Assembly: GCF_016717175.1 (NCBI RefSeq) | Contig: NZ_JADKFZ010000003.1 | Strand: one strand, 5' to 3' | Length of the DNA: 37,303 nucleotides | DNA from: Nannocystis sp. | Lineage (GTDB): Bacteria > Myxococcota_A > Polyangia > Nannocystales > Nannocystaceae | Shown: piece by piece, positions 1-37,303 of the stretch | Position numbering within the stretch: the first letter of the stretch is position 1 | Layout of the letters: the number at the start of each line of letters is the position of its first letter | The notes under the pieces: generated by a model | Seen by the model: the letters and a program-made list of their open reading frames with translations, nothing else | What the model was told of the DNA's origin: nothing | Databases searched by the model: none | Program-made: the position numbers and the translations under genes

Positions 1-26
1 AGCTGCACAGCGGCGTCGGCCGATTC

Positions 27-671
27 ATGAAGGCCGTGTACGCGTGGACGTTGACCGGCGTGGGGCTGACGGCCGCGACGGCGGGGCTGCTCGGGCGCTC
101 GCCGGAGTCGGTGGCGGCGCTGGGTGAGGCGCCGGGCTCGGGGCTGCTATGGCCGGCGCTGGCCGTGCTGGCGCTGGCCTGCGGGACGCGGCTGCACCAG
201 CTGCCGCCGCGGCTGGCGCGGGCGGCCTTCCTCGGCTTCTCGGCGCTGTTCGGGGCGGCGCTGGCGTGGATCGGGGCGGTCACGGCGTTGACGCCGGGGC
301 GGCTCGGGCTGGCGGTGGCCGTGGCCTGCGGGGTGTTCGTGGTCCTGGCCGTGTTCGGCAGCCGGACCCGGCGAGACCTCAGCGGCTGGGGTCCGGTGCT
401 GATGGCGGCGTTGCTCGGGAGCATCATCGCCGTGGTGCTGGACCTCGGGGTGCTGCGGGGTGCCGGGGTGCCGGGCCTCGATACCGGCGTTCAGGCGCTG
501 CTGTGTGGGATCTTCGCGGGTTTTGTGGCGCACGACACCCAGAAGATCAAGCAGATGTACCGCGCCCACGGGCCGCGGGACAACCTCGCGGTGGTCGGGG
601 CGCTCAAGCTGTACCTTGACTTCGTGAACCTGCTGCTGGCGACGCTGCGTCTGGTCGGCGGCTACCGCTGA
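27..671 (+). CDS. Bax inhibitor-1/YccA (TMBIM) family integral membrane protein; probably 5'-partial, with the first ~20 aa upstream of the window
   Basis: Seven hydrophobic segments. The C-terminal motif ALKLYLDFVNLLLATLRLVGG matches the BI-1/YccA signature (..LYLDxINLFL..L). The ORF begins inside the first TM helix (KAVYAWTLTGVGL), and the frame is open to position 3 with no upstream stop. Confidence 0.65.
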   Translation: MKAVYAWTLTGVGLTAATAGLLGRSPESVAALGEAPGSGLLWPALAVLALACGTRLHQLPPRLARAAFLGFSALFGAALAWIGAVTALTPGRLGLAVAVACGVFVVLAVFGSRTRRDLSGWGPVLMAALLGSIIAVVLDLGVLRGAGVPGLDTGVQALLCGIFAGFVAHDTQKIKQMYRAHGPRDNLAVVGALKLYLDFVNLLLATLRLVGGYR

Positions 672-740
672 GTGCGTGATGGTCTTGCGCGGGCGCGCGG
701 TCGTGGCATCCTGGCCGCGATCGCGCACCTCGAGGATCGC

Positions 741-1292
741 ATGCACCACACCTACCTGTTGTCCATCCTCGCCGTCACGGCGCTGCTCGGCGCCTGCGGC
801 GACGGCAAGTCCAAGCCGAGCAAGATCGCAGCCGCCTTCGAGCATCAGGTCGACCCCAAGGGCGACGCGAAGCAGGCCGGCGAGCAGATGCAGAAGCTCA
901 AGGAGAAGGTCGCGGCCGACGCGGAGGCGGCGGTGCTGGCCCAGATCGACAAGGTCACGGTGCCTGCGGCCGACGTGCCGGGCGAGATCAAGGCGGCCTG
1001 CGACGCGATGCGCGGGGCCTTCGATGAGTTCGTGCAGAAGCGCCTGGCGAGCAACAAGGACGAGCTCGAGAAGTGGAAGGTCATGAAGGGCTACGACCTC
1101 GACAAGGCGGTCGAGGCCTGCCTGACCGAGAACCAGCCGAAGGTCGCGGCGTGTCAGACGAACGCGTTCGCGAACGCGTCGCTGGAGATCGGGCGCGACC
1201 GGGCCGAGTCCTTGCTCGCGACCTGCACCAAGAAGTTCGGCATGCCGCTCGCGGCGGCGCCGGGTGGCGACAAGGCCAAGCCGCAGGGCTGA
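741..1292 (+). CDS. hypothetical Lys/Ala-rich lipoprotein
   Basis: Internal start MHHTYLLSILAVTALLGACGDG carries a lipobox (LLGAC). No recognisable catalytic motifs. The stop lies in the context gGCTGAGGC, followed by short AAGCGG tandem repeats. Confidence 0.45.
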   Translation: MHHTYLLSILAVTALLGACGDGKSKPSKIAAAFEHQVDPKGDAKQAGEQMQKLKEKVAADAEAAVLAQIDKVTVPAADVPGEIKAACDAMRGAFDEFVQKRLASNKDELEKWKVMKGYDLDKAVEACLTENQPKVAACQTNAFANASLEIGRDRAESLLATCTKKFGMPLAAAPGGDKAKPQG

Positions 1293-1394
1293 GGCCTGAA
1301 GCGGGCAGAAGCGGCTGAAACGGCAGAAGCGGCCTCAAGCGGCCAATTGGGGGACGGTGGCGTTTACGCGCACGGGTGGTTATGCTCGTGGACG

Positions 1395-3308
1395 ATGTCT
1401 CACCGCCGCCTCCTCGCAATCCCTCTCGCGCTCGTGGCGTGTGATCCGGCGACCGGCGATCGGGACGGCGGGCTGGATGTCCCGGAGGACAGGTCGGATG
1501 TCCCGGGGGACATCCGGGCGCCGGGCGGGCTGGATGTCCCGGAGGACAGGTCGGATGTCCCGGAGGACATCCAGGACGCGGCCGAACTCGGGGCGCCGCG
1601 CGGGATGTCGCCGCTGGGTGGGCCGCGGGGGTGGACCACGCCGACGCCCGCGCCGCTGCCAGCGGTCAAGGCGCCGCTGCCGGCGGCGTATTGCAAGATC
1701 AACGTCAACGGCGTCGATCACGACACAGAGACGGACTACGTGCCGCACGTGGTCCAGTGCGAGAACGGGGGCGCCAACTTCGAGGCGCTCAAGGCCCAGG
1801 CGATCGCGGCCCGGTCGGTGGCGTACTACGCGATGGCGAACGACGGCAAGATCTGCGACGGGCAGGGCTGTCAGGTGTACTCGTGCAACGCCAACCCGAC
1901 GCAGGCGCAGCTCGACGCGGCCAAGGCGACGGCGGGGCAGTACCTGTCGTTCAACGGGTGGCTGACCTATGCCTTCTACGTCGCCGGCGACTCGACCACG
2001 GCGCCGCCGAGCTGCGTCGACACCGACAACGGCAACGCCTCGGCGACCGAGAAGTGGGTGACCTTCAATAATGGCAAGACGGGTTACGACGTCGACCAGA
2101 CGGGGCTCGGCTTCAAGTTCCCCGAGGACCTGAATGTGGCGGGTTACGGGCAGAACCGCGGCTGCATGTCGCAGTGGGGCGCTCGCTGCCTCGAGAACAA
2201 GAACGGCAAGAACAGCACGGACATCCTGCAGTTCTACTTCGGCGCGGACATCCAGATCTTGCAGGCGGAGGGGTCGTGTGTGGTCCCGCCGAACAAGCCG
2301 GCGAGCGGGTCGCTCGACGAGGTGAGCTGCACGCAGCTGCGCGGGTGGGCCTTCGACGGCGACAGCGGGGCCGCGGCGATCAACGCGTACGTCAGCTTCC
2401 ATGCGCCGCTCGGAGATCCGGCGGCGGTGTCGATCACGCTGCTGGCGGCGGAGCAGCGCGACGACCTGTGCGACATGCTCGGGAGCTGCACGCACGGCTT
2501 CTCGCACGGGCTGCCGCGCTCGCTGATGGACAACCAGCCGCACCCGGTGCACGCGTACGCGGTCGATCCGCAGGCCGATCCTGTCGAGGTTGGCGGTAGC
2601 CCGAAGGACCTGCTGTGCCCGCCGCCGGCGCTGCCGGAGGGGGTGCGGCGGCACATTGGCAGCCCGGAGGTGTTGGCCGACTGGCAGTTCGACACCTTCT
2701 GGCAGATGGCGAAGGTCGACGACGCGACGCTGAACGCGATCGCGGAGTGGCAGGCGATCCCGACCTCGCCGCTGCTGATGCGGGTCGAGGGCGACCCGGC
2801 GGTGTGGCTGTTCGACAACGGGTTTCGTCGGCTGATCCCGAGTCCGGAGGTGGCGGCGGCCTGGAAGATGGATCTCAACGCGGCGGCGCTGTGGACCGCG
2901 GAGGAGCTGATGATGGTGCCCGAGGGCACCCCGCTGCGACCGGAGCCGTTCCTGATCACGGGCGCGGGGCCGGCGGTGTACCTGATCGACGACGCGCAGT
3001 GTCCGGCGCAGGGCGACCCGAACGACCCGCTGTGTCCGCCACCCGACCCGAGTGGGGGTAGTGACGGCGGCGAGAGCAGCGGCGGGGCGGGCAGCTCGGG
3101 TGGCAATACCCCGACCGAGGGCTGGGTCGGGTCGGAGGGGGGCGTGGGTGCTTCGAGCGGGGCGGGCGAGGGCGGGCAGTTGGACAGCGGACCGGCGTTG
3201 CCGCCGGGGTACGGCGGCCAGAGCGGCTGTGTGGTCGATCCGGTCCAGCGGGGAGCGCCGGGTGTGCTCGTGCTCGCGGGGGTGTTGTTGCGGCGACGGC
3301 GACGCTAG
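1395..3308 (+). CDS. SpoIID/LytB-domain lipoprotein with N-terminal 19-aa tandem repeats and a MYXO-CTERM-like tail
   Basis: Start MSHRRLLAIPLALVACD has a lipobox. The motif EALKAQAIAARSVAYYAM..CDGQGCQVY resembles the SpoIID/LytB amidase-enhancer core (ALKAQAVAARTYA). The C-terminus GCVVDPVQRGAPGVLVLAGVLLRRRRR has the Cys + TM + Arg-run pattern typical of MYXO-CTERM sorting tails. Confidence 0.6.
   Translation: MSHRRLLAIPLALVACDPATGDRDGGLDVPEDRSDVPGDIRAPGGLDVPEDRSDVPEDIQDAAELGAPRGMSPLGGPRGWTTPTPAPLPAVKAPLPAAYCKINVNGVDHDTETDYVPHVVQCENGGANFEALKAQAIAARSVAYYAMANDGKICDGQGCQVYSCNANPTQAQLDAAKATAGQYLSFNGWLTYAFYVAGDSTTAPPSCVDTDNGNASATEKWVTFNNGKTGYDVDQTGLGFKFPEDLNVAGYGQNRGCMSQWGARCLENKNGKNSTDILQFYFGADIQILQAEGSCVVPPNKPASGSLDEVSCTQLRGWAFDGDSGAAAINAYVSFHAPLGDPAAVSITLLAAEQRDDLCDMLGSCTHGFSHGLPRSLMDNQPHPVHAYAVDPQADPVEVGGSPKDLLCPPPALPEGVRRHIGSPEVLADWQFDTFWQMAKVDDATLNAIAEWQAIPTSPLLMRVEGDPAVWLFDNGFRRLIPSPEVAAAWKMDLNAAALWTAEELMMVPEGTPLRPEPFLITGAGPAVYLIDDAQCPAQGDPNDPLCPPPDPSGGSDGGESSGGAGSSGGNTPTEGWVGSEGGVGASSGAGEGGQLDSGPALPPGYGGQSGCVVDPVQRGAPGVLVLAGVLLRRRRR
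1467..1580 (+). repeat. 57-bp in-frame tandem duplication encoding GGLDVPEDRSDVP(G/E)DI(R/Q)(A/D)(P/A)
   Basis: Two near-identical consecutive 19-codon units are visible in both the DNA and the translation. Each unit contains a ggatgtccc..gggacatcc inverted repeat. Confidence 0.8.
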
Positions 3309-3430
3309 CGATCGGGCGTGTTGATCAGCAGTGCTCGTGCTCGTGGGGGTGTTGTTGCGGCGACGACACTCGCGGTCAGGCGTGTAGGTCGGCGCTGCTC
3401 GTGCTCGCGGGGCGACGCTAGCGATCGGGC
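3264..3430. repeat. Triplicated, partially deleted copies of the SpoIID-gene 3' tail filling the convergent intergenic space; the palindromic GCTAGCGATCG motif supplies the TAG stop for both convergent genes
   Basis: The segment gtgctcgtgctcg(c/t)ggggg tgttgttgcggcgacg occurs three times (about 3268, 3330 and 3385). The 18-mer cgacgctagcgatcgggc occurs at the + gene stop (about 3298) and again at the - gene stop (about 3412). Confidence 0.7.
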
Positions 3431-5439
3431 AGGTGGATCGGCTCGGGGCCGGCGAGGGTTGGGGGCGCGAGCAGGGCGTCGAGGCTGCGCTGCGTGATCG
3501 GGTGGTAGGCCGGACGGGCCTTCGCGTAGATCTCGTGGGCGCGGGGTTGGCCGGTCGGTGAGGCGAGCAGGGCCTCGTAGATCGGGGTCAGGTATTTGCG
3601 GCGGCCGACCTCGACGAGGAAGCGCTCGAGACGGGCGTCGGCGGGCCGGTAGTCGTGGGTGGCGGCCAGCAGCAGCCACTGCGCGAGCACCTCGTAATTG
3701 CTGCTGGCGCCGAGCTGGAAGGCGGCGTCGAGCTGATCGAGCAGGGCCACGGCGTTGCTCGCGGTGAGCGGGAGGCTCCGCAGGAAGTAGATCCAGTGCT
3801 GCGGGCTCCACGTGCGGGTGGGCAGCTTTTTCGCGGGGGTCTCGCCGCGGGCGAAGGAGGCGGCTGCGGTGGCGACGGCGTCGAGGCCGGGGGCGCGGGC
3901 CTGCGGGGCGTCGGGGAGCAGGCCGGGGCTGGTCAGCCAGAGCTCGAGGTCGGGGGTGTTCTGGCCGGGGAGCAGCGGCTGGGTGAGCAGGACCTCGCGG
4001 AAGAAGCGGGTGAACTCGGCGGTGGGCTGGCTGGTGAAGGCGTGCTCGGCGAACCAGCGGGCGAGGGCGAGGTCGAAGGCGGGGCGGCCGAAGGCCTGCT
4101 CGAGGCGGCGCAGCAGCAGGTAGCCCTTCTCGTAGGGGATGTCGGAGAACACGTCGTCGGGGTCGCGGCCGGCGAGGTCGACGTGGAGGACGGTGTCGCC
4201 GGGGTGCTCGGCGAGGGCGGCGAGGTCTCTCTCGAGGTCCTGGCGGCCGAGGGCGGCCTCGATCTCGGCGCGCTCGGCCCCGTAGATGGCCTCGACGATG
4301 CGGCGCTCGAGGTAGACGGTGAAGCCCTCGTTGAGCCAGAGGTCCCGCCAGGTGGCGTTGGAGACGAGGTTGCCGGACCAGCTGTGGGCCAGCTCGTGGG
4401 CGATGAGGGCGACCAGTGAGCGGTCGCCGGCGAGGATCGTGGGGGTGACGAAGGTGACGCGGGGGTTCTCCATGCCGCCGAAGGGGAAGGCGGGCGGGAG
4501 GACCAGGACCTCGTAGCGGCCCCAGCGGTAGGGGCCGAACTGCTGCTCGGTGGTGGCGAGCATGGCCTCGAGGTCGGCGAACTCGTGGCGGGCGCGGGCG
4601 ACCAGGCTGGGCTCGGCCCACACGCCCGTGCGCGGGCCGGTGCTGGCCGACTCGAGGCGGCCGACGGCGAGGGCGAGCAGGTAAGGGGGGATCGAGTGGT
4701 CGAGGGCGAAGCGGTGGACCTGGCCTTCGGGACCTGTCTCGACGGACAGGGTCTCGGCGGCCATGACGGGCACGGTGGGGGCCGGGCTGCGCACGCGGGC
4801 GTCGAAGGTGATGCGGATCCCGGGGCTGTCCTGTACGGGGACCCAGGAGCGGGCGTGGATCGCCTGCGACTGGGTGTAGAGGAAGGGAGCGAGGTGGTCG
4901 GCGGTCTGCTCCGGGCCGAGCCACTGCAGGCCGCTGGCGGCGGGGGTCGTACGGTAGGTGACGCGGACGCGGTCGACCGCGGGCGGCAGGTCGATGTGCA
5001 GGGGTCGGCCGAGCACGGGATGCAGGCCGCCGAGCCCGAAGGTGGTGCTGCGCCAGGCGAGGTCGGAGGCGCCGGCGAGGCGCAGCGGGGGATCGGTGGC
5101 GGTGGCGGTGGCGACCTCGACGCGGTCGACCTCGAGATCGCGGGTGTCGAGGACGAGCTCCCGGGCGTCGGGGCGGCGGGTGATGGCGAGGGTGACGGCG
5201 CCGGAGAGGATGTGGGCGTCGAAGTCGACGACGAGGTCGAGGCCCAGGTGGGTGACGCGGGCCTCGTCGGGGCGGGCGAAGGAGTGCGGGTCGGGGCCGG
5301 GGGCCTGCAGGGCGGGGAGGGTCGGGACCGCGGCGGGCGGGGTGGAGAAGGTCGGCGTCGGGGTGTTCGACATGCAGGCGGGCCCGAGCGAGAGGGTGGC
5401 GGCGAGGGTGGCGAGCGCAGGGCGCGAGGGGAGGCGCAA
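3418..5439 (-). CDS. M1-family zinc aminopeptidase (leukotriene A4 hydrolase / aminopeptidase N-like) lipoprotein
   Basis: GGMENP (GAMEN-type exopeptidase motif), HELAHSWSGNLV (HExxH zinc site) followed by NEGFTVYLE (third zinc ligand Glu), and the catalytic YEKG tyrosine motif. The N-terminus LSLGPACMS has a lipobox. Confidence 0.85.
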   Translation of the reverse strand: MRLPSRPALATLAATLSLGPACMSNTPTPTFSTPPAAVPTLPALQAPGPDPHSFARPDEARVTHLGLDLVVDFDAHILSGAVTLAITRRPDARELVLDTRDLEVDRVEVATATATDPPLRLAGASDLAWRSTTFGLGGLHPVLGRPLHIDLPPAVDRVRVTYRTTPAASGLQWLGPEQTADHLAPFLYTQSQAIHARSWVPVQDSPGIRITFDARVRSPAPTVPVMAAETLSVETGPEGQVHRFALDHSIPPYLLALAVGRLESASTGPRTGVWAEPSLVARARHEFADLEAMLATTEQQFGPYRWGRYEVLVLPPAFPFGGMENPRVTFVTPTILAGDRSLVALIAHELAHSWSGNLVSNATWRDLWLNEGFTVYLERRIVEAIYGAERAEIEAALGRQDLERDLAALAEHPGDTVLHVDLAGRDPDDVFSDIPYEKGYLLLRRLEQAFGRPAFDLALARWFAEHAFTSQPTAEFTRFFREVLLTQPLLPGQNTPDLELWLTSPGLLPDAPQARAPGLDAVATAAASFARGETPAKKLPTRTWSPQHWIYFLRSLPLTASNAVALLDQLDAAFQLGASSNYEVLAQWLLLAATHDYRPADARLERFLVEVGRRKYLTPIYEALLASPTGQPRAHEIYAKARPAYHPITQRSLDALLAPPTLAGPEPIHLPDR

Positions 5440-5467
5440 GGTGGGGCGACGATAGCGGAAAATGCGA

Positions 5468-5496
5468 AGGGCCGGGCGCTTGCGCGTCCGGCCCCG
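5468..5496 (-). terminator. GC-rich hairpin (gggccgggcgc-ttgc-gcgtccggccc) 45 nt downstream of the BI-1 stop, followed on the coding strand by ttcgcattttcc
   Basis: A 10-11 bp stem with one mismatch and a 4-nt loop is visible in the sequence, with a T-rich tail on the minus strand. It lies between the BI-1 stop (5540) and the M1 peptidase start (5439). Confidence 0.35.
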
Positions 5497-5539
5497 ATGT
5501 CACTCAGGCGGGCAGCTGTGGCCCGCGCTGGCGTCTTCT

Positions 5540-6271
5540 TTAGTCGCGGCTGGTCAGGGACATGACGAACTGCAGGATGTACCAGAACATCAGGGCGACC
5601 GAGGCGAACAGGGTCAGCGCGGCGGCCACGTAGGCCTGCGGGTGGTAGTGCCGCATGATGTTGGAGGTGTCGTAGAGGATGTAGCAGGCCGACAGCGCGA
5701 TCATGAAGACCACGAAGAGGATGCCGAGCTGGAACCCGAAGATGAGGCTGAAGGCGATGAGACCCAGGGCGCCGAGGCTGAGGATCATCAGGGCGCCGCG
5801 CATCCACGAGAAGTCCTTCTTGGTGACCATGACGATGCCGGTCAGGGCCGCGAAGATGGCGAGGGTGCTGACGCCGGCGGTCATGATGACGTCCGGGCCG
5901 CCGTAGGCCTGGGCGAGCAGGAGCAGCGGGATGAAGATGACGGCCTCGGCGAGCACGTAGAGGCCGAGCCCGAGGTACTGCATGGGCCGGCTGCTCGAGT
6001 GGCGGGCGAAGTAGTCGGCGATCCAGCTGACGCCCACGAACAGGAGGAGCACCAGGCCCCAGTGGGTCTGCAGCATCGACACGCCGAGCTGGCGCATGAC
6101 GGCTGTGTTGAGGAAGACGAACTCGAGGGCCACGAACGCGGCCATGGCCCCGCCGAGGTGGAGGTAGGTGCGCTCGATGAACTTGGCGCGCTCGGCGACG
6201 CTGGTGCCGGCGTCGGCGTCCTGGCCCTGTTGATTCGGGTAGTACGACTGCTGTTGCTGGTTGAAGCTCAC
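5540..6271 (-). CDS. Bax inhibitor-1/YccA (TMBIM) family membrane protein, paralog of the 27..671 gene
   Basis: N-terminal QQGQ-rich tail, then ERAKFIERTYLHLGGAMAAFVALEF (classic YccA/BI-1 N-terminal signature) and seven TM segments. Length 243 aa. Confidence 0.85.
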   Translation of the reverse strand: MSFNQQQQSYYPNQQGQDADAGTSVAERAKFIERTYLHLGGAMAAFVALEFVFLNTAVMRQLGVSMLQTHWGLVLLLFVGVSWIADYFARHSSSRPMQYLGLGLYVLAEAVIFIPLLLLAQAYGGPDVIMTAGVSTLAIFAALTGIVMVTKKDFSWMRGALMILSLGALGLIAFSLIFGFQLGILFVVFMIALSACYILYDTSNIMRHYHPQAYVAAALTLFASVALMFWYILQFVMSLTSRD

Positions 6272-6383
6272 GGAGACCTCCGGGGCGATGCGCCCGCGAC
6301 CGCCAAGGTAGCGTCCCTGGCGGCGGCGGGCAAGATCGAGACCGGCGTTTACAGGGGCGGGAGAGGGCGGTACGTACGGGCTG

Positions 6384-6884
6384 ATGGCGAAAAAGCGCGA
6401 TCCGATCGGGGCACTGATGGACTTGAACGTCGGGCGTCACCCGCTGACGCGCCTGCAGCGGCTCGCCAACGCGATGCGCGCCGGGGCTGTGCCGCTGGCG
6501 GCGCTCGATGAGACGGTGACGGTGGACGAGAGCAGCGGGGTCGTCACGCGCATGATGGCGCTGTGTGGCCACTGCACGGGGCCGTGTTGCAGCACGCTGC
6601 GGATCCCGATCACGGTGAGTGACGCCAGGCGGCTGGCGCAGCACCTCAAGACGACGGTGGCTCGCCTGCCGCTGCTGGGGAAGGACGGGCTCGAGGAGGA
6701 GGCGGAGGATCTCGCGGGTTATCTGTCGAAGGGGGCGAGCCCGTGCCCGTACTTCGAGCGCGGCTGCTCGGTGCACAGCTTTCGCCCGGACGTGTGCCGC
6801 AGCTTCGGGCTGCACCACTGCATCGGCACGGGCAGCTTCGTGCCCGTGGGGCGCCTGCGTGCGGCCGCGGGAGTCGAGGCCTGA
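6384..6884 (+). CDS. YkgJ-family (UPF0153) CxxCxxCC Fe-S/zinc cluster protein
   Basis: The CGHCTGPCC motif (C-x2-C-x2-CC) plus downstream Cys residues (CPYFERGCSVH..CRSFGLHHC) is typical of the YkgJ / flagellin N-methylase-like cysteine-cluster family. Confidence 0.65.
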   Translation: MAKKRDPIGALMDLNVGRHPLTRLQRLANAMRAGAVPLAALDETVTVDESSGVVTRMMALCGHCTGPCCSTLRIPITVSDARRLAQHLKTTVARLPLLGKDGLEEEAEDLAGYLSKGASPCPYFERGCSVHSFRPDVCRSFGLHHCIGTGSFVPVGRLRAAAGVEA

Positions 6885-6892
6885 GCGGGGAG

Positions 6893-7884
<992 letters not shown>

Positions 7885-7888
<4 letters not shown>

Positions 7889-8730
7889 GCCAGGTCGGAA
7901 GGGACATGTCGCGGGGGACAGGTCCGGGGGCGGCGCTGCTGCGCGCGGGGCGGGTGCTGGCGGCGATGTGGCGGCTGGGGTTGGCGGAGGCGGTGGCGTA
8001 CCGGGCGGCGATGCTGGTGTGGATCTTGACGACGACCTTCCCGCTGGTGTCGCTGGCGCTGTGGTACAGCCTGGCGGCGGACGGGCCGATCGGGGACTAC
8101 GGGCGGGCCGACTTCGTGGCGTACTTCGTGGCGGCGTTCCTGATCCGGCAGCTGACGGCGAGCTGGGTGGTGTGGGACCTGTCGGCGCAGATCGCCAGCG
8201 GGGACCTGAGCACGCTGCTGATGCGGCCGGTGCACCCGCTGCTGCACCACTTGATGCAGAACGTGGCGGCGTTGCCGGTGCGGATGGCGCTGGCGCTGCC
8301 GCTCGGGGTGCTGGTGCTGGTGCTGGCGGGCGGGATCTCGGTGGAGCCGGGGCTGCACCTGCTGCTGGTGCCGCTGGCGGTGATCCTGGCGTGGCTGCTG
8401 GGGCTGTGCGTGCAGACCTGCGTGGCCTGCCTGGCGTTCTGGGTCACCTCGTCGACGTCGCTGTTCGAGGTGTGGCTCGGGCTCTACATGGTGCTGTCGG
8501 GCTACGCGGTGCCGACCTCGCTGTTCCCGGCGGGGCTCGTCGCCGTGGTCCGCTACCTGCCGTTTCATGCGTCGCTGGGATTTCCGGTGGAGCTGACGAT
8601 CGGGCGGCTGTCGGGGCCGGAGATCGCGGCGGGCTTCGCCACGCAGGTGGTGTGGCTGGCGCTGTTCGGGGGGCTCGCGCGCTGGCTGTGGCGCCGCGGG
8701 CTGCGGGCCTACGGGGCGGTGGGAGCGTGA
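7885..8730 (+). CDS. ABC-2 family transporter permease (subunit 1)
   Basis: ATG overlaps the ATPase stop (ATGA), indicating translational coupling. About 6 TM helices and ABC-2 (PF06182-like) architecture; 281 aa. Confidence 0.7.
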
Positions 8731-9521
8731 GGCTGCGCTACTACCTGCGCCTGGTCGGCGGGCAGCTGCGCATGAGCGTGCTGGCGGCGCTGCAGTACCG
8801 GCTCGGCTTCTGGACGCAGGGGGTGCTAGGGATCTTGTGGAGCGCGCTGGGCATGGCGCCGCTGGTGATCGCGGCGTCGCGGCTCGAGTCGGTGGCTGGG
8901 TGGAAGCCGGTCGAGCTGGTGCTGCTGACGGGCTGCTTCACGACGATGACCGGGTTGTGGAGCGCGCTGCTGGGGCCGGCGTTGATCGCGAGCATGAATC
9001 ACATTCGCCGCGGGACCCTCGACTACGTGCTGCTGCGCCCGGCCGACGCGCTGGTGCTGTGCCTGGTCGCCGAGTTCGCGCCGTGGTCGCTGATCGAGGC
9101 GCTCGGCGGGTTGCTGCTGATCGCCGGGGCGCTGATCCAGCTCGGGCGGATGCCGGGGCCGCTCGAGTTGCTGGCGGCGCTCGGGCTCGGGCTGGCGGGG
9201 ATGCTCGCGCTCTATGCCCTCGGGGTGATGGTGCTGTGCGCGAGCTTCCGGGCGATGCAGCTGCAGAACCTGACGTATCTGATGGAGGCGGTGCTGGACT
9301 TCGGGCGCTGGCCGGCGCAGGTGTTTCGCGGGGCGCTGCGGGTGCTGTTCACGTACGTGGTGCCGCTGGCGGTGATGACGACATATCCGGCGCAGGCGCT
9401 GCTCGGGGAGCTCGACGGCACGACGGTGGCGACGGCGCTGGTGACGAGCGTGGGGCTGATGCTGGTGGCGCGGCTGCTGTGGCTGCGGGCGCTGCGGGGC
9501 TACACGTCGGCGTCGAGCTAG
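8727..9521 (+). CDS. ABC-2 family transporter permease (subunit 2)
   Basis: GTG start overlaps the previous stop (GTGA). Product VRLRYYLRLVGGQLRMSVLAALQYRLGFW.. is multi-TM and paralogous in layout to subunit 1. An alternative ATG lies 15 codons downstream. Confidence 0.65.
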   Translation: MRLRYYLRLVGGQLRMSVLAALQYRLGFWTQGVLGILWSALGMAPLVIAASRLESVAGWKPVELVLLTGCFTTMTGLWSALLGPALIASMNHIRRGTLDYVLLRPADALVLCLVAEFAPWSLIEALGGLLLIAGALIQLGRMPGPLELLAALGLGLAGMLALYALGVMVLCASFRAMQLQNLTYLMEAVLDFGRWPAQVFRGALRVLFTYVVPLAVMTTYPAQALLGELDGTTVATALVTSVGLMLVARLLWLRALRGYTSASS

Positions 9522-9613
9522 TGCGTCGATATGGTTGTGAACGATACGGGGGCGGTCCGGCTGGTACGGATTCCATGTTGGTGCAGAACGCGTTGGGCGC
9601 GGAGGACGTCGCA

Positions 9614-9830
9614 CGGGCCGGTGCGGTCCGGCTGCTTGCCCGCGCAGGCTCGAGAAGCCGGAGGTCCGGAAGAGGCCTCGCCCTCAAACACGGCCTGACA
9701 AACCGTCGCCGGGGCGATTCCCGGGTCTACGCCGGACTCGGTCGAGGCCTCTTCCGGCCCTCCGGCAAGCGAAGCCCCCGCCAAGGGACGGTGCGGTCGG
9801 CGTCGCCGAGCAGCCGGACCGCACCGGCCC
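9614..9830. repeat. Nested long inverted repeat forming a ~215-nt imperfect stem-loop (outer arms 9614-9635/9810-9830, inner arms 9657-9680/9743-9766)
   Basis: Outer arm cgggccggtgcggtccggctgc pairs with its reverse complement at 21 of 22 positions. Inner arm gccggaggtccggaagaggcctcg pairs with cgaggcctcttccggccctccggc at 23 of 24. A partial third copy ggcggtccggctgg lies at ~9551. Confidence 0.7.
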
Positions 9831-9984
9831 TGAGCATACGACATGGCCGCATGGACATGTCTCTTGCGACATGCCACGGATCCGCGCGAACGGTCGCAGC
9901 CCACTCCGTTGGAGGCCCATGGGTGGCCGCAGTCGGGCTGCCAGAGGTGCGCACCTGCCCGGCGCGGCGTGTTATGGCTGGGCG

Positions 9985-12015
9985 ATGGTGTCACGATGCG
10001 ATCGTCTGGGTCTCGGGGTGTGGCTTGTGATCACGGGCTGCGGCGACAGCGGGGGCGGCAGCGCCAGCGCTGCGAGCACGGGTGAGCCGCCGCTGACGAC
10101 GGGGACGGTGCCGACGACGGGCCAGACGCCGACGGGCGGCGCGACGGGGACGGGGGCCGAGGGCACGGACAGCGCGGCGGGCACGAGCACGGGCGCGAGC
10201 ACGACGGTGGCCGCGACGAGCACGAGCACGGGGGCGGCGACCGGCGGCGGCGAGACGACGAGCGGTGAGCTCGTGTTCTGCGGCGACGAGCCGCCTGCGG
10301 GCTACGTCGGCGACTTCGACGCGAACTGCAAGAGCGAGCCGCAGATCGGGGTGTTCAAGCCGGTGGTGGAGTGGAAAAAGGTCGACTGGACGGTGAACCC
10401 GGGGGCGAAGGCCGTGATGATGGCGCCGATCGTGGTGTCGCTGGACGACGACAACATGGACGGGAAGATCGACGGCGACGACCTGCCGGACCTCGCGTAC
10501 GTGACCTACGGCGGGCCCCAGGACCAGCCGGGGACGGTGCGGGCGATCTCTGGCGACGGCAGCAAGGAGCTGTGGAGCGCGGTCGACGGGCTGTGCGCGA
10601 CGTCCGGGCTGGCGGCGGGGGATATCGACGGGGATGGGATGGTCGAGCTGGTGGGCATCACGCACACGCTGCAGGTCCGGGCCTTCGAGCACGACGGGGC
10701 GATCAAGTGGACGACGGGGAGCTACGTCGGGGACATGTCGTATTGCTATTCGACGCCAGCGATCGCCGACATGGACGGCGACGGCAAGCCGGAGGTGATC
10801 GCGGGGCGGGTGATCCTCGACGCGGCGGGGCTGCAGCTCGGCAAGGGCCAGTTCGGCAGCGGCGCGGCGGCCTTCGCGAGCGCGTCGTTCGCGGCCGACA
10901 TCGACGGGGATGGTGATCAGGAGGTGGTTGTGGGCAACGCGCTGTACCGGATCGACGGCAGCGCGATCTGGTCGAACGGACAGACCGACGGCTACCCGGC
11001 GGTGGCGGACTTCGACGGCGATGGCAAGCCGGAGATCGTGGTCTCGGGCTTCGGAAAGCTGCGCCTGCAGAACGGCGGCGGCGGGACGGTGTGGGATGTG
11101 GCCAACCCGGCGCAGGGCGGCGGGCCGCCGACGATCGCGGACTTCGACGGCGACGGCGAGCCGGAGATCGGGGTCGCGGGCAAGACCAACTATGTCGTGT
11201 TCGAGACCGACGGGACGGTGCTGTGGCAGCAGCCGACGCAGGACGCGAGCTCGTCGGCGACCGGATCGTCGGTCTACGACTTCGAGGGCGACGGGATCGC
11301 GGATGTGGTCTACGCCGACGAGACGACGCTGTACGTGTACTCGGGCAAGGACGGGGCGATCAAGCTGAGCTACGGCGAGCATGCGAGCGCGACGATCATC
11401 GAGTATCCGCTGGTGGTCGACGTCGACGGCGATGATCAGGTCGAGATCGTGGTGGCGCACAGCGGCTACCAGGGGCCCGAATTCGGCATCACGGTGCTGG
11501 GCGACATGGACCAGTCATGGCGACCAGGGCGCAAGATCTGGAATCAACACGCGTACAACATCACGAACGTCGACGACGCGGGCGGCATCCCGACGTTGCC
11601 CGATCCGAACTGGTTGACCTACAATAACTTCCGCTCGGGCGACCTGTCGCCGCCGGACGGGCTGGCGGCGCCGGACCTCAAGCTGCTCGCGCCGGACGCG
11701 TGCGTGAACGAGTGCCTGGGCGGCAAGCAGGCGGTGGTCTGGTATCAGCTGGCGAACGCGGGCGCGGGCGCGCTGACGGCTGGCGCGACGGTCGAGGTGT
11801 ACGGGACCAGCATGGGCGTCGAGAAGCTGCTGGCGACCAAGCAGTTCGACATGGTGCTGGCGCCGGGCGAGGTGTCGGAGGGGCAGAGCGTGCTGGTCGA
11901 CACGACGGGGCTCGACTCGCTGCGCATGGTGGCCAAGCCGGCCGAGGAAGAGTGCGTGGTCGACCCGGCGGACGAGCTCCTGCTGGTGCCGCCGTTTTGC
12001 ACGGCGCCGGGGTAG
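9985..12015 (+). CDS. FG-GAP/VCBS-repeat beta-propeller lipoprotein with a T/S/G-rich linker
   Basis: Signal and lipobox MVSRCDRLGLGVWLVITGCGD. At least seven repeats of the form hhxDhDGDGxxEhhhG (DIDGDGMVELVG, ADMDGDGKPEVIAG, ADIDGDGDQEVVVG, ADFDGDGKPEIVVSG, ADFDGDGEPEIGVAG, YDFEGDGIADVVYAD, VDVDGDDQVEIVVAH) are integrin-alpha FG-GAP-like Ca-binding repeats. Confidence 0.7.
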   Translation: MVSRCDRLGLGVWLVITGCGDSGGGSASAASTGEPPLTTGTVPTTGQTPTGGATGTGAEGTDSAAGTSTGASTTVAATSTSTGAATGGGETTSGELVFCGDEPPAGYVGDFDANCKSEPQIGVFKPVVEWKKVDWTVNPGAKAVMMAPIVVSLDDDNMDGKIDGDDLPDLAYVTYGGPQDQPGTVRAISGDGSKELWSAVDGLCATSGLAAGDIDGDGMVELVGITHTLQVRAFEHDGAIKWTTGSYVGDMSYCYSTPAIADMDGDGKPEVIAGRVILDAAGLQLGKGQFGSGAAAFASASFAADIDGDGDQEVVVGNALYRIDGSAIWSNGQTDGYPAVADFDGDGKPEIVVSGFGKLRLQNGGGGTVWDVANPAQGGGPPTIADFDGDGEPEIGVAGKTNYVVFETDGTVLWQQPTQDASSSATGSSVYDFEGDGIADVVYADETTLYVYSGKDGAIKLSYGEHASATIIEYPLVVDVDGDDQVEIVVAHSGYQGPEFGITVLGDMDQSWRPGRKIWNQHAYNITNVDDAGGIPTLPDPNWLTYNNFRSGDLSPPDGLAAPDLKLLAPDACVNECLGGKQAVVWYQLANAGAGALTAGATVEVYGTSMGVEKLLATKQFDMVLAPGEVSEGQSVLVDTTGLDSLRMVAKPAEEECVVDPADELLLVPPFCTAPG

Positions 12016-12069
12016 CGCGCGATGATGGTGTCTTGAGCGTGGTGGTGGGTGGGGGCATCATCCGCGGCC

Positions 12070-12972
12070 ATGCGAAGGATCGTGTTCGAGATGGAGACGT
12101 CGGACCCCGACGACTTCATGACGCTGCTGTGGCTCGCGGATCATCCGGGGGTGGAGCTGGCGGGCGTGGTCGTGACGCCGGGCTCGCAGGATCAGTGCCA
12201 GCTGGTGCGCTGGGGGCTGGATCTGTGCGGGCGGCAGGACGTGCCGGTCGGGGCGCTGCACGGGCCGGGCTGGTGGGCGAGCGCGGACGGGCAGAAGCCG
12301 CGGGTGTCGGGGTTTCACTACAAGGTGTACGGGGCGGCGATCCGCGAGCATGCCGTGGGGGAGGTGAGCGGCGGGCCGGCGTTGCTGGCGAGGTTGATCG
12401 CGGCGGCGGACACGACGGTGGTGGTCGGGTCGGCGCCGAAGAACATCGGCCGGGCGTTCCGTGAATTTCCGGAATTGACGCTGGACTGCTGGGTGCAGCA
12501 GGGCGGGTTTGCGGGCGACAATCTTGTCGCGGCGCCGCTCGAGAAATTTCGCGGGAAGCTGACCTGCCCGAGCTTCAATCCCGGCGGGGCGCCCAAGGAG
12601 ACGCTCGAGCTGCTGGAGTCGCCGCGGATCGCTCGGCGCCTGTTCGTGTCGAAGAACGTGTGCCACGGGGTGCAGTGGCACGCGGAGCTGCAGGCGGGGC
12701 TCAAGCGGCGGCTGGCGGGGACGGCGGTGCGGACCGGGCTGGCGACGATGATCGCGGCGCTCGATCGGTACCTCGAGGATCGCGGCGTGGCCAAGGCGAT
12801 GCACGACCTGGTCGCGGCGGCGTGTGCGATCGATCCGGCGGTGTGTGAATTTGCCGGGGTCGAGATCTATCGCGAGCGCGGCGAGTGGGGGGCGCGCGCG
12901 GCCGAAGGGACGCGGACGGCGATCTCGATCGGGTTCGACGAGCTGCGCTTTGTCGAGGTGCTGGCTGGCTGA
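12070..12972 (+). CDS. nucleoside hydrolase (IU-NH family)-like protein
   Basis: N-terminal MRRIVFEMETSDPDDFMTLLWL resembles the IU-NH aspartate cluster (DTDPGxDDxxAL). The later motifs VVGSAPKNIGRAF (GPLTNIA-like) and HDLVAAACAIDP (HDPLAV..DP-like) and the ~300-aa length also fit. Confidence 0.55.
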   Translation: MRRIVFEMETSDPDDFMTLLWLADHPGVELAGVVVTPGSQDQCQLVRWGLDLCGRQDVPVGALHGPGWWASADGQKPRVSGFHYKVYGAAIREHAVGEVSGGPALLARLIAAADTTVVVGSAPKNIGRAFREFPELTLDCWVQQGGFAGDNLVAAPLEKFRGKLTCPSFNPGGAPKETLELLESPRIARRLFVSKNVCHGVQWHAELQAGLKRRLAGTAVRTGLATMIAALDRYLEDRGVAKAMHDLVAAACAIDPAVCEFAGVEIYRERGEWGARAAEGTRTAISIGFDELRFVEVLAG

Positions 12973-13009
12973 GGCACCTGTCCGCGGGGACAGGTCAGGT
13001 CGTGACTCA
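12970..13009. repeat. Single-unit GGGACAG palindromic element (cctgtcc-gcgg-ggacagg + ggtcaggtcgtgactcagg) spanning exactly from the + gene TGA to the nqrM TGA
   Basis: ggcTGAggcacCTGTCCgcggGGACAGgtcaggtcgtgacTCAggcgg: a perfect 7-bp stem hairpin, with end modules shared with the arrays at 26.9 and 31.9 kb. Confidence 0.7.
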
Positions 13010-13180
13010 GGCGGCCTTGGCGTCGCTGCACTCGGCCTTCTTGGCCGGGCCGCAGTCGCAGGACTTGTTGCCGATGCCGCCGCAGGAGCCGCGCAGGGTC
13101 TTGCCGGCGAAGATGGCCCCGATGGCCATGCCGAACATGACAGCGCCGAGGACGCCGATGGTGAGCAGGATCGTGGTCAT
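13007..13180 (-). CDS. nqrM: Na+-NQR maturation factor NqrM (DUF539), 57 aa; absent from the ORF track because it is below the size cutoff
   Basis: Manual translation of the minus strand gives MTTILLTIGVLGAVMFGMAIGAIFAGKTLRGSCGGIGNKSCDCGPAKKAECSDAKAA. It has a single TM helix followed by GK.L.GSCGG...CDC, the conserved Cys pattern of NqrM. Its ATG overlaps the apbE stop (ATGA). Confidence 0.7.
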   Translation of the reverse strand: MTTILLTIGVLGAVMFGMAIGAIFAGKTLRGSCGGIGNKSCDCGPAKKAECSDAKAA

Positions 13181-14205
13181 GGCGGGTCCAGGGTGGCCGC
13201 TTCGGCGTTGCGGTGCAAGCGGGTGAAGGCGGGGCTCTCGCGCTCGTGGAGGGTGCCGTCGGGGTCGCGGACGAGGAACAGGGCGGGGATGCTGAGCTTG
13301 GTGGCGAGCTCGAGGCCGGCGTCGGGGCCGAGGACGTTGAGGGCGGTGGCCCAGCCGTCCGCGAGCATGGCGCTCGGCTGGAGGACGCTGACCGAGGCGA
13401 GGTGGTGGGCGATCGGGCGCCCGGTCCGCGGGTCGATGGTGTGTGAGCGGCGGACGCCGTCGACCTCGTAGTAGTTGCGGTAGTCGCCGGAGGTGGCGAG
13501 GGCCTGGTCCTCGACGGCGAGCATGCGCTGGACGACGCCGCCGCTGCTGTCGGGGCGCTCGACGCCGAGGCGCCAGGGGCCGCCGTGGCCGGCGCGACCG
13601 CTGGCCATGATCTCGCCGCCGACGTCGACGAGGGTGCGGGTGAAGCCGAGCTCTCGGAGGCGGGCGGTGATGCGGTCGGCGGCGTGTCCGGGGGCGATCG
13701 CGGAGAGCTCGAGGTGGAGGGTGGCGGGGTCCTTGCGGAGCGTGCCGGTGGCGAGGTCGACGGTGAGGTGTTGCCAGCCGATGCTGGGCTTGAGGGCGTC
13801 GAGCTGGGCCTGGGTGGGCTCGGGGGCGTTGGCTTCGCGGCCCTGCGGGCCGAAGCCCCAGGCGGCGATCAGGGGGGCGACGGTGACGTCGAGGGCGCCG
13901 TCGCTGGCGGCGCTGATCTGGTTGGCGGCCTGGACGACCGCGAGGAAGCCGGGCGAGGCGGGGAAGGGGGTGGTGTCGGCGTGGGCGTTGAAGCGCGAAA
14001 TCTCCGAGTCCGGGCGCCAGGTCGACATCTGGCGGTCGACCTCGGCGAGCTCCTCGGCGATGGCGGCCTCGATCTGGCGCTGCTCGGCCTCGCTGAGCGG
14101 GGCGACCACGGTGACCTTGTAGGTCGTGCCCATGGTCGGGCCGGAGAAGGTGAGCGAGGGGGTTGCTGCTGCGTCGGCTTGCTCGAGGCCGGTGGTCGCG
14201 GCCAC
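13177..14205 (-). CDS. apbE: FAD:protein FMN transferase ApbE (flavinylates NqrB/NqrC); the N-terminal signal peptide appears to be encoded in a different frame at 14206..14300 (frameshift or assembly indel)
   Basis: The ApbE motifs TMGTTYKV, FNAHAD, GDYRNYY and HTIDPRTGRPI are present and the length is ~340 aa. The track start is a GTG. A signal-anchor ORF MSDPLRDKYGSRAKVLLPLLLVGFVALSAW begins at 14300, 17 nt after the nqrF stop, in another frame. Confidence 0.8.
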   Translation of the reverse strand: MAATTGLEQADAAATPSLTFSGPTMGTTYKVTVVAPLSEAEQRQIEAAIAEELAEVDRQMSTWRPDSEISRFNAHADTTPFPASPGFLAVVQAANQISAASDGALDVTVAPLIAAWGFGPQGREANAPEPTQAQLDALKPSIGWQHLTVDLATGTLRKDPATLHLELSAIAPGHAADRITARLRELGFTRTLVDVGGEIMASGRAGHGGPWRLGVERPDSSGGVVQRMLAVEDQALATSGDYRNYYEVDGVRRSHTIDPRTGRPIAHHLASVSVLQPSAMLADGWATALNVLGPDAGLELATKLSIPALFLVRDPDGTLHERESPAFTRLHRNAEAATLDPP

Positions 14206-14317
14206 ATGCGCCAGGCGCTGAGGGCGACGAAGCCGACGAGCAAGAGCGGGAGCAGGACCTTCGCCCTGCTCCCGTACTTGTCCCTGAGGGGATCAGACAT
14301 TGATCACGCCGGGGCGA

Positions 14318-15547
14318 TCAACCACCGAAGTCGTCCATCATGATGTTCTCGGGCTCGACGCCGAGGTCGATGAGCATCTTGGTGACGGCGACGTTCATCA
14401 TCGGCGGGCCGCAGATGTAGTACTCGCAGTCTTCGGGGGCGGGGTGGTTCTTCAGGTAGTTCTCGAACAGGACCTGGTGGATGAAGCCCTTGTAGCCGGT
14501 CCAGTTGTCCTCGGGCTTGGGCTCCGAGAGGGCGAGGTGCCACTTGAAGTTGGGGAACTCGCGCTGGATGGCGTCGAAATCCTCGACGTAGAAGGCCTCG
14601 CGCATGGAGCGGGCGCCGTACCAGAAGCTGACCTTGCGGTCGGTCTTGAGGCGCTTGAACTGGTCGAAGATGTGCGAGCGCATCGGGGCCATGCCGGCGC
14701 CGCCGCCGATGAACACCATCTCGTTCTTGGTGTCGCGGGCGAAGAACTCGCCGAAGGGGCCCGAGATGGTGACCTCGTCGCCGGGCTTCCGGCTGTAGAT
14801 GAACGAGGACATGATGCCGGGGGGGGCATCGGGGACCTTCGGGGGCGGCGTGGCGATGCGGACGTTCAGCATGATGATGCCGAACTCCTCGGGGTAGTTG
14901 GCCATCGAGTAGGCGCGGGTGACGGTCTCGGTGACGGTCGAGACGTAGCGCCAGAGGTTGTACTTGTCCCACTCGTCGCGGTACTGGTCCTCGATGATCA
15001 TGTCCGAGTACTTGGCCACGTGGGGCGGGCACTCGATCTGGATGTAGCCGCCGGCGCGGAAGGGGACGACCTCGCCCTCGGGGAGGGCCAGGACGAACTC
15101 CTTGATGAAGGTGGCGACGCCGTCGTTGGACTTGACGTGGCACTTCCACTTGCGCACGCCGAAGATCTCCGCGTGGACCTCGATCTCCATGTCCTGCTTG
15201 ACCTTGACCTGGCAGGACAGGCGGCAGCCCTCGCGGGCCTCGCCCTTGGAGATGTAGCCGAGCTCGGTGGGGTTGATGGTGCCGCCGCCGCTCTTGACGA
15301 TGACCTTGCAGACGCCGCAGGATCCCTTCCCGCCGCAAGCAGACGGGATGAAGATCTTGTTGCTCGCGAGGGTGTTGAGGAGCGTGTTGCCGGCGGGCAC
15401 GCGCAGCGAGTGCGACGGGTCGTGGTTGATACCGATCGTGACGGCCTCGCTGTTGACCAGCCGGGCCTTGGCGGCCAGGAGGACGAACACCAGGGCCAGG
15501 ATCACGAACGTGAACATGGCCACGCCGAGGATGATGATGGTGGACAT
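14318..15547 (-). CDS. nqrF: Na+-translocating NADH:quinone oxidoreductase subunit F
   Basis: Internal start [22 protein letters not shown] (TM anchor) preceded by aggagg. The 2Fe-2S ferredoxin motif is [13 protein letters not shown]...CRLSCQ. FAD/NADH-binding motifs RAYSMAN and GGGAGMAPM are present; 409 aa. The upstream 189 Arg-rich codons of the ORF-track entry are rejected. Confidence 0.9.
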
Positions 15548-15573
15548 CGCGGTGGTCCTCCTAGATCTGGGAG

Positions 15574-16191
15574 CTAGAGCTGGATGCCGGAGAAGGCGAG
15601 GAAGCCGATGGCCATCAGGCCAGCGAGGATGAAGGCGATGCCGAGGCCACGCAGGGCGTGGGGGACGTTGCTGTAGCGCATCTTCTCGCGGATGGCGGCC
15701 AGGGCGATGATGGCCATGGCCCAGCCGATGCCGGAGCCGATGCCGTAGACGGCGGCCTCGCCGAAGTTGTACTCGCGCTGCTCCATGAACAGCGAGGCGC
15801 CCAGGATGGCGCAGTTGACCGCGATGAGCGGGAGGAACACGCCCAGCGCCGCGTAGAGCTTGGGGGCGAAGCGGTCGACGGCCATCTCGACGACCTGGAC
15901 CACGGCGGCGATGGTGCCGATCTGGACCAGGAAGGAGAGGAAGCTGAGGTCGACGCTGGCGAGATCGGGCGAGATCCAGGCCAGGGCGCCCTCGCGGAGC
16001 AGCGAGGCGAGGATCGCCTGGTTGAGCGGGACGCAGACGGCGAGCACGAAGATGACGGCGGCGCCGAGGCCGATCGCCGTCTCGACCTTCTTCGACACGG
16101 CGAGGAAGGAGCACATGCCCAGGAAGAAGGCCAGGGCCATGTTCTCGACGAAGATCGACTTGACCGCGATGTTGAGGAGATGCTCGAACAT
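15574..16191 (-). CDS. nqrE: Na+-NQR subunit E
   Basis: 205-aa polytopic protein [33 protein letters not shown] with conserved Cys residues at GMCSFLAV and AVNCAILGA (NqrD/E Fe-centre ligands). Confidence 0.9.
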
Positions 16192-16195
16192 ATGG

Positions 16196-16819
16196 TTACT
16201 CCTTCTCCATCTGGGCCGGCTTGGCGGTGCGCAGGATCCAGATCATGATGCCGATCAGGAAGAAGGCCGAGGGCGGCATGAGCATCATGCCGTTGGTGTA
16301 GTACCAGCCGCCGTCGTTGACGGTGCTGAAGATCTCGATGCCGAACAGCTTGCCGGAGCCGAACAGCTCGCGGATAAAGCCGATGCCCATCAGCACCATG
16401 CTGTAGCCGAGGCCGTTGCCGATGCCGTCGAGGAAGGAGATGCCGGGCTTGTTGGCCATGGCGTAGGCCTCGGCGCGGCCCATGACGATGCAGTTGGTGA
16501 TGATGAGGCCGACGAAGACCGACAGCTGCTTGCTGATCTCGAAGACGAAGGCCTTGAGGATCTGGTCGGTGACGATCACCAGCGAGGCGATCACCGTCAG
16601 CTGGACGATGATGCGGATGCTGTTGGGGATGTAGTTGCGGATCAGGCTGATCGCCAGGTTGGAGAAGGCGGTCACGACCGTGAGGCCGATCGACATGACC
16701 AGCGCCGTCTCGAGCTTGGTGGTCACGGCCAGCGCGGAGCAGATGCCGAGCACCTGCAGGGCGATGGGGTTGTTGTTGAAGAGGGGGTCGAAGAGGACGC
16801 CCTTGGTCTGCTTGTCCAT
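16196..16819 (-). CDS. nqrD: Na+-NQR subunit D
   Basis: 207 aa; [21 protein letters not shown] and [14 protein letters not shown] carry the conserved Cys residues. Paralogous to NqrE. Confidence 0.9.
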
Positions 16820-16823
16820 GGGT

Positions 16824-17609
16824 CTAGCTCCTCCCCTGGGACGCCTTGAACTTGGCCATGTAGGGGCCGAAGCCGTCCTTGCCGAACCAGAACTTCATCA
16901 GGTTGCTGACGCCGTTGCTGGTGATGGTGGCGCCGGACAGGCCGTCGACGTGGTGGGGGTCGGTCTTGGGGTCGCCGGCGCGGCCCTTGATGACGGTGAG
17001 GGCGGGCTGGCCCTTGTCGTCATAGATCTTGCGGCCGGGCCACAGGGCCTTCCACTTGGGGTTGTCGACCTCGCCGCCGAGGCCGGGGGTCTCCGCGTGG
17101 GCGTAGAAGGTGATGCCCTTGATCGTGTTGGCGTCCTTGTCGACGGCGAGGTAGCCGTAGAGCACGGACCACAGGCCGTAGCCCTCGATCGGGAGGATCA
17201 GGGTGTCGGTCTTGCCGTCCTTGAGGACGTGGTAGACGAGCGCGTTGTTGGGCAGGCGGAACACCTTGGCGGCGTTCTCGGGGGCGGTGGTGCTGGTGGC
17301 CGGGTCTTTTTGGGCGCGGCGCTGGTCGAAGGTCTCGGCCTTGATGGCCTTGTCCTCGGCGCCGGTCTTGAGGGTGATGACCTCGCGGCGGATGTTCTTG
17401 GTGAACAGGGCCGTGACCTCCTCGGGGGTGGCCTGTTGACCGGGCTTCATCAGGCCGGCGACCAGGAGGACCTGCTTCTGCTGGTCGAGGACCTTGTTCT
17501 CGGCCTGGCGCGGCCCGAGGGCGACGGCGGCCCCGGCGACGCCGATGCCGCAGATGACGCAGACGGCGACGGCGAAGCCGATCGTGTAGCCAGTACTATC
17601 GCGTGCCAT
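16824..17609 (-). CDS. nqrC: Na+-NQR subunit C (covalent FMN)
   Basis: N-terminal TM anchor. FMN-attachment motif [15 protein letters not shown] (SGAT threonine, the ApbE target). 261 aa. Confidence 0.9.
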
Positions 17610-18831
17610 AGAGAGCCATCCTCCGCTTGATGTTGGCCTGGACGATGAAGTAGTCGATGAGCGGGGCGAACATGTTCATGAACAGGATCGCCAGCATCAT
17701 GCCCTCGGGGTAGGCCGGGTTGATGACCCGGACCAGGACCACCATGAAGCCGATGCCGAAGCCGTAGAGGACCTTGCCCCACGCGGTGAAGGCCGAGGAC
17801 ACGGGGTCGGTGGCCATGAACACGGCGCCGAAGGCCCAGCCGCCGAGCACGAAGTGCCACATCGGCGGGAGGCCGAACAGGGAGTTGGTCGGTGAGCCGA
17901 TCCAGTTGAGCAGCGAGGCGGTGGCGAAGGTGCCGAGGGCGACGCCGAACATCGTCCGCCACGAGCCCACACCCGTGATGATCAGGATGGCGGCGCCGAT
18001 GAGGCAGGCGAGGGCGGAGGTCTCGCCCATCGAGCCCGCCTCGAGGCCGATGAAGGCGTTCCACCAGTCGGTGTGCGCCATCATGGCCGGGGTGTTGGCG
18101 GCGGCCTGGGCCAGGGCGGTGGCGCCGGACAGGCCGTCGGCGAGGGCGGCCGGGGTGGCGAGGTTGGCGGCGATCCAGGGGCCGTCGCCCGAGATCTGGC
18201 CGGGGTAGGCGAAGAACAGGAAGGCGCGGGCGACCAGGGCGGGGTTCAGCACGTTCATGCCGGTGCCGCCGAAGACCTCCTTGCCGATGACGACGCCGAA
18301 GCTGATGCCGAGGGCGACCTGCCACAGCGGGATCGTGGGCGGGAGGGTCAGCGGGAACAGCAGGCCGGTGACGAGGAAGCCCTCGTTGATCTCGTGCTTG
18401 CGGGCGACGGCGAAGATGACCTCGGCGTGGCCGCCGATGAGCATCGTGACCAGGTAGACCGGCAGGAAGTAGATCGCGCCGTGGATCATGCACGCGAGGA
18501 TGCTGGTCGGGTCGAAGGCGAAGCCGAGCGCGGTGTACAGCCAGGTCTGCCAGTTGGCCAGGGCGCTGGCGCCGTGGGCGATGGCGTTGTTGGCCTGGAA
18601 GCCGGTGTTGTACATGGCGAACAACACGCAGGGCAGCAGCGCGACGACGACGGTGATCATCATCCGCTTGAGGTCGATGGCGTCGCGGACGTGCGAGCTG
18701 GCCTTGGTGACGTCCTTCGGCGTGTACAGGAAGGTGTCGGTGGCCTCGTAGAGCGGGTAGAGCTTCTCGAGCTTGCCGCCCTTGTGGAACGGCTTTTCGG
18801 CCTTGTCGAGCAGGTTGCGCAGGAACTGCAT
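17596..18831 (-). CDS. nqrB: Na+-NQR subunit B (covalent FMN)
   Basis: Internal start [30 protein letters not shown]; 411 aa polytopic. The FMN motif [12 protein letters not shown] is present. It overlaps the nqrC start by 14 nt. The 5' extension in the ORF track overlaps nqrA and is rejected. Confidence 0.9.
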
Positions 18832-18836
18832 GGGTG

Positions 18837-20198
18837 TCAGCCCTCTTTCTCGATCTCGCTGAGGTTCTTGCGGAGGACGACCCCGAAGTCGGCCTTGCCG
18901 GGGTCGACGAAGGTGCAGAGCGCGAGGTCCTCCTCGTCGAGCTCGAGCGCGCCGAGCTGGATGGCGCGGTCGGTGTCGCCGACGAGGAGGGAGCGCAGGA
19001 GGAAGGTCGGGTGGATGTCGAGCGGCATGATGCGCTCGTACATGCCGATCGGGACCATGGCCCGCGGCGAGCCGTTGGTGGTGGTGGTCATGGCGAACTT
19101 CTTGCCGAAGAGCTTGCCGAGGAAGCCGAAGTAGACCGGAATGATGGAGAATTTTCCGGTGCCGGGGGCCAGCCAGCCGAGCAGCTCGCGGTGCCGACCC
19201 TCGAGCAGGGCGGAGACCTGGATGTGGTAGCGGCCGAGGAAGCCGAGGGCCTCGCCGCTGGCGTGGCGGCCCGAGAGCACCGAGCCGGAGACGACGCGGT
19301 TCTCGCCGGGCTTGAGCTCGCCCGTGGTGAGCTCGTCGAGGCTGGCGCCGAGCTGGGTGGCGAGCAGGCGGGGGCGTTCCACGACGGGGCCGGCGAGGCT
19401 GACGACGCGGCGGGAGTCGAGCTGGCCGGTGGCGAACAGGACGCCGACGGCGACGACGTCCTGGTAGCCGATGTGCCAGGCGACGCGCTCGCGGTCGACG
19501 GGCGAGAGCATGTGGATGTGGGTGCCGACGTTGCCGGCCGGGTGCAGGCCGTCGAAGTCCTCGACCTGGATGCCACTCGGAACCTCGATCTGCAGCTTGC
19601 TCGACTTGCAGAGGAAGGTCTTGGGGGCGAGCTTGCTGAGCACCGCGAGGCCGCGCTTGAAGTCGGCCTCCTTGCCCTTGAGCACGACGGCGACGTCGGC
19701 GGCGTGGGGGTTGGTGTCGACGGCGGTGACGAAGAGGGCGCGGGGGCTGCCGTCCGGCGCGGGCACGCGGGAGAAGGGGCGCATGCGCAGGGCGGTCCAC
19801 AGGCCCGACTCGAGCAGGAGGGCCTTGACGCTGTCGGCGCTGAGCTGCTCCGGGGCGGTGCCGGCGGTGGTGGAGTAGCTGGCGAAGCTGACCTGGTCGT
19901 CGGAGCCGTCGGGCTCGATGACCAGGGACAGGAAGGCCCGCTTCTCGCCGCGGTGGATGGCGGTGACGGTGCCGGCGACGGGGGCGGTGAAGCGGACGCC
20001 GGGGGCCTTGCGGTCCTCGAACAGGAGCTGGCCGCGCTTGACCTTGTCGCCGACCTTGGCCTCCATCTTGGGCTTCATGCCGATGTAGTCGGCGCCGAGG
20101 AGGGCGACGCGCTTGGCCGTGGCCGCGGGGGCGATGGTCTGCTGCGGGTCGCCGGCGAGGGGCAGGTCGAGGCCCTTGGTGATGCGGTGTGCTGCCAT
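18837..20198 (-). CDS. nqrA: Na+-NQR subunit A
   Basis: 453 aa starting [20 protein letters not shown], the typical NqrA N-terminus; first gene of the operon. Confidence 0.9.
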
Positions 20199-20330
20199 GG
20201 AGACCGGTGTCCTGAGTGCTTCAGCGGGACGTTGGGAGGCCGCTTTGCCGCAGCAAAGACCGCATCGGTACCCCGCTTTGAGGCGTGCAAATACTATGTT
20301 CTCGCCGGTTTGCGGAGACTGGGATAGCGG
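20199..20330 (-). promoter_or_regulatory. Putative nqr operon promoter/5' leader, with a CTTTGC-N4-GCAAAG palindrome (about 20247-20262) and an unusually AT-rich patch (gtgcaaatactatgttctc)
   Basis: This is the only AT-rich stretch in the region and lies immediately upstream of nqrA on its coding strand. The palindrome sits 50-65 nt upstream of the ATG. Confidence 0.3.
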
Positions 20331-20465
20331 CTTGGGGCGTGCGGGTCATCACGGCGGTGGCGGGGCCAATGCGGCGGACCAACGCGGGCAAATGGGGCGG
20401 TGGCGGCCCGTGCAGGGGCCGATGCAGTGGGCCGATGCGGGCCCCTGCGGTGGGGCCATGCGGGT

Positions 20466-22475
20466 CTATGCGGGCCCCCGCGGCAAGTCGGCCGCGATCG
20501 GCAATCGGTCGTAGCGCATGTTGCGGCGGGCCGGTGCGAAGCCGGCCAGGCGGATGTGGGTCTCGACCTGGGCGCTGGTCATCATGAAGTGGGCGCCGGC
20601 GGTGGAGACCACGTTCTCCTCGATCATGATCGAGCCGAAGTCGTTGGCGCCGAAGCGGAGGGCGACCTCGCCGATCTCCGGGCCGAGCGTGGGCCACGAC
20701 ACTTGCAGGTTCGGGATGTTGTCGAGGTATAGCCGGGCAAGTGCCTGGATTCGCAGGTAACGCAGGGGGCTGGTGTCGTCGCGGAGTTTGAGCCGCGTGC
20801 CTTCGGCCTGGAACGGCCAGGTGATGAAGGCGGTGAAGCCGTGGGTGTCGTCTTGCAGGCGGCGGAGGCGGTCCATGTGGAGGAGCAGCTGTTCGGAGCT
20901 CTCCTGGAAGCCGAACACCATGGTCGCGGTGGTCTTCATGCCGAGGTCGTGGGCCTCGCGCATGACGGCGAGCCACTCGTCGGCGGTGTTCTTGAACGGG
21001 GAGATGCGGGTGCGGATCTCGTCGTCGAGGATCTCGGCGCCGCCGCCGGGGAGGGAGTCCATGCCGGCGGCGCGCAGGCGGACGAGGACCTCGCGGATCG
21101 GGAGGTCGGCGAGCTCGGCGATGTGGATGATCTCGGTGGGGGAGAGGGCGTGGAGGGCGAGCTTGAAGTTCTGCTTGGTCCAGCGGAACAGGTCCTCGTA
21201 GTAGGCGAGGTCGAGGGCGGGGTTGAGGCCGCCTTGCAGGAGGATCTGGACGCCGCCGAGGGACTCGGTCTCGCGGAACTTCTCGGCCAGGGTCTCGCGG
21301 CTCAGGACGTAGCCGCCGGCGGCGCCGGGCGGCGTGTAAAAATTGCAGAACTTGCAGCGAGTTACGCAGATGTTTGTGTAGTTGACGTTGCGGTCGATGA
21401 TGTAGGTGACGACGCCGTCGGGATGGAGCATCTGGCGGCGGTGGTCGGCGGCGGCGCCGAGCGCGTTGAGGTCGGCGTTCTCGTAGAGGAAGATCCCCTC
21501 GGCGAGATCGAGGCGGCCGCCGTTTGCGGCACGGGCGAGGAGCTCGTCGACCTGCATGGCCGGACGCGGCTGACGGGCGACGCGGAGGGCCTCCGATTCG
21601 CCGCCGCCGGCGAAGCGGACGTGGATGGTGTCGTCGTCGGCGAGGCCGGGGATCTGGACCAGGCCGGCCTCGCGGGCGCGGGTGAGGAACTCGACCAGGC
21701 CCTCGCGCTCCTTGGTGCTGAGGCTGTAGCGGATCGATCGCCGGAGGTAGTTGGCGTAGGCGTTCTCCGAGAGGATGGTCGGGTCGCCCCCCTGCGAGAG
21801 GGCTGCGAGGCGCGTCTGGCGGTAGGCGCGGGCGAGGTCCTCGGCGTGCTTGAGGCCGTAGGCGCGGGCCTGCTGCAGGGCGGCGACGTGGGCCGGGGTG
21901 AGCAGGCCGGGGCGGGCGGCCCAGAACGCGAACACGAAGGGGAGGCCGGTGGTTGCCTGCCAGAGGTTGCCGAGGTCGTGGACGTGTGGACCGGAGAGGC
22001 CGAGGGCGGCGTCGCCGATGATGAGGGCGGCGTCGCGGCCGTGGACGCGGGCGAGGCCCTCGCGGTGCGGGGCCGTGACGAACTCGGGGTGGACGCCGCG
22101 GGCGGCGAGCAGGAGCTGGACGAGCAGGGCGGAGCTGCGGGAGGCGGCGTCGAGGTGAACGCGGGCGATGTCGACGAGCGGGACCTCGGCGACGAGCACG
22201 ACGGAGAGGACGGGGCCGCGGCAGCCGATCCCGACCTCGGGGACGACCTCCCACTCGGGGTGGGCCGCGTAGGCGCCGACCGGGACGAGGGCCACGTCGC
22301 ACTCACCCTGCTCGAGCTGGCGGGCGCACTCGGAGGGCAGGGCGGTGTGGACCTCGAAGAGCGGCTGGCCGTCGGGGTCGAGGAAGCGGGGGGCGCCGGG
22401 GAGGTGCTCGCCGGTCAGCGGGTGCACGAGCGGCCAGGCGTTGAGGAAGGAGACGGCGCAGACTCGCAGCGGCAT
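20466..22475 (-). CDS. mqnA: In-frame fusion of MqnA (chorismate dehydratase, futalosine pathway) with a MqnE/MqnC-family radical-SAM enzyme (aminodeoxyfutalosine synthase or cyclic dehypoxanthinyl-futalosine synthase)
   Basis: The N-terminal half MPLRVCAVSFLNAWPL...GDAALGL...TGLPFVFAFWAAR matches MqnA (PF02621) motifs. The C-terminal half MQVDELLARAANGGRLDLAEGIFLYENADLNALGAAA...VTYIIDRNVNYTNICVTRCKFCNFY carries the radical-SAM CxxxCxxC and the MqnC/MqnE N-terminal pattern. No stop codon separates the halves. The start is chosen at the internal Met (22475); the ORF-track start at 22571 would add 32 aa. Confidence 0.75.
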   Translation of the reverse strand: MPLRVCAVSFLNAWPLVHPLTGEHLPGAPRFLDPDGQPLFEVHTALPSECARQLEQGECDVALVPVGAYAAHPEWEVVPEVGIGCRGPVLSVVLVAEVPLVDIARVHLDAASRSSALLVQLLLAARGVHPEFVTAPHREGLARVHGRDAALIIGDAALGLSGPHVHDLGNLWQATTGLPFVFAFWAARPGLLTPAHVAALQQARAYGLKHAEDLARAYRQTRLAALSQGGDPTILSENAYANYLRRSIRYSLSTKEREGLVEFLTRAREAGLVQIPGLADDDTIHVRFAGGGESEALRVARQPRPAMQVDELLARAANGGRLDLAEGIFLYENADLNALGAAADHRRQMLHPDGVVTYIIDRNVNYTNICVTRCKFCNFYTPPGAAGGYVLSRETLAEKFRETESLGGVQILLQGGLNPALDLAYYEDLFRWTKQNFKLALHALSPTEIIHIAELADLPIREVLVRLRAAGMDSLPGGGAEILDDEIRTRISPFKNTADEWLAVMREAHDLGMKTTATMVFGFQESSEQLLLHMDRLRRLQDDTHGFTAFITWPFQAEGTRLKLRDDTSPLRYLRIQALARLYLDNIPNLQVSWPTLGPEIGEVALRFGANDFGSIMIEENVVSTAGAHFMMTSAQVETHIRLAGFAPARRNMRYDRLPIAADLPRGPA

Positions 22476-22620
22476 GGCGCGGCGATTGTAGAGGAGGGGC
22501 GGCGGTGCGGCGAGGCGTGCGACCGGGTGGTCGCAGGCGATCGCGGCGGGCGCCAGCAATGGCGACGGCACGCGGGGTGGCGTGCCGATGCATCGCGCAG
22601 GAGGGCCGGCGGGCCTCGGC

Positions 22621-23175
22621 TCAGCAGGTGCCGGTGAACTTCACCGGGACGCCGACCTGGGCGGCCTTGCAGGCGTTCGCGTAGGTCTTGCCGTTGCACC
22701 CGCACACGGGCTTCCACAGGCCGGAGCAGGAGACCGGGCGGGCCTGACAGGCGCCGGTGCTGCCGCAGGCGCCGGTGGCGGTGGCACAGTACTCGGTGGC
22801 GCCGCACTCGGCGTTGCTCGTGCAGCTTGGAGGCGGACAGTTGCCGGCGAAGTCGACGCTCTGCTTGGCCTGGGCGGCGTTGCAGCTGTTGTTGAAGTTG
22901 CCGCCGTCGCAGCTGCACACCGGTGCGCGGGTGCGGTCGCACTCGGCGGGGACCGGGGTGCACAGGCCCTCGCGCCCGCACTCGCCCTCGGGCGTGAGGC
23001 AGTACTCCTCGACGACACACTCCTTGCTGCTCAGGCAGGGGCCGCCGGGGACCGGCTCACCCTCACGGTCCTGGGCCGCGGCGGGGCCGGGATCGGGCGG
23101 CGCATCGCAGCCCGCGACGGCGAACGAGAGCACCAGTGACAAGCATCCCCACGCAGCAGCTTTTTTGGTCCGCAT
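22621..23175 (-). CDS. Secreted lipoprotein with two Kazal-like (serine protease inhibitor-type) Cys-rich domains
   Basis: Start MRTKKAAAWGCLSLVLSFAVAGC has a lipobox. Two domains, CSCDGGNFNNSCNAAQAKQSVDFAGNC and CGCNGKTYANACKAAQVGVPVKFTGTC, fit the Kazal Cys spacing (C-x-C..Y.N.C..C....). Confidence 0.55.
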   Translation of the reverse strand: MRTKKAAAWGCLSLVLSFAVAGCDAPPDPGPAAAQDREGEPVPGGPCLSSKECVVEEYCLTPEGECGREGLCTPVPAECDRTRAPVCSCDGGNFNNSCNAAQAKQSVDFAGNCPPPSCTSNAECGATEYCATATGACGSTGACQARPVSCSGLWKPVCGCNGKTYANACKAAQVGVPVKFTGTC

Positions 23176-23501
23176 CAACGCACCTCCATCCATCGCGACG
23201 CGAGGCATCGCAGTTCGCAACATACGCCATCGCAAACCGGCAGCGAAGTAAATTACAGCGCGGGGGCAGCGGGCGACAGCGCGGGGCGGCGGCGACACCG
23301 ACAGAAGTCGTCATGATGCGGACACTCGTTCGCCGATGCTTCGCCCGCCGAAGGGCTGCGGGCTGGTCGGCGATACCTCGCCGCGGGGCGCGCGAGGGCC
23401 CCCCTGTGCAGGCATTATCGCAAGATGGTGCGCACTAACGGCCGCTGCAAAGCGGGGCGTGGGACGATAGCCTGGAGGGCGTGCGCGGGGGTTGGGCGGC
23501 G

Positions 23502-24338
23502 ATGGGTGTGATGCTGGTCGGCTGCAGTCGACCCAATCCTCTGTTTGTGCTCGCCACGGAGGGGGCCGACTCCACCTCGTTGGCGACCTCGGTGAGCGCC
23601 GGGCCGAGTACGGGGGCCGAGGGCACCGGGGCCGCTTCGTCGGGTGAGACCGGCGCATCGGACACGACGGGCGGCGTGGTGATGACGACGAGCACGAGTG
23701 CGGGCACGAGCACGAGTCAGGGGACGAGCACGGGCGAGGGGACGAGCACGGGTGATGCGATGAGCACCGGGGCGGACGGGTCGTCGAGCGGTGAGACCAC
23801 CGGCGGGGGAGAGAAGGAGGTGCTCGAGTACGACCTGTGGGAGCTGTGTCCGGAGCCGATCACGAGCTGGAACTCGGAGGGGCAGCTGCCGCTCCCGCTG
23901 ATGTGCAATGTGGCACCGATGCCGCCGCAGGCGCCGTGGGCGGGGAAGTTGCTCCCGGGGTTCAAGTTCGATGGTGTGCTGGAGCCGCACGTGCTGGCGG
24001 AGGTGCCGTTCCCGGGGGTGGGAAATTCGGTGACTGGCTTCTATTCGGGGCTGGTGCTCAACGGGGTGAATTCGCCGCGGCTGGTCACTGTGCTGATCTG
24101 CCCGGGGCCGGGGAGCTGCGACATCGTCGGTGGGATCCGGGTCGAGGTGGAGAACGTGGTCCAGGCGTTCAAGGAGAACATCTCGCTGGGCATGGGGGAG
24201 TTTGCGAAGATCGACATCCCCCTCGAGGTGGTCAACGACGGGACGCCCTTCGACGTGGCGATGGTCGTGACCTCCAAGGTCGACGCGGCGTCGAGTCGTG
24301 GGCTGTGGCTGCGGCCGCGGATCGTCAGCTCGCCGTGA
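23502..24338 (+). CDS. hypothetical lipoprotein with a G/S/T-rich low-complexity linker
   Basis: MGVMLVGCSRP has a lipobox, followed by a ~100-aa STG-rich linker (GTSTSQGTSTGEGTSTG) and a Cys-containing globular C-terminal domain. Its 3' end overlaps the convergent aminotransferase by 14 nt. Confidence 0.45.
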   Translation: MGVMLVGCSRPNPLFVLATEGADSTSLATSVSAGPSTGAEGTGAASSGETGASDTTGGVVMTTSTSAGTSTSQGTSTGEGTSTGDAMSTGADGSSSGETTGGGEKEVLEYDLWELCPEPITSWNSEGQLPLPLMCNVAPMPPQAPWAGKLLPGFKFDGVLEPHVLAEVPFPGVGNSVTGFYSGLVLNGVNSPRLVTVLICPGPGSCDIVGGIRVEVENVVQAFKENISLGMGEFAKIDIPLEVVNDGTPFDVAMVVTSKVDAASSRGLWLRPRIVSSP

Positions 24339-25545
24339 TGTGCAGCTCGTGGGCGAGGGCCTGGGCGAGGGCGTCGTAGTCTTCGTCGCGGTTGTAGGCC
24401 TGGGCGGAGATGCGGATCAGGCGGCGGGGCGGGGCGGGCCACACGGGCCAAACGGGCCAAACGGGAATGGGGACCTCGATGTGGTGGCGCTCGTAGAGGG
24501 CGAGCTGGAGCGGGTCGGCGTGGAACGGGGAGGCCAGACCGCCGGGGCCGTCGGGGAGGGGCAGGGCGGCGAGGTTGCCGAGCATGGCGTCGGGGGCCGG
24601 GGCGGCGACGCCGAGGACGGCGGCGAGGCGGTCGCGCCCGCGGAGCAGCTGGGCGTGGTTGCGGGCGCGGAGCTCGGGCCAGCCGCCGGGGAACAGCTCG
24701 CCGAGCCAGCGGATCGCCGGGGCGACGCACAGCCAGGGGGTCGGGTCGTCGGTGCCGGTCCAGTCGAACTCCTCCCACAGGGCCGGGCGGCCGCGGGCGG
24801 TGAGGTTGTAGCCGTGGCTGATGATGGTCGGGTGGAGGCCCGATTGGCGATCGCGGCGGACGTGCAAGATGGCGGCGCCCTTGGGGGCGCAGACCCACTT
24901 GTGGAAGTTGCCGGTGTAGTAGGCGGCGCCGAGGGCGTCGAGCTCGAGCGGGACCATGCCGGGGCCGTGGGCGCCGTCGACCAGGGTGTCGACGCCGCGC
25001 TCACGCAGGGCCGCGACGATCTCGGCGACCGGGAAGATGAGGCCGGTCGGGCTGGTGATGTGGTCGACGAGGGCGAGGCGCGTGCGCGGGCTGACGCCGG
25101 CGAGCAGCGGGGCGACGACCTCGTCGGGGCCGGCGATCGGGAAGGGCACGTGGACGACGACGAGGCGGGCGCCGCTGCGCTCGCAGAGGTGGCGCAGGGC
25201 GTTGTGGCAGGCGCCGTAGACGTGGTCGGTGGTGAGCAGCTCGTCGCCGGGTTCGAGGCGCAGCGAGCCGAGCACGGCGGCGACGCCGGCGGTGGCGTTG
25301 CGGACGAAGGCGAGGTCCTCCGGGCGGGCGCCGAGGAAGCCGGCGACCTGCTCACGGGCGTGGTCGAGGAGGGGCCCCAGGGCGTGGATGTAGAAGTGGA
25401 CCGGCTCGCGCTCGATGACGGCGCGCAGGCGGTCCTGCTCGGCGAGGATGACCCGCGGGCAGGCGCCGAAGGAGCCGTGGTTGAGGAAGACGACCGCGGG
25501 GTCGAGGGTCCAGTGGGCGCGGAGATCGTCCGCCGTCGGCCGCAT
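24325..25545 (-). CDS. Class V (fold type I) PLP-dependent aminotransferase / isopenicillin-N-epimerase-like
   Basis: FLNHGSFGACP near the N-terminus; the PLP-lysine motif GNFHKW; ~400 aa. Start MRPTADDLRAHWTLDPAVVFLNHGS. Confidence 0.8.
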   Translation of the reverse strand: MRPTADDLRAHWTLDPAVVFLNHGSFGACPRVILAEQDRLRAVIEREPVHFYIHALGPLLDHAREQVAGFLGARPEDLAFVRNATAGVAAVLGSLRLEPGDELLTTDHVYGACHNALRHLCERSGARLVVVHVPFPIAGPDEVVAPLLAGVSPRTRLALVDHITSPTGLIFPVAEIVAALRERGVDTLVDGAHGPGMVPLELDALGAAYYTGNFHKWVCAPKGAAILHVRRDRQSGLHPTIISHGYNLTARGRPALWEEFDWTGTDDPTPWLCVAPAIRWLGELFPGGWPELRARNHAQLLRGRDRLAAVLGVAAPAPDAMLGNLAALPLPDGPGGLASPFHADPLQLALYERHHIEVPIPVWPVWPVWPAPPRRLIRISAQAYNRDEDYDALAQALAHELHITAS

Positions 25546-25567
25546 GCCGGCGAGTATACTGCGGCCG

Positions 25568-26884
25568 ATGCTGCGCACGGCGGTCCGTAACAGCTTCGGG
25601 GCGGCGCTGCGGGTGTTCTTTCGCCGCATCGAGGTGGTGGGGGCGGAGCGGGTGCCGGCGACGGGGCCGGTGATCTTCGTGCTGAACCACCCGAACGCGC
25701 TGATCGACCCGGCCTTCTTGCTGTGCCTGGCGCCGCGTCCGGTGTCGTTCCTGGCCAAGGCGCCGCTGTTTCAGACGCCGGTGCTGGGGTGGATCGTGCG
25801 GGCCTTCGACTCGATCCCGATCCACCGCAAGCAGGACGAGGGCGGGGCGGTCGACAACCGCGACACCTTCAAGCTGGCGCGCGAGCTGCTGCAGCGGGGC
25901 CAGACGGTGGCGATCTTCCCGGAGGGGACCTCGCACAGCGAGCCGCACCTGAAGCCGCTGAAGACGGGGGCGGCCCGCATCGCCCTGGGGACCGGGCTCG
26001 CGGACCTGAAGATCGTGCCGACGGGGCTGTACTACGTCAACAAGGCGAAGTTTCGCAGCGACGCGCTGGTGGTCTACGGCGAGCCGTTTGGCGTTGAAGC
26101 AGCGGTGGGCGAGCCCGGGGCGGAGCCGGCGGCGGCGGCGGTGCAGGCGTTGACGGGGCGGATCGAGCGGGCGCTCGGCGAGGTGCTGCTGCAGGCGGAC
26201 CAGGCGGAGGCGCTGGCGCTGGTCGAGCGGGTCAGCCGGATCTTCGCGGCGACCAGCGAGGCGCCGTGGTCGCTGGCGGAGGGCTTCGAGCTGCGCCGGC
26301 GGGTCGCGGCCGGGTACTCGCGGCTAAGAGAGGCGGACCCGGTGGCGGTGGCGGCCGTGCGGGCCCGGGTGGAGCGCTACGAGCAGGATCTGGCGGCGCT
26401 GGGGATGTCGCCGGAGCACTACGGGCCGGCGGACTTCACGGTGATGGGGAGCGTCCGCTACGCGCTGCGCAGCGCGGGGAGCCTGCTGTTGCTGCTGCCG
26501 CTGGCGCTGCTCGGGACGGCGCTGCACCTGCCGATCTACCTCGTGATCGATGCGATCGCAGGGCGGATCGCCCGCGATGAGATGGACATGCCGGCGACGA
26601 TCAAGCTGCTGGCGGCGATGCTGCTGTACCCGCTGGCGTGGATCACGATCGGGGTGGTGGCCGGGGTGCTGTGGGGAGGGGCGTGGGGGGTGCTGGCGGG
26701 GCTGCTGGCGCCGATCAGCGCGGCGGCGGCGTTGTTGTTTCGCGAGCGCTTCGCCACGGTCGGGGCGGCGGCGCGGGGGCTGCTGCTGTTCGTGACGCGG
26801 CGCAACACGCTGGCGCGGCTGCACGGCGATCGCATGGCGATCCGGGCGGCGATCGTGGAGCTGGCGCGGCGGGTCGAGGGCTGA
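25568..26884 (+). CDS. PlsC-like lysophospholipid acyltransferase with a C-terminal multi-TM extension
   Basis: HxxxxD acyltransferase motif VLNHPNALID and the FPEGT motif, followed by a hydrophobic C-terminal third. Start ambiguity: ATG 25568 (MLRTAV..) or ATG 25544 (MPASIL..), the latter overlapping the divergent aminotransferase start. Confidence 0.7.
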   Translation: MLRTAVRNSFGAALRVFFRRIEVVGAERVPATGPVIFVLNHPNALIDPAFLLCLAPRPVSFLAKAPLFQTPVLGWIVRAFDSIPIHRKQDEGGAVDNRDTFKLARELLQRGQTVAIFPEGTSHSEPHLKPLKTGAARIALGTGLADLKIVPTGLYYVNKAKFRSDALVVYGEPFGVEAAVGEPGAEPAAAAVQALTGRIERALGEVLLQADQAEALALVERVSRIFAATSEAPWSLAEGFELRRRVAAGYSRLREADPVAVAAVRARVERYEQDLAALGMSPEHYGPADFTVMGSVRYALRSAGSLLLLLPLALLGTALHLPIYLVIDAIAGRIARDEMDMPATIKLLAAMLLYPLAWITIGVVAGVLWGGAWGVLAGLLAPISAAAALLFRERFATVGAAARGLLLFVTRRNTLARLHGDRMAIRAAIVELARRVEG

Positions 26885-26990
26885 GGCTGGCGGAAGGGAC
26901 AGGCTGGTCGAAGGGACAGGCTGGCCGAAGGGACAGACTGGCGGAAGGGACAGGCTGGCCGAAGGGACAGGCTGGCCGAAGGGTCAGGTC
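26882..26990. repeat. Six tandem copies of a 17-bp unit GGCTGGCCGAAGGGACA, bounded by the TGA of the + gene and (via ggTCAgg) the stop of the - strand reading frame
   Basis: Copies in order: ggctggcggaagggaca / ggctggtcgaagggaca / ggctggccgaagggaca / gactggcggaagggaca / ggctggccgaagggaca / ggctggccgaagggtca, then ggtcgcgggtgggg. Confidence 0.85.
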
Positions 26991-27071
26991 GCGGGTGGGG
27001 CCGGGGCGGCGCCGGGCGGGCTCGTGGGTCGATCCGCGGGCTCGCCAGCGGGCGCGGCGGGCAAGGGGAGC

Positions 27072-28367
27072 TCAGCGTCGGCGATCGTGAGGGCGGACCC
27101 CTGGGCGGCCTTCTGGTGGGCCTCCTCGGCGGCGAGGCGATGCTTGGGGTTTGCGATCGTGCCGACGACGTCGCCGCCGCAGCGGGGGCAGACCTTGGTC
27201 GTTGGGGGTGAGCGGGCCGCCGCACTTGGGCTCGGAGCAGCGGCGGTCGCGGAACAGGCGGCCGAGGCCGAGGCCGGCGAGGCCGAGGCCGGCGGCGATG
27301 ACGGCGATGTTGCTCATGCCGGGGCCCTGGTCGGGGGACATGCGGGACAGCACGCCGCCGAGCATGAGGGCGCCCATGAAGAGGACACGGCCGAGGCGGG
27401 GGGCCAGGCTGCGGTCGACCATGAAGACGGGCTTGCCGGTGTTCATGCCGGCGACGCCGCGGTCCTCGTCGCGGCGGGTCTCGGGCTCGGCCTCGGGCTC
27501 GCGCGCGAGCGGGGCGGTGAGGGCGGCGAGGGAGGGCGGGGCGGGCCAGTGGTCCTTGCCGGGGACGCCGAGCTGGACGCCGATCGGTGGGTCCATGCGC
27601 TCGATGGCGGCGAAGCTGTGGCGGAAGAAGGCGGCCTGGTTGGCCTGGAGGGCGCGGGCGAGGCGTTGGCGCTCGGCCCGGCCCTCGCCGCGGACGTGGA
27701 CCTGCACGGCGAGCAGGAAGCAGATGGCCTGGGGCGGCAGGCTGCCGAGGCGCAGGGGGACGCGGCGGTTCTGGACGGCGCCGGTGCTGCTGCGGCTGGT
27801 GAAGCGGAGGGCGGCGTCGGCGGTGAGCAGGCCGAAGCCGAGGTAGACGGCGCTGACGTCGATGCGGGGGTCGTAGGCGTCGCTGACGGGGAGGTTGTGG
27901 GCGAGGCGATGGGCGTGGCTGACGACGCGGGCGCAGGCGGCGACGAGGCTGGCGGGGTCGGCCATGGCGCTGGCCTCGACGCCGACCTCGAGGCCAGCTC
28001 CCGGACCGGGGCCACCCTTGAAGCTGGCGAGCCACACGACCAGCTCCTGGGCGCCTCGCGGGGTGACCGGCTTGCCGATGACCTCGCCGCGGCGGGCGGG
28101 CTCGGCGTCGTAGATGCGGACGCCGACGCGGAGGTCGTCGGGGAGGCCGGCGTAGGCGCAGAGCCGGAGGAGGAGGCGGCGGACGCTGCTGTCGCCGCCG
28201 CCCCAGGGGTCGGGGAAGAAGCGCGGGCTCGGCTCGACGAGCAGGCTGGTGGCGAGCGGGCCGGGGCCGAGCGCGACGACCAGCGCCCGCAGCTGCTCCT
28301 GCAACCAGCGGCGATCGTCCTGCGGCGGGAGCATGAGCCCATCGTCGCCCTGTTCCGGCCCGGCCAT
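27072..28367 (-). CDS. hypothetical membrane-associated protein with a C-terminal split C4 zinc ribbon; an apparent -1 frameshift in a C5 homopolymer (about 27204-27208) truncates it, and the corrected ORF would end at about 26984
   Basis: N-terminus MAGPEQGDDGLMLPP.., ~300-aa soluble region, hydrophobic segment MSNIAVIAAGLGLAGLGLG, then CSEPKC. The shifted frame continues PPTTKVCPRCGGDVVGTIANPKHRLAAEEAHQKAAQGSALTIADAE...APAPPAT*, completing C-x4-C-x10-C-x2-C. Confidence 0.45.
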   Translation of the reverse strand: MAGPEQGDDGLMLPPQDDRRWLQEQLRALVVALGPGPLATSLLVEPSPRFFPDPWGGGDSSVRRLLLRLCAYAGLPDDLRVGVRIYDAEPARRGEVIGKPVTPRGAQELVVWLASFKGGPGPGAGLEVGVEASAMADPASLVAACARVVSHAHRLAHNLPVSDAYDPRIDVSAVYLGFGLLTADAALRFTSRSSTGAVQNRRVPLRLGSLPPQAICFLLAVQVHVRGEGRAERQRLARALQANQAAFFRHSFAAIERMDPPIGVQLGVPGKDHWPAPPSLAALTAPLAREPEAEPETRRDEDRGVAGMNTGKPVFMVDRSLAPRLGRVLFMGALMLGGVLSRMSPDQGPGMSNIAVIAAGLGLAGLGLGRLFRDRRCSEPKCGGPLTPNDQGLPPLRRRRRRHDRKPQASPRRRGGPPEGRPGVRPHDRRR

Positions 28368-28466
28368 GGCGCTGCTCTCTACCACGAGTGGCGCCGGGTC
28401 TGTCGCCTGTGAGCTGGCGCGGGGGCTGACCCGAAACCGGGGGGCGAGGGTAACATCCGCGGCCGC

Positions 28467-31400
28467 ATGCGCCGCACCGCCCTGTCTCGCCCGTCCGTCG
28501 CGCTGGTCTCGCTGGGTCTCGGGCTGAGTCTCGTGACCTGCGCCCCGAAGGCGCCGAGCAGCCCGCCAGCGCTCGCCCACACGCCCGGCGCGCCCGCCAC
28601 CAAGCCGACACCTGTCCCGAAGGACAGCACGGGGAAGGCCGAGCCGGAGGTCCCGAAGTGGGACGTGAACGACCCGCCGGGCGAGGAGCAGGAGGTCAAG
28701 CTGGACGTCCGCGAGGGCACGTGGATGGCGCTCGACGTGAGCCCGGATGGGCGCGAGCTCGTGTTCGACCTGCTCGGCGACCTGTATCTCCTGCCGATCG
28801 CGGGCGGCGAGGCGCGGGCGCTGACGCAGGGGATGGCCTGGGACATGCAGCCGCGCTTCAGCCCGGACGGGCAGTGGATCGCGTTCACCAGCGACCGCGG
28901 CGGCGGCGACAACGTGTGGGTGCTCGCGCGGCCGACGGCTGCGGGGGCGGTGGTGGCGGAGCCGAAGCCAGAGCCCAAGCAAGTCACGAAGGAGGACTTC
29001 CGGCTGGTGAACAGCCCGGTGTGGTCGCCCGACGGGAACTTCATCGCGGTGCGCAAGCACTTCACCAAGCACCGCAGCCTCGGCACCGGCGAGATCTGGC
29101 TGTACCACGTGGCGGGCGGCAAGGGCGTGCCGATGACGGAGAAGGTCAACGACCAGAAGGATGTCGGCGAGCCGGCGTTCTCGCCGGACGGGGCCCATCT
29201 TTACTTCAGCCTCGACAACACGCCGGGGGCGACCTTCGAGTACAACAAGGACCCGTACGGCGAGATCTACGCGATCAAGCGGCTGGAGCGGGCCAGCGGG
29301 CGCATCGAGACGCTGGCCGGCGGGCCCGGGGGCGCGGCCCGGCCGACGCCGTCGCCGGACGGCAAGTCGCTGGCGTTCATCCGTCGCGTCGGCGGCACCG
29401 CGGGCGCGCCGGACAAGACGACGCTGATGGTCCGCGAGCTGCAGTCGGGGGCGGAGCGCCCGGTGTTCGCGGGGCTCGACCGCGACATGCAGGAGACCTG
29501 GGCGATCCATGGCGTGTACCCGGCGATCGCGTGGACGCCGGACAGCCGCGAGCTGGTGTTCTGGGCCGCGGGCAAGCTGTGGCGCACGCGGGCCGACGGC
29601 AGCCAGGCGGCGCCGACCGAGATCCCGTTCCACGTGAGCGGGACCCGCAAGGTGGCGCCGGCGCTGCGCTTCGCGGTCGAGGTGGCGCCGCGCGAGGTCG
29701 ACGTGAAGGCGCTGCGCGGGGTGACGGTGAGCCCGGACGGCGGCCGCGTGGTCTACCAGGCGCTCGGCCACCTGTACGTACGGACATTGCCCGAAGGACA
29801 GGCGAAGCGGCTGACCAAGCAGAGCGACCACTTCGAGCAGGACCCGGCCTTCTCGCGCGACGGCAAGCAGATCGTGTTCACGACCTGGGACGACCAGGCG
29901 CTCGGCAGCGTGCGCACGATCGCGGTCGGCGGCGGCAAGGAGCGGGTGATCAGCGATCGGCCGGGGCACTACGTGGCGCCGCAGTGGAGCCCGGACGGCA
30001 AGCAGGTGGTCGTGCAGCGGATCGGCGGGGGCTGGACGCGCTCGCCGACCTGGTCGCAGGAGCAGGGCATCTACGCGATCGAGGTGAAGACGGCGAAGGC
30101 GACGCTGGTCCGCCGCGACGGGGCCGAGCCGCACTTCGGGGCGGCGAGCGATCGGCTGTTCTTCAGCAGCTACGACGACGACAAGGTGGAGCTGCGCAGC
30201 GTGGAGCTGGACGGCAGCGACGAGCGCACGCACGTGAAGACGGAGGGGGCGAGCCGCCTGCGGGTGTCACCGGACGGGCGCTGGCTGGGCTGGACGGAGG
30301 GCTTCCAGGCGCTGATCGCCCCGCTGCCGCCGACCGGGCGGACCATCGAGCTGGGGCCGAAGGCGGAGGGGCTGCCGGTCGCCAAGGTGAGCCGCGACGC
30401 GGGCGAGCACGTGCACTGGTCGGGCGACAGCCAGCGCCTGCACTGGTCGCTGGGGCCCGAGCTGTACACGCGCGAGCTGAAGGACGCGTTCGCGTTCGTG
30501 GCCGGGGCCCCGGCGGAGCTGCCCAAGCCGGCGGAGACGGGGCTGGCGATCGGCTTCAAGGCGCCCGCGGCGGTGCCGACGGGGACGCGGGCGATCGTCG
30601 GGGCGCGGGTGATCACGATGCGCGGCGACGAGGTGATCGAGGACGCGACGATCGTGATCAACGGCGATCGCATCAGCGCGATCGGGCCGTCGGCGCAGCT
30701 GCAGGCGCCGGCCGGGGCGGAGGTCGTGCGGGCCGAGGGCAAGACGATCATCCCGGGGCTGATCGACGTGCACGCGCACGGCAGCCAGGGCGAGGACGGC
30801 ATCACGCCGGAGCAGAACTGGCTGCACTACGCGATGCTGGCGTACGGGGTGACGACGGTGCACGACCCGAGCAACGACACGGCGTCGATCTTCGCGGCGA
30901 GCGAGATGCAGCGGGTCGGGGCGGTGGTCGGGCCGCGCATCTTCTCGACCGGGACGATCCTGTACGGGGCGCAGGCGCCGTTCAAGGCGGAGATCGCCAG
31001 CCTCGAGGACGCGCGCGGGCACCTGCGCCGGCTCAAGGCGATCGGGGCCTTCTCGGTCAAGAGCTACAACCAGCCGCGGCGAGAGCAGCGGCAGCAGGTG
31101 ATCGCGGCGGCGCGCGAGCTCGGGATGATGGTGGTGCCGGAGGGCGGCGCGCTGTTTCACCACAACATGACGATGGTCGCCGACGGGCACACGGGCATCG
31201 AGCACGCGCTGCCGGTGGCCAGCGCCTACGCGGACGTGATGCAGTACTGGGGGGCGACCAAGGTCGGCTACACGCCGACGCTCGGGGTGGCCTACGGGGG
31301 CTTAGGCGGCGAGAACTACTGGTACGCGCACACGCAGGTGTGGGAGGACAGCCGGCTGCGGCGCTTCGTGCCGGCCAACGCGTTCGAGCCGCGCGCCCGT

Positions 31401-31874
31401 CGGCGGACCCTGGCGGCCGACAACGACTGGAACCACGTGCGGGTGGCGAGCCTGGCCAAGCAGCTGCTCGACGCGGGCGTGAAGGTGCAGCTGGGGGCGC
31501 ACGGGCAGCGCGAGGGGCTGGCGGTGCACTGGGAGCTGTGGAGCTTCGCCCAGGGCGGGATGACGCCGCTCGAGGTGCTGCGCACGGGCACCCTGGCGGG
31601 GGCGCAGTACCTCGGCCTCGACCGCGACCTCGGCTCGCTCGAGCCGGGCAAGCTGGCGGACCTCTTGATCCTCGACCGCGACCCGCGGGTCGACATCCGC
31701 GCGACCCGGCAGGTGGCGATGGTGATGATCGGCGGGCAGCTGTTCGACGCGGGGACCATGGCGGAGATCGGCGGGGCGAAGCGGGTGCCGCAGCCGTTCT
31801 ACTTCAGCGAGGGCGGGCGCCTGAGCGGCAAGCCGCCCGCGCACGCGCAGTGCGTCGGCCACGCGGCGCACTGA
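28467..31874 (+). CDS. Lipoprotein fusing an N-terminal TolB-like (PD40/WD40-like) beta-propeller to a C-terminal metal-dependent amidohydrolase domain
   Basis: Lipobox LSLVTCAP. Repeated ..SPDG(K/Q)xIAF/VF.. PD40 motifs (FSPDGQWIAFTSDRGG, WSPDGNFIAV, SPDGKSLAFI, WSPDGKQVVV). The amidohydrolase metal-binding signature is IIPGLIDVHAHG..., with later GHTGIEHA and HGQREG motifs. Confidence 0.8.
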   Translation: MRRTALSRPSVALVSLGLGLSLVTCAPKAPSSPPALAHTPGAPATKPTPVPKDSTGKAEPEVPKWDVNDPPGEEQEVKLDVREGTWMALDVSPDGRELVFDLLGDLYLLPIAGGEARALTQGMAWDMQPRFSPDGQWIAFTSDRGGGDNVWVLARPTAAGAVVAEPKPEPKQVTKEDFRLVNSPVWSPDGNFIAVRKHFTKHRSLGTGEIWLYHVAGGKGVPMTEKVNDQKDVGEPAFSPDGAHLYFSLDNTPGATFEYNKDPYGEIYAIKRLERASGRIETLAGGPGGAARPTPSPDGKSLAFIRRVGGTAGAPDKTTLMVRELQSGAERPVFAGLDRDMQETWAIHGVYPAIAWTPDSRELVFWAAGKLWRTRADGSQAAPTEIPFHVSGTRKVAPALRFAVEVAPREVDVKALRGVTVSPDGGRVVYQALGHLYVRTLPEGQAKRLTKQSDHFEQDPAFSRDGKQIVFTTWDDQALGSVRTIAVGGGKERVISDRPGHYVAPQWSPDGKQVVVQRIGGGWTRSPTWSQEQGIYAIEVKTAKATLVRRDGAEPHFGAASDRLFFSSYDDDKVELRSVELDGSDERTHVKTEGASRLRVSPDGRWLGWTEGFQALIAPLPPTGRTIELGPKAEGLPVAKVSRDAGEHVHWSGDSQRLHWSLGPELYTRELKDAFAFVAGAPAELPKPAETGLAIGFKAPAAVPTGTRAIVGARVITMRGDEVIEDATIVINGDRISAIGPSAQLQAPAGAEVVRAEGKTIIPGLIDVHAHGSQGEDGITPEQNWLHYAMLAYGVTTVHDPSNDTASIFAASEMQRVGAVVGPRIFSTGTILYGAQAPFKAEIASLEDARGHLRRLKAIGAFSVKSYNQPRREQRQQVIAAARELGMMVVPEGGALFHHNMTMVADGHTGIEHALPVASAYADVMQYWGATKVGYTPTLGVAYGGLGGENYWYAHTQVWEDSRLRRFVPANAFEPRARRRTLAADNDWNHVRVASLAKQLLDAGVKVQLGAHGQREGLAVHWELWSFAQGGMTPLEVLRTGTLAGAQYLGLDRDLGSLEPGKLADLLILDRDPRVDIRATRQVAMVMIGGQLFDAGTMAEIGGAKRVPQPFYFSEGGRLSGKPPAHAQCVGHAAH

Positions 31875-32054
31875 GGCTGTCTGCGGGGACAGGTGGGCTG
31901 TCCGCGGGGACAGGTGGTGCTGTCCCTCGGGACAGCTCTGATCGGCTGGCCGCGGGGACAGGTGGTGCTGTCCATCGGGACAGGTCAGGTCGCGGGTGGG
32001 CGGCTCAGGTGGGTTGTCTGAAGGGACAGGTGAGCTGTCCGCCGGGACAGCTCA
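31872..32054. repeat. Array of ~8 imperfect hairpin units (CTGTCC-N3-4-GGGACAG, ~21-22 bp period) plus two GGTCAGGTCGCGGG(T/C)GGGCGG end modules, spanning exactly from the amidohydrolase TGA to the murJ TGA
   Basis: Units in order: ctgtctgcggggacag, gctgtccgcggggacag, gctgtccctcgggacag, ggccgcggggacag, gctgtccatcgggacag, ttgtctgaagggacag, gctgtccgccgggacag. The murJ last codons ..PPAT-TGA are the reverse complement of ctcaggtcgcgggcgggcgg. Confidence 0.85.
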
Positions 32055-33662
32055 GGTCGCGGGCGGGCGGCGGCGGATCCGTCGCCACAGGCTGCGTGGG
32101 AGGCGGGCGAGGCTGTCGATGCCGGGGAAGCGGGCGAGCTGCAGCACGCTGACGTAGACGAGGAAGCCGAGGCCGACGATGAGCAGGAGGGCGAGGGCGA
32201 GGGCGAGGGTGGCGAGCGGGCCGCGCAGGGCGAGCTGCGTGAGGCCGAGGGCGGCGCCGGTCCAGGCGGCGTAGAGGACTCCGCCCATGACGGCGTTGGC
32301 GAGCAGCAGCCAGGCGAGCTCGCGGACGCGGCCGGGGCGGGCGAGCGGGCCGACCTTGCGGGCGAAGAACAGGCGCAGGAGGCCGACGTTGACGAGGGCG
32401 CCGAGGCTGGTGCCGAGCGCGAGGCCGGGGGCGCCGAGCTGGCGGTAGAAGTAGGCGTTGAAGGCGATGGTGGCCGCGATCGCGGCGAGCGAGGCGAGCA
32501 GGGGCAGGCGCGGGCGGTCGGTCGCGTAGAAGGCGGGGGCGACGATCTTGACCATGCTGTAGGGGACCAGGCCGAGGGCGTAGGCGCGGAGGATCGCGGC
32601 GACGGCGAGGGTGTCGGCGGCGGTGAAGCGGCCGCCCTCGTAGATCAGGGAGACGATCGGCTCGGCGAGGACGACCAGGCCGACGGTGCTGGCGGCGGTC
32701 AGCAGCCAGAGGGCGGACAGGCTCTCACCTGTCTTTTGGACCAGGCCGCTGCGGTCGCCGCGGGCGGCCTCCTCGGACAGCTGGGTGGTGGCGATGGTGG
32801 CGAGGGCGACGCCGAACATGCCGATCGGGAGGTAGAAGATGCGAAACGCGTACTCGAGCTGGGCGACGGGGCCGTCGCCGAGGCTGGCGGCGAAGCGGGT
32901 GTTGACGAAGATGTTGACCTGGATCGCGGCGACGCCGACGACGGCGGGGAGCATCATGCGGGCGATCCTCCGCACGCCGGGGTGGCGCCAGGCGCCGCGC
33001 AGGGCCAGGCGCGGGCGGTAGCCGAGGCGCCACAGCGGGGGCAGGAGGTAGAAGCTCTGGACCACGCCGGCGGCGAGGGTGCCGATGCTCCACGCGGTCA
33101 CGGCCCACATGCCGCCGGCGCCGGCGATCCACAGGCCAGCGCCGCAAAGCACGCTGATCACGTTGAACAGCGCGGGCGCGTAGGCGGGGGCGAGGAAGTG
33201 GCGCTGCGCGTTGAGCATGCCGGTCCACACGGCGCCGACGCTGACGAGGGCGAGCAGCGGCATCATGATGCGGGTCAGCGCGGCGGCGTCGGCGAGCTTG
33301 GCGGGGCTCCAGCCGGCGGTCATGAGGCGGACCAGGTCGTCGGCGAACACGACGCCCAGCAGGGTGAGGCCGCCGGTGACGAGCAGCAGGACCGCGAGGG
33401 TGAGGTTGGCGAGCTGGTCAGCGCGGGCCCGGTCCTCCTGCACGAGGGCGGCGGTGAAGGTCGGGACGAAGGCGCTCGAGAGGGCGCCCTCGGCCAGCAG
33501 ATCGCGCAGGAGGTTCGGGATCCGGAAGGCGACGGAGTAGGCGTCGGCGAGCGCCCCGGCGCCGACGAGGCGGGAGAACAGGGCCTCGCGCAGGAGGCCG
33601 AGCACGCGTGACACGGCGACGGCCAGGCTGAGCGACCCGGATCTCTGCAAGCTGCCGGACAA
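32052..33662 (-). CDS. murJ: Lipid II flippase MurJ (MviN)
   Basis: N-terminal signature AVAVSRVLGLLREALFSRLVGAGALADAYSVAFRIPNLLRDLLAEGALSSAFVPTF; 14 predicted TM helices; 536 aa. Confidence 0.9.
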   Translation of the reverse strand: MSGSLQRSGSLSLAVAVSRVLGLLREALFSRLVGAGALADAYSVAFRIPNLLRDLLAEGALSSAFVPTFTAALVQEDRARADQLANLTLAVLLLVTGGLTLLGVVFADDLVRLMTAGWSPAKLADAAALTRIMMPLLALVSVGAVWTGMLNAQRHFLAPAYAPALFNVISVLCGAGLWIAGAGGMWAVTAWSIGTLAAGVVQSFYLLPPLWRLGYRPRLALRGAWRHPGVRRIARMMLPAVVGVAAIQVNIFVNTRFAASLGDGPVAQLEYAFRIFYLPIGMFGVALATIATTQLSEEAARGDRSGLVQKTGESLSALWLLTAASTVGLVVLAEPIVSLIYEGGRFTAADTLAVAAILRAYALGLVPYSMVKIVAPAFYATDRPRLPLLASLAAIAATIAFNAYFYRQLGAPGLALGTSLGALVNVGLLRLFFARKVGPLARPGRVRELAWLLLANAVMGGVLYAAWTGAALGLTQLALRGPLATLALALALLLIVGLGFLVYVSVLQLARFPGIDSLARLPRSLWRRIRRRPPAT

Positions 33663-33839
33663 GGCCGGGTCACGCTAGTTCAGGCGGCGCGGGCTGTCGA
33701 CTCCCTGGCCGTGGCGATCCCTGGTGTGGTCGCGGGGTGAGCCCTGACTGGGCTGGGCTGTGTCCGGCCGTCGTGCTCGCGCGGGTGTTGGGCAGGCGGC
33801 CGACGCCGGGCTGCCAGGGCCTTCGGGGCGCCTGCCATC

Positions 33840-34799
33840 GTGGCGTGTACGGGCGCTGCGGGGGCCCTGGCGGCGATCCTTGCGCGGTGGCCAGGCGGCC
33901 GCGGGGCGTGCGATAGTCCCGGCCCCGTGCTGCTCGCCCTCATCAAGACCCTGCGCCCACGGCAGTGGATCAAGAACCTGTTCGTCGGTTTACCGCTGAT
34001 GTTCGGGCATCGCCTCACCGACCCGGACAGCCTGCTGGTGACCGCGGGGGCGGTGGCCCTGTTCTGCGTGATCTCCGGCTGCGTGTACGTGCTCAACGAT
34101 CTGGTCGACGTCGAGAAGGACCGGGTCCACCCCAAGAAGCGCATGCGGCCGATTCCCTCGGGGCAGCTGCCGGAGGCGGTGGCGCGGCGCTTCGTGGTCG
34201 TCGTCGTGCCGGTGTGCCTCGGGCTCGGCTACTGGTTGCAGCCGTGGTTCGCCGCGGCGCTCGGGGCCTACTTCGCGCAGAACCTGGCCTACAGCTTTCG
34301 CCTCAAGCAGATCGCGTACGTCGATGTGCTGTCGATCGCGACCGGCTTCATCCTGCGCGTGCTGGCCGGGGCCTTCGCGCTCGAGGTGCCGGCGTCGCTG
34401 TGGCTGCTGGCCTGCACCGGGCTGATGGCGATGTTTATGGGCTTCGGCAAGCGGGCGCACGAGCTGGCGGCCGGCGAGGGGGCGACGAAGCAGCGGCAGG
34501 CGCTCGCGGGCTACGACCTCGCGACCCTGCGGGTGATCCTGTACGGGCTCGCGGTGGCGACGGTCGGGGTCTACACGGCCTACACGCTGAGCGGCCACGT
34601 GGCCCAGCTGTTCGGCAGCAACCGCCTGGTCTACACGGTGGGCTTCGCGGCGGTCGGGGTGCTGCGCTTCATCCACCTGGCGACCACGCGTCACGAGGCC
34701 GAGAGCCCGACCGAGGAGATGCTCAAGGACCCGCTGTTCATGCTGAACTTCCTGGCCTGGCTGGGGCTGCTGGCGGCGATCCTGTACGGCTGGGTGTGA
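33840..34799 (+). CDS. UbiA-family prenyltransferase, decaprenyl-phosphate phosphoribosyltransferase-like
   Basis: LIKTLRPRQWIKNLFV..., then the Asp-rich motif YVLNDLVDVEKDRVHPKKRMRPIPSG (NDxxDxxxD of UbiA), then a second motif region. The start is uncertain: the ORF-track ATG at 33840, or GTG at 33927 immediately before LLALIKTLRPRQW. Confidence 0.65.
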   Translation: MACTGAAGALAAILARWPGGRGACDSPGPVLLALIKTLRPRQWIKNLFVGLPLMFGHRLTDPDSLLVTAGAVALFCVISGCVYVLNDLVDVEKDRVHPKKRMRPIPSGQLPEAVARRFVVVVVPVCLGLGYWLQPWFAAALGAYFAQNLAYSFRLKQIAYVDVLSIATGFILRVLAGAFALEVPASLWLLACTGLMAMFMGFGKRAHELAAGEGATKQRQALAGYDLATLRVILYGLAVATVGVYTAYTLSGHVAQLFGSNRLVYTVGFAAVGVLRFIHLATTRHEAESPTEEMLKDPLFMLNFLAWLGLLAAILYGWV

Positions 34800-34802
34800 G
34801 CG

Positions 34803-35258
34803 ATGAAGACGGTGCTGCAACGGGTGACGCGCGCGCAGGTCCGCGTCGACGGGGCGGTGGTCGGTGAGATCGGGCGCGGGCTGCTGGCGCTGTGCGCGAT
34901 CGAGAAGGGCGACGGGCCGGCGGATGTTCGCGTCACCGCGGACAAGCTGGTGTCGCTGCGCTGCTTCCCCGGGGCGACGCCGATGGACCGCAGCGTGCTC
35001 GAGGTCGGCGGGGCGGTGCTGCTGGTGTCGCAGTTCACGATCGCGGGCACGCTGAAGAAGGGGCGCCGGCCTGGCTTCGATCCGGCGGCGCCGCCGGACG
35101 AGGCGCGGGCGCTGTATGAGCAGCTGGCGGCGGCGATCCGCGGGCTCGGGGTGGCCGTGGAAACGGGGCGCTTCGCGGCGCATATGGAGGTGGAGCTGGT
35201 GAATGACGGGCCGGTGACGCTGCTGCTGTTTACGCAGGGGGGGAGCGTCGTGCATTAG
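34803..35258 (+). CDS. dtd: D-aminoacyl-tRNA deacylase
   Basis: MKTVLQRVTRAQVRVDGAVVGEIGRGLLAL, ..LLVSQFT.., and the C-terminal NDGPVTLLL (invariant Dtd motifs SQFTL and NDGPVT); 151 aa. Confidence 0.85.
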   Translation: MKTVLQRVTRAQVRVDGAVVGEIGRGLLALCAIEKGDGPADVRVTADKLVSLRCFPGATPMDRSVLEVGGAVLLVSQFTIAGTLKKGRRPGFDPAAPPDEARALYEQLAAAIRGLGVAVETGRFAAHMEVELVNDGPVTLLLFTQGGSVVH

Positions 35259-35535
35259 CTTCGTGGGCGCTTGAGTGGGGCAACGCGGGGGTTCGTTCGT
35301 CATGTGGAGATCTGGCGGGACTCGCTTGCGTGGGGCAACGCGGGGCGAGGCTATCTGGGCCCGGCGGAGGAGGGGCCGCCGACTGCGGGTCCCTCGCGAC
35401 GGCGGCGCCTCCCGTCAAGGCGGGTGCTCGGCGCTCGTGGGCTCCGTGTTCACCCTGTCATTCGCCCACGCAGTCTGCTTCGCGATGTTGACGCGCCTGC
35501 GCGCCCACCTCGCCGGGACCCTCCGCCTGCGTCCG

Positions 35536-37303
35536 TGCGTCGGTCAAAACCGACAGAGAGGAGAGAATGAGAGAGTCTTACAGTGAAGGTCTAGCGAGCC
35601 ACACTGGCCCCGAGTCATGCGGAGGCGATCGCAAGGTCGTCGGCGAAGCGTTGACAGGGGCCACGCGGGCTGGGACATGGAGCTCCGAAATCGGAAATTC
35701 GGGTGGCGGACGCCGTGGACGCAAGCGGAACGCAACACCTGACGCGCCGTTAGAGCGAGGAACGTCAGGCCCCGCGGAGTCGAAGACCCCAAGCACGCGT
35801 GGAACCTCTTTGTACGGGAACCGAGAGATCCTGTGGTGGCCCACGAGATGGTCGTGGGCGGAGATCAGGAAGCCGAGGAGGCGAAGCTGATCATGGTGGG
35901 CCACAGGAAGTCGGACAGGGTCGTAGTACCGGAGAAGCGGCCGAACAACGCCTCAGAGGCGGCGGAGGCCGTGGAGGGAAGGATCCTGACCAAGGGGAAC
36001 ACGGACGAGCAAGCCGCGTCCCGGACACAGCGCCGGATTGAAGACGCGTCAAGCAAGCTCGACCGTGTACGAGAAGCGGCCAGAAGGGACAAGGAGCAGA
36101 AGTTCACAGCGCTGCTGCACCACGTGGACGAGACGGCGCTCTTGCGGGCGTTCCGAACGATGAACCGCAACGCCACAGCTGGCGTCGATGGCGTGACGTG
36201 GGCGCAGTACGAGGATGGGGTGGAAGAACGGTTGCAGGAGTTGTGCTCGCGGATCCACCGCGGAGCATACCGACCGCAGCCGTCGCGGCGGACGTACATC
36301 CCGAAGGCGGATGGGACGCAGCGAGCGCTGGGCATCGCGGCGCTCGAGGACAAGATCGTGCAGAAGGCCGTGGCTGCGGTGCTGAACGCGATCTATGAGG
36401 AGGATTTCCTCGGGTTCTCGTACGGGTTTCGGCCCGGACGATCACAGCATGACGCACTGGATGCCCTCACCGTGGCGATCCAGACGAAGAAGGTGAACTA
36501 CATCCTGGACGCGGACATCCGTGGGTACTTCGATACCATCGACCACGCGACGCTCCTTCAGCACGTCCAGCATCGAGTGCATGACCCGCGGGTGCTCAGG
36601 CTCATCCAGCGGTGGCTGAGGGCCGGGGTCATGGACGAGGGGCGATGGAAGGCGAGTGAGGCAGGGACGCCTCAGGGCGCGACGATCTCACCGCTGCTGG
36701 CGAATATCTACCTCCACCACGTACTCGATCAGTGGGTGTGTGCGTGGCGGAAGATGCAAGCTCGCGGCGAGGTGATCATCGTGCGCTACGCCGACGATTT
36801 CATCGTCGGCTTTCAGTACGAGCAGGACGCGAAGGCGTTCCAGGAGGCTCTGCAAGCGCGCCTGCGCGAGCACCTGCTGGAGCTGCACCCCGACAAGACG
36901 CGGCTGATCGAGTTTGGGCGCTACGCGCTCGAGCGACGAGCAGAGCGTGGCGAGGGGAAGCCACAGACCTTCAACTTCCTCGGCTTCACGCACATCTGTG
37001 CGCCAGGCGAGAAGGGGTTTTGGGTCAAGCGCATCCCGATGAAGGAGAGAGTCCGTGCGAAGCTGCGGAAGCTGAAAGAGGCTCTCCGGCGCGTCATGCA
37101 CCGACCCGTCTCCGTCGTGGGCGCGTGGTTGAAGAAGGTTCTGCAGGGGTACTTCGCCTACTATTCCGTGCCCGGAGCCCAGGGGACGCTCTCGAAGATG
37201 CGTCACCAACTGGGCTACCTCTGGGTCAGGGTGCTGCGTCGACGCGACCAAAACCGGACCCTGAACTGGGAACGGATGCGGCGGATCGTCAAGGCATGGC
37301 TCC
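35536..37303 (+). mobile_element. Group II intron, 3'-partial; the 5' boundary is uncertain (a GTGCG candidate lies at about 35535, and the true boundary may be up to ~250 nt further upstream)
   Basis: Intron-encoded RT/maturase ORF from 35893 to the window end, with a non-coding structured leader upstream. GTGCG at ~35535 fits the GUGYG 5' consensus. A 22-bp direct repeat GCTTG(A/C)GTGGGGCAACGCGGGG lies at ~35268 and ~35321 between dtd and the intron. Confidence 0.5.
35893..37303 (+). CDS. Group II intron-encoded reverse transcriptase/maturase (3'-partial; continues beyond the window)
   Basis: Manual translation gives MVGHRKSDRVVVPEKRPNN..ALLRAFRTMNRNATAGVDGVTW..YRPQPSRRTYIPKADGTQRALGIAALEDKIVQKAV (RT0-2)..FRPGRSQHDAL (RT3)..GTPQGATISPLLANIYLH (RT4)..RYADDFIV (RT5 YADD)..LGFTH (RT7)..domain X WLKKVLQGYFAYYSVPG. 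A ggagg RBS lies 8 nt upstream. It is absent from the ORF track because there is no stop in the window. Confidence 0.85.
   Translation, partial: MVGHRKSDRVVVPEKRPNNASEAAEAVEGRILTKGNTDEQAASRTQRRIEDASSKLDRVREAARRDKEQKFTALLHHVDETALLRAFRTMNRNATAGVDGVTWAQYEDGVEERLQELCSRIHRGAYRPQPSRRTYIPKADGTQRALGIAALEDKIVQKAVAAVLNAIYEEDFLGFSYGFRPGRSQHDALDALTVAIQTKKVNYILDADIRGYFDTIDHATLLQHVQHRVHDPRVLRLIQRWLRAGVMDEGRWKASEAGTPQGATISPLLANIYLHHVLDQWVCAWRKMQARGEVIIVRYADDFIVGFQYEQDAKAFQEALQARLREHLLELHPDKTRLIEFGRYALERRAERGEGKPQTFNFLGFTHICAPGEKGFWVKRIPMKERVRAKLRKLKEALRRVMHRPVSVVGAWLKKVLQGYFAYYSVPGAQGTLSKMRHQLGYLWVRVLRRRDQNRTLNWERMRRIVKAWL

What the first reader, a model, noticed from the sequence alone, without database searches (positions are those of the whole stretch)
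3264..3430. Convergent SpoIID-like / M1-peptidase junction filled by three degenerate copies of the MYXO-CTERM-coding tail, with palindromic GCTAGCGATCG stops
The last ~50 bp of the + gene (gtgctcgtgctcgcggggg tgttgttgcggcgacg gcgacgctagcgatcgggc) is repeated twice more downstream, with internal substitutions and deletions. The 18-mer cgacgctagcgatcgggc containing the palindromes GCTAGC and CGATCG occurs at the + gene stop and again, 114 bp later, at the - gene stop. The M1 peptidase therefore ends ...PDR* on the reverse complement of the same motif that ends the SpoIID-like gene ...RRR*. The middle copy carries ggtcagg, reminiscent of the GGGACAG element end module. This is a second, different example in the window of repeat structure generating both stop codons of a convergent pair.
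Basis: seen in the sequence. Interest (0 to 1): 0.5.

Follow-up and report, generated by a model that had tools for sequence, protein, structure and literature searches.

The report
Tandem triplication separating two overlapping genes
A 67-base stretch that once held the overlapping ends of two facing genes has been copied three times in a row, so each gene keeps its own end and leftover copies fill the gap; this is real and happened independently in related bacteria, but it is ordinary repeat slippage, not a new system.

Summary
Window 3264-3443 holds three head-to-tail copies of a 67-nt unit: c1 3264-3330, c2 3331-3394 (3-nt deletion) and c3 3395-3443 (18-nt deletion). The exact 18-mer CGACGCTAGCGATCGGGC lies at 3300 and 3413. 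It supplies the TAG of the SpoIID-domain gene (+, stop 3306-3308) and the TAG of the M1/LTA4H-like peptidase (-, stop 3418-3420).

A second Nannocystis assembly, 98.8% identical, has the same array, so it is not an assembly artefact.

The closest orthologous loci (81-83% M1 identity) have one copy, and there the two genes overlap by 4 or 29 nt. Removing 3318-3430 restores a junction collinear with them and a canonical CTAG stop-on-stop overlap. The repeat therefore did not create the stops. A tandem duplication across an overlapping junction copied them: c1 keeps the SpoIID end, c3 keeps the peptidase end, and the rest is decaying relic.

No RNA structure, terminator, Rfam family or link to the window's GGGACAG repeats was found.

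Other Nannocystis lineages carry independent arrays at the same junction (41 nt x ~4, 23 nt x 4, 23 nt x 3), each separating the two genes by 80-102 bp. This is a neat, recurrent route to losing a gene overlap. Interest is modest.

The parts
1347..3308 (+). SpoIID-domain protein gene with a MYXO-CTERM-like tail (...GCVVDPVQRGAPGVLVLAGVLLRRRRR*). The start codon is uncertain; the relative P0121 is called at 637 aa.
   Evidence: ORF and translation. Pfam SpoIID 2.1e-11. TIGR02669 at 69 bits and TIGR03901 MYXO-CTERM at 15.2 bits, both below their cut-offs. Orthologues carry the same tail type.
3418..5439 (-). M1-family (leukotriene-A4-hydrolase-like) metallopeptidase gene ending ...EPIHLPDR*. The conserved domain ends at about residue 655 of 673, so the residues encoded by the repeat lie in a variable tail. 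The database call is 651 aa, so the start is uncertain.
   Evidence: P0001 is 100% identical. C-terminal tails vary among homologues.
3264..3330 (+). Copy 1 (67 nt). It holds the functional SpoIID tail (VLVLAGVLLRRRRR, TAG at 3306-3308) followed by a relic of the peptidase end, which reads LLINTPDR* on the minus strand.
   Evidence: It aligns with the SpoIID tails of the single-copy orthologues.
3331..3394 (+). Copy 2 (64 nt), non-coding relic. The 5' 35-mer matches c1 at 34/35 (35/35 against c1 of L102). In the 3' half both stops are lost (CTAG to CTCG), with 4 substitutions and a 3-nt deletion in the 18-mer region. In the SpoIID frame it would read VLVLVGVLLRRRHSRSGV*.
3395..3443 (+). Copy 3 (49 nt). 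It holds a relic SpoIID tail with a 6-codon deletion (ALLVLAGRR*) and the functional end of the peptidase gene (PIHLPDR, stop at 3418-3420 on the minus strand).
3300..3317 (.). First copy of the 18-mer CGACGCTAGCGATCGGGC. Its CTAG (3305-3308) is the ancestral stop/stop overlap; here only the + strand TAG is used.
   Evidence: CTAG is the commonest convergent overlap type (bioRxiv 10.64898/2026.09.10.750558).
3413..3430 (.). Second copy of the same 18-mer; here only the minus-strand TAG (3418-3420) is used.
3309..3417 (.). The 109-bp spacer between the two stop codons, made entirely of relic repeat sequence. No predicted structure, terminator or RNA family was found in it.
   Evidence: It is identical in L102.

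Best explanation
This is a lineage-specific tandem duplication, now three copies, of a 67-nt segment that spanned the overlapping 3' ends of two convergent genes.

In the ancestor, the SpoIID-domain gene (+) and the M1 peptidase gene (-) ended on the same CTAG: ...CGC TAG on one strand and ...CGC TAG on the other. That gives a 4-nt overlap. Replication slippage or unequal recombination duplicated the junction. A tandem duplication that contains both stops leaves both proteins unchanged, so it is neutral and can persist. The first copy still provides the SpoIID tail and stop, and the last copy still provides the peptidase tail and stop. Everything between has become a 109-bp non-coding spacer that is decaying: both stops are lost in c2, c2 has a 3-nt deletion, c3 has an 18-nt deletion, and the relic peptidase tails have diverged.

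Shown: the repeat, its presence in two assemblies, the single-copy overlapping state in the nearest relatives, the in-frame relics, and independent arrays at the same junction in other lineages.

Inferred: the molecular mechanism (slippage or unequal crossing-over), the order of events, and patchy gene conversion among copies.
For: 1. The repeat is highly significant.
2. The same three-copy array with a 109-bp gap is present in an independent NCBI assembly, GCA_964267895.1. It is 98.8% identical over 9.3 kb, with 3 differences in the 241 nt around the array.
3. The nearest orthologous loci (M1 81-83% identical) keep the same gene order but have a single copy and overlapping ends: L001 4 nt (TTAG), L002 and L003 29 nt.
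4. Deleting 3318-3430 gives a junction collinear with those loci.
5. Relics are in frame: c3 + strand ALLVLAGRR*, and c1 - strand LLINTPDR* against the real EPIHLPDR*.
6. The repeat unit is absent elsewhere in the 37-kb window. The 22 metagenome hits to the 18-mer are single, unrelated matches.
7. The same process recurs. L103/L104 have a 98-bp gap filled by about 4 copies of a 41-nt unit made of the SpoIID tail, with the M1 stop again a CTAG in the last copy. L111 has a 102-bp gap filled by 4.1 copies of a 23-nt unit. L107 has an 80-bp gap with 2.9 copies of a 23-nt unit. Their relatives L109 and L110 still overlap by 42 and 39 nt.
8. CTAG is the commonest convergent stop/stop overlap.
Against: Divergence among copies is patchy, not uniform as simple neutral decay would give. 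c1 and c2 differ at 1/35 positions in the 5' part but at 8 of about 31 in the 3' part. c1 and c3 are identical over 17 + 18 nt, including about 14 positions constrained in neither copy, yet differ at 5/13 just downstream. This calls for extra steps such as gene conversion, staggered duplications or some constraint.

No two-copy intermediate and no single-copy strain of the same species was recovered. No read-level data could be examined. The four independent gaps are of similar size (80-109 bp), which a purely neutral model does not predict, although n = 4.
Confidence: 0.88

Rival explanations
1. The spacer made by the duplication has been kept, or expanded, because it is useful. It might separate two convergent transcription units or provide termination space. 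Alternatively, the relic copies might serve as donor cassettes or recombination partners that vary the SpoIID sorting tail, as in a contingency or VNTR-like locus.
For: Four lineages independently reached gaps of 80, 98, 102 and 109 bp with different unit lengths. The arrays have 3-4.5 copies rather than 2. The only difference within the array between the two strains (window 3277, C = Ala; L102 T = Val) toggles c1 between the states carried by c3 (C) and c2 (T). Unconstrained parts of c1 and c3 are unexpectedly identical. Recombination of c1 with c2 would give an intact alternative tail, VLVL(A/V)GVLLRRRHSRSGV*.
Against: There is no thermodynamic structure signal on either strand (z 0.04 and 0.93). 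There is no terminator-like site in the spacer; the one site found lies in the coding part of c1. There is no Rfam match. Five of nine orthologous junctions function while still overlapping. One C/T transition is weak evidence for conversion. The sample is too small to test gap-length convergence.
Confidence: 0.08
2. A small mobile or REP-like repeat element (related to the window's GGGACAG arrays) inserted between the genes and brought stop codons for both strands.
For: Two other convergent junctions in the window are filled by tandem GGGACAG-type units. c2 contains GGTCAGG.
Against: The repeat unit is homologous to the native SpoIID tail and the native peptidase tail of single-copy orthologues. 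No other copy exists in the window. GGTCAGG is not enriched. No inverted termini or hairpins were found.
Confidence: 0.02
3. The array is an assembly artefact, a collapsed or expanded repeat in a metagenome-assembled genome.
For: The source is a MAG, and no reads were available.
Against: An independently assembled genome from a slightly different strain (1.2% divergence) has the identical three-copy structure. The copies differ by substitutions and by two different deletions, which misassembly does not produce. The unit is shorter than a typical read.
Confidence: 0.02

Closest known systems
Short convergent gene overlaps of the CTAG type (stop codon on stop codon)
   Same: Each 18-mer contains CTAG, which reads TAG on both strands. 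The nearest orthologue, L001, has the equivalent 4-nt TTAG overlap. CTAG is reported as 28% of convergent overlaps.
   Different: Here the overlap no longer exists. The motif is present twice, 113 nt apart, and each gene uses a different copy.
Bacterial minisatellite / VNTR-type tandem repeats generated by replication slippage or unequal recombination
   Same: Head-to-tail copies of a 23-67-nt unit, small indels between copies, different unit lengths and copy numbers in related lineages, and low-complexity GC-rich sequence (CTG/CGG-type Leu and Arg codons).
   Different: The unit spans two gene ends on opposite strands, so the outermost copies are coding, each for a different gene, and the inner parts are relics. 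Copy-number variation within a species was not observed: two strains have the same array.
Gain and loss of gene overlaps by movement of stop codons (point-mutation model of overlap turnover)
   Same: [quoted passage not shown]
   Different: The transition here is by duplication of the shared segment, with neither protein changed, rather than by a new or lost stop codon. The overlap papers I read mention no duplication route, and one notes that loss mechanisms have been little studied (PMC4161906).
REP/BIME-like intergenic repeat clusters at convergent gene ends (such as the window's GGGACAG arrays)
   Same: The location, between the stops of convergent genes, and the tandem arrangement.
   Different: There is no hairpin-forming palindromic unit, no dispersed copies, and the sequence is derived from the flanking genes themselves.

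Membership tests
Local tandem duplication (minisatellite-like array) | Head-to-tail copies with significant similarity | tested here: met
   TRF score 201. Alignment z-scores of 18.5, 11.1 and 6.2 against shuffles.
Local tandem duplication (minisatellite-like array) | The unit derives from sequence native to the site: a single copy in orthologous loci, collinear after collapse | tested here: met
   L001-L003 are single-copy. The collapsed window junction aligns collinearly with them.
Local tandem duplication (minisatellite-like array) | A real genomic feature, not an assembly artefact | tested here: met
   Same array in the independent assembly GCA_964267895.1, which is 98.8% identical. Read-level support was not testable.
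Local tandem duplication (minisatellite-like array) | Copy-number polymorphism within the species (VNTR behaviour) | tested here: not met
   The two available strains have the same three copies. A third assembly (P0005) could not be retrieved.
CTAG-type convergent stop/stop overlap (ancestral state) | One CTAG serves as TAG for both convergent genes in frame | tested here: met
   In a single 18-mer, the + frame reads RR* and the - frame reads PDR* on the same CTAG. L001 has the 4-nt equivalent. That this was the ancestral state is an inference.
MYXO-CTERM sorting signal (for the repeated coding tail) | Tripartite tail: Cys-containing motif, hydrophobic helix, Arg-rich end (PMC11980579 abstract) | tested here: inconclusive
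   The tail GC...GVLVLAGVLLRRRRR fits by eye, and orthologues are so named by JGI. TIGR03901 scores 15.2 bits, below its cut-off of 20. The repeat unit excludes the Cys motif.
REP/MITE-like mobile intergenic element | Dispersed copies and palindromic or hairpin units or terminal inverted repeats | tested here: not met
   No other copies in the window. No homologous metagenome hits. No excess folding. The rest of the source genome could not be searched.
Intrinsic terminator / structured RNA in the spacer | A stable, better-than-shuffled structure or a match to a known family | tested here: not met
   z 0.04 (+ strand) and 0.93 (- strand). No terminator-like site in 3309-3417. No Rfam hit in the array.

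The most novel reading that the evidence does not exclude
Tandem duplication of the shared segment may be a recurrent, possibly selected, route by which overlapping convergent genes are pulled apart without changing either protein. At this Nannocystis junction it has happened at least three times, each time settling at a spacer of about 80-110 bp. The relic copies may continue to exchange sequence with the live MYXO-CTERM-like tail by gene conversion or unequal crossing-over, making the sorting tail of the SpoIID-domain protein variable.
Probability: 0.12. Interest if true: 0.5.

Novelty: new member of a known kind. Interest (0 to 1): 0.22.

Why it matters
The feature itself is a neutral-looking tandem repeat and changes nothing about either protein.

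Its value is as an example. It is a clean, polarised natural case, with overlapping single-copy relatives and in-frame relics on both strands, showing that a gene overlap can be lost by duplicating the shared segment rather than by moving a stop codon. The overlap literature I could read describes frequent gain and loss of overlaps but hardly discusses how they are lost.

The independent recurrence at one orthologous junction suggests one of two things. Either the low-complexity Leu/Arg-coding sorting tails are slippage hot spots, or separating convergent genes is favoured. A genome-wide survey could test both.

For annotation, it is a warning that repeats carrying stops for both strands can simply be copied gene ends.

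Tried and rejected
- Retrieving the source contig and the 99%-identical P0005 assembly by exact protein look-up failed.
- The single genome-contig scan, with the conserved M1 19-mer CTGCGTGATCGGGTGGTAG, returned mostly chance hits in unrelated high-GC bacteria. It found five Nannocystaceae loci in which SpoIID is not the neighbour, and it did not recover the source genome.
- The metagenome scan for the 18-mer gave 22 single hits, none homologous to the junction.
- The link to the GGGACAG element through GGTCAGG was rejected because the 7-mer is not enriched.
- A terminator or structured-RNA role was rejected on present evidence.
- I considered whether c2's TCA (3376-3378) could be an ancestral peptidase stop like the TCA of L002/L003. 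By positional homology it is out of the peptidase frame, so I rejected it (inspection).
- The long minus-strand ORF 3305..5503 that also ends PDR* is an Arg/Pro-rich off-frame artefact of the peptidase gene.
- N. exedens lacks the SpoIID neighbour, so it is uninformative about the junction.
Full report
**1. What is in the sequence**

Window 3264-3443 contains three head-to-tail copies of one unit.
- c1, 3264-3330: GTGCTCGTGCTCGCGGGGGTGTTGTTGCGGCGACGGCGACGCTAGCGATCGGGCGTGTTGATCAGCA (67 nt).
- c2, 3331-3394: the same with one substitution in the first 35 nt, then a 3-nt deletion and eight substitutions (64 nt).
- c3, 3395-3443: the first 17 nt and the 18-mer CGACGCTAGCGATCGGGC are identical to c1, an 18-nt block (equivalent to 3282-3299) is deleted, and the last 13 nt diverge (49 nt).

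TRF scores the array 201 (period 64, 83% matches), and the repeat finder reports the three-copy family. Local alignment scores are far above 2000 dinucleotide shuffles: z = 18.5, 11.1 and 6.2. The 18-mer is exact at 3300 and 3413 and has no other match within 2 mismatches in the 37 kb. The 35-mer is found only in c1 and c2. The 18-mers are 113 nt apart, not 114, and the array runs about 13 nt further right than the finding states.

**2. The genes**

The + ORF 1347..3308 has a SpoIID domain (Pfam 2.1e-11). It ends ...GCVVDPVQRGAPGVLVLAGVLLRRRRR*. That tail fits the Cys / hydrophobic helix / Arg-rich architecture described for MYXO-CTERM (PMC11980579 abstract), but it scores below the NCBIfam cut-off (15.2 against 20 bits).

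The - ORF 3418..5439 is an M1, leukotriene-A4-hydrolase-like peptidase (Peptidase_M1 3.5e-42, Leuk-A4-hydro_C 1e-22). It ends ...EPIHLPDR*. Its conserved C-terminal domain stops about 18 residues before the end, and homologues have unrelated tails after ...LDALL. The long alternative minus ORF 3305..5503 is an Arg/Pro-rich off-frame product.

The database names the identical peptidase as coming from a Nannocystis sp. MAG.

**3. It is not an assembly artefact**

A near-identical SpoIID protein (P0121) led to L102, contig CAXWJW010000043.1 of GCA_964267895.1. It is 98.8% identical to the window over 9.3 kb, with 89 mismatches, so it is a different strain or population and a different assembly. 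It has the same three copies and the same 109-bp distance between the stops. Only three differences fall in the 241 nt around the array. The copies also differ from each other by substitutions and two different deletions, which duplication by an assembler would not give. Read-level evidence was not available.

**4. What relatives look like**

The gene order Bax1-I, M1 peptidase, then SpoIID in the opposite direction, is conserved in the closest metagenomic relatives. The junctions are as follows.

| Locus | M1 identity to window | Junction | Tandem array at junction |
|---|---|---|---|
| window | - | 109-bp gap | 67 nt x 3 |
| L001 | 81% | 4-nt overlap (TTAG: TAG on one strand, TAA on the other) | none |
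| L002 | 81% | 29-nt overlap | none |
| L003 | 83% | 29-nt overlap | none |
| L103 / L104 | 72% | 98-bp gap | 41 nt x ~4 |
| L111 | 72% | 102-bp gap | 23 nt x 4.1 |
| L109 | 68% | 42-nt overlap | 15 nt x 4.2 inside the overlap |
| L110 | 68% | 39-nt overlap | none |
| L107 | 69% | 80-bp gap | 23 nt x 2.9 |

If window 3318-3430 is removed, keeping c1 up to the end of its 18-mer and continuing after the 18-mer of c3, the junction aligns collinearly with L001-L003. The SpoIID tail codons of c1 align with their tail codons, and the sequence after c3 aligns with their peptidase ends. In that collapsed state the two genes share one CTAG...CGA CGC TAG on the plus strand and ...GAT CGC TAG on the minus strand. 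CTAG is the commonest type of convergent overlap in bacteria, 28% in a survey of 3998 genomes (bioRxiv 10.64898/2026.09.10.750558). The longer palindrome CGCTAGCG follows simply from both proteins ending Arg(CGC)-stop(TAG).

**5. Relics on both strands**

Each copy carries the remains of both gene ends.
- c1 encodes the live SpoIID tail. On the minus strand it reads LLINTPDR*, a diverged copy of the live peptidase end EPIHLPDR* in c3.
- c3 carries the live peptidase end. On the plus strand it reads ALLVLAGRR*, the SpoIID tail with six codons deleted.
- c2 has lost both stops (CTAG to CTCG). In the SpoIID frame it would read VLVLVGVLLRRRHSRSGV*.

This is what a tandem duplication spanning a convergent junction predicts. 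The first copy keeps the end of the gene coming from the left, the last copy keeps the end of the gene coming from the right, both proteins are unchanged, and the inner material is released from selection.

**6. Mechanism and open details**

The most likely mechanism is slipped-strand mispairing or unequal recombination in low-complexity GC-rich sequence (CTC/GTG/TTG Leu-Val codons followed by CGN Arg codons), with a second round once two copies existed. This step is inferred.

Divergence is patchy. c1 and c2 differ at 1/35 positions in the 5' part but at 8 of about 31 in the 3' part. c1 and c3 are identical over 17 + 18 nt, including about 14 sites constrained in neither copy, and then differ at 5/13. 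In the last 13 nt, c1 and c2 share two states against c3, which suggests that c1 and c2 are the younger pair.

The single array difference between the two strains (3277 C, Ala, in the window; T, Val, in L102) toggles c1 between the state of c3 and the state of c2. Together these hint at gene conversion among copies, but one transition is weak evidence.

**7. No sign of a separate function**

The spacer and its complement fold no better than shuffled sequence (z 0.04 and 0.93). The terminator scan finds nothing in 3309-3417. Rfam gives nothing in the array. The GGGACAG arrays at 26884-26988 and 31875-32050 share nothing else with this unit.

**8. Recurrence at the same junction**

Details of the other arrays in the table above:
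- L103 and L104 come from two JGI samples. Their unit is built from the SpoIID tail (...ALALLL..RRDGR*, each copy keeping its TGA). The peptidase stop is again a CTAG (GCGCTAGCGC) in the last copy, and the peptidase tail PSAAAAPRDPQR* is encoded antisense to that copy.
- L111 is a sister of L103 at 90% M1 identity. Its unit covers a different segment, the SpoIID ...GRRRRGA* end, at 94% match.
- In L107 the last copy of the array carries the peptidase stop.
- In L110 the peptidase tail PASAPPTPPQEQQP is literally the antisense of LLLLRRRRRR.

On an M1 neighbour-joining tree, the window lineage is sister to the overlapping L001-L003. L103 and L111 are nested among the overlapping L109 and L110, and L107 is separate. 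So there were at least three independent separations by duplication. All four separated junctions are filled by local tandem repeats, whereas one of five overlapping junctions has an array. The four gaps are similar in size (80-109 bp) despite different unit lengths. With n = 4 this is only a curiosity.

**9. Comparison with what is known**

Overlap gain and loss between orthologous pairs is known to be frequent. The papers I could search explain it by stop or start codon movement, and they contain no mention of duplication. One states that loss mechanisms have been neglected (PMC4161906). Tandem duplication by slippage is of course a standard process. I therefore file this as a new example of a known kind of event, a local tandem repeat, with a tidy and slightly under-described consequence: un-overlapping of convergent genes. 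It is not a mobile element, a terminator or a new system.

**10. Verdict**

Confidence in the duplication-across-an-overlap explanation is 0.88. Interest is 0.22, raised a little from ordinary by the clear polarity and the independent recurrences.

Noticed in passing
L103 4939-5144; L104 same; L111 junction (M1 end 4471, SpoIID 3' end 4574); L107 3435-3514; L109 4930-4998: The orthologous SpoIID/M1 junction carries independent tandem arrays in other Nannocystis lineages: 41 nt x ~4, 23 nt x 4.1, 23 nt x 2.9 and 15 nt x 4.2. Three of them separate the genes by 80-102 bp. L109 still overlaps by 42 nt, with the array encoding a repetitive TPAST-type peptidase tail.
   Followed up: yes
L110 4490-4528 and the M1 tails: In relatives, the variable C-terminal tail of the M1 peptidase is simply the antisense translation of the SpoIID Leu/Arg sorting tail. 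For example, PASAPPTPPQEQQP is antisense to LLLLRRRRRR. The peptidase tail therefore looks like a by-product of a wandering stop codon.
   Followed up: partly
window 26884-26988: A 17-nt unit (AGGCTGGCCGAAGGGAC) repeated 6.2 times at 90% match starts exactly at the stop (TGA 26882-26884) of the + gene 25394..26884. It ends in GGTCAGGTCGCGGGTGGGG.
   Followed up: no
window 31875-32071: An array of hairpin-like units (GCTGTCC-N4-GGGACAGC, about 21-22 nt x 5-8) exactly fills the space between the stop of the + gene 28413..31874 and the stop of the - gene 32052..33674. The motif (G/C)TCAGGTCGCGGG(T/C)GGG recurs at 26984, 31985 and 32052, and at 32052 its TCA is the stop of the - gene. It looks like a REP-like family distinct from the repeat studied here.
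   Followed up: no
window 1467-1580: A 57-nt tandem duplication (91% identical), itself made of 21-nt GGATGTCCCGGAGGACAGGTC units with GTCCC/GGGAC inverted motifs, lies inside the N-terminal coding region of the SpoIID-domain gene. It encodes the repeated GGLDVPEDRSDVP(G/E)DI. It resembles the GGGACAG-type repeats but is in frame within a gene.
   Followed up: no
window 10181-10258 and 23687-23767: Two further tandem arrays, 39 nt x 2.0 and 18 nt x 4.5, are rich in GCACGAGCAC, the complement of the GTGCTCGTGC Leu/Val-codon motif seen in the repeat studied here. Their relation to gene ends or signal/anchor segments was not examined.
   Followed up: no
window 3277 versus L102 7883: The only difference between the two strains inside the array is C (Ala) against T (Val) in copy 1. 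The two states are those carried by copy 3 and copy 2 respectively, which may be a trace of gene conversion between copies.
   Followed up: partly
L105 (Nannocystis exedens NETK01000001.1) 4924-5344: In N. exedens the M1 peptidase is followed by a different convergent gene (Choice_anch_L-like) with a 421-bp gap. The SpoIID/M1 pairing is therefore limited to a subclade of Nannocystis.
   Followed up: no

Follow-up and report, generated by a model that had tools for sequence, protein, structure and literature searches.

The sequence analysed here (the window) is a stretch of 37,303 nt with a GC content of 70.7% from a MAG of Nannocystis (Myxococcota), whose relatives are Nannocystis and Nannocystaceae MAGs. 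Its minus strand carries an nqrABCDEF-apbE-nqrM operon, in which all six nqr genes and nqrM are unbroken (see table for the features). The NqrF protein has the same length and start as NqrF of two related loci (L001 and L002), with a dN/dS of 0.09. The first-pass annotation, which had been made from the letters of the DNA alone, reported SGAT flavinylation motifs in NqrB and NqrC, and a motif search found both of them. NqrM is matched by Pfam family PF04400 with 22.2 bits at a cut-off of 22. The identical NqrM protein was retrieved by exact look-up from L092-L096 and also from short contigs of the runs SRR11674041 and SRR11674002, which end before the 5' end of apbE.

Table. Coordinates of the features in the window
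Feature	Position	Strand	Description
nqrM	13007..13180	-	57 aa, intact; 4-nt overlap with the apbE stop
apbE 3' part (frame B)	13177..14190	-	Gly38 to Pro374 and stop; whole ApbE / FAD:protein FMN transferase domain
False frame-A continuation	13869..14190	-	ASSKPTQQQPPRSPSP..., P/S/R-rich, stop at 13869; out-of-frame reading of the ApbE domain
Missing-base site	14191..14192		GG on the + strand (CC coding) versus GGG (CCC) in relatives
apbE 5' part (frame A)	14191..14300	-	codons 1-36 and two bases of codon 37; signal anchor/signal peptide MSDPLRDKYGSRAKVLLPLLLVGFVALSAWRMWPRPP
GTG start of deposited product	14203..14205	-	start of the 342-aa MBK9753890.1 / WP_293251452.1 (exact look-up)
nqrF	14318..15547	-	409 aa, intact; stop TGA at 14320-14318
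nqrA-nqrE	15574..20226	-	each single-frame (ORFs, frame plot); synteny with L002 and L005
Second frameshift	26984-28367, indel at 27203-27204	-	one extra base (cgtTgggg on the + strand)

Between nqrF and nqrM, apbE is spread over two reading frames. Frame A opens with an ATG at 14300, 17 nt past the nqrF stop, as a signal-anchor ORF in which a basic segment (RDKYGSRAK) precedes VLLPLLLVGFVALSAW and which lacks a lipobox Cys. Both this ORF and its decay into P/S/R-rich junk had been pointed out before, and both were confirmed on the minus strand. Past codon 37, the continuation of frame A yielded neither a Pfam match nor a GC3 coding signal. Frame B, offset by -1 from frame A, has no stop from 14292 until its end at 13177. 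It was correctly described as the frame that holds the ApbE motifs and has only a GTG start: the match to PF02424 lies in this frame (E 1.9e-85, 287 bits versus a cut-off of 25.6, positions 1-266 of the 266 of the profile), and its sole start codon is the GTG at 14205. Judged by its reading frame, this GTG is probably not a genuine start. The five residues that follow it (the AATTG region) are WPRPP codons read out of frame, and the 'AATT' residues that had been counted as part of ApbE are such an out-of-frame reading. In a GC3 frame plot, the coding signal passes from frame A into frame B at 14184/14187. Nowhere else in the window does it so clearly abandon an ORF well short of the stop, here by 318 nt.

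A protein search with the 342-aa frame-B product returned thousands of ApbE proteins. The closest of them are 364-376 aa long and start with the frame-A peptide, which runs straight into the frame-B sequence and reads ...SAWRMWPRPPGLEQAD... (P0001, for example, has ...VALSAWRMWPRPPGLEQADATTAPSLTFSGPTMGTTYKV across the junction). Relatives down to about 70% identity have one single-frame protein, typically of 374 aa; the anchor segment is kept down to about 68% identity (P0019, P0020). At the level of DNA, the loci L001-L010, L089, L092, L097 and L098 all have a single-frame apbE. Within the gene, variation is highest in the linker between anchor and domain. Since the frame-A peptide of the window is 100% identical to residues 1-37 of P0001, P0003, P0004 and P0252, the two-frame arrangement is not due to chance.

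The cause was located by the nucleotide alignment with apbE orthologues that the first-pass annotation had proposed as a check. Compared to the DNA of its relatives, the window is short by exactly one base. Its coding strand reads CCA CC- GGC CTC GAG, the relatives read CC(A/G) CCC GGC CTC GAG, and the CCC is the codon for Pro37. The lack of one base in this three-base run moves the catalytic domain out of the frame of the anchor. Accordingly, the view that one gene had been broken by a +/-1 indel between signal and domain was right, but the indel had been placed near 14206-14212. The actual site lies 15-20 nt downstream of that position, just outside the interval 14195-14300 to which the observation had been assigned. 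A direct gap listing against L092 gives ccgg-tgg for the window and ccggGtgg for L092. In blastn alignments, the missing base is the only gap in 3541 nt against the JGI contig L089 (97.0% identity) and in 3721 nt against L001 (95.9%), with a later megablast run placing a few further gaps. No further indel or stop was found in the apbE of the window. Restoring one base at the site puts anchor and ApbE domain in one frame, and the repaired protein is identical to P0252 from L092 at 373 of 374 residues, the difference being P97S. An export segment in the frame of the domain, as is found in NQR-associated ApbE, is present in all orthologues and absent from the window as deposited. The dN/dS of apbE is 0.13 between the window and L092 and 0.31-0.55 between the window and more distant relatives, values of low statistical power; pairs without the window gave 0.28-0.45. 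Because these ranges are alike, we see no relaxed selection on the window's apbE, within the low power of the comparison.

The conspecific L092 (GCA_964267895.1, CAXWJW010000043.1) shares 99.27% identity with the window across 21,128 nt and has an intact apbE (P0252). It carries private indels of its own. An extra base in nqrF (at window position 14607) results in an NqrF of 347 instead of 409 aa, extra bases in nqrB (window 18038 and 18283) split this gene into 283 + 144 aa, and an FG-GAP lipoprotein gene lacks two bases at its start (window 10019 and 10055). In the coordinates of L092, these indels lie at about 9694, 6262, 6016, 14281 and 14246. The window is unbroken at all five sites and agrees with L005 and L006 at those in the lipoprotein gene. 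The window was initially suspected of being in error at 10019 and 10055, but both indels turned out to be private to L092. Mutually exclusive gene-breaking indels in conserved respiratory genes, at only 0.7% substitutions, form the pattern of consensus errors and not of selection. The sole cluster of small indels between the window and L092 is intergenic (window 5519-5540, flanked by two convergent or divergent genes) and may be a short repeat or variable region.

Frameshifts in the window were searched for by a GC3 frame plot, an ORF-end test and direct gap listing. A tblastn approach with the stop-to-stop ORFs of the relatives was dropped, since it was swamped by conservation in non-coding frames (70% GC) and by gene junctions. 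A weaker flag in the GC3 frame plot, at about 27186, where the signal moves from frame -1 to -0, proved to be a second frameshift. Here, the gene of a zinc-ribbon protein (CxxxxC...CxxC) is interrupted by an extra T at 27203, and the two halves of the ribbon (...RCSEPKCGGPLTPN and KVCPRCGGDVVGTI...) are found in two frames. The joined protein matches the 460-aa P0121 from the Logan run assemblies SRR11674041 and SRR11673999. Two Logan contigs (L090 and L091) align to the window at 99.8% identity with one gap, the extra T of the window, and encode the intact 460-aa protein. This protein is conserved in Nannocystaceae and has a C-terminal zinc ribbon and a TM segment; the NCBI annotation gives a 431-aa form of it (MBK9753902.1, IPO88_10425). 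Taken together, the private indels in the window assembly and in L092 demonstrate that indel artefacts are common in such data.

We also surveyed the sequences closest to the window's apbE. The 90% cluster has 13 members, and 10 of its 12 full-length proteins are intact with 374 aa; these come from ENA, JGI and Logan contigs and from L092. The other two full-length proteins are from NCBI records named 'MAG: Nannocystis sp.'. Contig names of the types k141_ and NODE_..._cov_ suggest short-read assemblers (MEGAHIT- or SPAdes-style). Over about 155 nt around the site, L092 and L097 (JGI 3300050184) have exactly the haplotype of the window but with an intact gene, and the same haplotype with one substitution is likewise intact in L098 (ENA). 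Scanning metagenomes with a pattern that spans the site gave a single match, the JGI contig L089 with its intact gene, and no independent contig with the deletion. Searching proteins with the first 186 aa of the corrected ApbE did not find any same-strain fragments. The complete corrected ApbE (374 aa), the NqrF of the window, P0241 and P0242 were also looked up as exact sequences, which returned no record or no DNA.

One of these proteins deserves a closer description. P0242 (MBK7830017.1, 373 aa) belongs to another NCBI Nannocystis MAG, where it lies on a 7,091-nt contig, is available as protein only, and reads WPRPPASSRPTQQPPSLTF. The stretch WPRPPASSRPTQQPPSLTFSG of this protein follows frame A for about ten codons and then returns to frame B, so that the linker at residues 38-48 is ASSRPTQQPP as compared to GLEQADxxxTP elsewhere. 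From its protein sequence, P0242 looks like the product of the same 1-nt deletion and of a 2-nt deletion that restores the frame about 30 nt further downstream. Both deletions could be artefacts at the edge of the gene's most variable stretch, in which consensus callers are confused by mixed strains; alternatively, the frameshift and its compensation could be real.

The 342-aa product is deposited as 'MAG: FAD:protein FMN transferase [Nannocystis sp.]' on a contig of 621,778 nt. Contigs of 0.6 Mb, obtained for a high-GC myxobacterium of roughly 9 Mb in a complex community, suggest that long reads were used. To judge from the style of its accessions (MBK... / IPO88), the MAG of the window may belong to an activated-sludge Nanopore project, the one cited next, and the record is probably of Nanopore origin. 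In that project, Nannocystis and Nannocystaceae MAGs were recovered from activated sludge by assembling Nanopore reads with CANU, after which the consensus was polished with Racon, twice with medaka and once more with Racon using Illumina reads (Singleton et al. 2021; PMC8012365). The supplement of this study lists one Nannocystis MAG at apparently about 12-15x, if the column is interpreted correctly. A later study describes Nanopore assemblies as needing short-read polishing against indels (Sereika et al. 2022; PMC9262707).

Against this background we infer, with good confidence, that what breaks apbE is an indel error left uncorrected when the consensus of a MAG, probably built from long reads, was made, and the frame split is most likely not a real biological feature. 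Of the three causes offered by the first-pass annotation, assembly error is the best supported one, given intact near-identical sequences and private indels on both sides, whereas a programmed frameshift did not hold up, as the arrangement is not conserved and has no slippery site. The lesion resembles known consensus errors of Nanopore MAGs in being a single-base indel in a short run of the same base, in splitting a conserved gene in high-GC DNA, in having other indels nearby in the window assembly and in L092, and in being intact in other data sets. Three points count against an artefact. The affected run has just 3 bases and is not the classic long-homopolymer site of typical long-read indel errors, the comparison genome L092 is itself error-prone, and P0242, if its deletions are real, would mean that the 1-nt deletion does occur in nature. 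The second of the causes, a genuine and recent 1-nt deletion that uncouples the export signal from ApbE in a strain or subpopulation, appears unlikely to us. In its favour, the lesion is present in the deposited sequence, the linker in which it falls is variable and so tolerant of change, and the apparent combination of the same deletion with a frame-restoring one in P0242 is what compensation is expected to look like. It is mainly because of P0242 that we leave some room for this explanation. On the other hand, with L092 intact at 99.27% identity the event would have to be very recent or to have recurred on different backgrounds. A 3-base run is not hypermutable. Moreover, apbE shows no other lesions and no rise in dN/dS, and the six nqr genes and nqrM are intact. 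The 27203 frameshift of the same assembly is contradicted by Logan contigs, L092 has its five private indels, and both deviant ApbE sequences are from NCBI MAG records and none from ENA, JGI or Logan contigs. Should the deletion be real, the flavin transferase would be null or mislocalised and the Na+-NQR unflavinylated and inactive, unless a paralogue from elsewhere in the genome of roughly 9-10 Mb took its place. A more specific version, to which we assign an even lower probability, regards the deletion as a real recurrent or shared polymorphism of activated-sludge Nannocystis that has been repaired in the lineage of MBK7830017.1 and not in that of the window. Were this true, the window lineage would have an unflavinylated, inactive Na+-NQR or a leaderless ApbE, and the two sequences together would document, in nature, both a frameshift and its compensation in a gene accessory to a respiratory complex.

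The remaining explanations accept the two frames as functional. According to one, they are two genes, a small membrane peptide in frame A and a leaderless cytoplasmic ApbE starting from GTG 14205. NCBI does annotate the 342-aa product as a normal protein, and leaderless ApbE-family proteins exist elsewhere. But residues 1-37 of frame A are the N-terminus of a single ApbE protein in all relatives, with an anchor that is conserved in the clade down to about 68% identity, frame A has neither coding signal nor family match past codon 37, and the residues behind the GTG are codons of WPRPP read in the wrong frame. We consider this highly improbable. Programmed recoding is the least probable of all and has almost no credit with us. 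It would require a -1 ribosomal shift at CCA-CCG-G, or RNA polymerase slippage, to fuse the anchor to ApbE and thereby to regulate the exported amounts. As in the programmed -1 frameshifting of dnaX and of IS element transposases, the frames overlap and the downstream one is -1, and re-reading one base at CCG|G indeed gives the orthologous ...PRPPGLEQ.... Unlike in these systems, the junction (cga cca ccg gcc) contains no slippery heptamer of the type X XXY YYZ, nor a homopolymer long enough for slippage. Furthermore, the two-frame layout is not conserved: every orthologue with DNA is one base longer and in frame, including the one that is 99.27% identical. The first-pass annotation had itself made such conservation in orthologues the mark of a programmed event, and since the orthologues are single-frame, recoding is refuted by its own standard.

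If the break is a consensus error, as we prefer, there would be nothing unusual about apbE in the cell. The gene would be read in one frame into a 374-aa FAD:protein FMN transferase, and the deposited break would have arisen when one base of the CCC (coding strand) was dropped in the assembly consensus. By analogy to known systems, the N-terminal hydrophobic segment would insert or export ApbE to the periplasmic side, where the enzyme would move FMN from FAD onto the SGAT threonines of NqrB and NqrC, while NqrM would help in assembly. The locus is indeed like the Na+-NQR operons with an ApbE/Ftp (PF02424) of, for example, Vibrio cholerae, with a full ApbE domain encoded between nqrF and nqrM, SGAT targets in NqrB and NqrC, and an N-terminal export/anchor segment in the relatives and in the window after one-base repair. 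It differs from them only as deposited, with export segment and domain in different frames. The ApbE anchor of this clade has no lipobox Cys, whereas many ApbE proteins are annotated as lipoproteins (JGI names them 'thiamine biosynthesis lipoprotein').

In biological terms the outcome is minor, namely a standard Na+-NQR cluster with its maturation genes. It does matter for the annotation, in which two RefSeq/GenBank proteins are mis-modelled: MBK9753890.1 / WP_293251452.1 (342 aa) is an N-terminally truncated ApbE without its export signal, and MBK9753902.1 (431 aa) carries a false C-terminus. Conclusions on localisation, NQR function or pseudogenes drawn from this MAG would be misleading.

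Three further observations concern the surroundings of apbE. The nqrF-apbE junction differs between relatives. A 17-nt spacer (14301-14317) separates the two genes in the window, and the same spacer is found in L001 and L089; in L005-L008 the apbE ATG overlaps the nqrF stop (TGATG; L005 9995-10003), an overlap that suggests translational coupling of nqrF and apbE in these loci. Directly upstream of nqrA, a 701-aa fusion protein is encoded (window 20466-22571, minus strand). Its orthologues have VitK2_biosynth, Radical_SAM and CofH_C domains (futalosine-pathway menaquinone synthesis), and it is located beside the NQR operon also in L002, L005 and L092. Finally, a group II intron occupies the end of the window (35572-37303, plus strand). 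Its D1-D4 RNA at 35572-35789 matches RF02005 over the full model with 172 bits and is followed by the intron-encoded ORF of a reverse transcriptase/maturase (RVT_1, E 1e-39; weak GIIM), which is cut off by the end of the window.

Follow-up and report, generated by a model that had tools for sequence, protein, structure and literature searches.

A single reading frame spans two futalosine-pathway domains

The window analyzed here, a 37,303-nucleotide stretch of DNA from a Nannocystis sp., carries on its minus strand an uninterrupted open reading frame at 20466-22571 (701 aa from a GTG codon). Within this frame, the coding sequence of an MqnA-MqnC fusion was placed at 20466..22475 (-), reading from an ATG at 22475 through 669 aa to a stop codon at 20466-20468, on the basis of the ORF list, translation, Pfam and NCBIfam domains, GC3 and the aligned N-termini of orthologues. 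The ATG is the likely start, judging from an alignment of 14 orthologues, because orthologue N-termini match it and the 32-codon in-frame extension up to the GTG (22476..22571, -) is not conserved; the extension was absent or unalignable in 13 of the 14, present only in the near-identical P0001 call, and is probably untranslated. In the Pfam annotation, residues 3-269 belong to VitK2_biosynth (PF02621), residues 364-535 to Radical_SAM and residues 545-661 to CofH_C.

The original prediction had described a single frame in which MqnA runs, without a stop, into a radical-SAM MqnE/MqnC-like enzyme of the futalosine pathway. The fusion of MqnA to a radical-SAM enzyme of the MqnC/MqnE/CofH clade was confirmed, and so was the continuity of the frame, free of stops and frame changes, both in the ORF list and translation and in GC3, which stayed at 0.84-1.00 in each 50-codon window, junction included. 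The motifs quoted for the protein were found as FLN (with Asn12), IGDAAL, LPFVFAFW and CVTRCKFC, and the junction, estimated at 21560-21640, was mapped to 21558-21608.

The N-terminal half is assigned to MqnA

The MqnA (chorismate dehydratase) domain covers residues 1-289 (21609..22475, -), ending with the last conserved strand HVRFA, and was delimited by PF02621, phmmer against the PDB, Foldseek and control sequences. It scored 167.6 bits against PF02621 (GA 26) along the complete profile (positions 1-252 of 252). As MqnA and MqnD share this Pfam family, PDB searches and control sequences were used to tell them apart. A phmmer search of the PDB with the N-terminal half retrieved MqnA structures only, even at E<=10 (E = 1.5e-28), Foldseek aligned it to MqnA structures with TM values of 0.80-0.86 and an rmsd of about 2.7 Å, and it scored 105 bits against a control MqnA versus 35 bits against a control MqnD, both taken from genome L027. 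An identity as MqnD, which would have paired it with MqnC as the consecutive steps MqnC then MqnD, was rejected on this difference in score and on the lack of any 2CZL/3A3U-type match at E<=10. NCBIfam models returned no family for the MqnA domain, even at E<=10.

According to a study of ScMqnA (PMC9672406), its catalytic and ligand residues are Asn17, Ser86, the Ser109-Arg110-x-Ser112 loop and Gly151, and Ser86 is termed there absolutely conserved in MqnA. The window protein has Asn12 (=Asn17), Ser91 (=Ser86), S112-R113-S114-S115 and Gly154 (=Gly151) at the equivalent positions. Across 84 fused orthologues these positions held Asn (84/84), Ser or Thr (84/84), Ser (84/84), Arg (83/84) and Gly (84/84), and the equivalent of MqnA Tyr242 was conserved as well; the Ser86 equivalent, Ser in the window protein, is Thr in 75 of the 84. 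Standalone MqnA proteins (S. coelicolor SCO4506, 2NXO, 7AHR; D. radiodurans 2I6E; 6O9A) have in common with the fused half the fold, the catalytic Asn and Ser, the carboxylate-binding loop and the IGDAA glycine. The fused half differs from them in the MqnC covalently attached behind it, and its first helix is followed by an insert (about residues 22-38, 'GEHLPGAPRFLDPDGQP') that distant homologues lack. From these residues, the N-terminal half is predicted to act as MqnA, converting chorismate to 3-enolpyruvyl-benzoate.

The C-terminal half is assigned to MqnC rather than MqnE

Residues 307-669 (20469..21557, -) form the radical-SAM domain, assigned to MqnC (cyclic dehypoxanthinyl futalosine synthase) from TIGR03699 together with Radical_SAM and CofH_C. 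The TIGR03699 score was 446.2 bits against a curated cutoff of 428.1, a margin of only 18 bits, over model positions 2-341 of 342, and PF04055 and PF19288 scored 74 and 125 bits. The original prediction had preferred MqnE for this half, naming a comparison of TIGR03700 with TIGR03699 as the way to decide; in that comparison the MqnC equivalog cutoff was passed and the MqnE cutoff failed, with 311 bits on TIGR03700 (cutoff 434.55), and a second MqnE model, NF006276, likewise gave 214 bits, below its cutoff of 560. Identity was 36% to the MqnE of the close relative L085, versus 47-55% to standalone MqnC of other phyla among the matches listed. The MqnE assignment was thus not sustained. In a Foldseek search of the PDB, the nearest solved relative was MqnE (6XIG; 29% identity, E = 8e-30, TMt 0.84), and none of the top matches in that search was a structure described as MqnC.

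The CxxxCxxC motif CVTRCKFC at residues 370-377 (21345..21368, -; Cys370, Cys374 and Cys377 in the translation) is predicted to bind a [4Fe-4S] cluster, and all three cysteines were present in 84/84 fused orthologues. With standalone MqnC (TIGR03699) the fused half shares the full-length equivalog match, the CxxxCxxC motif and the CofH_C domain; it differs in having its N-terminus tethered to MqnA and in no longer conserving the ancestral start Met. With MqnE (TIGR03700; 6XIG, 6XI9) it has the radical-SAM subfamily and overall fold in common, but it lies below the MqnE cutoff at 29-36% identity, and relatives possess a separate mqnE. The C-terminal half is accordingly MqnC by its family match, with a predicted conversion of dehypoxanthinyl futalosine to cyclic DHFL, and both active sites of the fused protein look intact at the level of their conserved residues.

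A connector of constrained length, probably a former intergenic spacer, joins the domains

Comparison with unfused relatives, in which MqnA ends '...L.F..A' before its stop and MqnC begins 0-16 codons further on, marked the connector 'GGGESEALRVARQPRPA' (residues 290-306; 21558..21608, -) as probably derived from the former mqnA-mqnC intergenic spacer. At least 90% of sequences share Ala300 and Arg301 of the connector, and all 84 orthologues keep a spacing of 30-36 residues across it. AlphaFold2 modeled the fused protein with a pLDDT of 91.2 and a pTM of 0.85 (connector pLDDT about 84), and predicts a compact two-domain protein, the packing being judged on pTM alone.

The second half had originally been said to begin at its own Met. 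Met307 does align with the ancestral MqnC start codon, but the position is occupied by Met in only 31/84 fused orthologues and by Leu in 38/84, so that a conserved internal start there is unlikely.

The fusion is conserved in related myxobacteria

Fusion in the orthologues of related genomes, raised in the original prediction as a point to be checked, was found nearly throughout: of the 120 homologues with the highest scores, which reach down to 63% identity, 119 had the fused architecture, the exception being a 476-aa match, and they include Nannocystis, Enhygromyxa, Plesiocystis and Pseudenhygromyxa. The fusion was also a single ORF in all Myxococcota loci L001-L011, counts of fused and unfused loci being a sample among the contig-scan matches listed and not a census. 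Over 22 kb the window and the assembly GCA_964267895.1 are 99.3% identical, and the 12 gap openings between them (17 gapped positions) all fall outside the fused gene; within the gene there were 11 substitutions and no indel, and the protein (P0001) differs by 3 residues from that of the window. Further away, at least 15 50%-identity clusters (33-47% identity) matched both halves in one stretch; three of them were Pfam-confirmed, all nine of the two-domain ones tested scored best as MqnC, and their best matches to named loci were weak (32-50%).

The fusion is already in public databases, in Plesiocystis pacifica SIR-1 (PPSIR1_11761), Enhygromyxa salina, Nannocystis pusilla and Pseudenhygromyxa sp. 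WMMC2535. These Nannocystaceae proteins, 63-93% identical across 98% or more of the length, have the same three-domain architecture and connector motif and differ from the window gene in nothing essential, only in genomic context. Three Enhygromyxa/Plesiocystis entries are named 'Multifunctional fusion protein' in UniRef, and several fusions are named 'cyclic dehypoxanthinyl futalosine synthase' by NCBI, which mentions the MqnC half alone. No description of an MqnA-MqnC fusion was found in the open literature (as distinct from subscription-only sources), including PMC9672406, PMC3914697 and PMC13386864, which were searched by keyword. The join between MqnA and MqnC is real, old and conserved in these myxobacteria, and the fusion is well supported but ordinary.

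The fused gene lies upstream of a Na+-NQR operon

Downstream of the fused gene, and 267 nt from it, an nqr-apbE-nqrM block spans 13010..20198 (-). It consists of nqrA (18837-20198), nqrB (17596-18831), nqrC (16824-17609), nqrD (16196-16819), nqrE (15574-16191), nqrF (14318-15547) and apbE (about 13183-14290, with a frame break near 14190), all on the minus strand and assigned by Pfam, tblastn with L085 proteins and translation, followed by nqrM (13010-13180, -), assigned by an NqrM Pfam match. The order fused gene-nqrABCDEF-apbE-nqrM was the same in the window (L001), L002 (N. pusilla), L085 and L086, and the nqr block was absent beside the fused gene in L003 and L004; the adjacency is conserved in the Nannocystis-like clade only. 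The location next to the Na+-NQR operon, remarked on in the original prediction, therefore stands as a feature kept in the closest relatives (L002, L085 and L086). A search for promoter- and terminator-like sites around the fused gene found none, the scan being uninformative in DNA of 70% GC.

On the upstream side, a standalone mqnE directly precedes the fused gene in L003-L011 and L085, and the standalone MqnE adjoining it in L003, L004 and L085 scored 520-524 bits on TIGR03700. Pseudenhygromyxa, L004 and L085 have the fused gene within a full MK operon, whereas in the window and in N. pusilla it stands alone beside nqr; the upstream part of that operon, ubiE-ubiX-hyp-mqnE, is no longer adjacent to it in the window. 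Custom MqnA, MqnC and MqnE HMMs matched the fused ORF and no other gene of the window, which likewise contains no mqnD, mqnE or nucleosidase gene. A UbiA-family gene at 33741-34796 was considered as MqnP and rejected as being of the decaprenyl-phosphate phosphoribosyltransferase type. Separately, an IU_nuc_hydro-like gene at 12049-12972, a candidate MqnB substitute, was seen as a sub-threshold match that is not syntenic in N. pusilla.

Origin and role of the fusion

In the futalosine route to menaquinone (vitamin K2), MqnA performs step 1 and MqnC step 4. Other phyla (Acidobacteriota, Planctomycetota, Gemmatimonadota and Nitrospirota) have mqnA and mqnC side by side as two genes, often sharing a frame and divided by just one stop (as in 13 of about 34 such pairs among the matches listed), which would make loss of a stop codon in a myxobacterial ancestor the most likely origin of the fusion. 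We consider it highly probable, taking the explanation as a whole, that the gene encodes a bifunctional MqnA-MqnC enzyme born in this way. The ancestral order would have been mqnE-mqnA-mqnC, and the stop would have been lost between the tightly coupled, in-frame, adjacent mqnA and mqnC in an ancestor of Nannocystaceae and Polyangiaceae-type Myxococcota, the former spacer becoming a 17-residue connector of constrained length. In the resulting protein, the N-terminal Venus-flytrap domain would dehydrate chorismate to 3-enolpyruvyl-benzoate, and the C-terminal radical-SAM domain would cyclize dehypoxanthinyl futalosine to cyclic DHFL. The steps between them would be carried out by MqnE and a nucleosidase (with or without a deaminase), and the step after MqnC by MqnD, all encoded elsewhere. 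The gain would presumably lie in fixed 1:1 co-expression and co-localization of two pathway enzymes, with no direct channeling.

That the fusion is an artifact of sequencing or assembly, two genes having been run together through a lost stop or a compensated frameshift, we regard as practically impossible. Such errors do occur nearby, as indels affect apbE in the window and nqrB in the public twin record, and in other phyla just one in-frame stop separates mqnA from mqnC; but the two assemblies show no indel inside the gene, GC3 is unbroken across the junction, the residues and length of the connector are conserved, and over 100 orthologues from independent sequencing, some of them in complete genomes of cultured species, have the same fused ORF. 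A fusion of MqnA to MqnE, channeling 3-enolpyruvyl-benzoate from step 1 to step 2 as originally proposed, is extremely unlikely and, at the level of sequence classification, already refuted. The C-terminal domain is a member of the MqnC/MqnE/CofH clade, has an MqnE as its nearest solved structure and does score on the MqnE model, yet far under the cutoff, while the MqnC model is passed and the standalone MqnC genes of other phyla are closer to it than the MqnE of a close relative; relatives, moreover, have a genuine MqnE gene immediately upstream of the fused one, and standalone MqnE proteins are plentiful in the clade. The proposed channeling falls with that reading, because steps 1 and 4 are not consecutive.

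The same separation of the two steps offers no obvious catalytic rationale for joining them, and could suggest that the MqnA-like domain is a non-catalytic ligand-binding, regulatory or scaffold module for MqnC while another MqnA performs step 1; the Venus-flytrap fold is typical of binding modules, and most fused orthologues have Thr in place of Ser86. We nevertheless judge this highly unlikely, since the equivalents of Asn17, the position-86 hydroxyl, the S-R-x-S carboxylate loop, Gly151 and Tyr242 are conserved, with Ser itself in the window protein, the fused gene sits exactly where mqnA belongs in the conserved order mqnE-mqnA-mqnC, and the MK operons of L003, L004 and L085 contain no second PF02621-type ORF. 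Dual products, with initiation at Met307 (ATG at 21555-21557) also yielding free MqnC, are very unlikely: Met307 holds the place of the ancestral start and some orthologues keep the Met, but 53 of the 84 have Leu or another residue, no Shine-Dalgarno-like purine run precedes this ATG in the junction sequence, and the connector is ordered in the predicted structure.

The bifunctional MqnA-MqnC enzyme is one of several mergers of this kind. The A-C fusion was seen in Myxococcota and one Gemmatimonadota MAG, and further forms (E-A-C, A-E-C and E-C) include an MqnA-MqnE-MqnC triple fusion (P0125, 1121 aa), an MqnE-MqnA-(MqnC) fusion (P0163) and the double radical-SAM proteins P0122, P0124, P0131 and P0146. 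In these, as in CofGH/FbiC (NF006687), neighboring cofactor-operon genes were merged into one chain as here, with partner sets and orders unlike MqnA-MqnC; CofG and CofH, in addition, perform one overall transformation, unlike MqnA and MqnC. Recurrent merging of mqn genes may be a Rosetta-stone signal. Taken with the tight adjacency that mqnA and mqnC show almost universally, the fixed-length connector and the compact interface predicted between A and C, it would point to a physical complex of MqnA, MqnE and MqnC, a futalosine 'metabolon', in which the three act together also where they are separate proteins, an idea that we find rather doubtful. If it is true, the myxobacterial fusion would be a natural handle for the structure of MqnC and for testing the complex.

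The MqnA-MqnC fusion opens no long-standing question and matters mainly for annotation and pathway reconstruction: automated pathway callers could report mqnA as absent from Nannocystaceae and Polyangiaceae-type genomes, because the NCBI names of the fusions of ~650-710 aa mention MqnC only. It gives a modest hint of physical association between MqnA and MqnC, and suggests that one chain can combine two futalosine enzymes whose steps do not follow each other. Within the Nannocystis-like clade, the fused gene stands directly upstream of the operon for Na+-NQR, a consumer of the quinone, which in species descriptions of these myxobacteria is given as MK. The contiguity of MK genes with the Na+-NQR operon in L085 fits the use of menaquinone by Na+-NQR in this clade.

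An MqnA-MqnC fusion encoded by one ORF

The fused gene lies in a single minus-strand ORF (20466-22571, 701 aa from a GTG start), whose likely CDS is 20466-22475 (ATG at 22475, 669 aa), because the N-termini of orthologues match 'MPLRVCAVSFLN' at this ATG and the 32 codons 5' of it could not be aligned with them. Pfam assigned VitK2_biosynth (PF02621) to residues 3-269, Radical_SAM to residues 364-535 and CofH_C to residues 545-661, and GC3 was 0.84-1.00 in all windows of the ORF, junction included, confirming the uninterrupted MqnA-like and radical-SAM reading frame of the original prediction.

The C-terminal half had been described as MqnE/MqnC-like. It scored 446.2 bits against the MqnC model TIGR03699 (NCBIfam equivalog, cutoff 428.1) over the full model length, and failed as MqnE against both TIGR03700 (311 vs 434.55) and NF006276 (214 vs 560), so that the radical-SAM and MqnC parts of that description stood and the MqnE part was discarded. 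All three radical-SAM cysteines were invariant across a set of 84 fused orthologues. In Foldseek comparisons of an AlphaFold2 model, the best superposition of the C-domain was with MqnE, the nearest solved relative (29% identity), and no chain described as MqnC was present in the top 50 matches.

As PF02621 is common to MqnA and MqnD and no NCBIfam model matched the N-domain, other evidence was used to tell these enzymes apart. A phmmer search of all PDB chains with the N-domain retrieved chorismate dehydratases only (SCO4506 2NXO/7AHR, 1.5e-28; 2I6E; 6O9A), with no MqnD structure even at E<=10. As a paired control we took a Desulfobacteraceae locus (L027) whose MqnA (7AHR, 2.7e-33) and MqnD (2CZL, 3.4e-74) are both genuine, and against which the N-domain scored 105 and 35 bits, respectively; together with the PDB search, these scores rule out MqnD. 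Moreover, the domain superposed on MqnA structures with TM 0.80-0.86. MqnA catalyzes step 1 and MqnC step 4 of the futalosine pathway. Having passed the MqnC cutoff, and given the MqnA evidence and the structural matches, the protein is therefore MqnA-MqnC and not MqnA-MqnE, and the consecutive steps through which an intermediate was proposed to be channelled are not the ones joined here. Residues of known importance in ScMqnA (PMC9672406) include Asn17, Ser86, Gly151, Tyr242 and those of a Ser-Arg-x-Ser carboxylate loop. Asn17 corresponds to Asn12 of the fused protein, conserved in 84/84 orthologues, and Ser86 to Ser91, which is Ser or Thr in 84/84 (Thr in 75); the equivalents of the loop, Gly151 and Tyr242 are also conserved.

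Genuineness and distribution of the fusion

The window and CAXWJW010000043.1 (GCA_964267895.1; locus L001) share 99.3% identity over 22 kb (window 10470-32582) but are not identical, differing by 124 mismatches and 12 gap openings, including a 9-bp indel at 24443-24451, with substitutions clustered at 29000-30000, and the two are different assemblies or very close strains. Indels differ between them, nqrB being split in the L001 record and apbE in the window. The fused gene itself is free of indels and differs only by 11 substitutions, which change 3 amino acids, and all three domains were present in 119 of the 120 best database homologues (63-100% identity), the odd one being a 476-aa protein with the radical-SAM and CofH_C domains only. 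The fusion is thus no sequencing artefact, and the same architecture, as had been asked of related genomes, is found in Nannocystis pusilla, Enhygromyxa salina, Plesiocystis pacifica SIR-1 and Pseudenhygromyxa. When 1.8 billion 50%-identity representatives were searched exhaustively, at least 15 more clusters of ~590-700 aa were found in which one continuous stretch aligns to both halves at 33-53% identity, with MqnA and radical-SAM domains confirmed by Pfam in three of them; all nine two-domain distant proteins tested scored best as MqnC, six above the cutoff.

The architecture is already in public databases, cultured species included, and is automatically flagged by UniProt as a multifunctional fusion (the Enhygromyxa and Plesiocystis entries are named 'Multifunctional fusion protein' in UniRef); NCBI also holds a protein differing from that of the window by 3 residues. 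Full-text searches of openly accessible literature retrieved no paper discussing an MqnA-MqnC fusion, nor did keyword searches of the paper on the MqnA mechanism, of the main survey of the pathway's evolution and of a 2026 survey of how quinones are distributed.

Origin of the fusion and its connector

Gene order was compared among the matches listed by a scan of GTDB species genomes, re-reading each locus ORF by ORF with our own domain HMMs. Among these matches, a single MqnA-MqnC ORF was found in every Myxococcota locus (L001-L011: Nannocystaceae, 'Myxococcales', Polyangiaceae and two labelled only 'uncultured proteobacterium'), with a standalone mqnE directly upstream in L003-L011, and also in one Gemmatimonadota MAG (L026). 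The listed Acidobacteriota, Planctomycetota, Nitrospirota and other Gemmatimonadota carry separate adjacent (mqnE-)mqnA-mqnC genes, and the listed Desulfobacterota the order mqnE-mqnC-x-mqnA. In 13 of the ~34 adjacent pairs listed (L012, L013, L015, L017-L019, L023-L025, L030, L039, L047 and L072), mqnA and mqnC share a frame that one stop codon interrupts (TGA in 9, TAG in 2, TAA in 2); with four further pairs that share a frame across more than one stop, the total is 17/~34, somewhat above the one-third expected by chance.

In unfused pairs MqnA ends in '...GL.P....L.F..A*' and the Met of MqnC follows 0-16 codons on. The window's 'IHVRFA' corresponds to the last MqnA strand, 'GGGESEALRVARQPRPA' to the former spacer, and 'MQVDELLARAANGGRL' lines up with where standalone MqnC begins, and therefore one lost stop codon explains the architecture. 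The Met with which the second half was said to begin does align with the ancestral MqnC start, but it is now a vestige of that start codon: this position is Met in 31/84 orthologues and Leu in 38/84, and no Shine-Dalgarno-like sequence was found before it in the window.

The connector is not free in the Nannocystaceae-type proteins: His285 never varies, at least 90% of sequences keep each of Phe288, Ala300 and Arg301, and the connector spans a distance of 30-36 residues in all 84 orthologues. The AlphaFold2 model (84 orthologues) had a mean pLDDT of 91.2 and a pTM of 0.85, with a connector confidence of ~84, the high pTM suggesting a fixed inter-domain arrangement.

Genomic neighborhood

Searched with our own MqnA, MqnC and MqnE HMMs, the 37-kb window contains no other mqn gene. 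An unrelated Kazal-domain gene lies upstream of the fused gene, and nqrA-F, apbE and nqrM follow 267 nt downstream, likewise on the minus strand. A scan around the gene picked up neither promoter-like nor terminator-like sites, which says little in DNA of 70% GC. The adjacency to the nqr operon singled out in the original prediction is real: the fused gene directly precedes nqr also in L086, in N. pusilla (L002) and in L085, a metagenomic relative with a 90% identical fused protein and the order ubiE - ubiX - 245-aa hypothetical - mqnE - mqnA::mqnC - nqrABCDEF - apbE - small ORF. In L003 (Pseudenhygromyxa) and L004 (an 11-Mb genome) nqr does not adjoin the fused gene, and the adjacency is thus conserved only within the Nannocystis-like clade. 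In L003 and L004, the fused gene instead comes last in a complete MK operon (polyprenyl synthase, UbiE-type methyltransferase, UbiX, hypothetical, MqnE, fusion), near which L004 also has a UbiA-family prenyltransferase most like MqnP models and a UbiD-type decarboxylase best matching a menaquinone decarboxylase model, both below cutoffs. In the present genome, the upstream MK genes are separated from the fused gene.

The window's apbE (13183-14290, minus strand) lies in two frames near 14160-14190, with one G fewer than the L001 record, and nqrB and nqrF are intact; in L001, two additional bases (at window positions 18037 and 18282) break nqrB (13741-14978) into calls of 283 and 144 aa. These breaks are probably assembly indels rather than pseudogenes. 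After apbE, a 57-aa ORF (13010-13180, minus strand) with a single TM helix and a tail rich in Cys matches Pfam NqrM at threshold (22.2 bits vs 22), and is kept in L001, L002, L085 and L086.

The ORF between ubiX and mqnE is conserved at 197-245 aa (L085 7500-8237, L003 8047-8781, L004 8171-8764), has no Pfam family and shows only weak similarity to the MqnE/CofH C-terminus (27-32 bits). Similar weakly CofH_C-like ORFs precede mqnA in L012, L021, L023, L035, L037, L042, L046, L053 and L074, mainly Acidobacteriota, and the protein may be an uncharacterized accessory of the pathway.

The futalosine pathway needs a nucleosidase. Just beyond the nqr cluster, in a position where N. pusilla lacks it, a gene at 12049-12972 (plus strand) encodes a 307-aa protein that resembles inosine-uridine nucleoside hydrolases at a score below threshold (33.1 bits vs GA 34.2) and has no NCBIfam match. 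The UbiA-family gene at 33741-34796 (plus strand), preceded by murJ on the opposite strand and followed by a D-aminoacyl-tRNA deacylase gene, was rejected as a menaquinone prenyltransferase, its best match being decaprenyl-phosphate phosphoribosyltransferase (225 bits vs cutoff 234). Two Bax1-I family membrane protein paralogues within 6 kb (27-671, plus strand; 5543-6436, minus strand) flank genes for a SpoIID-domain protein and an M1 aminopeptidase; L004 also has a Bax1-I gene near its fused gene.

Proposed function

Very probably, the protein is an MqnA-MqnC enzyme of two functions whose sites are both active, and which would have arisen by stop loss between coupled neighbors. The fusion would enforce the co-expression and co-localization of the two enzymes and would not channel an intermediate directly; its benefit is inferred, as are the two activities. 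An assembly artefact, for which the frame breaks in nqrB and apbE might speak, is hardly conceivable for a gene free of indels between the two assemblies. Channelling between MqnA and MqnE, to which the C-domain superposition could point, is highly improbable in view of the failed MqnE models. It is very unlikely that the N-domain is non-catalytic, as its active site is fully conserved and the operon has the fused gene where mqnA would stand. Production of extra free MqnC from Met307 is very unlikely as well; the old start position would favor it, and its frequent replacement by Leu would not.

Larger fusions recur among the database homologues. Besides A-C proteins (A, E and C denoting MqnA, MqnE and MqnC), there are two metagenomic triple fusions, P0125 (1121 aa, MqnA-MqnE-MqnC, both radical-SAM halves above their cutoffs) and P0163 (906 aa, MqnE-MqnA-(MqnC)), and double radical-SAM proteins (P0122, P0124, P0131 and P0146); in L006 (4057-7908), mqnE shares its frame with the fused gene and is separated from it by one stop. 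Such recurrence might, rather tentatively, report a physical MqnA-MqnE-MqnC complex.

Follow-up and report, generated by a model that had tools for sequence, protein, structure and literature searches.

A probable minisatellite-like expansion of a short palindromic repeat between convergent genes in Nannocystis

Background

Palindromic repeats that alter the ends of coding sequences are known from Rickettsia (RPEs) and Neisseria (Correia elements), where they are 100-150 bp long and carry terminal inverted repeats (TIRs), and intrinsic terminator hairpins of the "I-shaped" type, which lack a U-tract, have been predicted in high-GC bacteria. Members of the genus Nannocystis have very large, GC-rich genomes rich in natural-product genes. 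The described sequences that most resemble the repeats reported here are the REP/BIME elements of Proteobacteria and the stem-loop sequence families, all of them short, GC-rich imperfect palindromes present in many copies per genome (Di Nocera et al. 2013, PMC3733652). Tandem reiteration of REPs is frequent, and the RAYT-type palindromes carry a GTAG or CGTC tetranucleotide at one end (PMC3733652). In E. coli, REPs in the 3′ UTR terminate transcription and stabilise the message, also where two genes converge (bioRxiv 10.64898/2026.03.23.713779).

Here we analyse a stretch of 37,303 nucleotides from Nannocystis sp. (RefSeq assembly GCF_016717175.1, contig NZ_JADKFZ010000003.1), referred to below as the window, in which the spacer between two convergent genes is occupied by copies of a 17-bp unit. 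This array most probably arose as a lineage-specific, VNTR- or minisatellite-like tandem expansion of a single member of a family of short intergenic palindromes, CTGTCC-N4-GGACAG, that appears to be common in Nannocystis genomes. The locus is an ordinary fast-evolving repeat, neither a new kind of system nor a new mechanism. The family is REP-like and, as far as the searched literature shows, undescribed, as our searches did not turn up any account of repeats of this type in Nannocystis or other myxobacteria. Its arrays shift in copy number between close lineages, break short-read assemblies, set the final codons of certain genes and coincide with synteny breakpoints, and could find practical use in strain typing, in quality control of metagenome-assembled genomes (MAGs) and in 3′-end annotation.

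Results and discussion

Comparison with described repeat systems

The CTGTCC-N4-GGACAG family, judged from the window and related loci, appears to share with REP/BIME sequences its short, GC-rich, imperfectly palindromic structure and high copy number, its extragenic position, mostly just past stop codons and between convergent genes, its frequent head-to-tail reiteration in clusters whose make-up varies between strains, and an expected action in the 3′ UTR. It differs from them in its shorter stems (6-8 bp, with a 4-nt loop), in a hairpin core of only 16-22 nt, as opposed to a palindrome of ~20-40 nt, in the amplification of a mismatched variant at an exact 17-bp period, and in flanks that carry the stop codons ending neighbouring genes. 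Since no GTAG or CGTC tag adjoins any family unit in the window, and no RAYT (Y1 transposase) gene is found among the window ORFs, the family is not to be filed with the RAYT-type REPs.

The resemblance to I-shaped terminators lies in a GC-rich stem-loop placed directly past a stop codon, with no T run and with a symmetry that makes it usable on both strands. Such terminators need structure alone, whereas here one stem sequence recurs at many family loci, which calls for copying or for a sequence-specific partner, and most units of the array have lost the stem. As in the case of RPEs and Correia elements, the family repeat gives codons and/or stops to host genes, and one hairpin lies inside an ORF (Table 1), but the hairpins are only 16-22 nt long and have no detectable TIR or target-site duplication (TSD). 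Finally, the mycobacterial MIRU VNTRs are also intergenic head-to-tail repeats that vary in copy number among relatives and have borders touching the flanking stop codons; they differ in their unit length (40-100 bp versus 17 bp), in lying within operons, in having an embedded small ORF and in lacking an origin from a palindromic family. Both hallmarks of a VNTR are present at our locus, namely head-to-tail copies and a copy number that differs between related genomes at the same site (6 in the window versus 7, 2 and 1).

The array and its flanking genes

In the window, which has a G+C content of 70-75%, Tandem Repeats Finder (TRF) reported a tandem repeat at 26884-26988 with a period of 17, 6.2 copies, 90% matches, 0 indels and a score of 175. 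Its six head-to-tail units (Table 1) follow one another with no spacer, and each is 0-2 bases away from GGCTGGCCGAAGGGACA. When up to 3 mismatches are allowed, the 17-mer is matched 9 times in the window versus 0.28 expected; six make up the array, and the other three belong to a second array at 31.9 kb. The initial annotation had placed six tandem 17-bp units between convergent stops, beginning at the acyltransferase TGA, and both points were borne out: unit 1 adjoins that TGA, and the minus-strand TGA of the opposing gene lies within unit 6. The six units comprise four distinct sequences in a fixed order. At a lag of 51 the array matches itself at 94% of positions, versus 91% at a lag of 17, and an alignment of units 1-3 with units 4-6 has 3 mismatches in 51; the 51-bp superperiod suggests a past duplication of a three-unit block.

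Table 1. Positions of the array, its flanking genes and the other family loci in the window
Feature	Position	Strand	Description
Variant-subfamily array	1475-1570	+	ATGTCC-CGGR-GGACAG/GGACAT, dimer repeated at 57 nt; upstream of a SpoIID-like gene
Degenerate family locus	7893-7925		
Single canonical unit	12978-12993	+	CTGTCCGCGGGGACAG then GTCAGGTCGT (to 13003); 5 nt past the stop of a nucleoside-hydrolase-like gene
Acyltransferase gene	25415-26884	+	PF01553 (Pfam, 6e-26); stop TGA 26882-26884
Six-unit array	26885-26986	+	Head-to-tail 17-bp units
Units 1-5, consensus	26885-26969	+	GGCTGG[C/T][C/G]GAAGGGACA (unit 4: GACTGG)
Unit 1	26885-26901	+	GGCTGGCGGAAGGGACA
Unit 2	26902-26918	+	GGCTGGTCGAAGGGACA
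Unit 3	26919-26935	+	GGCTGGCCGAAGGGACA
Unit 4	26936-26952	+	GACTGGCGGAAGGGACA; begins with GACTGG
Unit 5	26953-26969	+	GGCTGGCCGAAGGGACA
Unit 6	26970-26986	+	GGCTGGCCGAAGGGTCA; holds the minus-strand gene stop codon 26984-26986
16-nt tail	26984-26999	+	TCAGGTCGCGGGTGGG; minus strand CCC ACC CGC GAC CTG A, ...P-P-A-T-stop
Zinc-ribbon hypothetical gene	26984-28370	-	~460 aa, CxxxxC...CxxC; stop TGA 26984-26986 inside unit 6
Single perfect hairpin	28612-28627		CTGTCC-CGAA-GGACAG; inside the PD40/amidohydrolase (tricorn-like) ORF, at about codon 49
Seven-unit array	31877-32067	+	Canonical and near-canonical hairpins, period 21-22, two tail copies; units at 31877-32050; between the tricorn-like gene stop (31872-31874) and the MurJ stop (32052-32054)

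We consider the array to be non-coding because codon-position GC gives no coding signal through it and because 17 is not divisible by 3. We considered, and rejected, readings of the array as coding sequence, CRISPR, iterons or a known RNA: a CRISPR array requires repeats of 24-48 bp separated by unique spacers of similar length and the units here are 17 bp long and abutting, while in Rfam 15 the array has no match at the gathering threshold and the region 26700-27150 has none at E<=1.

The 5′ limit of the acyltransferase gene in Table 1 is that of the longest ORF, and the real start is probably later. Its C-terminus, ...ARRVEG-stop, is conserved in three related loci (L019, L026 and L027), with repeats following or not, and the stop codon is therefore native; the possibility that it was supplied by the repeat was rejected. 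The convergent gene codes for a protein with no Pfam match, whose homologs are all from Nannocystis, Nannocystaceae or Myxococcota. Its reading frame in the window ends in ...APAPPAT-stop, as does an intact 460-aa homolog that is 99% identical. Codon-position GC (GC3) switches frame near 27150-27200, and comparison with two 99.8%-identical contigs containing the intact gene reveals one extra T at 27202/27203, representing either a true pseudogenising mutation in this strain or an assembly consensus error. The homopolymer frameshift postulated in the initial annotation is thus real with respect to these two contigs, but the extra T/A is situated in a TT dinucleotide beside a G5 run and not within the run.

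The orthologous spacer in related genomes

The corresponding loci of relatives were taken from contigs encoding orthologs of the zinc-ribbon protein. Short-read assemblers break at repeats longer than k, and indeed two contigs that are 99.8% identical to the window in DNA (L022 and L023) stop 33 bases into the array, at window position 26954. A relative with 95% DNA identity, assembled from four samples (L019, L020, L021 and L034), has seven units of 16, 16, 14, 14, 13, 17 and 17 bp, followed by GTCGAGGGTGGGG (PPST-stop). At 89% DNA identity (L024 and L025) there is one GGCTGGCCGAAGGGACAG and one canonical GCTGTCCCAGAGGACAG; two units each are present at L038 (88% protein identity) and L035 (90%), and a single one at L036 and L037 (87%). 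No array exists in L027 and L028 (73-76% protein identity), and in L027, the 76% relative, the acyltransferase stop is immediately followed by a remnant, GGCTGTCCGCGGG. At L030 from N. bainbridge (59% protein identity), a different 14-bp hairpin repeat, GAGCATGTCC, occupies the same position downstream of the zinc-ribbon ortholog.

Alignment of these spacers shows conserved ends and a variable middle, with the stop codon of the zinc-ribbon gene contained in the last unit, GG(G)TCAGGTCG. Of the six other states of the orthologous locus, five have retained a last unit ending in GGTCAGGTCG, the exception, L024/L025, ending in TCAGGCCGG, and the PP(x)T-stop gene end is retained across spacer states. 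Expansion to 6-7 units is limited to the clade uniting the window with L019, and the two lineages diverged internally afterwards. The unit counts of 1, 2, 2, 2 and 7 in relatives, combined with preservation of the last unit and of the gene end, point to a lineage-specific, VNTR-like expansion by slippage. Slippage had already been put forward in the initial annotation along with a comparison of array lengths among strains, and the counts in the relatives' contigs do differ at the same locus.

It is highly improbable that the length of the array is an artefact, i.e. a short tandem repeat collapsed or expanded during assembly of the MAG. The same-species short-read contigs do end inside the array, and the 1-nt indel in the neighbouring gene implies that the window consensus may hold errors. 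Against this, a repeat count that is wholly an artefact is unlikely to show four distinct unit sequences in a fixed order, and seven units were recovered consistently in independent assemblies of the 95% relative, made from four samples.

Folding of the units and origin of the array

The hairpin arms of units 1-5 read CTGG(C/T)(C/G) and GGACAG, and, in comparison with CTGTCC, the T>G change in the 5′ arm creates a G.A mismatch. These units fold at -0.1 to -6.3 kcal/mol, versus -8.3 to -14.5 kcal/mol for canonical units. Unit 6 folds at -9.7 kcal/mol on plus-strand RNA and at -3.2 kcal/mol on minus-strand RNA; its A>T change (GGGTCAG) restores stem pairing on the plus-strand RNA via G.U. As a whole, the 26.9-kb array folds no better than shuffled sequences (z -1.6 on the plus and +0.65 on the minus strand), and the 31.9-kb array yields a z of -4.8. 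The earlier description of the units as direct copies with a degenerate stem, and not hairpins, consequently fits units 1-5, which are weak, and the array as a whole, which behaves like its shuffles, but fails for unit 6. A terminator scan of 26880-27000 and 31870-32070 found no U-tract terminator, and no T run follows any unit, so that a canonical Rho-independent terminator was rejected.

By analogy with REPs (PMC3733652; bioRxiv 10.64898/2026.03.23.713779), we infer a terminator or stabiliser role for the family hairpins in the 3′ UTRs of both convergent transcripts, where they may act as U-tract-less terminators and/or block 3′ exonucleases. Units 1-5 of the array are most likely neutral passengers, a stable stem being retained by the last unit alone. 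It is quite unlikely that copy number itself is functional, with the array being a selected multi-hairpin bidirectional terminator/insulator or expression-tuning spacer and its expansion adaptive. Such a role would agree with the location of the array exactly between two convergent stop codons, with the strong stems of canonical family members and with the correlation, in E. coli, between REPs located between convergent genes and higher expression of both (bioRxiv 10.64898/2026.03.23.713779), but it is difficult to reconcile with the weak folding of five of the six units in an array that folds no better than shuffled sequence, with the sufficiency of one or two units in close relatives, and with the erosion of units to 13-14 bp in the sister lineage.

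Under the slippage explanation, which we prefer, the ancestral spacer would have contained one or two hairpin units directly after the convergent acyltransferase and zinc-ribbon stops. One of these would have had the 5′ arm CTGGCC and the loop GAAG, pairing poorly with GGACAG, and it may have been this unit that was multiplied by slipped-strand mispairing or unequal recombination in the window lineage, resulting in six 17-bp copies, probably via duplication of the three-unit 51-bp block. In the 95%-identical sister lineage, the same process may have led to seven shortened copies.

The repeat family in the window

With one mismatch allowed, CTGTCC-N4-GGACAG has 13 matches in the window versus 0.12 expected, and family members occupy six loci within 37 kb (Table 1). 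Family clusters are present in most related loci as well, usually abutting stop codons, and the flanks of a unit take the form ...GGTG(G)(T)G-CTGTCC...GGACAG-GTG. The assignment of the 26.9-kb and 31.9-kb arrays to the same family, made from the outset, is confirmed by their common 3′ arm GGGACAG, their start after TGAGG and a shared 16-nt tail; the CTGGCC variant of the arm is present also at 31946.

The perfect hairpin inside the tricorn-like ORF may be an in-frame intragenic copy; it is kept in orthologs with other loop bases (L019 6249, L026 6542 and L027 6964). In the array at 1475-1570, which sits between genes of the same direction and not between convergent ones, both arms are changed as a compensatory pair (ATGTCC...GGACAT), alternating with ATGTCC...GGACAG, and a similar array is found at L031 4264-4624. 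At the N. bainbridge locus L030 the family pattern is matched 15 times in 21 kb, and at 9389-9482 and 11300-11460 it has 39-nt repeats inside an ORF, each containing CAGTCCCAAGGGACAG.

The shared tail and the ends of genes

The 16-nt tail TCAGGTCGCGGGTGGG is found in identical form at 31985-32000, and 15 of its 16 bases are matched at 32052-32067, where MurJ has its stop; these are the 3 matches in the window at up to one mismatch, versus 0.01 expected. Minus-strand translation verifies the earlier observation that the tail gives PPAT-stop to the zinc-ribbon gene and MurJ alike. MurJ from the window is 100% identical to an NCBI protein assigned to a Nannocystis sp. MAG. The conserved core of MurJ orthologs ends in ...RR(I/L)RRR(R), and the tails beyond it vary (PPAT, AK, PAAK, RT or nothing), which identifies PPAT as a lineage-specific sequence beyond the conserved protein. 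Most zinc-ribbon orthologs with 87-95% identity end in PPST, TPPT, RPPT or TPPS, and one ends in APPA, with the residues upstream diverging. A third, unrelated gene (L032) ends in EPPT-stop on CCCCCGACCTGA-CCTGTCCC. The presence of the family flank ...CGACCTGA, next to the hairpin, in these non-conserved 3′ gene ends suggests that unrelated proteins receive from it their stop codon and their final residues, PP(A)T.

Inside the 31.9-kb array, at 31985-32011, lies a non-coding duplicate of the last codons and stop of MurJ (TCAGGTCGCGGGTGGGCGGCTCAGG). In L019, the 95% relative, the array at this site comprises just 5 units and one tail, indicating that the array in the window grew by a duplication that included the last codons of MurJ and, since the duplicate is absent from L019, that array growth can copy coding 3′ ends.

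The mismatched unit at unrelated loci

A metagenome scan for two adjacent 17-bp units returned four contigs, two of which represent the L019-type locus and two of which (L031 and L032) are unrelated loci. The "degenerate" unit CTGGCCGAAGGGACAG is present at both. At L032, a TGA is followed by a 13-nt leader, which resembles that of L024, two tandem 17-bp copies of GGCTGGCCGAAGGGACA, a canonical unit and GTCAGGTCG, and at L031 the order is TGA-CCTGGCCGAAGGGACAGG, another hairpin and CTGGCCGAAGGGACAGG. That unrelated loci share the same arm mismatch and the same GAAG loop favours copying from one locus to another over independent mutation. The "degenerate" unit is therefore a dispersed subfamily and not a private mutation. 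Its recurrence in mismatched form at several loci could reflect selection for a non-pairing role, such as a binding site.

That the array itself offers a DNA-binding protein a series of binding sites, of the iteron or operator kind, is extremely improbable: direct repeats phased at 17 bp and a mismatched unit sequence conserved at several loci would be in keeping with it, but the array lies between convergent 3′ ends and not at a promoter or origin, it varies from 1 to 7 copies among relatives, and a 17-bp period shifts the sites off one face of the helix.

Dispersal raises the question of whether the family belongs to the non-autonomous mobile elements, such as REP/REPIN or MITE, that are copied by a dedicated transposase, in which case the array would have formed by repeated insertion and not by slippage. 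The occurrence of the same unit behind a similar leader (TGAGGG..GCCG..AGGCTGGCCGAAGGGACAGG) at unrelated loci, the high density of the family and the stop-containing flanks shared by unrelated genes all speak for mobility. We nevertheless regard this origin as rather doubtful, given that the hairpins lack the GTAG or CGTC tag (cf. PMC3733652), that no Y1 transposase is encoded in the window, that target-site duplications were not seen, and that slippage accounts better than repeated insertion for an exact 17-bp phasing with a 51-bp superperiod.

Scanning contigs for two adjacent canonical units gave 18 stretches, one of them from Nannocystaceae (L012, a weak look-alike) and the rest from Acidobacteriota and others, in which the motif is embedded in a different repeat of ~93 nt. 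The Acidobacteriia MAG CAIRSA01 (L010, L011, L014, L015 and L018) has at least 6 loci with paired CTGTCC-N4-GGGACAG in the ~93-nt repeat, which constitute a look-alike family in another phylum.

Synteny breakpoints and neighbouring elements

Comparison of L026 (461-8021), which is 83-85% identical, with window positions 24222-31863 reveals an inversion, with respect to the acyltransferase block, of the segment that carries the zinc-ribbon and tricorn-like genes. The two breakpoints coincide in position with the 26.9-kb and 31.9-kb arrays, and the far side is joined to a gene that the window lacks. Other neighbours are found at the 3′ end of the zinc-ribbon gene in L027, L028 and L030. Taken together, the inversion and the changed neighbours indicate that the arrays coincide with synteny breakpoints.

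A more far-reaching reading, which we hold to be unlikely, is that CTGTCC-N4-GGACAG is a still-active, Nannocystis-specific mobile palindrome devoid of the RAYT tag, that the TGA at both of its borders (CTGA-hairpin-TCAG) rewrites C-termini, that its arrays serve as inversion breakpoints, and that the GAAG-loop subfamily spreads by an undescribed mechanism. Were this true, insertion or expansion at gene ends would rewrite C-termini, as exemplified by the PP(A)T-stop in which MurJ, the zinc-ribbon protein and the third gene end.

Some introns insert after terminator hairpins. The plus strand of the window at 35572-35789 matches group II intron domains D1-D4 in Rfam (RF02005, 172 bits, E 2e-50); a link between this fragment at 35.57 kb and the family was rejected, as no CTGTCC family hairpin adjoins it. 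Upstream of the intron match, a short repeat, GTGGGGCAACGCGGGG, occurs twice, at ~35275 and 35331.

Follow-up and report, generated by a model that had tools for sequence, protein, structure and literature searches.

The question raised by this locus of Nannocystis is what kind of element fills the space between two converging genes, viz. those for an amidohydrolase and for MurJ, and whether the stop codons and C-termini of these genes have come from it. As an earlier sequence-only reading of this DNA had claimed, no ordinary intergenic bases are found between the two genes, and their spacer of 177 bases is wholly occupied by a repeat array. Based on the window (i.e. the entire stretch of 37,303 nucleotides that was analysed) and on related loci, the explanation that accounts best for the observations as a whole, and which is probably correct, is that the spacer consists of a head-to-tail array of a lineage-specific family from a Nannocystis clade, which resembles repetitive extragenic palindromes (REPs).

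Anatomy of the spacer array and other sites in the window

The array extends from position 31875 to 32050, and TRF describes it as a repeat with a period of 21-22 and 7.9 copies. The earlier count of about eight tandem palindromes agrees with this description, but the content of the array is in reality seven CTGTCC-N4-GGACAG hairpin units (starting at 31877, 31898, 31920, 31946, 31968, 32014 and 32035) and one block that is not a hairpin (Table 1). The seventh unit lies within an extended palindrome, with folding energies of -19.2 and -17.8 kcal/mol, whose last TCA is the stop codon of murJ (32052-4, minus strand); the 3' terminus of this gene reads ccg-ccc-gcg-acc-TGA (PPAT*). Further, two tandem 67-nt copies of a higher-order repeat, whose phase is an arbitrary choice, can be recognized in this region, and the distal copy holds the true murJ terminus. 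Of the two copies of an 'end module' that were previously described, both are present (31985 and 32052), but the second starts with GCTCAGG and not with GGTCAGG. It will also be incorrect to interpret the internal copy as a terminus of the element, as it is part of the 67-nt block (the murJ 3' end together with two units), of which the window has two copies and the close relative L135 has one. The sequence TCAGGTCGCGGG has exactly three exact occurrences in the window (26984, 31985 and 32052), and beside the arrays of every other array-bearing locus fetched it is absent.

Table 1. Positions of the repeat units and of the associated gene features within the window
Feature	Position	Strand	Basis
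Four-unit array, ATGTCC-CGGR-GGACAG/T, variant arms, upstream of a plus-strand gene	1475..1569		
Degenerate unit ATGTCGCGGGGGACAG, junction of two co-directional ABC-transporter genes	7907..7922		
Single unit CTGTCCGCGGGGACAG in a 34-nt spacer	12978..12993		
Second array, six 17-nt units, CTGGCC-GAAG-GGACAG sub-type	26884..26988		TRF, 90% matches
Intragenic unit CTGTCCCGAAGGACAG, N-terminal linker of the amidohydrolase, encodes PVPKDS	28612..28627		
TGA stop of the TolB-like/amidohydrolase gene (28467-31874), reads cacTGA, native	31872..31874	+	C-terminal comparison with relatives
Unit 1, CTGTCTGCGGGGACAG, T.G wobble on plus strand	31877..31892		
Unit 2, CTGTCCGCGGGGACAG	31898..31913		
Unit 3, CTGTCCCTCGGGACAG	31920..31935		
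Higher-order repeat of 67 nt in two tandem copies, each with two units and a murJ-end module	31938..32071		53/67 identical
Unit 4, CTGGCCGCGGGGACAG, CTGGCC sub-type, G.A mismatch	31946..31961		
Unit 5, CTGTCCATCGGGACAG	31968..31983		
Non-coding paralogue of the murJ 3' end (..SRPPAT* on minus strand), the first 'end module' of the earlier reading	31985..32010	-	
Unit 6, TTGTCTGAAGGGACAG, two T.G wobbles on plus strand	32014..32029		
Unit 7, extended palindrome with 10-bp stem, TGAGCTGTCC-GCCG-GGACAGCTCA	32031..32054		Arms 100% complementary
murJ, lipid II flippase; conserved core ends ..LWRRIRRR, then tail PPAT	32052..33662	-	

The units are found at six sites within the 37 kb, viz. the main spacer and five more. 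The second array, at 26.9 kb, is flanked by the stop codons of an acyltransferase-domain gene (26882-4) and a zinc-ribbon gene (26984-6), and the latter stop sits in an arm of the last unit of this array (CTGACC, minus strand). The zinc-ribbon gene has a frameshift near 27190, and the protein obtained upon its repair is 100% identical to the database protein P0121. The reported recurrence of a PPAT* ending at this site is seen, but only once this frameshift is repaired. Similarly, the single unit noted near 12.97 kb is indeed present, at 12.98 kb, between a nucleoside-hydrolase-like gene on the plus strand and a 57-aa gene on the minus strand ending at 13007; however, the stop codon of the minus-strand gene (13007-9) lies outside the GGTCAGGTCG piece. 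This 57-aa gene is located downstream of an ApbE gene in an nqr operon. The position of the intragenic unit in the amidohydrolase gene is matched by a unit in both L135 and L012. With the Rfam models, a group II intron (35572-35789) is the sole match obtained anywhere in the window.

Sequence, folding and orientation of the unit

When matches to CTGTCCNNNNGGACAG with at most one mismatch were counted, 13 were found in the 37-kb window against 0.12 expected, and this number was reached in none of 100 shuffles. The unit is a 16-bp palindrome in an asymmetric context, gGG-CTGTCC-NNN-G-GGACAG-GT, with gGG ahead of the palindrome and GT behind it in a position matrix based on 68 arrays. One arm with its flank (G-GGACAG-GT) is far more conserved than the opposite arm. 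The spacing between the half-sites is N4 in all 157 exact CTGTCC/GGACAG units, with none at any other spacing from 0 to 12, and TGTC-N6-GACA is found 257 times versus at most 8 times for other spacings. The loop sequence is free to vary: 40 different loops were found, and both loops and linkers vary from array to array. Successive units are 1 to 11 nt apart, with no helical phasing, and the largest arrays contain 17 units.

The spacer array folds far better than its shuffled versions on both strands (z = -5.5 and -6.8), and the energies for single units range from -8 to -19 kcal/mol as RNA and from -5 to -6.5 as DNA; the ability of an imperfect palindrome of about 20-40 bp to form a stem-loop is characteristic of REP/BIME-like repeats. 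However, in the widespread CTGGCC sub-type a G.A mismatch is left uncompensated, and its folding is poor, at -3.6 kcal/mol (z = -0.2, one strand). That this sub-type barely folds and that the GGGACAG arm is invariant constitutes counter-evidence to a pure hairpin role, and the fixed N4 loop is tighter than structure alone would require. Mismatches compatible with wobble pairing number 30 on the G-rich strand versus 11 on the other, and this G.U asymmetry of the strands, which is confounded by mutation bias and by the procedure used to orient the arrays, is suggestive.

If the units were double-stranded DNA sites for a dimeric sequence-specific protein with a nucleoid, topological or regulatory role, then the arrays would be loading platforms and the hairpins incidental. 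The absolutely fixed half-site spacing (N4 in 157/157) with a free loop sequence, the better conservation of one arm and its flank, and the CTGGCC sub-type that hardly folds all speak for this explanation. Further, in unrelated soil bacteria the same CTGT-N8-ACAG pair is present, in an operator-like position, upstream of a split NtrC-type regulator; at these loci the palindrome pair is conserved upstream of a response-regulator and sigma-54-activator gene pair, and as another kind of locus they, amounting to about half of the listed metagenome matches (GC 56-69%, soil), were left out of the census presented below. However, copying from a common ancestor also yields a fixed spacing, the arrays are located downstream of genes and not in promoter regions, and arrays of up to 17 units spaced by 1 to 11 nt without helical phasing do not favour such platforms. 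For these reasons, we regard protein-binding DNA sites as a rather unlikely explanation.

Given that the G-GGACAG-GT arm and the 4-nt loop do not vary, and that the other arm tolerates a mismatch without compensation, it could also be that the units are specific recognition sites read by a dedicated factor, with the arrays forming a myxobacterial 3'-end control system. The reader of such sites may be a transposase that has been domesticated, or else a factor involved in termination or in RNA binding. If this is correct, then the arrays would set the mRNA ends, and possibly the efficiency of translation termination, of both convergent genes; however, a dedicated control system of this kind appears quite improbable to us.

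All units within a given array are oriented alike, with the G-rich linkers and GGGACAGGT on a single strand, i.e. they are arranged head-to-tail. The orientation of the linkers agrees with the direction of transcription in 8/8 co-directional metagenome arrays; however, the sites at 1.5 kb and 7.9 kb in the window contradict this trend, and a marker based on the loops gives 6 versus 2. Within the window GGGACAG is present 16 times on the plus strand but only 2 times on the minus strand, the arrays of one contig are often oriented alike, and the conserved arm is asymmetric. These observations are in the direction of a dispersed oriented word, such as a DNA-uptake sequence, Chi or a KOPS-like GGGACAGG, of which inverted pairs would lie at gene ends by chance. 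However, outside the units and arrays GGGACAG shows no enrichment (2-3 per 37 kb versus about 8.5 expected), and words of these kinds are not distributed as tandem arrays of up to 17 copies; hence, an oriented word can hardly be the correct explanation.

Copy-number change and the origin of the gene ends

In this genome, as well as in those of its relatives, the units appear to occupy many separate intergenic sites. In a metagenome scan at least 120 loci were matched, and among the matches listed about 50 contigs (GC 70-78%; 77% in the case of L027) carry arrays, frequently several apiece. A search of genome contigs with a strict 22-base pattern (a unit plus GGTCAGGTCG) gave as its only match the same locus in a Nannocystis MAG. 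In the orthologous murJ spacers of relatives showing 86-96% identity, 1, at least 2, 2, 5 or 7 units are present, and in a relative at 75% there are none. Identity within arrays is high (90% by TRF at 26.9 kb), and within the arrays of L030 and of L027 the units are identical to each other. The units accumulate locally via tandem duplications and deletions, and the blocks that are moved can take in the 3' end of a neighbouring gene, as seen for the 67-nt block. These results bear out the earlier suggestion of an expanding or REP/BIME-like palindromic element; the family is of the REP/BIME-like type, its arrays expand and contract, and the copy number differs among close relatives. Due to this difference the arrays could also serve as strain markers. 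They also break the assemblies of Nannocystis and related genomes (three of the fetched contigs, L006, L007 and L136, end within arrays), and they blur gene 3' ends and C-terminal tails in annotation.

The location of the arrays at gene 3' ends, often touching stop codons, is likewise confirmed: among 36 stops that point inward and have an array edge no more than 60 nt away, 24 are at 9 nt or less from this edge and 10 at exactly 1 nt. Where both flanking genes were called, 9 arrays are convergent, 10 co-directional and 2 divergent, counts for which the genes were called by a heuristic based on GC3 and which do not reach significance by themselves (chi-square p about 0.1); one of the two 'divergent' arrays proved on inspection by eye to be at a gene end. 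The units appear to be tolerated almost only downstream of genes, in spacers that are often filled end to end, and because of this filling the stop codons are brought to within 0-9 nt of a unit or come to lie in the unit itself.

It had been proposed that a mobile element targets or overwrites gene 3' ends and that its termini supplied the stops of both neighbours and the PPAT tail. One case of this kind is seen at 26.9 kb, where in 4/4 array-bearing relatives the first unit (CTGACC-N4-GGNCAG) holds the TGA of the zinc-ribbon gene within its left arm, and the C-terminus of the array-free relative is different. In addition, ten stops are exactly 1 nt from a unit, some of them as extended palindromes of the type TGAG-CTGTCC...GGACAG-CTCA, the murJ tail beyond the conserved RRR is variable among relatives, and CC(R)CCCGCGACCTGA is common to two unrelated genes. 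However, the amidohydrolase stop was not donated by the element: the C-terminus ..AHAQC.GH..H is followed by TGA at the same, ancestral position in the array-free L012, and in L135 and L008, as in L012, the stop is preceded by this conserved His at the C-terminus (in L138, an Asn is aligned to it). The murJ tail is also not wholly element-derived, as its 'PPA' is ancestral; tails of the form RRR-P(P)A are seen in many orthologues, and RRRPPAT* is present in L135. Further, the internal module is accounted for by the 67-nt tandem block that includes a gene end, no such module is found beside the arrays of the other loci fetched, and there are neither target-site duplications nor terminal inverted repeats beyond the unit. 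Based on these considerations, a mobile element that overwrites gene ends is a distinctly improbable explanation of this locus.

According to the favoured explanation of a REP-like array, transcripts of both convergent genes would carry the array as their 3' UTR, and each unit is predicted to form a GC-rich hairpin (about -8 to -19 kcal/mol), which may act, by analogy with what is described for REPs, as a 3'-end barrier or a U-tract-independent terminator. As the hairpin begins 1-2 nt past the stop codon, it may also influence translation termination. If it is true that hairpins beginning 1 nt past stop codons affect the termination of transcription or translation, then these arrays would be a widespread determinant of expression in a group of bacteria in which natural products are sought.

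Comparison with known repeats and terminators

Several known classes of elements do not match these arrays. CRISPR arrays have repeats of 24-48 bp and unique spacers of similar length; here, as was also concluded previously, the units are only 16 bp and the linkers are repetitive and 1-11 nt long. The MITEs (50-500 bp) are not a match either, as the sole inverted repeat is the 16-24 bp unit and the arrays are without flanking direct duplications. The anatomy of integron attC and dif-like sites does not fit, and none of the arrays matched an Rfam covariance model at the gathering threshold. The CTGT-N8-ACAG geometry fits a LexA box, but the array form and the 3'-end location do not, and the known myxobacterial LexA box differs from the unit.

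A canonical intrinsic terminator was also rejected, as hairpins are present but the U-tract is absent: there is no T-run on either strand of the spacer, the terminator scan of the spacer was blank, and scans for sigma-70 promoters and terminators gave no result on the arrays. Due to the lack of a U-tract, termination in this spacer would not be canonical. In high-GC bacteria such as Streptomyces and Mycobacterium, hairpin terminators without a U-tract and bidirectional terminators occur between convergent genes. Similar to the units described here, these are GC-rich stem-loops lacking a T-run that are usable from both strands; however, their sequences are locus-specific, whereas in Nannocystis one and the same stem sequence is found at many loci and as tandem copies, an indication of shared ancestry or shared recognition rather than of independent selection for structure. 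Liang, Rudd and Deutscher reportedly observed in 2015 that terminating ribosomes of E. coli are stalled by REP hairpins located no further than about 15 nt from the stop codon, and the Nannocystis hairpin, which likewise starts 1-9 nt past the stop of the upstream gene, might act in a comparable manner.

In REPINs the REPs form inverted pairs that make up a larger hairpin, whereas the Nannocystis arrays are strictly head-to-tail and without inverted dimers of this type. Two super-families of REPs are defined by their GTAG and CGTC tags (PMC3733652). In contrast, the position matrix over 68 arrays shows neither tag beside the unit, and its polarity comes from the G...GGT context around one arm. 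The unit is also very short (16-bp core, 6-bp stem), its loop is invariably 4 nt, and its arms are unequally conserved, one much better than the other. The gene for a cognate RAYT, a transposase of the Y1/HUH type, usually has REPs of its own family on its flanks. When the fetched loci, about 0.6 Mb in total, were scanned with a crude regex for the HUH motif, no RAYT-like gene was revealed; if RAYT is also absent, this tag-less family would show that REP-type spread can occur by tandem amplification alone. In the literature searched, no REP family described from myxobacteria was found.

In other respects these units are similar to the REP/BIME families, including Stenotrophomonas SMAG and the Pseudomonas and Thauera GTAG families, in being short, imperfect palindromes that appear to be present in many intergenic copies (PMC3733652); the 16-bp core with its conserved flanks can form a stem-loop as in these families, and the arrays show the same preference for gene ends, as judged from heuristic gene calls. 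REPs are located mostly between convergent or unidirectional ORFs, at convergent sites their distance to either ORF end is below 20 bp, stop codons can come from their termini, and REP clusters are reiterated in tandem along with flanking DNA (PMC3733652). The Nannocystis units, similarly, occur as singletons and as tandem clusters reiterated with flanking DNA, are found in convergent and co-directional spacers within 20 bp of ORF 3' ends, can supply a stop codon from their ends, are occasionally intragenic and have a lineage-specific sequence. The earlier statement that the element is not obviously of a described class was hence overstated, as stop-supplying, tandemly reiterated REPs near convergent ORF ends had already been published (PMC3733652), and the family described here is an undescribed local family of the known bacterial repetitive extragenic palindromes and not a novel kind of element.

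The array and the anatomy of its unit

The spacer between the convergent amidohydrolase and murJ genes was described in the sequence-only reading as a series of tandem palindromes, and this description agrees with the actual sequence. It forms an array of period 21-22 (TRF), with seven CTGTCC-N4-GGACAG units (at 31877, 31898, 31920, 31946, 31968, 32014 and 32035) and one non-hairpin block (31985-32010). The palindromic unit is clearly non-random, as the window (GC 70.7%) contains 13 of them, allowing at most one mismatch, versus 0.12 expected. The spacer folds much better than shuffled controls on both strands (z = -5.5 and -6.8), with predicted energies of -8 to -11 kcal/mol for single units and -18 to -19 kcal/mol for the extended last unit, TGAGCTGTCC-GCCG-GGACAGCTCA. 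No T-run is present in this spacer, a terminator scan of it gave no terminator-like match, and the array matched no family in an Rfam search. The same locus is found in contigs NZ_JADJNN010000042.1 (Nannocystis sp. MAG; 98.75% identity) and CAXWJW010000043.1 of GCA_964267895.1 (99.2%). Because of a strong Rfam match, a group II intron is also placed about 2 kb from murJ.

Features of the window, with neighbouring repeats
Feature	Coordinates	Strand	Remark
Array	1475-1569		four units, ATGTCC arms
64-nt tandem repeat	3265-3412		fills another convergent spacer (gene ends 3308, 3418); 2.3 copies, 83% matches; no sequence kinship to the CTGTCC units
Degenerate unit	7907-7922		
Single unit	12978-12993		
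Imperfect 23-nt repeat, GGGCCCATGCGGTGGGCCCATGC	20411-20473		spacer upstream of the nqr operon end
Array	26884-26988		six copies, 17-nt period
Zinc-ribbon gene	26984-28400	-	
TolB/Tricorn-like + amidohydrolase gene	28467-31874	+	1135 aa; flanks the array
Perfect intragenic unit, CTGTCCCGAAGGACAG	28612-28627		encodes PVPKDS, N-terminal linker of the amidohydrolase
Array	31875-32050		amidohydrolase-murJ spacer
murJ	32052-33662	-	flanks the array on the other side
Group II catalytic intron domains D1-D4-6	35572-35789	+	Rfam 172 bits, E = 2e-50

The anatomy of the unit was measured on 53 sequences (the window and high-GC metagenome loci; 370 kb in total). The loop is 4 nt long in 157/157 exact units (spacings of 0-12 nt other than 4 do not occur), while its sequence is unconstrained (40 variants) and the linkers between units vary from 1 to 11 nt. 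When 68 arrays were oriented by linker composition, the consensus, gGG-CTGTCC-nnn-G-GGACAG-GT, was asymmetric, and therefore the unit is polar and the arrays are head-to-tail. The GGGACAG arm shows almost no variation; recurrent variants of the opposite arm (distinct units) are CTGGCC (36), ATGTCC (22) and CTGTCT (19). Outside the units, GGGACAG is not enriched in the window (2-3 copies versus about 8.5 expected). The CTGGCC variant, of which the 26.9 kb array is made, introduces an uncompensated G.A mismatch, and its predicted folding is marginal. If the units were acting purely as hairpins, then the invariance of the loop length would not be accounted for, there would be no reason for the one-sided conservation of the arms, and the poorly folding CTGGCC sub-type would be at odds with the model. 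Since hairpins leave these three features unexplained, we keep alive the alternative that the units are read by sequence-specific recognition, viz. by a transposase or by a factor that binds DNA or RNA.

Dispersal and copy-number change

The unit is dispersed over multiple loci. Beyond the murJ spacer it is found at five sites in the window (see the table), and a metagenome scan with a 1.5-unit query matched at least 120 loci; among the matches listed, about 50 contigs of 70-78% GC carry true tandem arrays, often several each, the longest having 17 units. Many array-bearing contigs come from a wastewater metagenome series, which also includes a 96% relative of the window organism (L137). The intragenic amidohydrolase unit has counterparts at the same codon position in the related loci L135 (5742) and L012 (6464), and is present in L012 though the murJ spacer of that locus is array-free; an old in-frame insertion of a REP is one possible origin, coincidence the other. 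At metagenome locus L117 (10282-10513), ten units of 24-nt period, a multiple of three, lie between coding-like flanks on the same strand, and this array may be translated as a protein repeat. About 60 loci of GC 56-69% from soil metagenomes (within L015-L134; e.g. L053 6200-6260) share a conserved palindrome pair, CTGTMYCTTGGGACAG and CTGTCCTTYGGGACAG, about 32 bp apart, with a conserved gene end (..ELVRMAGQLG..*) on one side and, on the other, genes for a response-regulator receiver and then a sigma-54 activator; this pair resembles an operator or enhancer with no relation to the arrays.

Copy number changes between close relatives. The murJ spacer has five units in L135 (94% nucleotide identity to the window), two in L008 (86% MurJ identity), at least two in L007 (86%), where the array reaches the contig end, one in L006 (87%) and none in L012 (75%). 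Beyond its lone murJ-proximal unit, L006 has a different, perfect 34-nt tandem repeat (GCATGGGCTTCGTTGCGCCGCGCGGGCGGG..; 11640-11768), inside which the contig ends. In Nannocystis punicea (L011, CP114040.1; 67% MurJ identity), the region 3' of murJ (11625-11860) is occupied by an AT-richer array of about 240 nt, RTGTC-N6-GACAY, with GTGTCTCTCGAGACAT, ATGTCTTAAACGACAT and other hairpins. This hairpin family differs, yet the TGTC-N6-GACA geometry is kept, and therefore these are sister families in related lineages.

Compared with L135, the window has one additional 67-nt block, consisting of the last murJ codons, the stop and two units, and its two copies in the window are identical at 53/67 positions. 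Therefore the internal copy (31985-32010) of the "end module", as the murJ-end-like pieces of the spacer had been called, is paralogous to the 3' end of murJ rather than a terminus of the element, and was carried along by tandem copy-number change. A 12-mer common to three modules in the window, TCAGGTCGCGGG, was not found beside arrays in the other fetched array-bearing loci, and is therefore a local feature outside the repeat family.

Arrays at gene ends and the origin of the stop codons

The arrays are located at gene 3' ends, abutting stops. Where both flanks could be called (GC3-phase heuristic), 9 arrays lie in convergent, 10 in co-directional and 2 in divergent spacers, and one of the two divergent cases is actually a gene end; this distribution is a trend, without significance on its own. 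By stricter ORF criteria, 36 gene ends point inward with an array edge at most 60 nt away; 24 of these stops lie no more than 9 nt away and 10 at exactly 1 nt, the 1-nt junctions being mostly TGA-G/CTGTCC or GGACAG/C-TCA. Arrays also fill stop-to-start spacers within operons (L024 and L076).

The proposal that the element supplies the stops of its neighbours holds, in effect, only for the zinc-ribbon gene. L135, L008, L138 and array-free L012 all have the amidohydrolase C-terminus, ..AHA(Q/R)C.GH..H, and the TGA directly after it at an unchanged position; the stop of this gene is thus not donated. The conserved part of MurJ ends in ..LWRR(I/L)RRR, and the tail beyond it (0-10 residues) varies; orthologues commonly continue from RRR with P(P)A, and RRRPPAT* is identical in L135, so that the PPAT tail is mostly not element-derived, and any link to the array is limited to the last codon and the stop. 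In the window, the zinc-ribbon gene is frameshifted near 27190, which puts CxxxxC and CPRC into different frames. After conceptual repair, the protein (460 aa) is 100% identical to a database protein (P0121), and therefore the frameshift is either an error of the assembly or a strain-level artefact. At four loci (the window, L135, L138 and L139) the first unit, CTGACC-N4-GGNCAG, has the TGA of this gene within its left arm, CTGACC being CTGTCC with one T-to-A change; in L012, which lacks the array, the gene ends in the unrelated sequence ..SVPEQ*.

Comparison with REP elements

The earlier interpretation, a mobile element or a REP/BIME-like terminator at gene ends, is supported in part, and the sequence observation itself stands. 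The array would be transcribed into the 3' UTRs of both convergent genes, where its units could act as hairpin barriers or U-tract-independent terminators. As the array lies next to stops, an effect on translation termination is possible; stop-proximal REPs in E. coli are reported to have such an effect. A literature search found no description of REPs in Nannocystis or Myxococcota, which is not proof of their absence.

Published REPs occur mainly where neighbouring ORFs are unidirectional or convergent, and in convergent spacers both ORF ends are less than 20 bp away; GTAG REP termini often supply the stop codon of flanking ORFs, and some REPs are intragenic (PMC3733652). The arrays described here show the same positional pattern relative to genes (PMC3733652), and by analogy we suggest that they work like a REP/BIME cluster. 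Their units resemble REPs in both structure and position; however, the GTAG/CGTC tag is lacking here and the REPIN organisation is absent. On this basis they are filed as an untagged REP-like family, and a lineage-specific family of this kind is the best-supported reading of the array.
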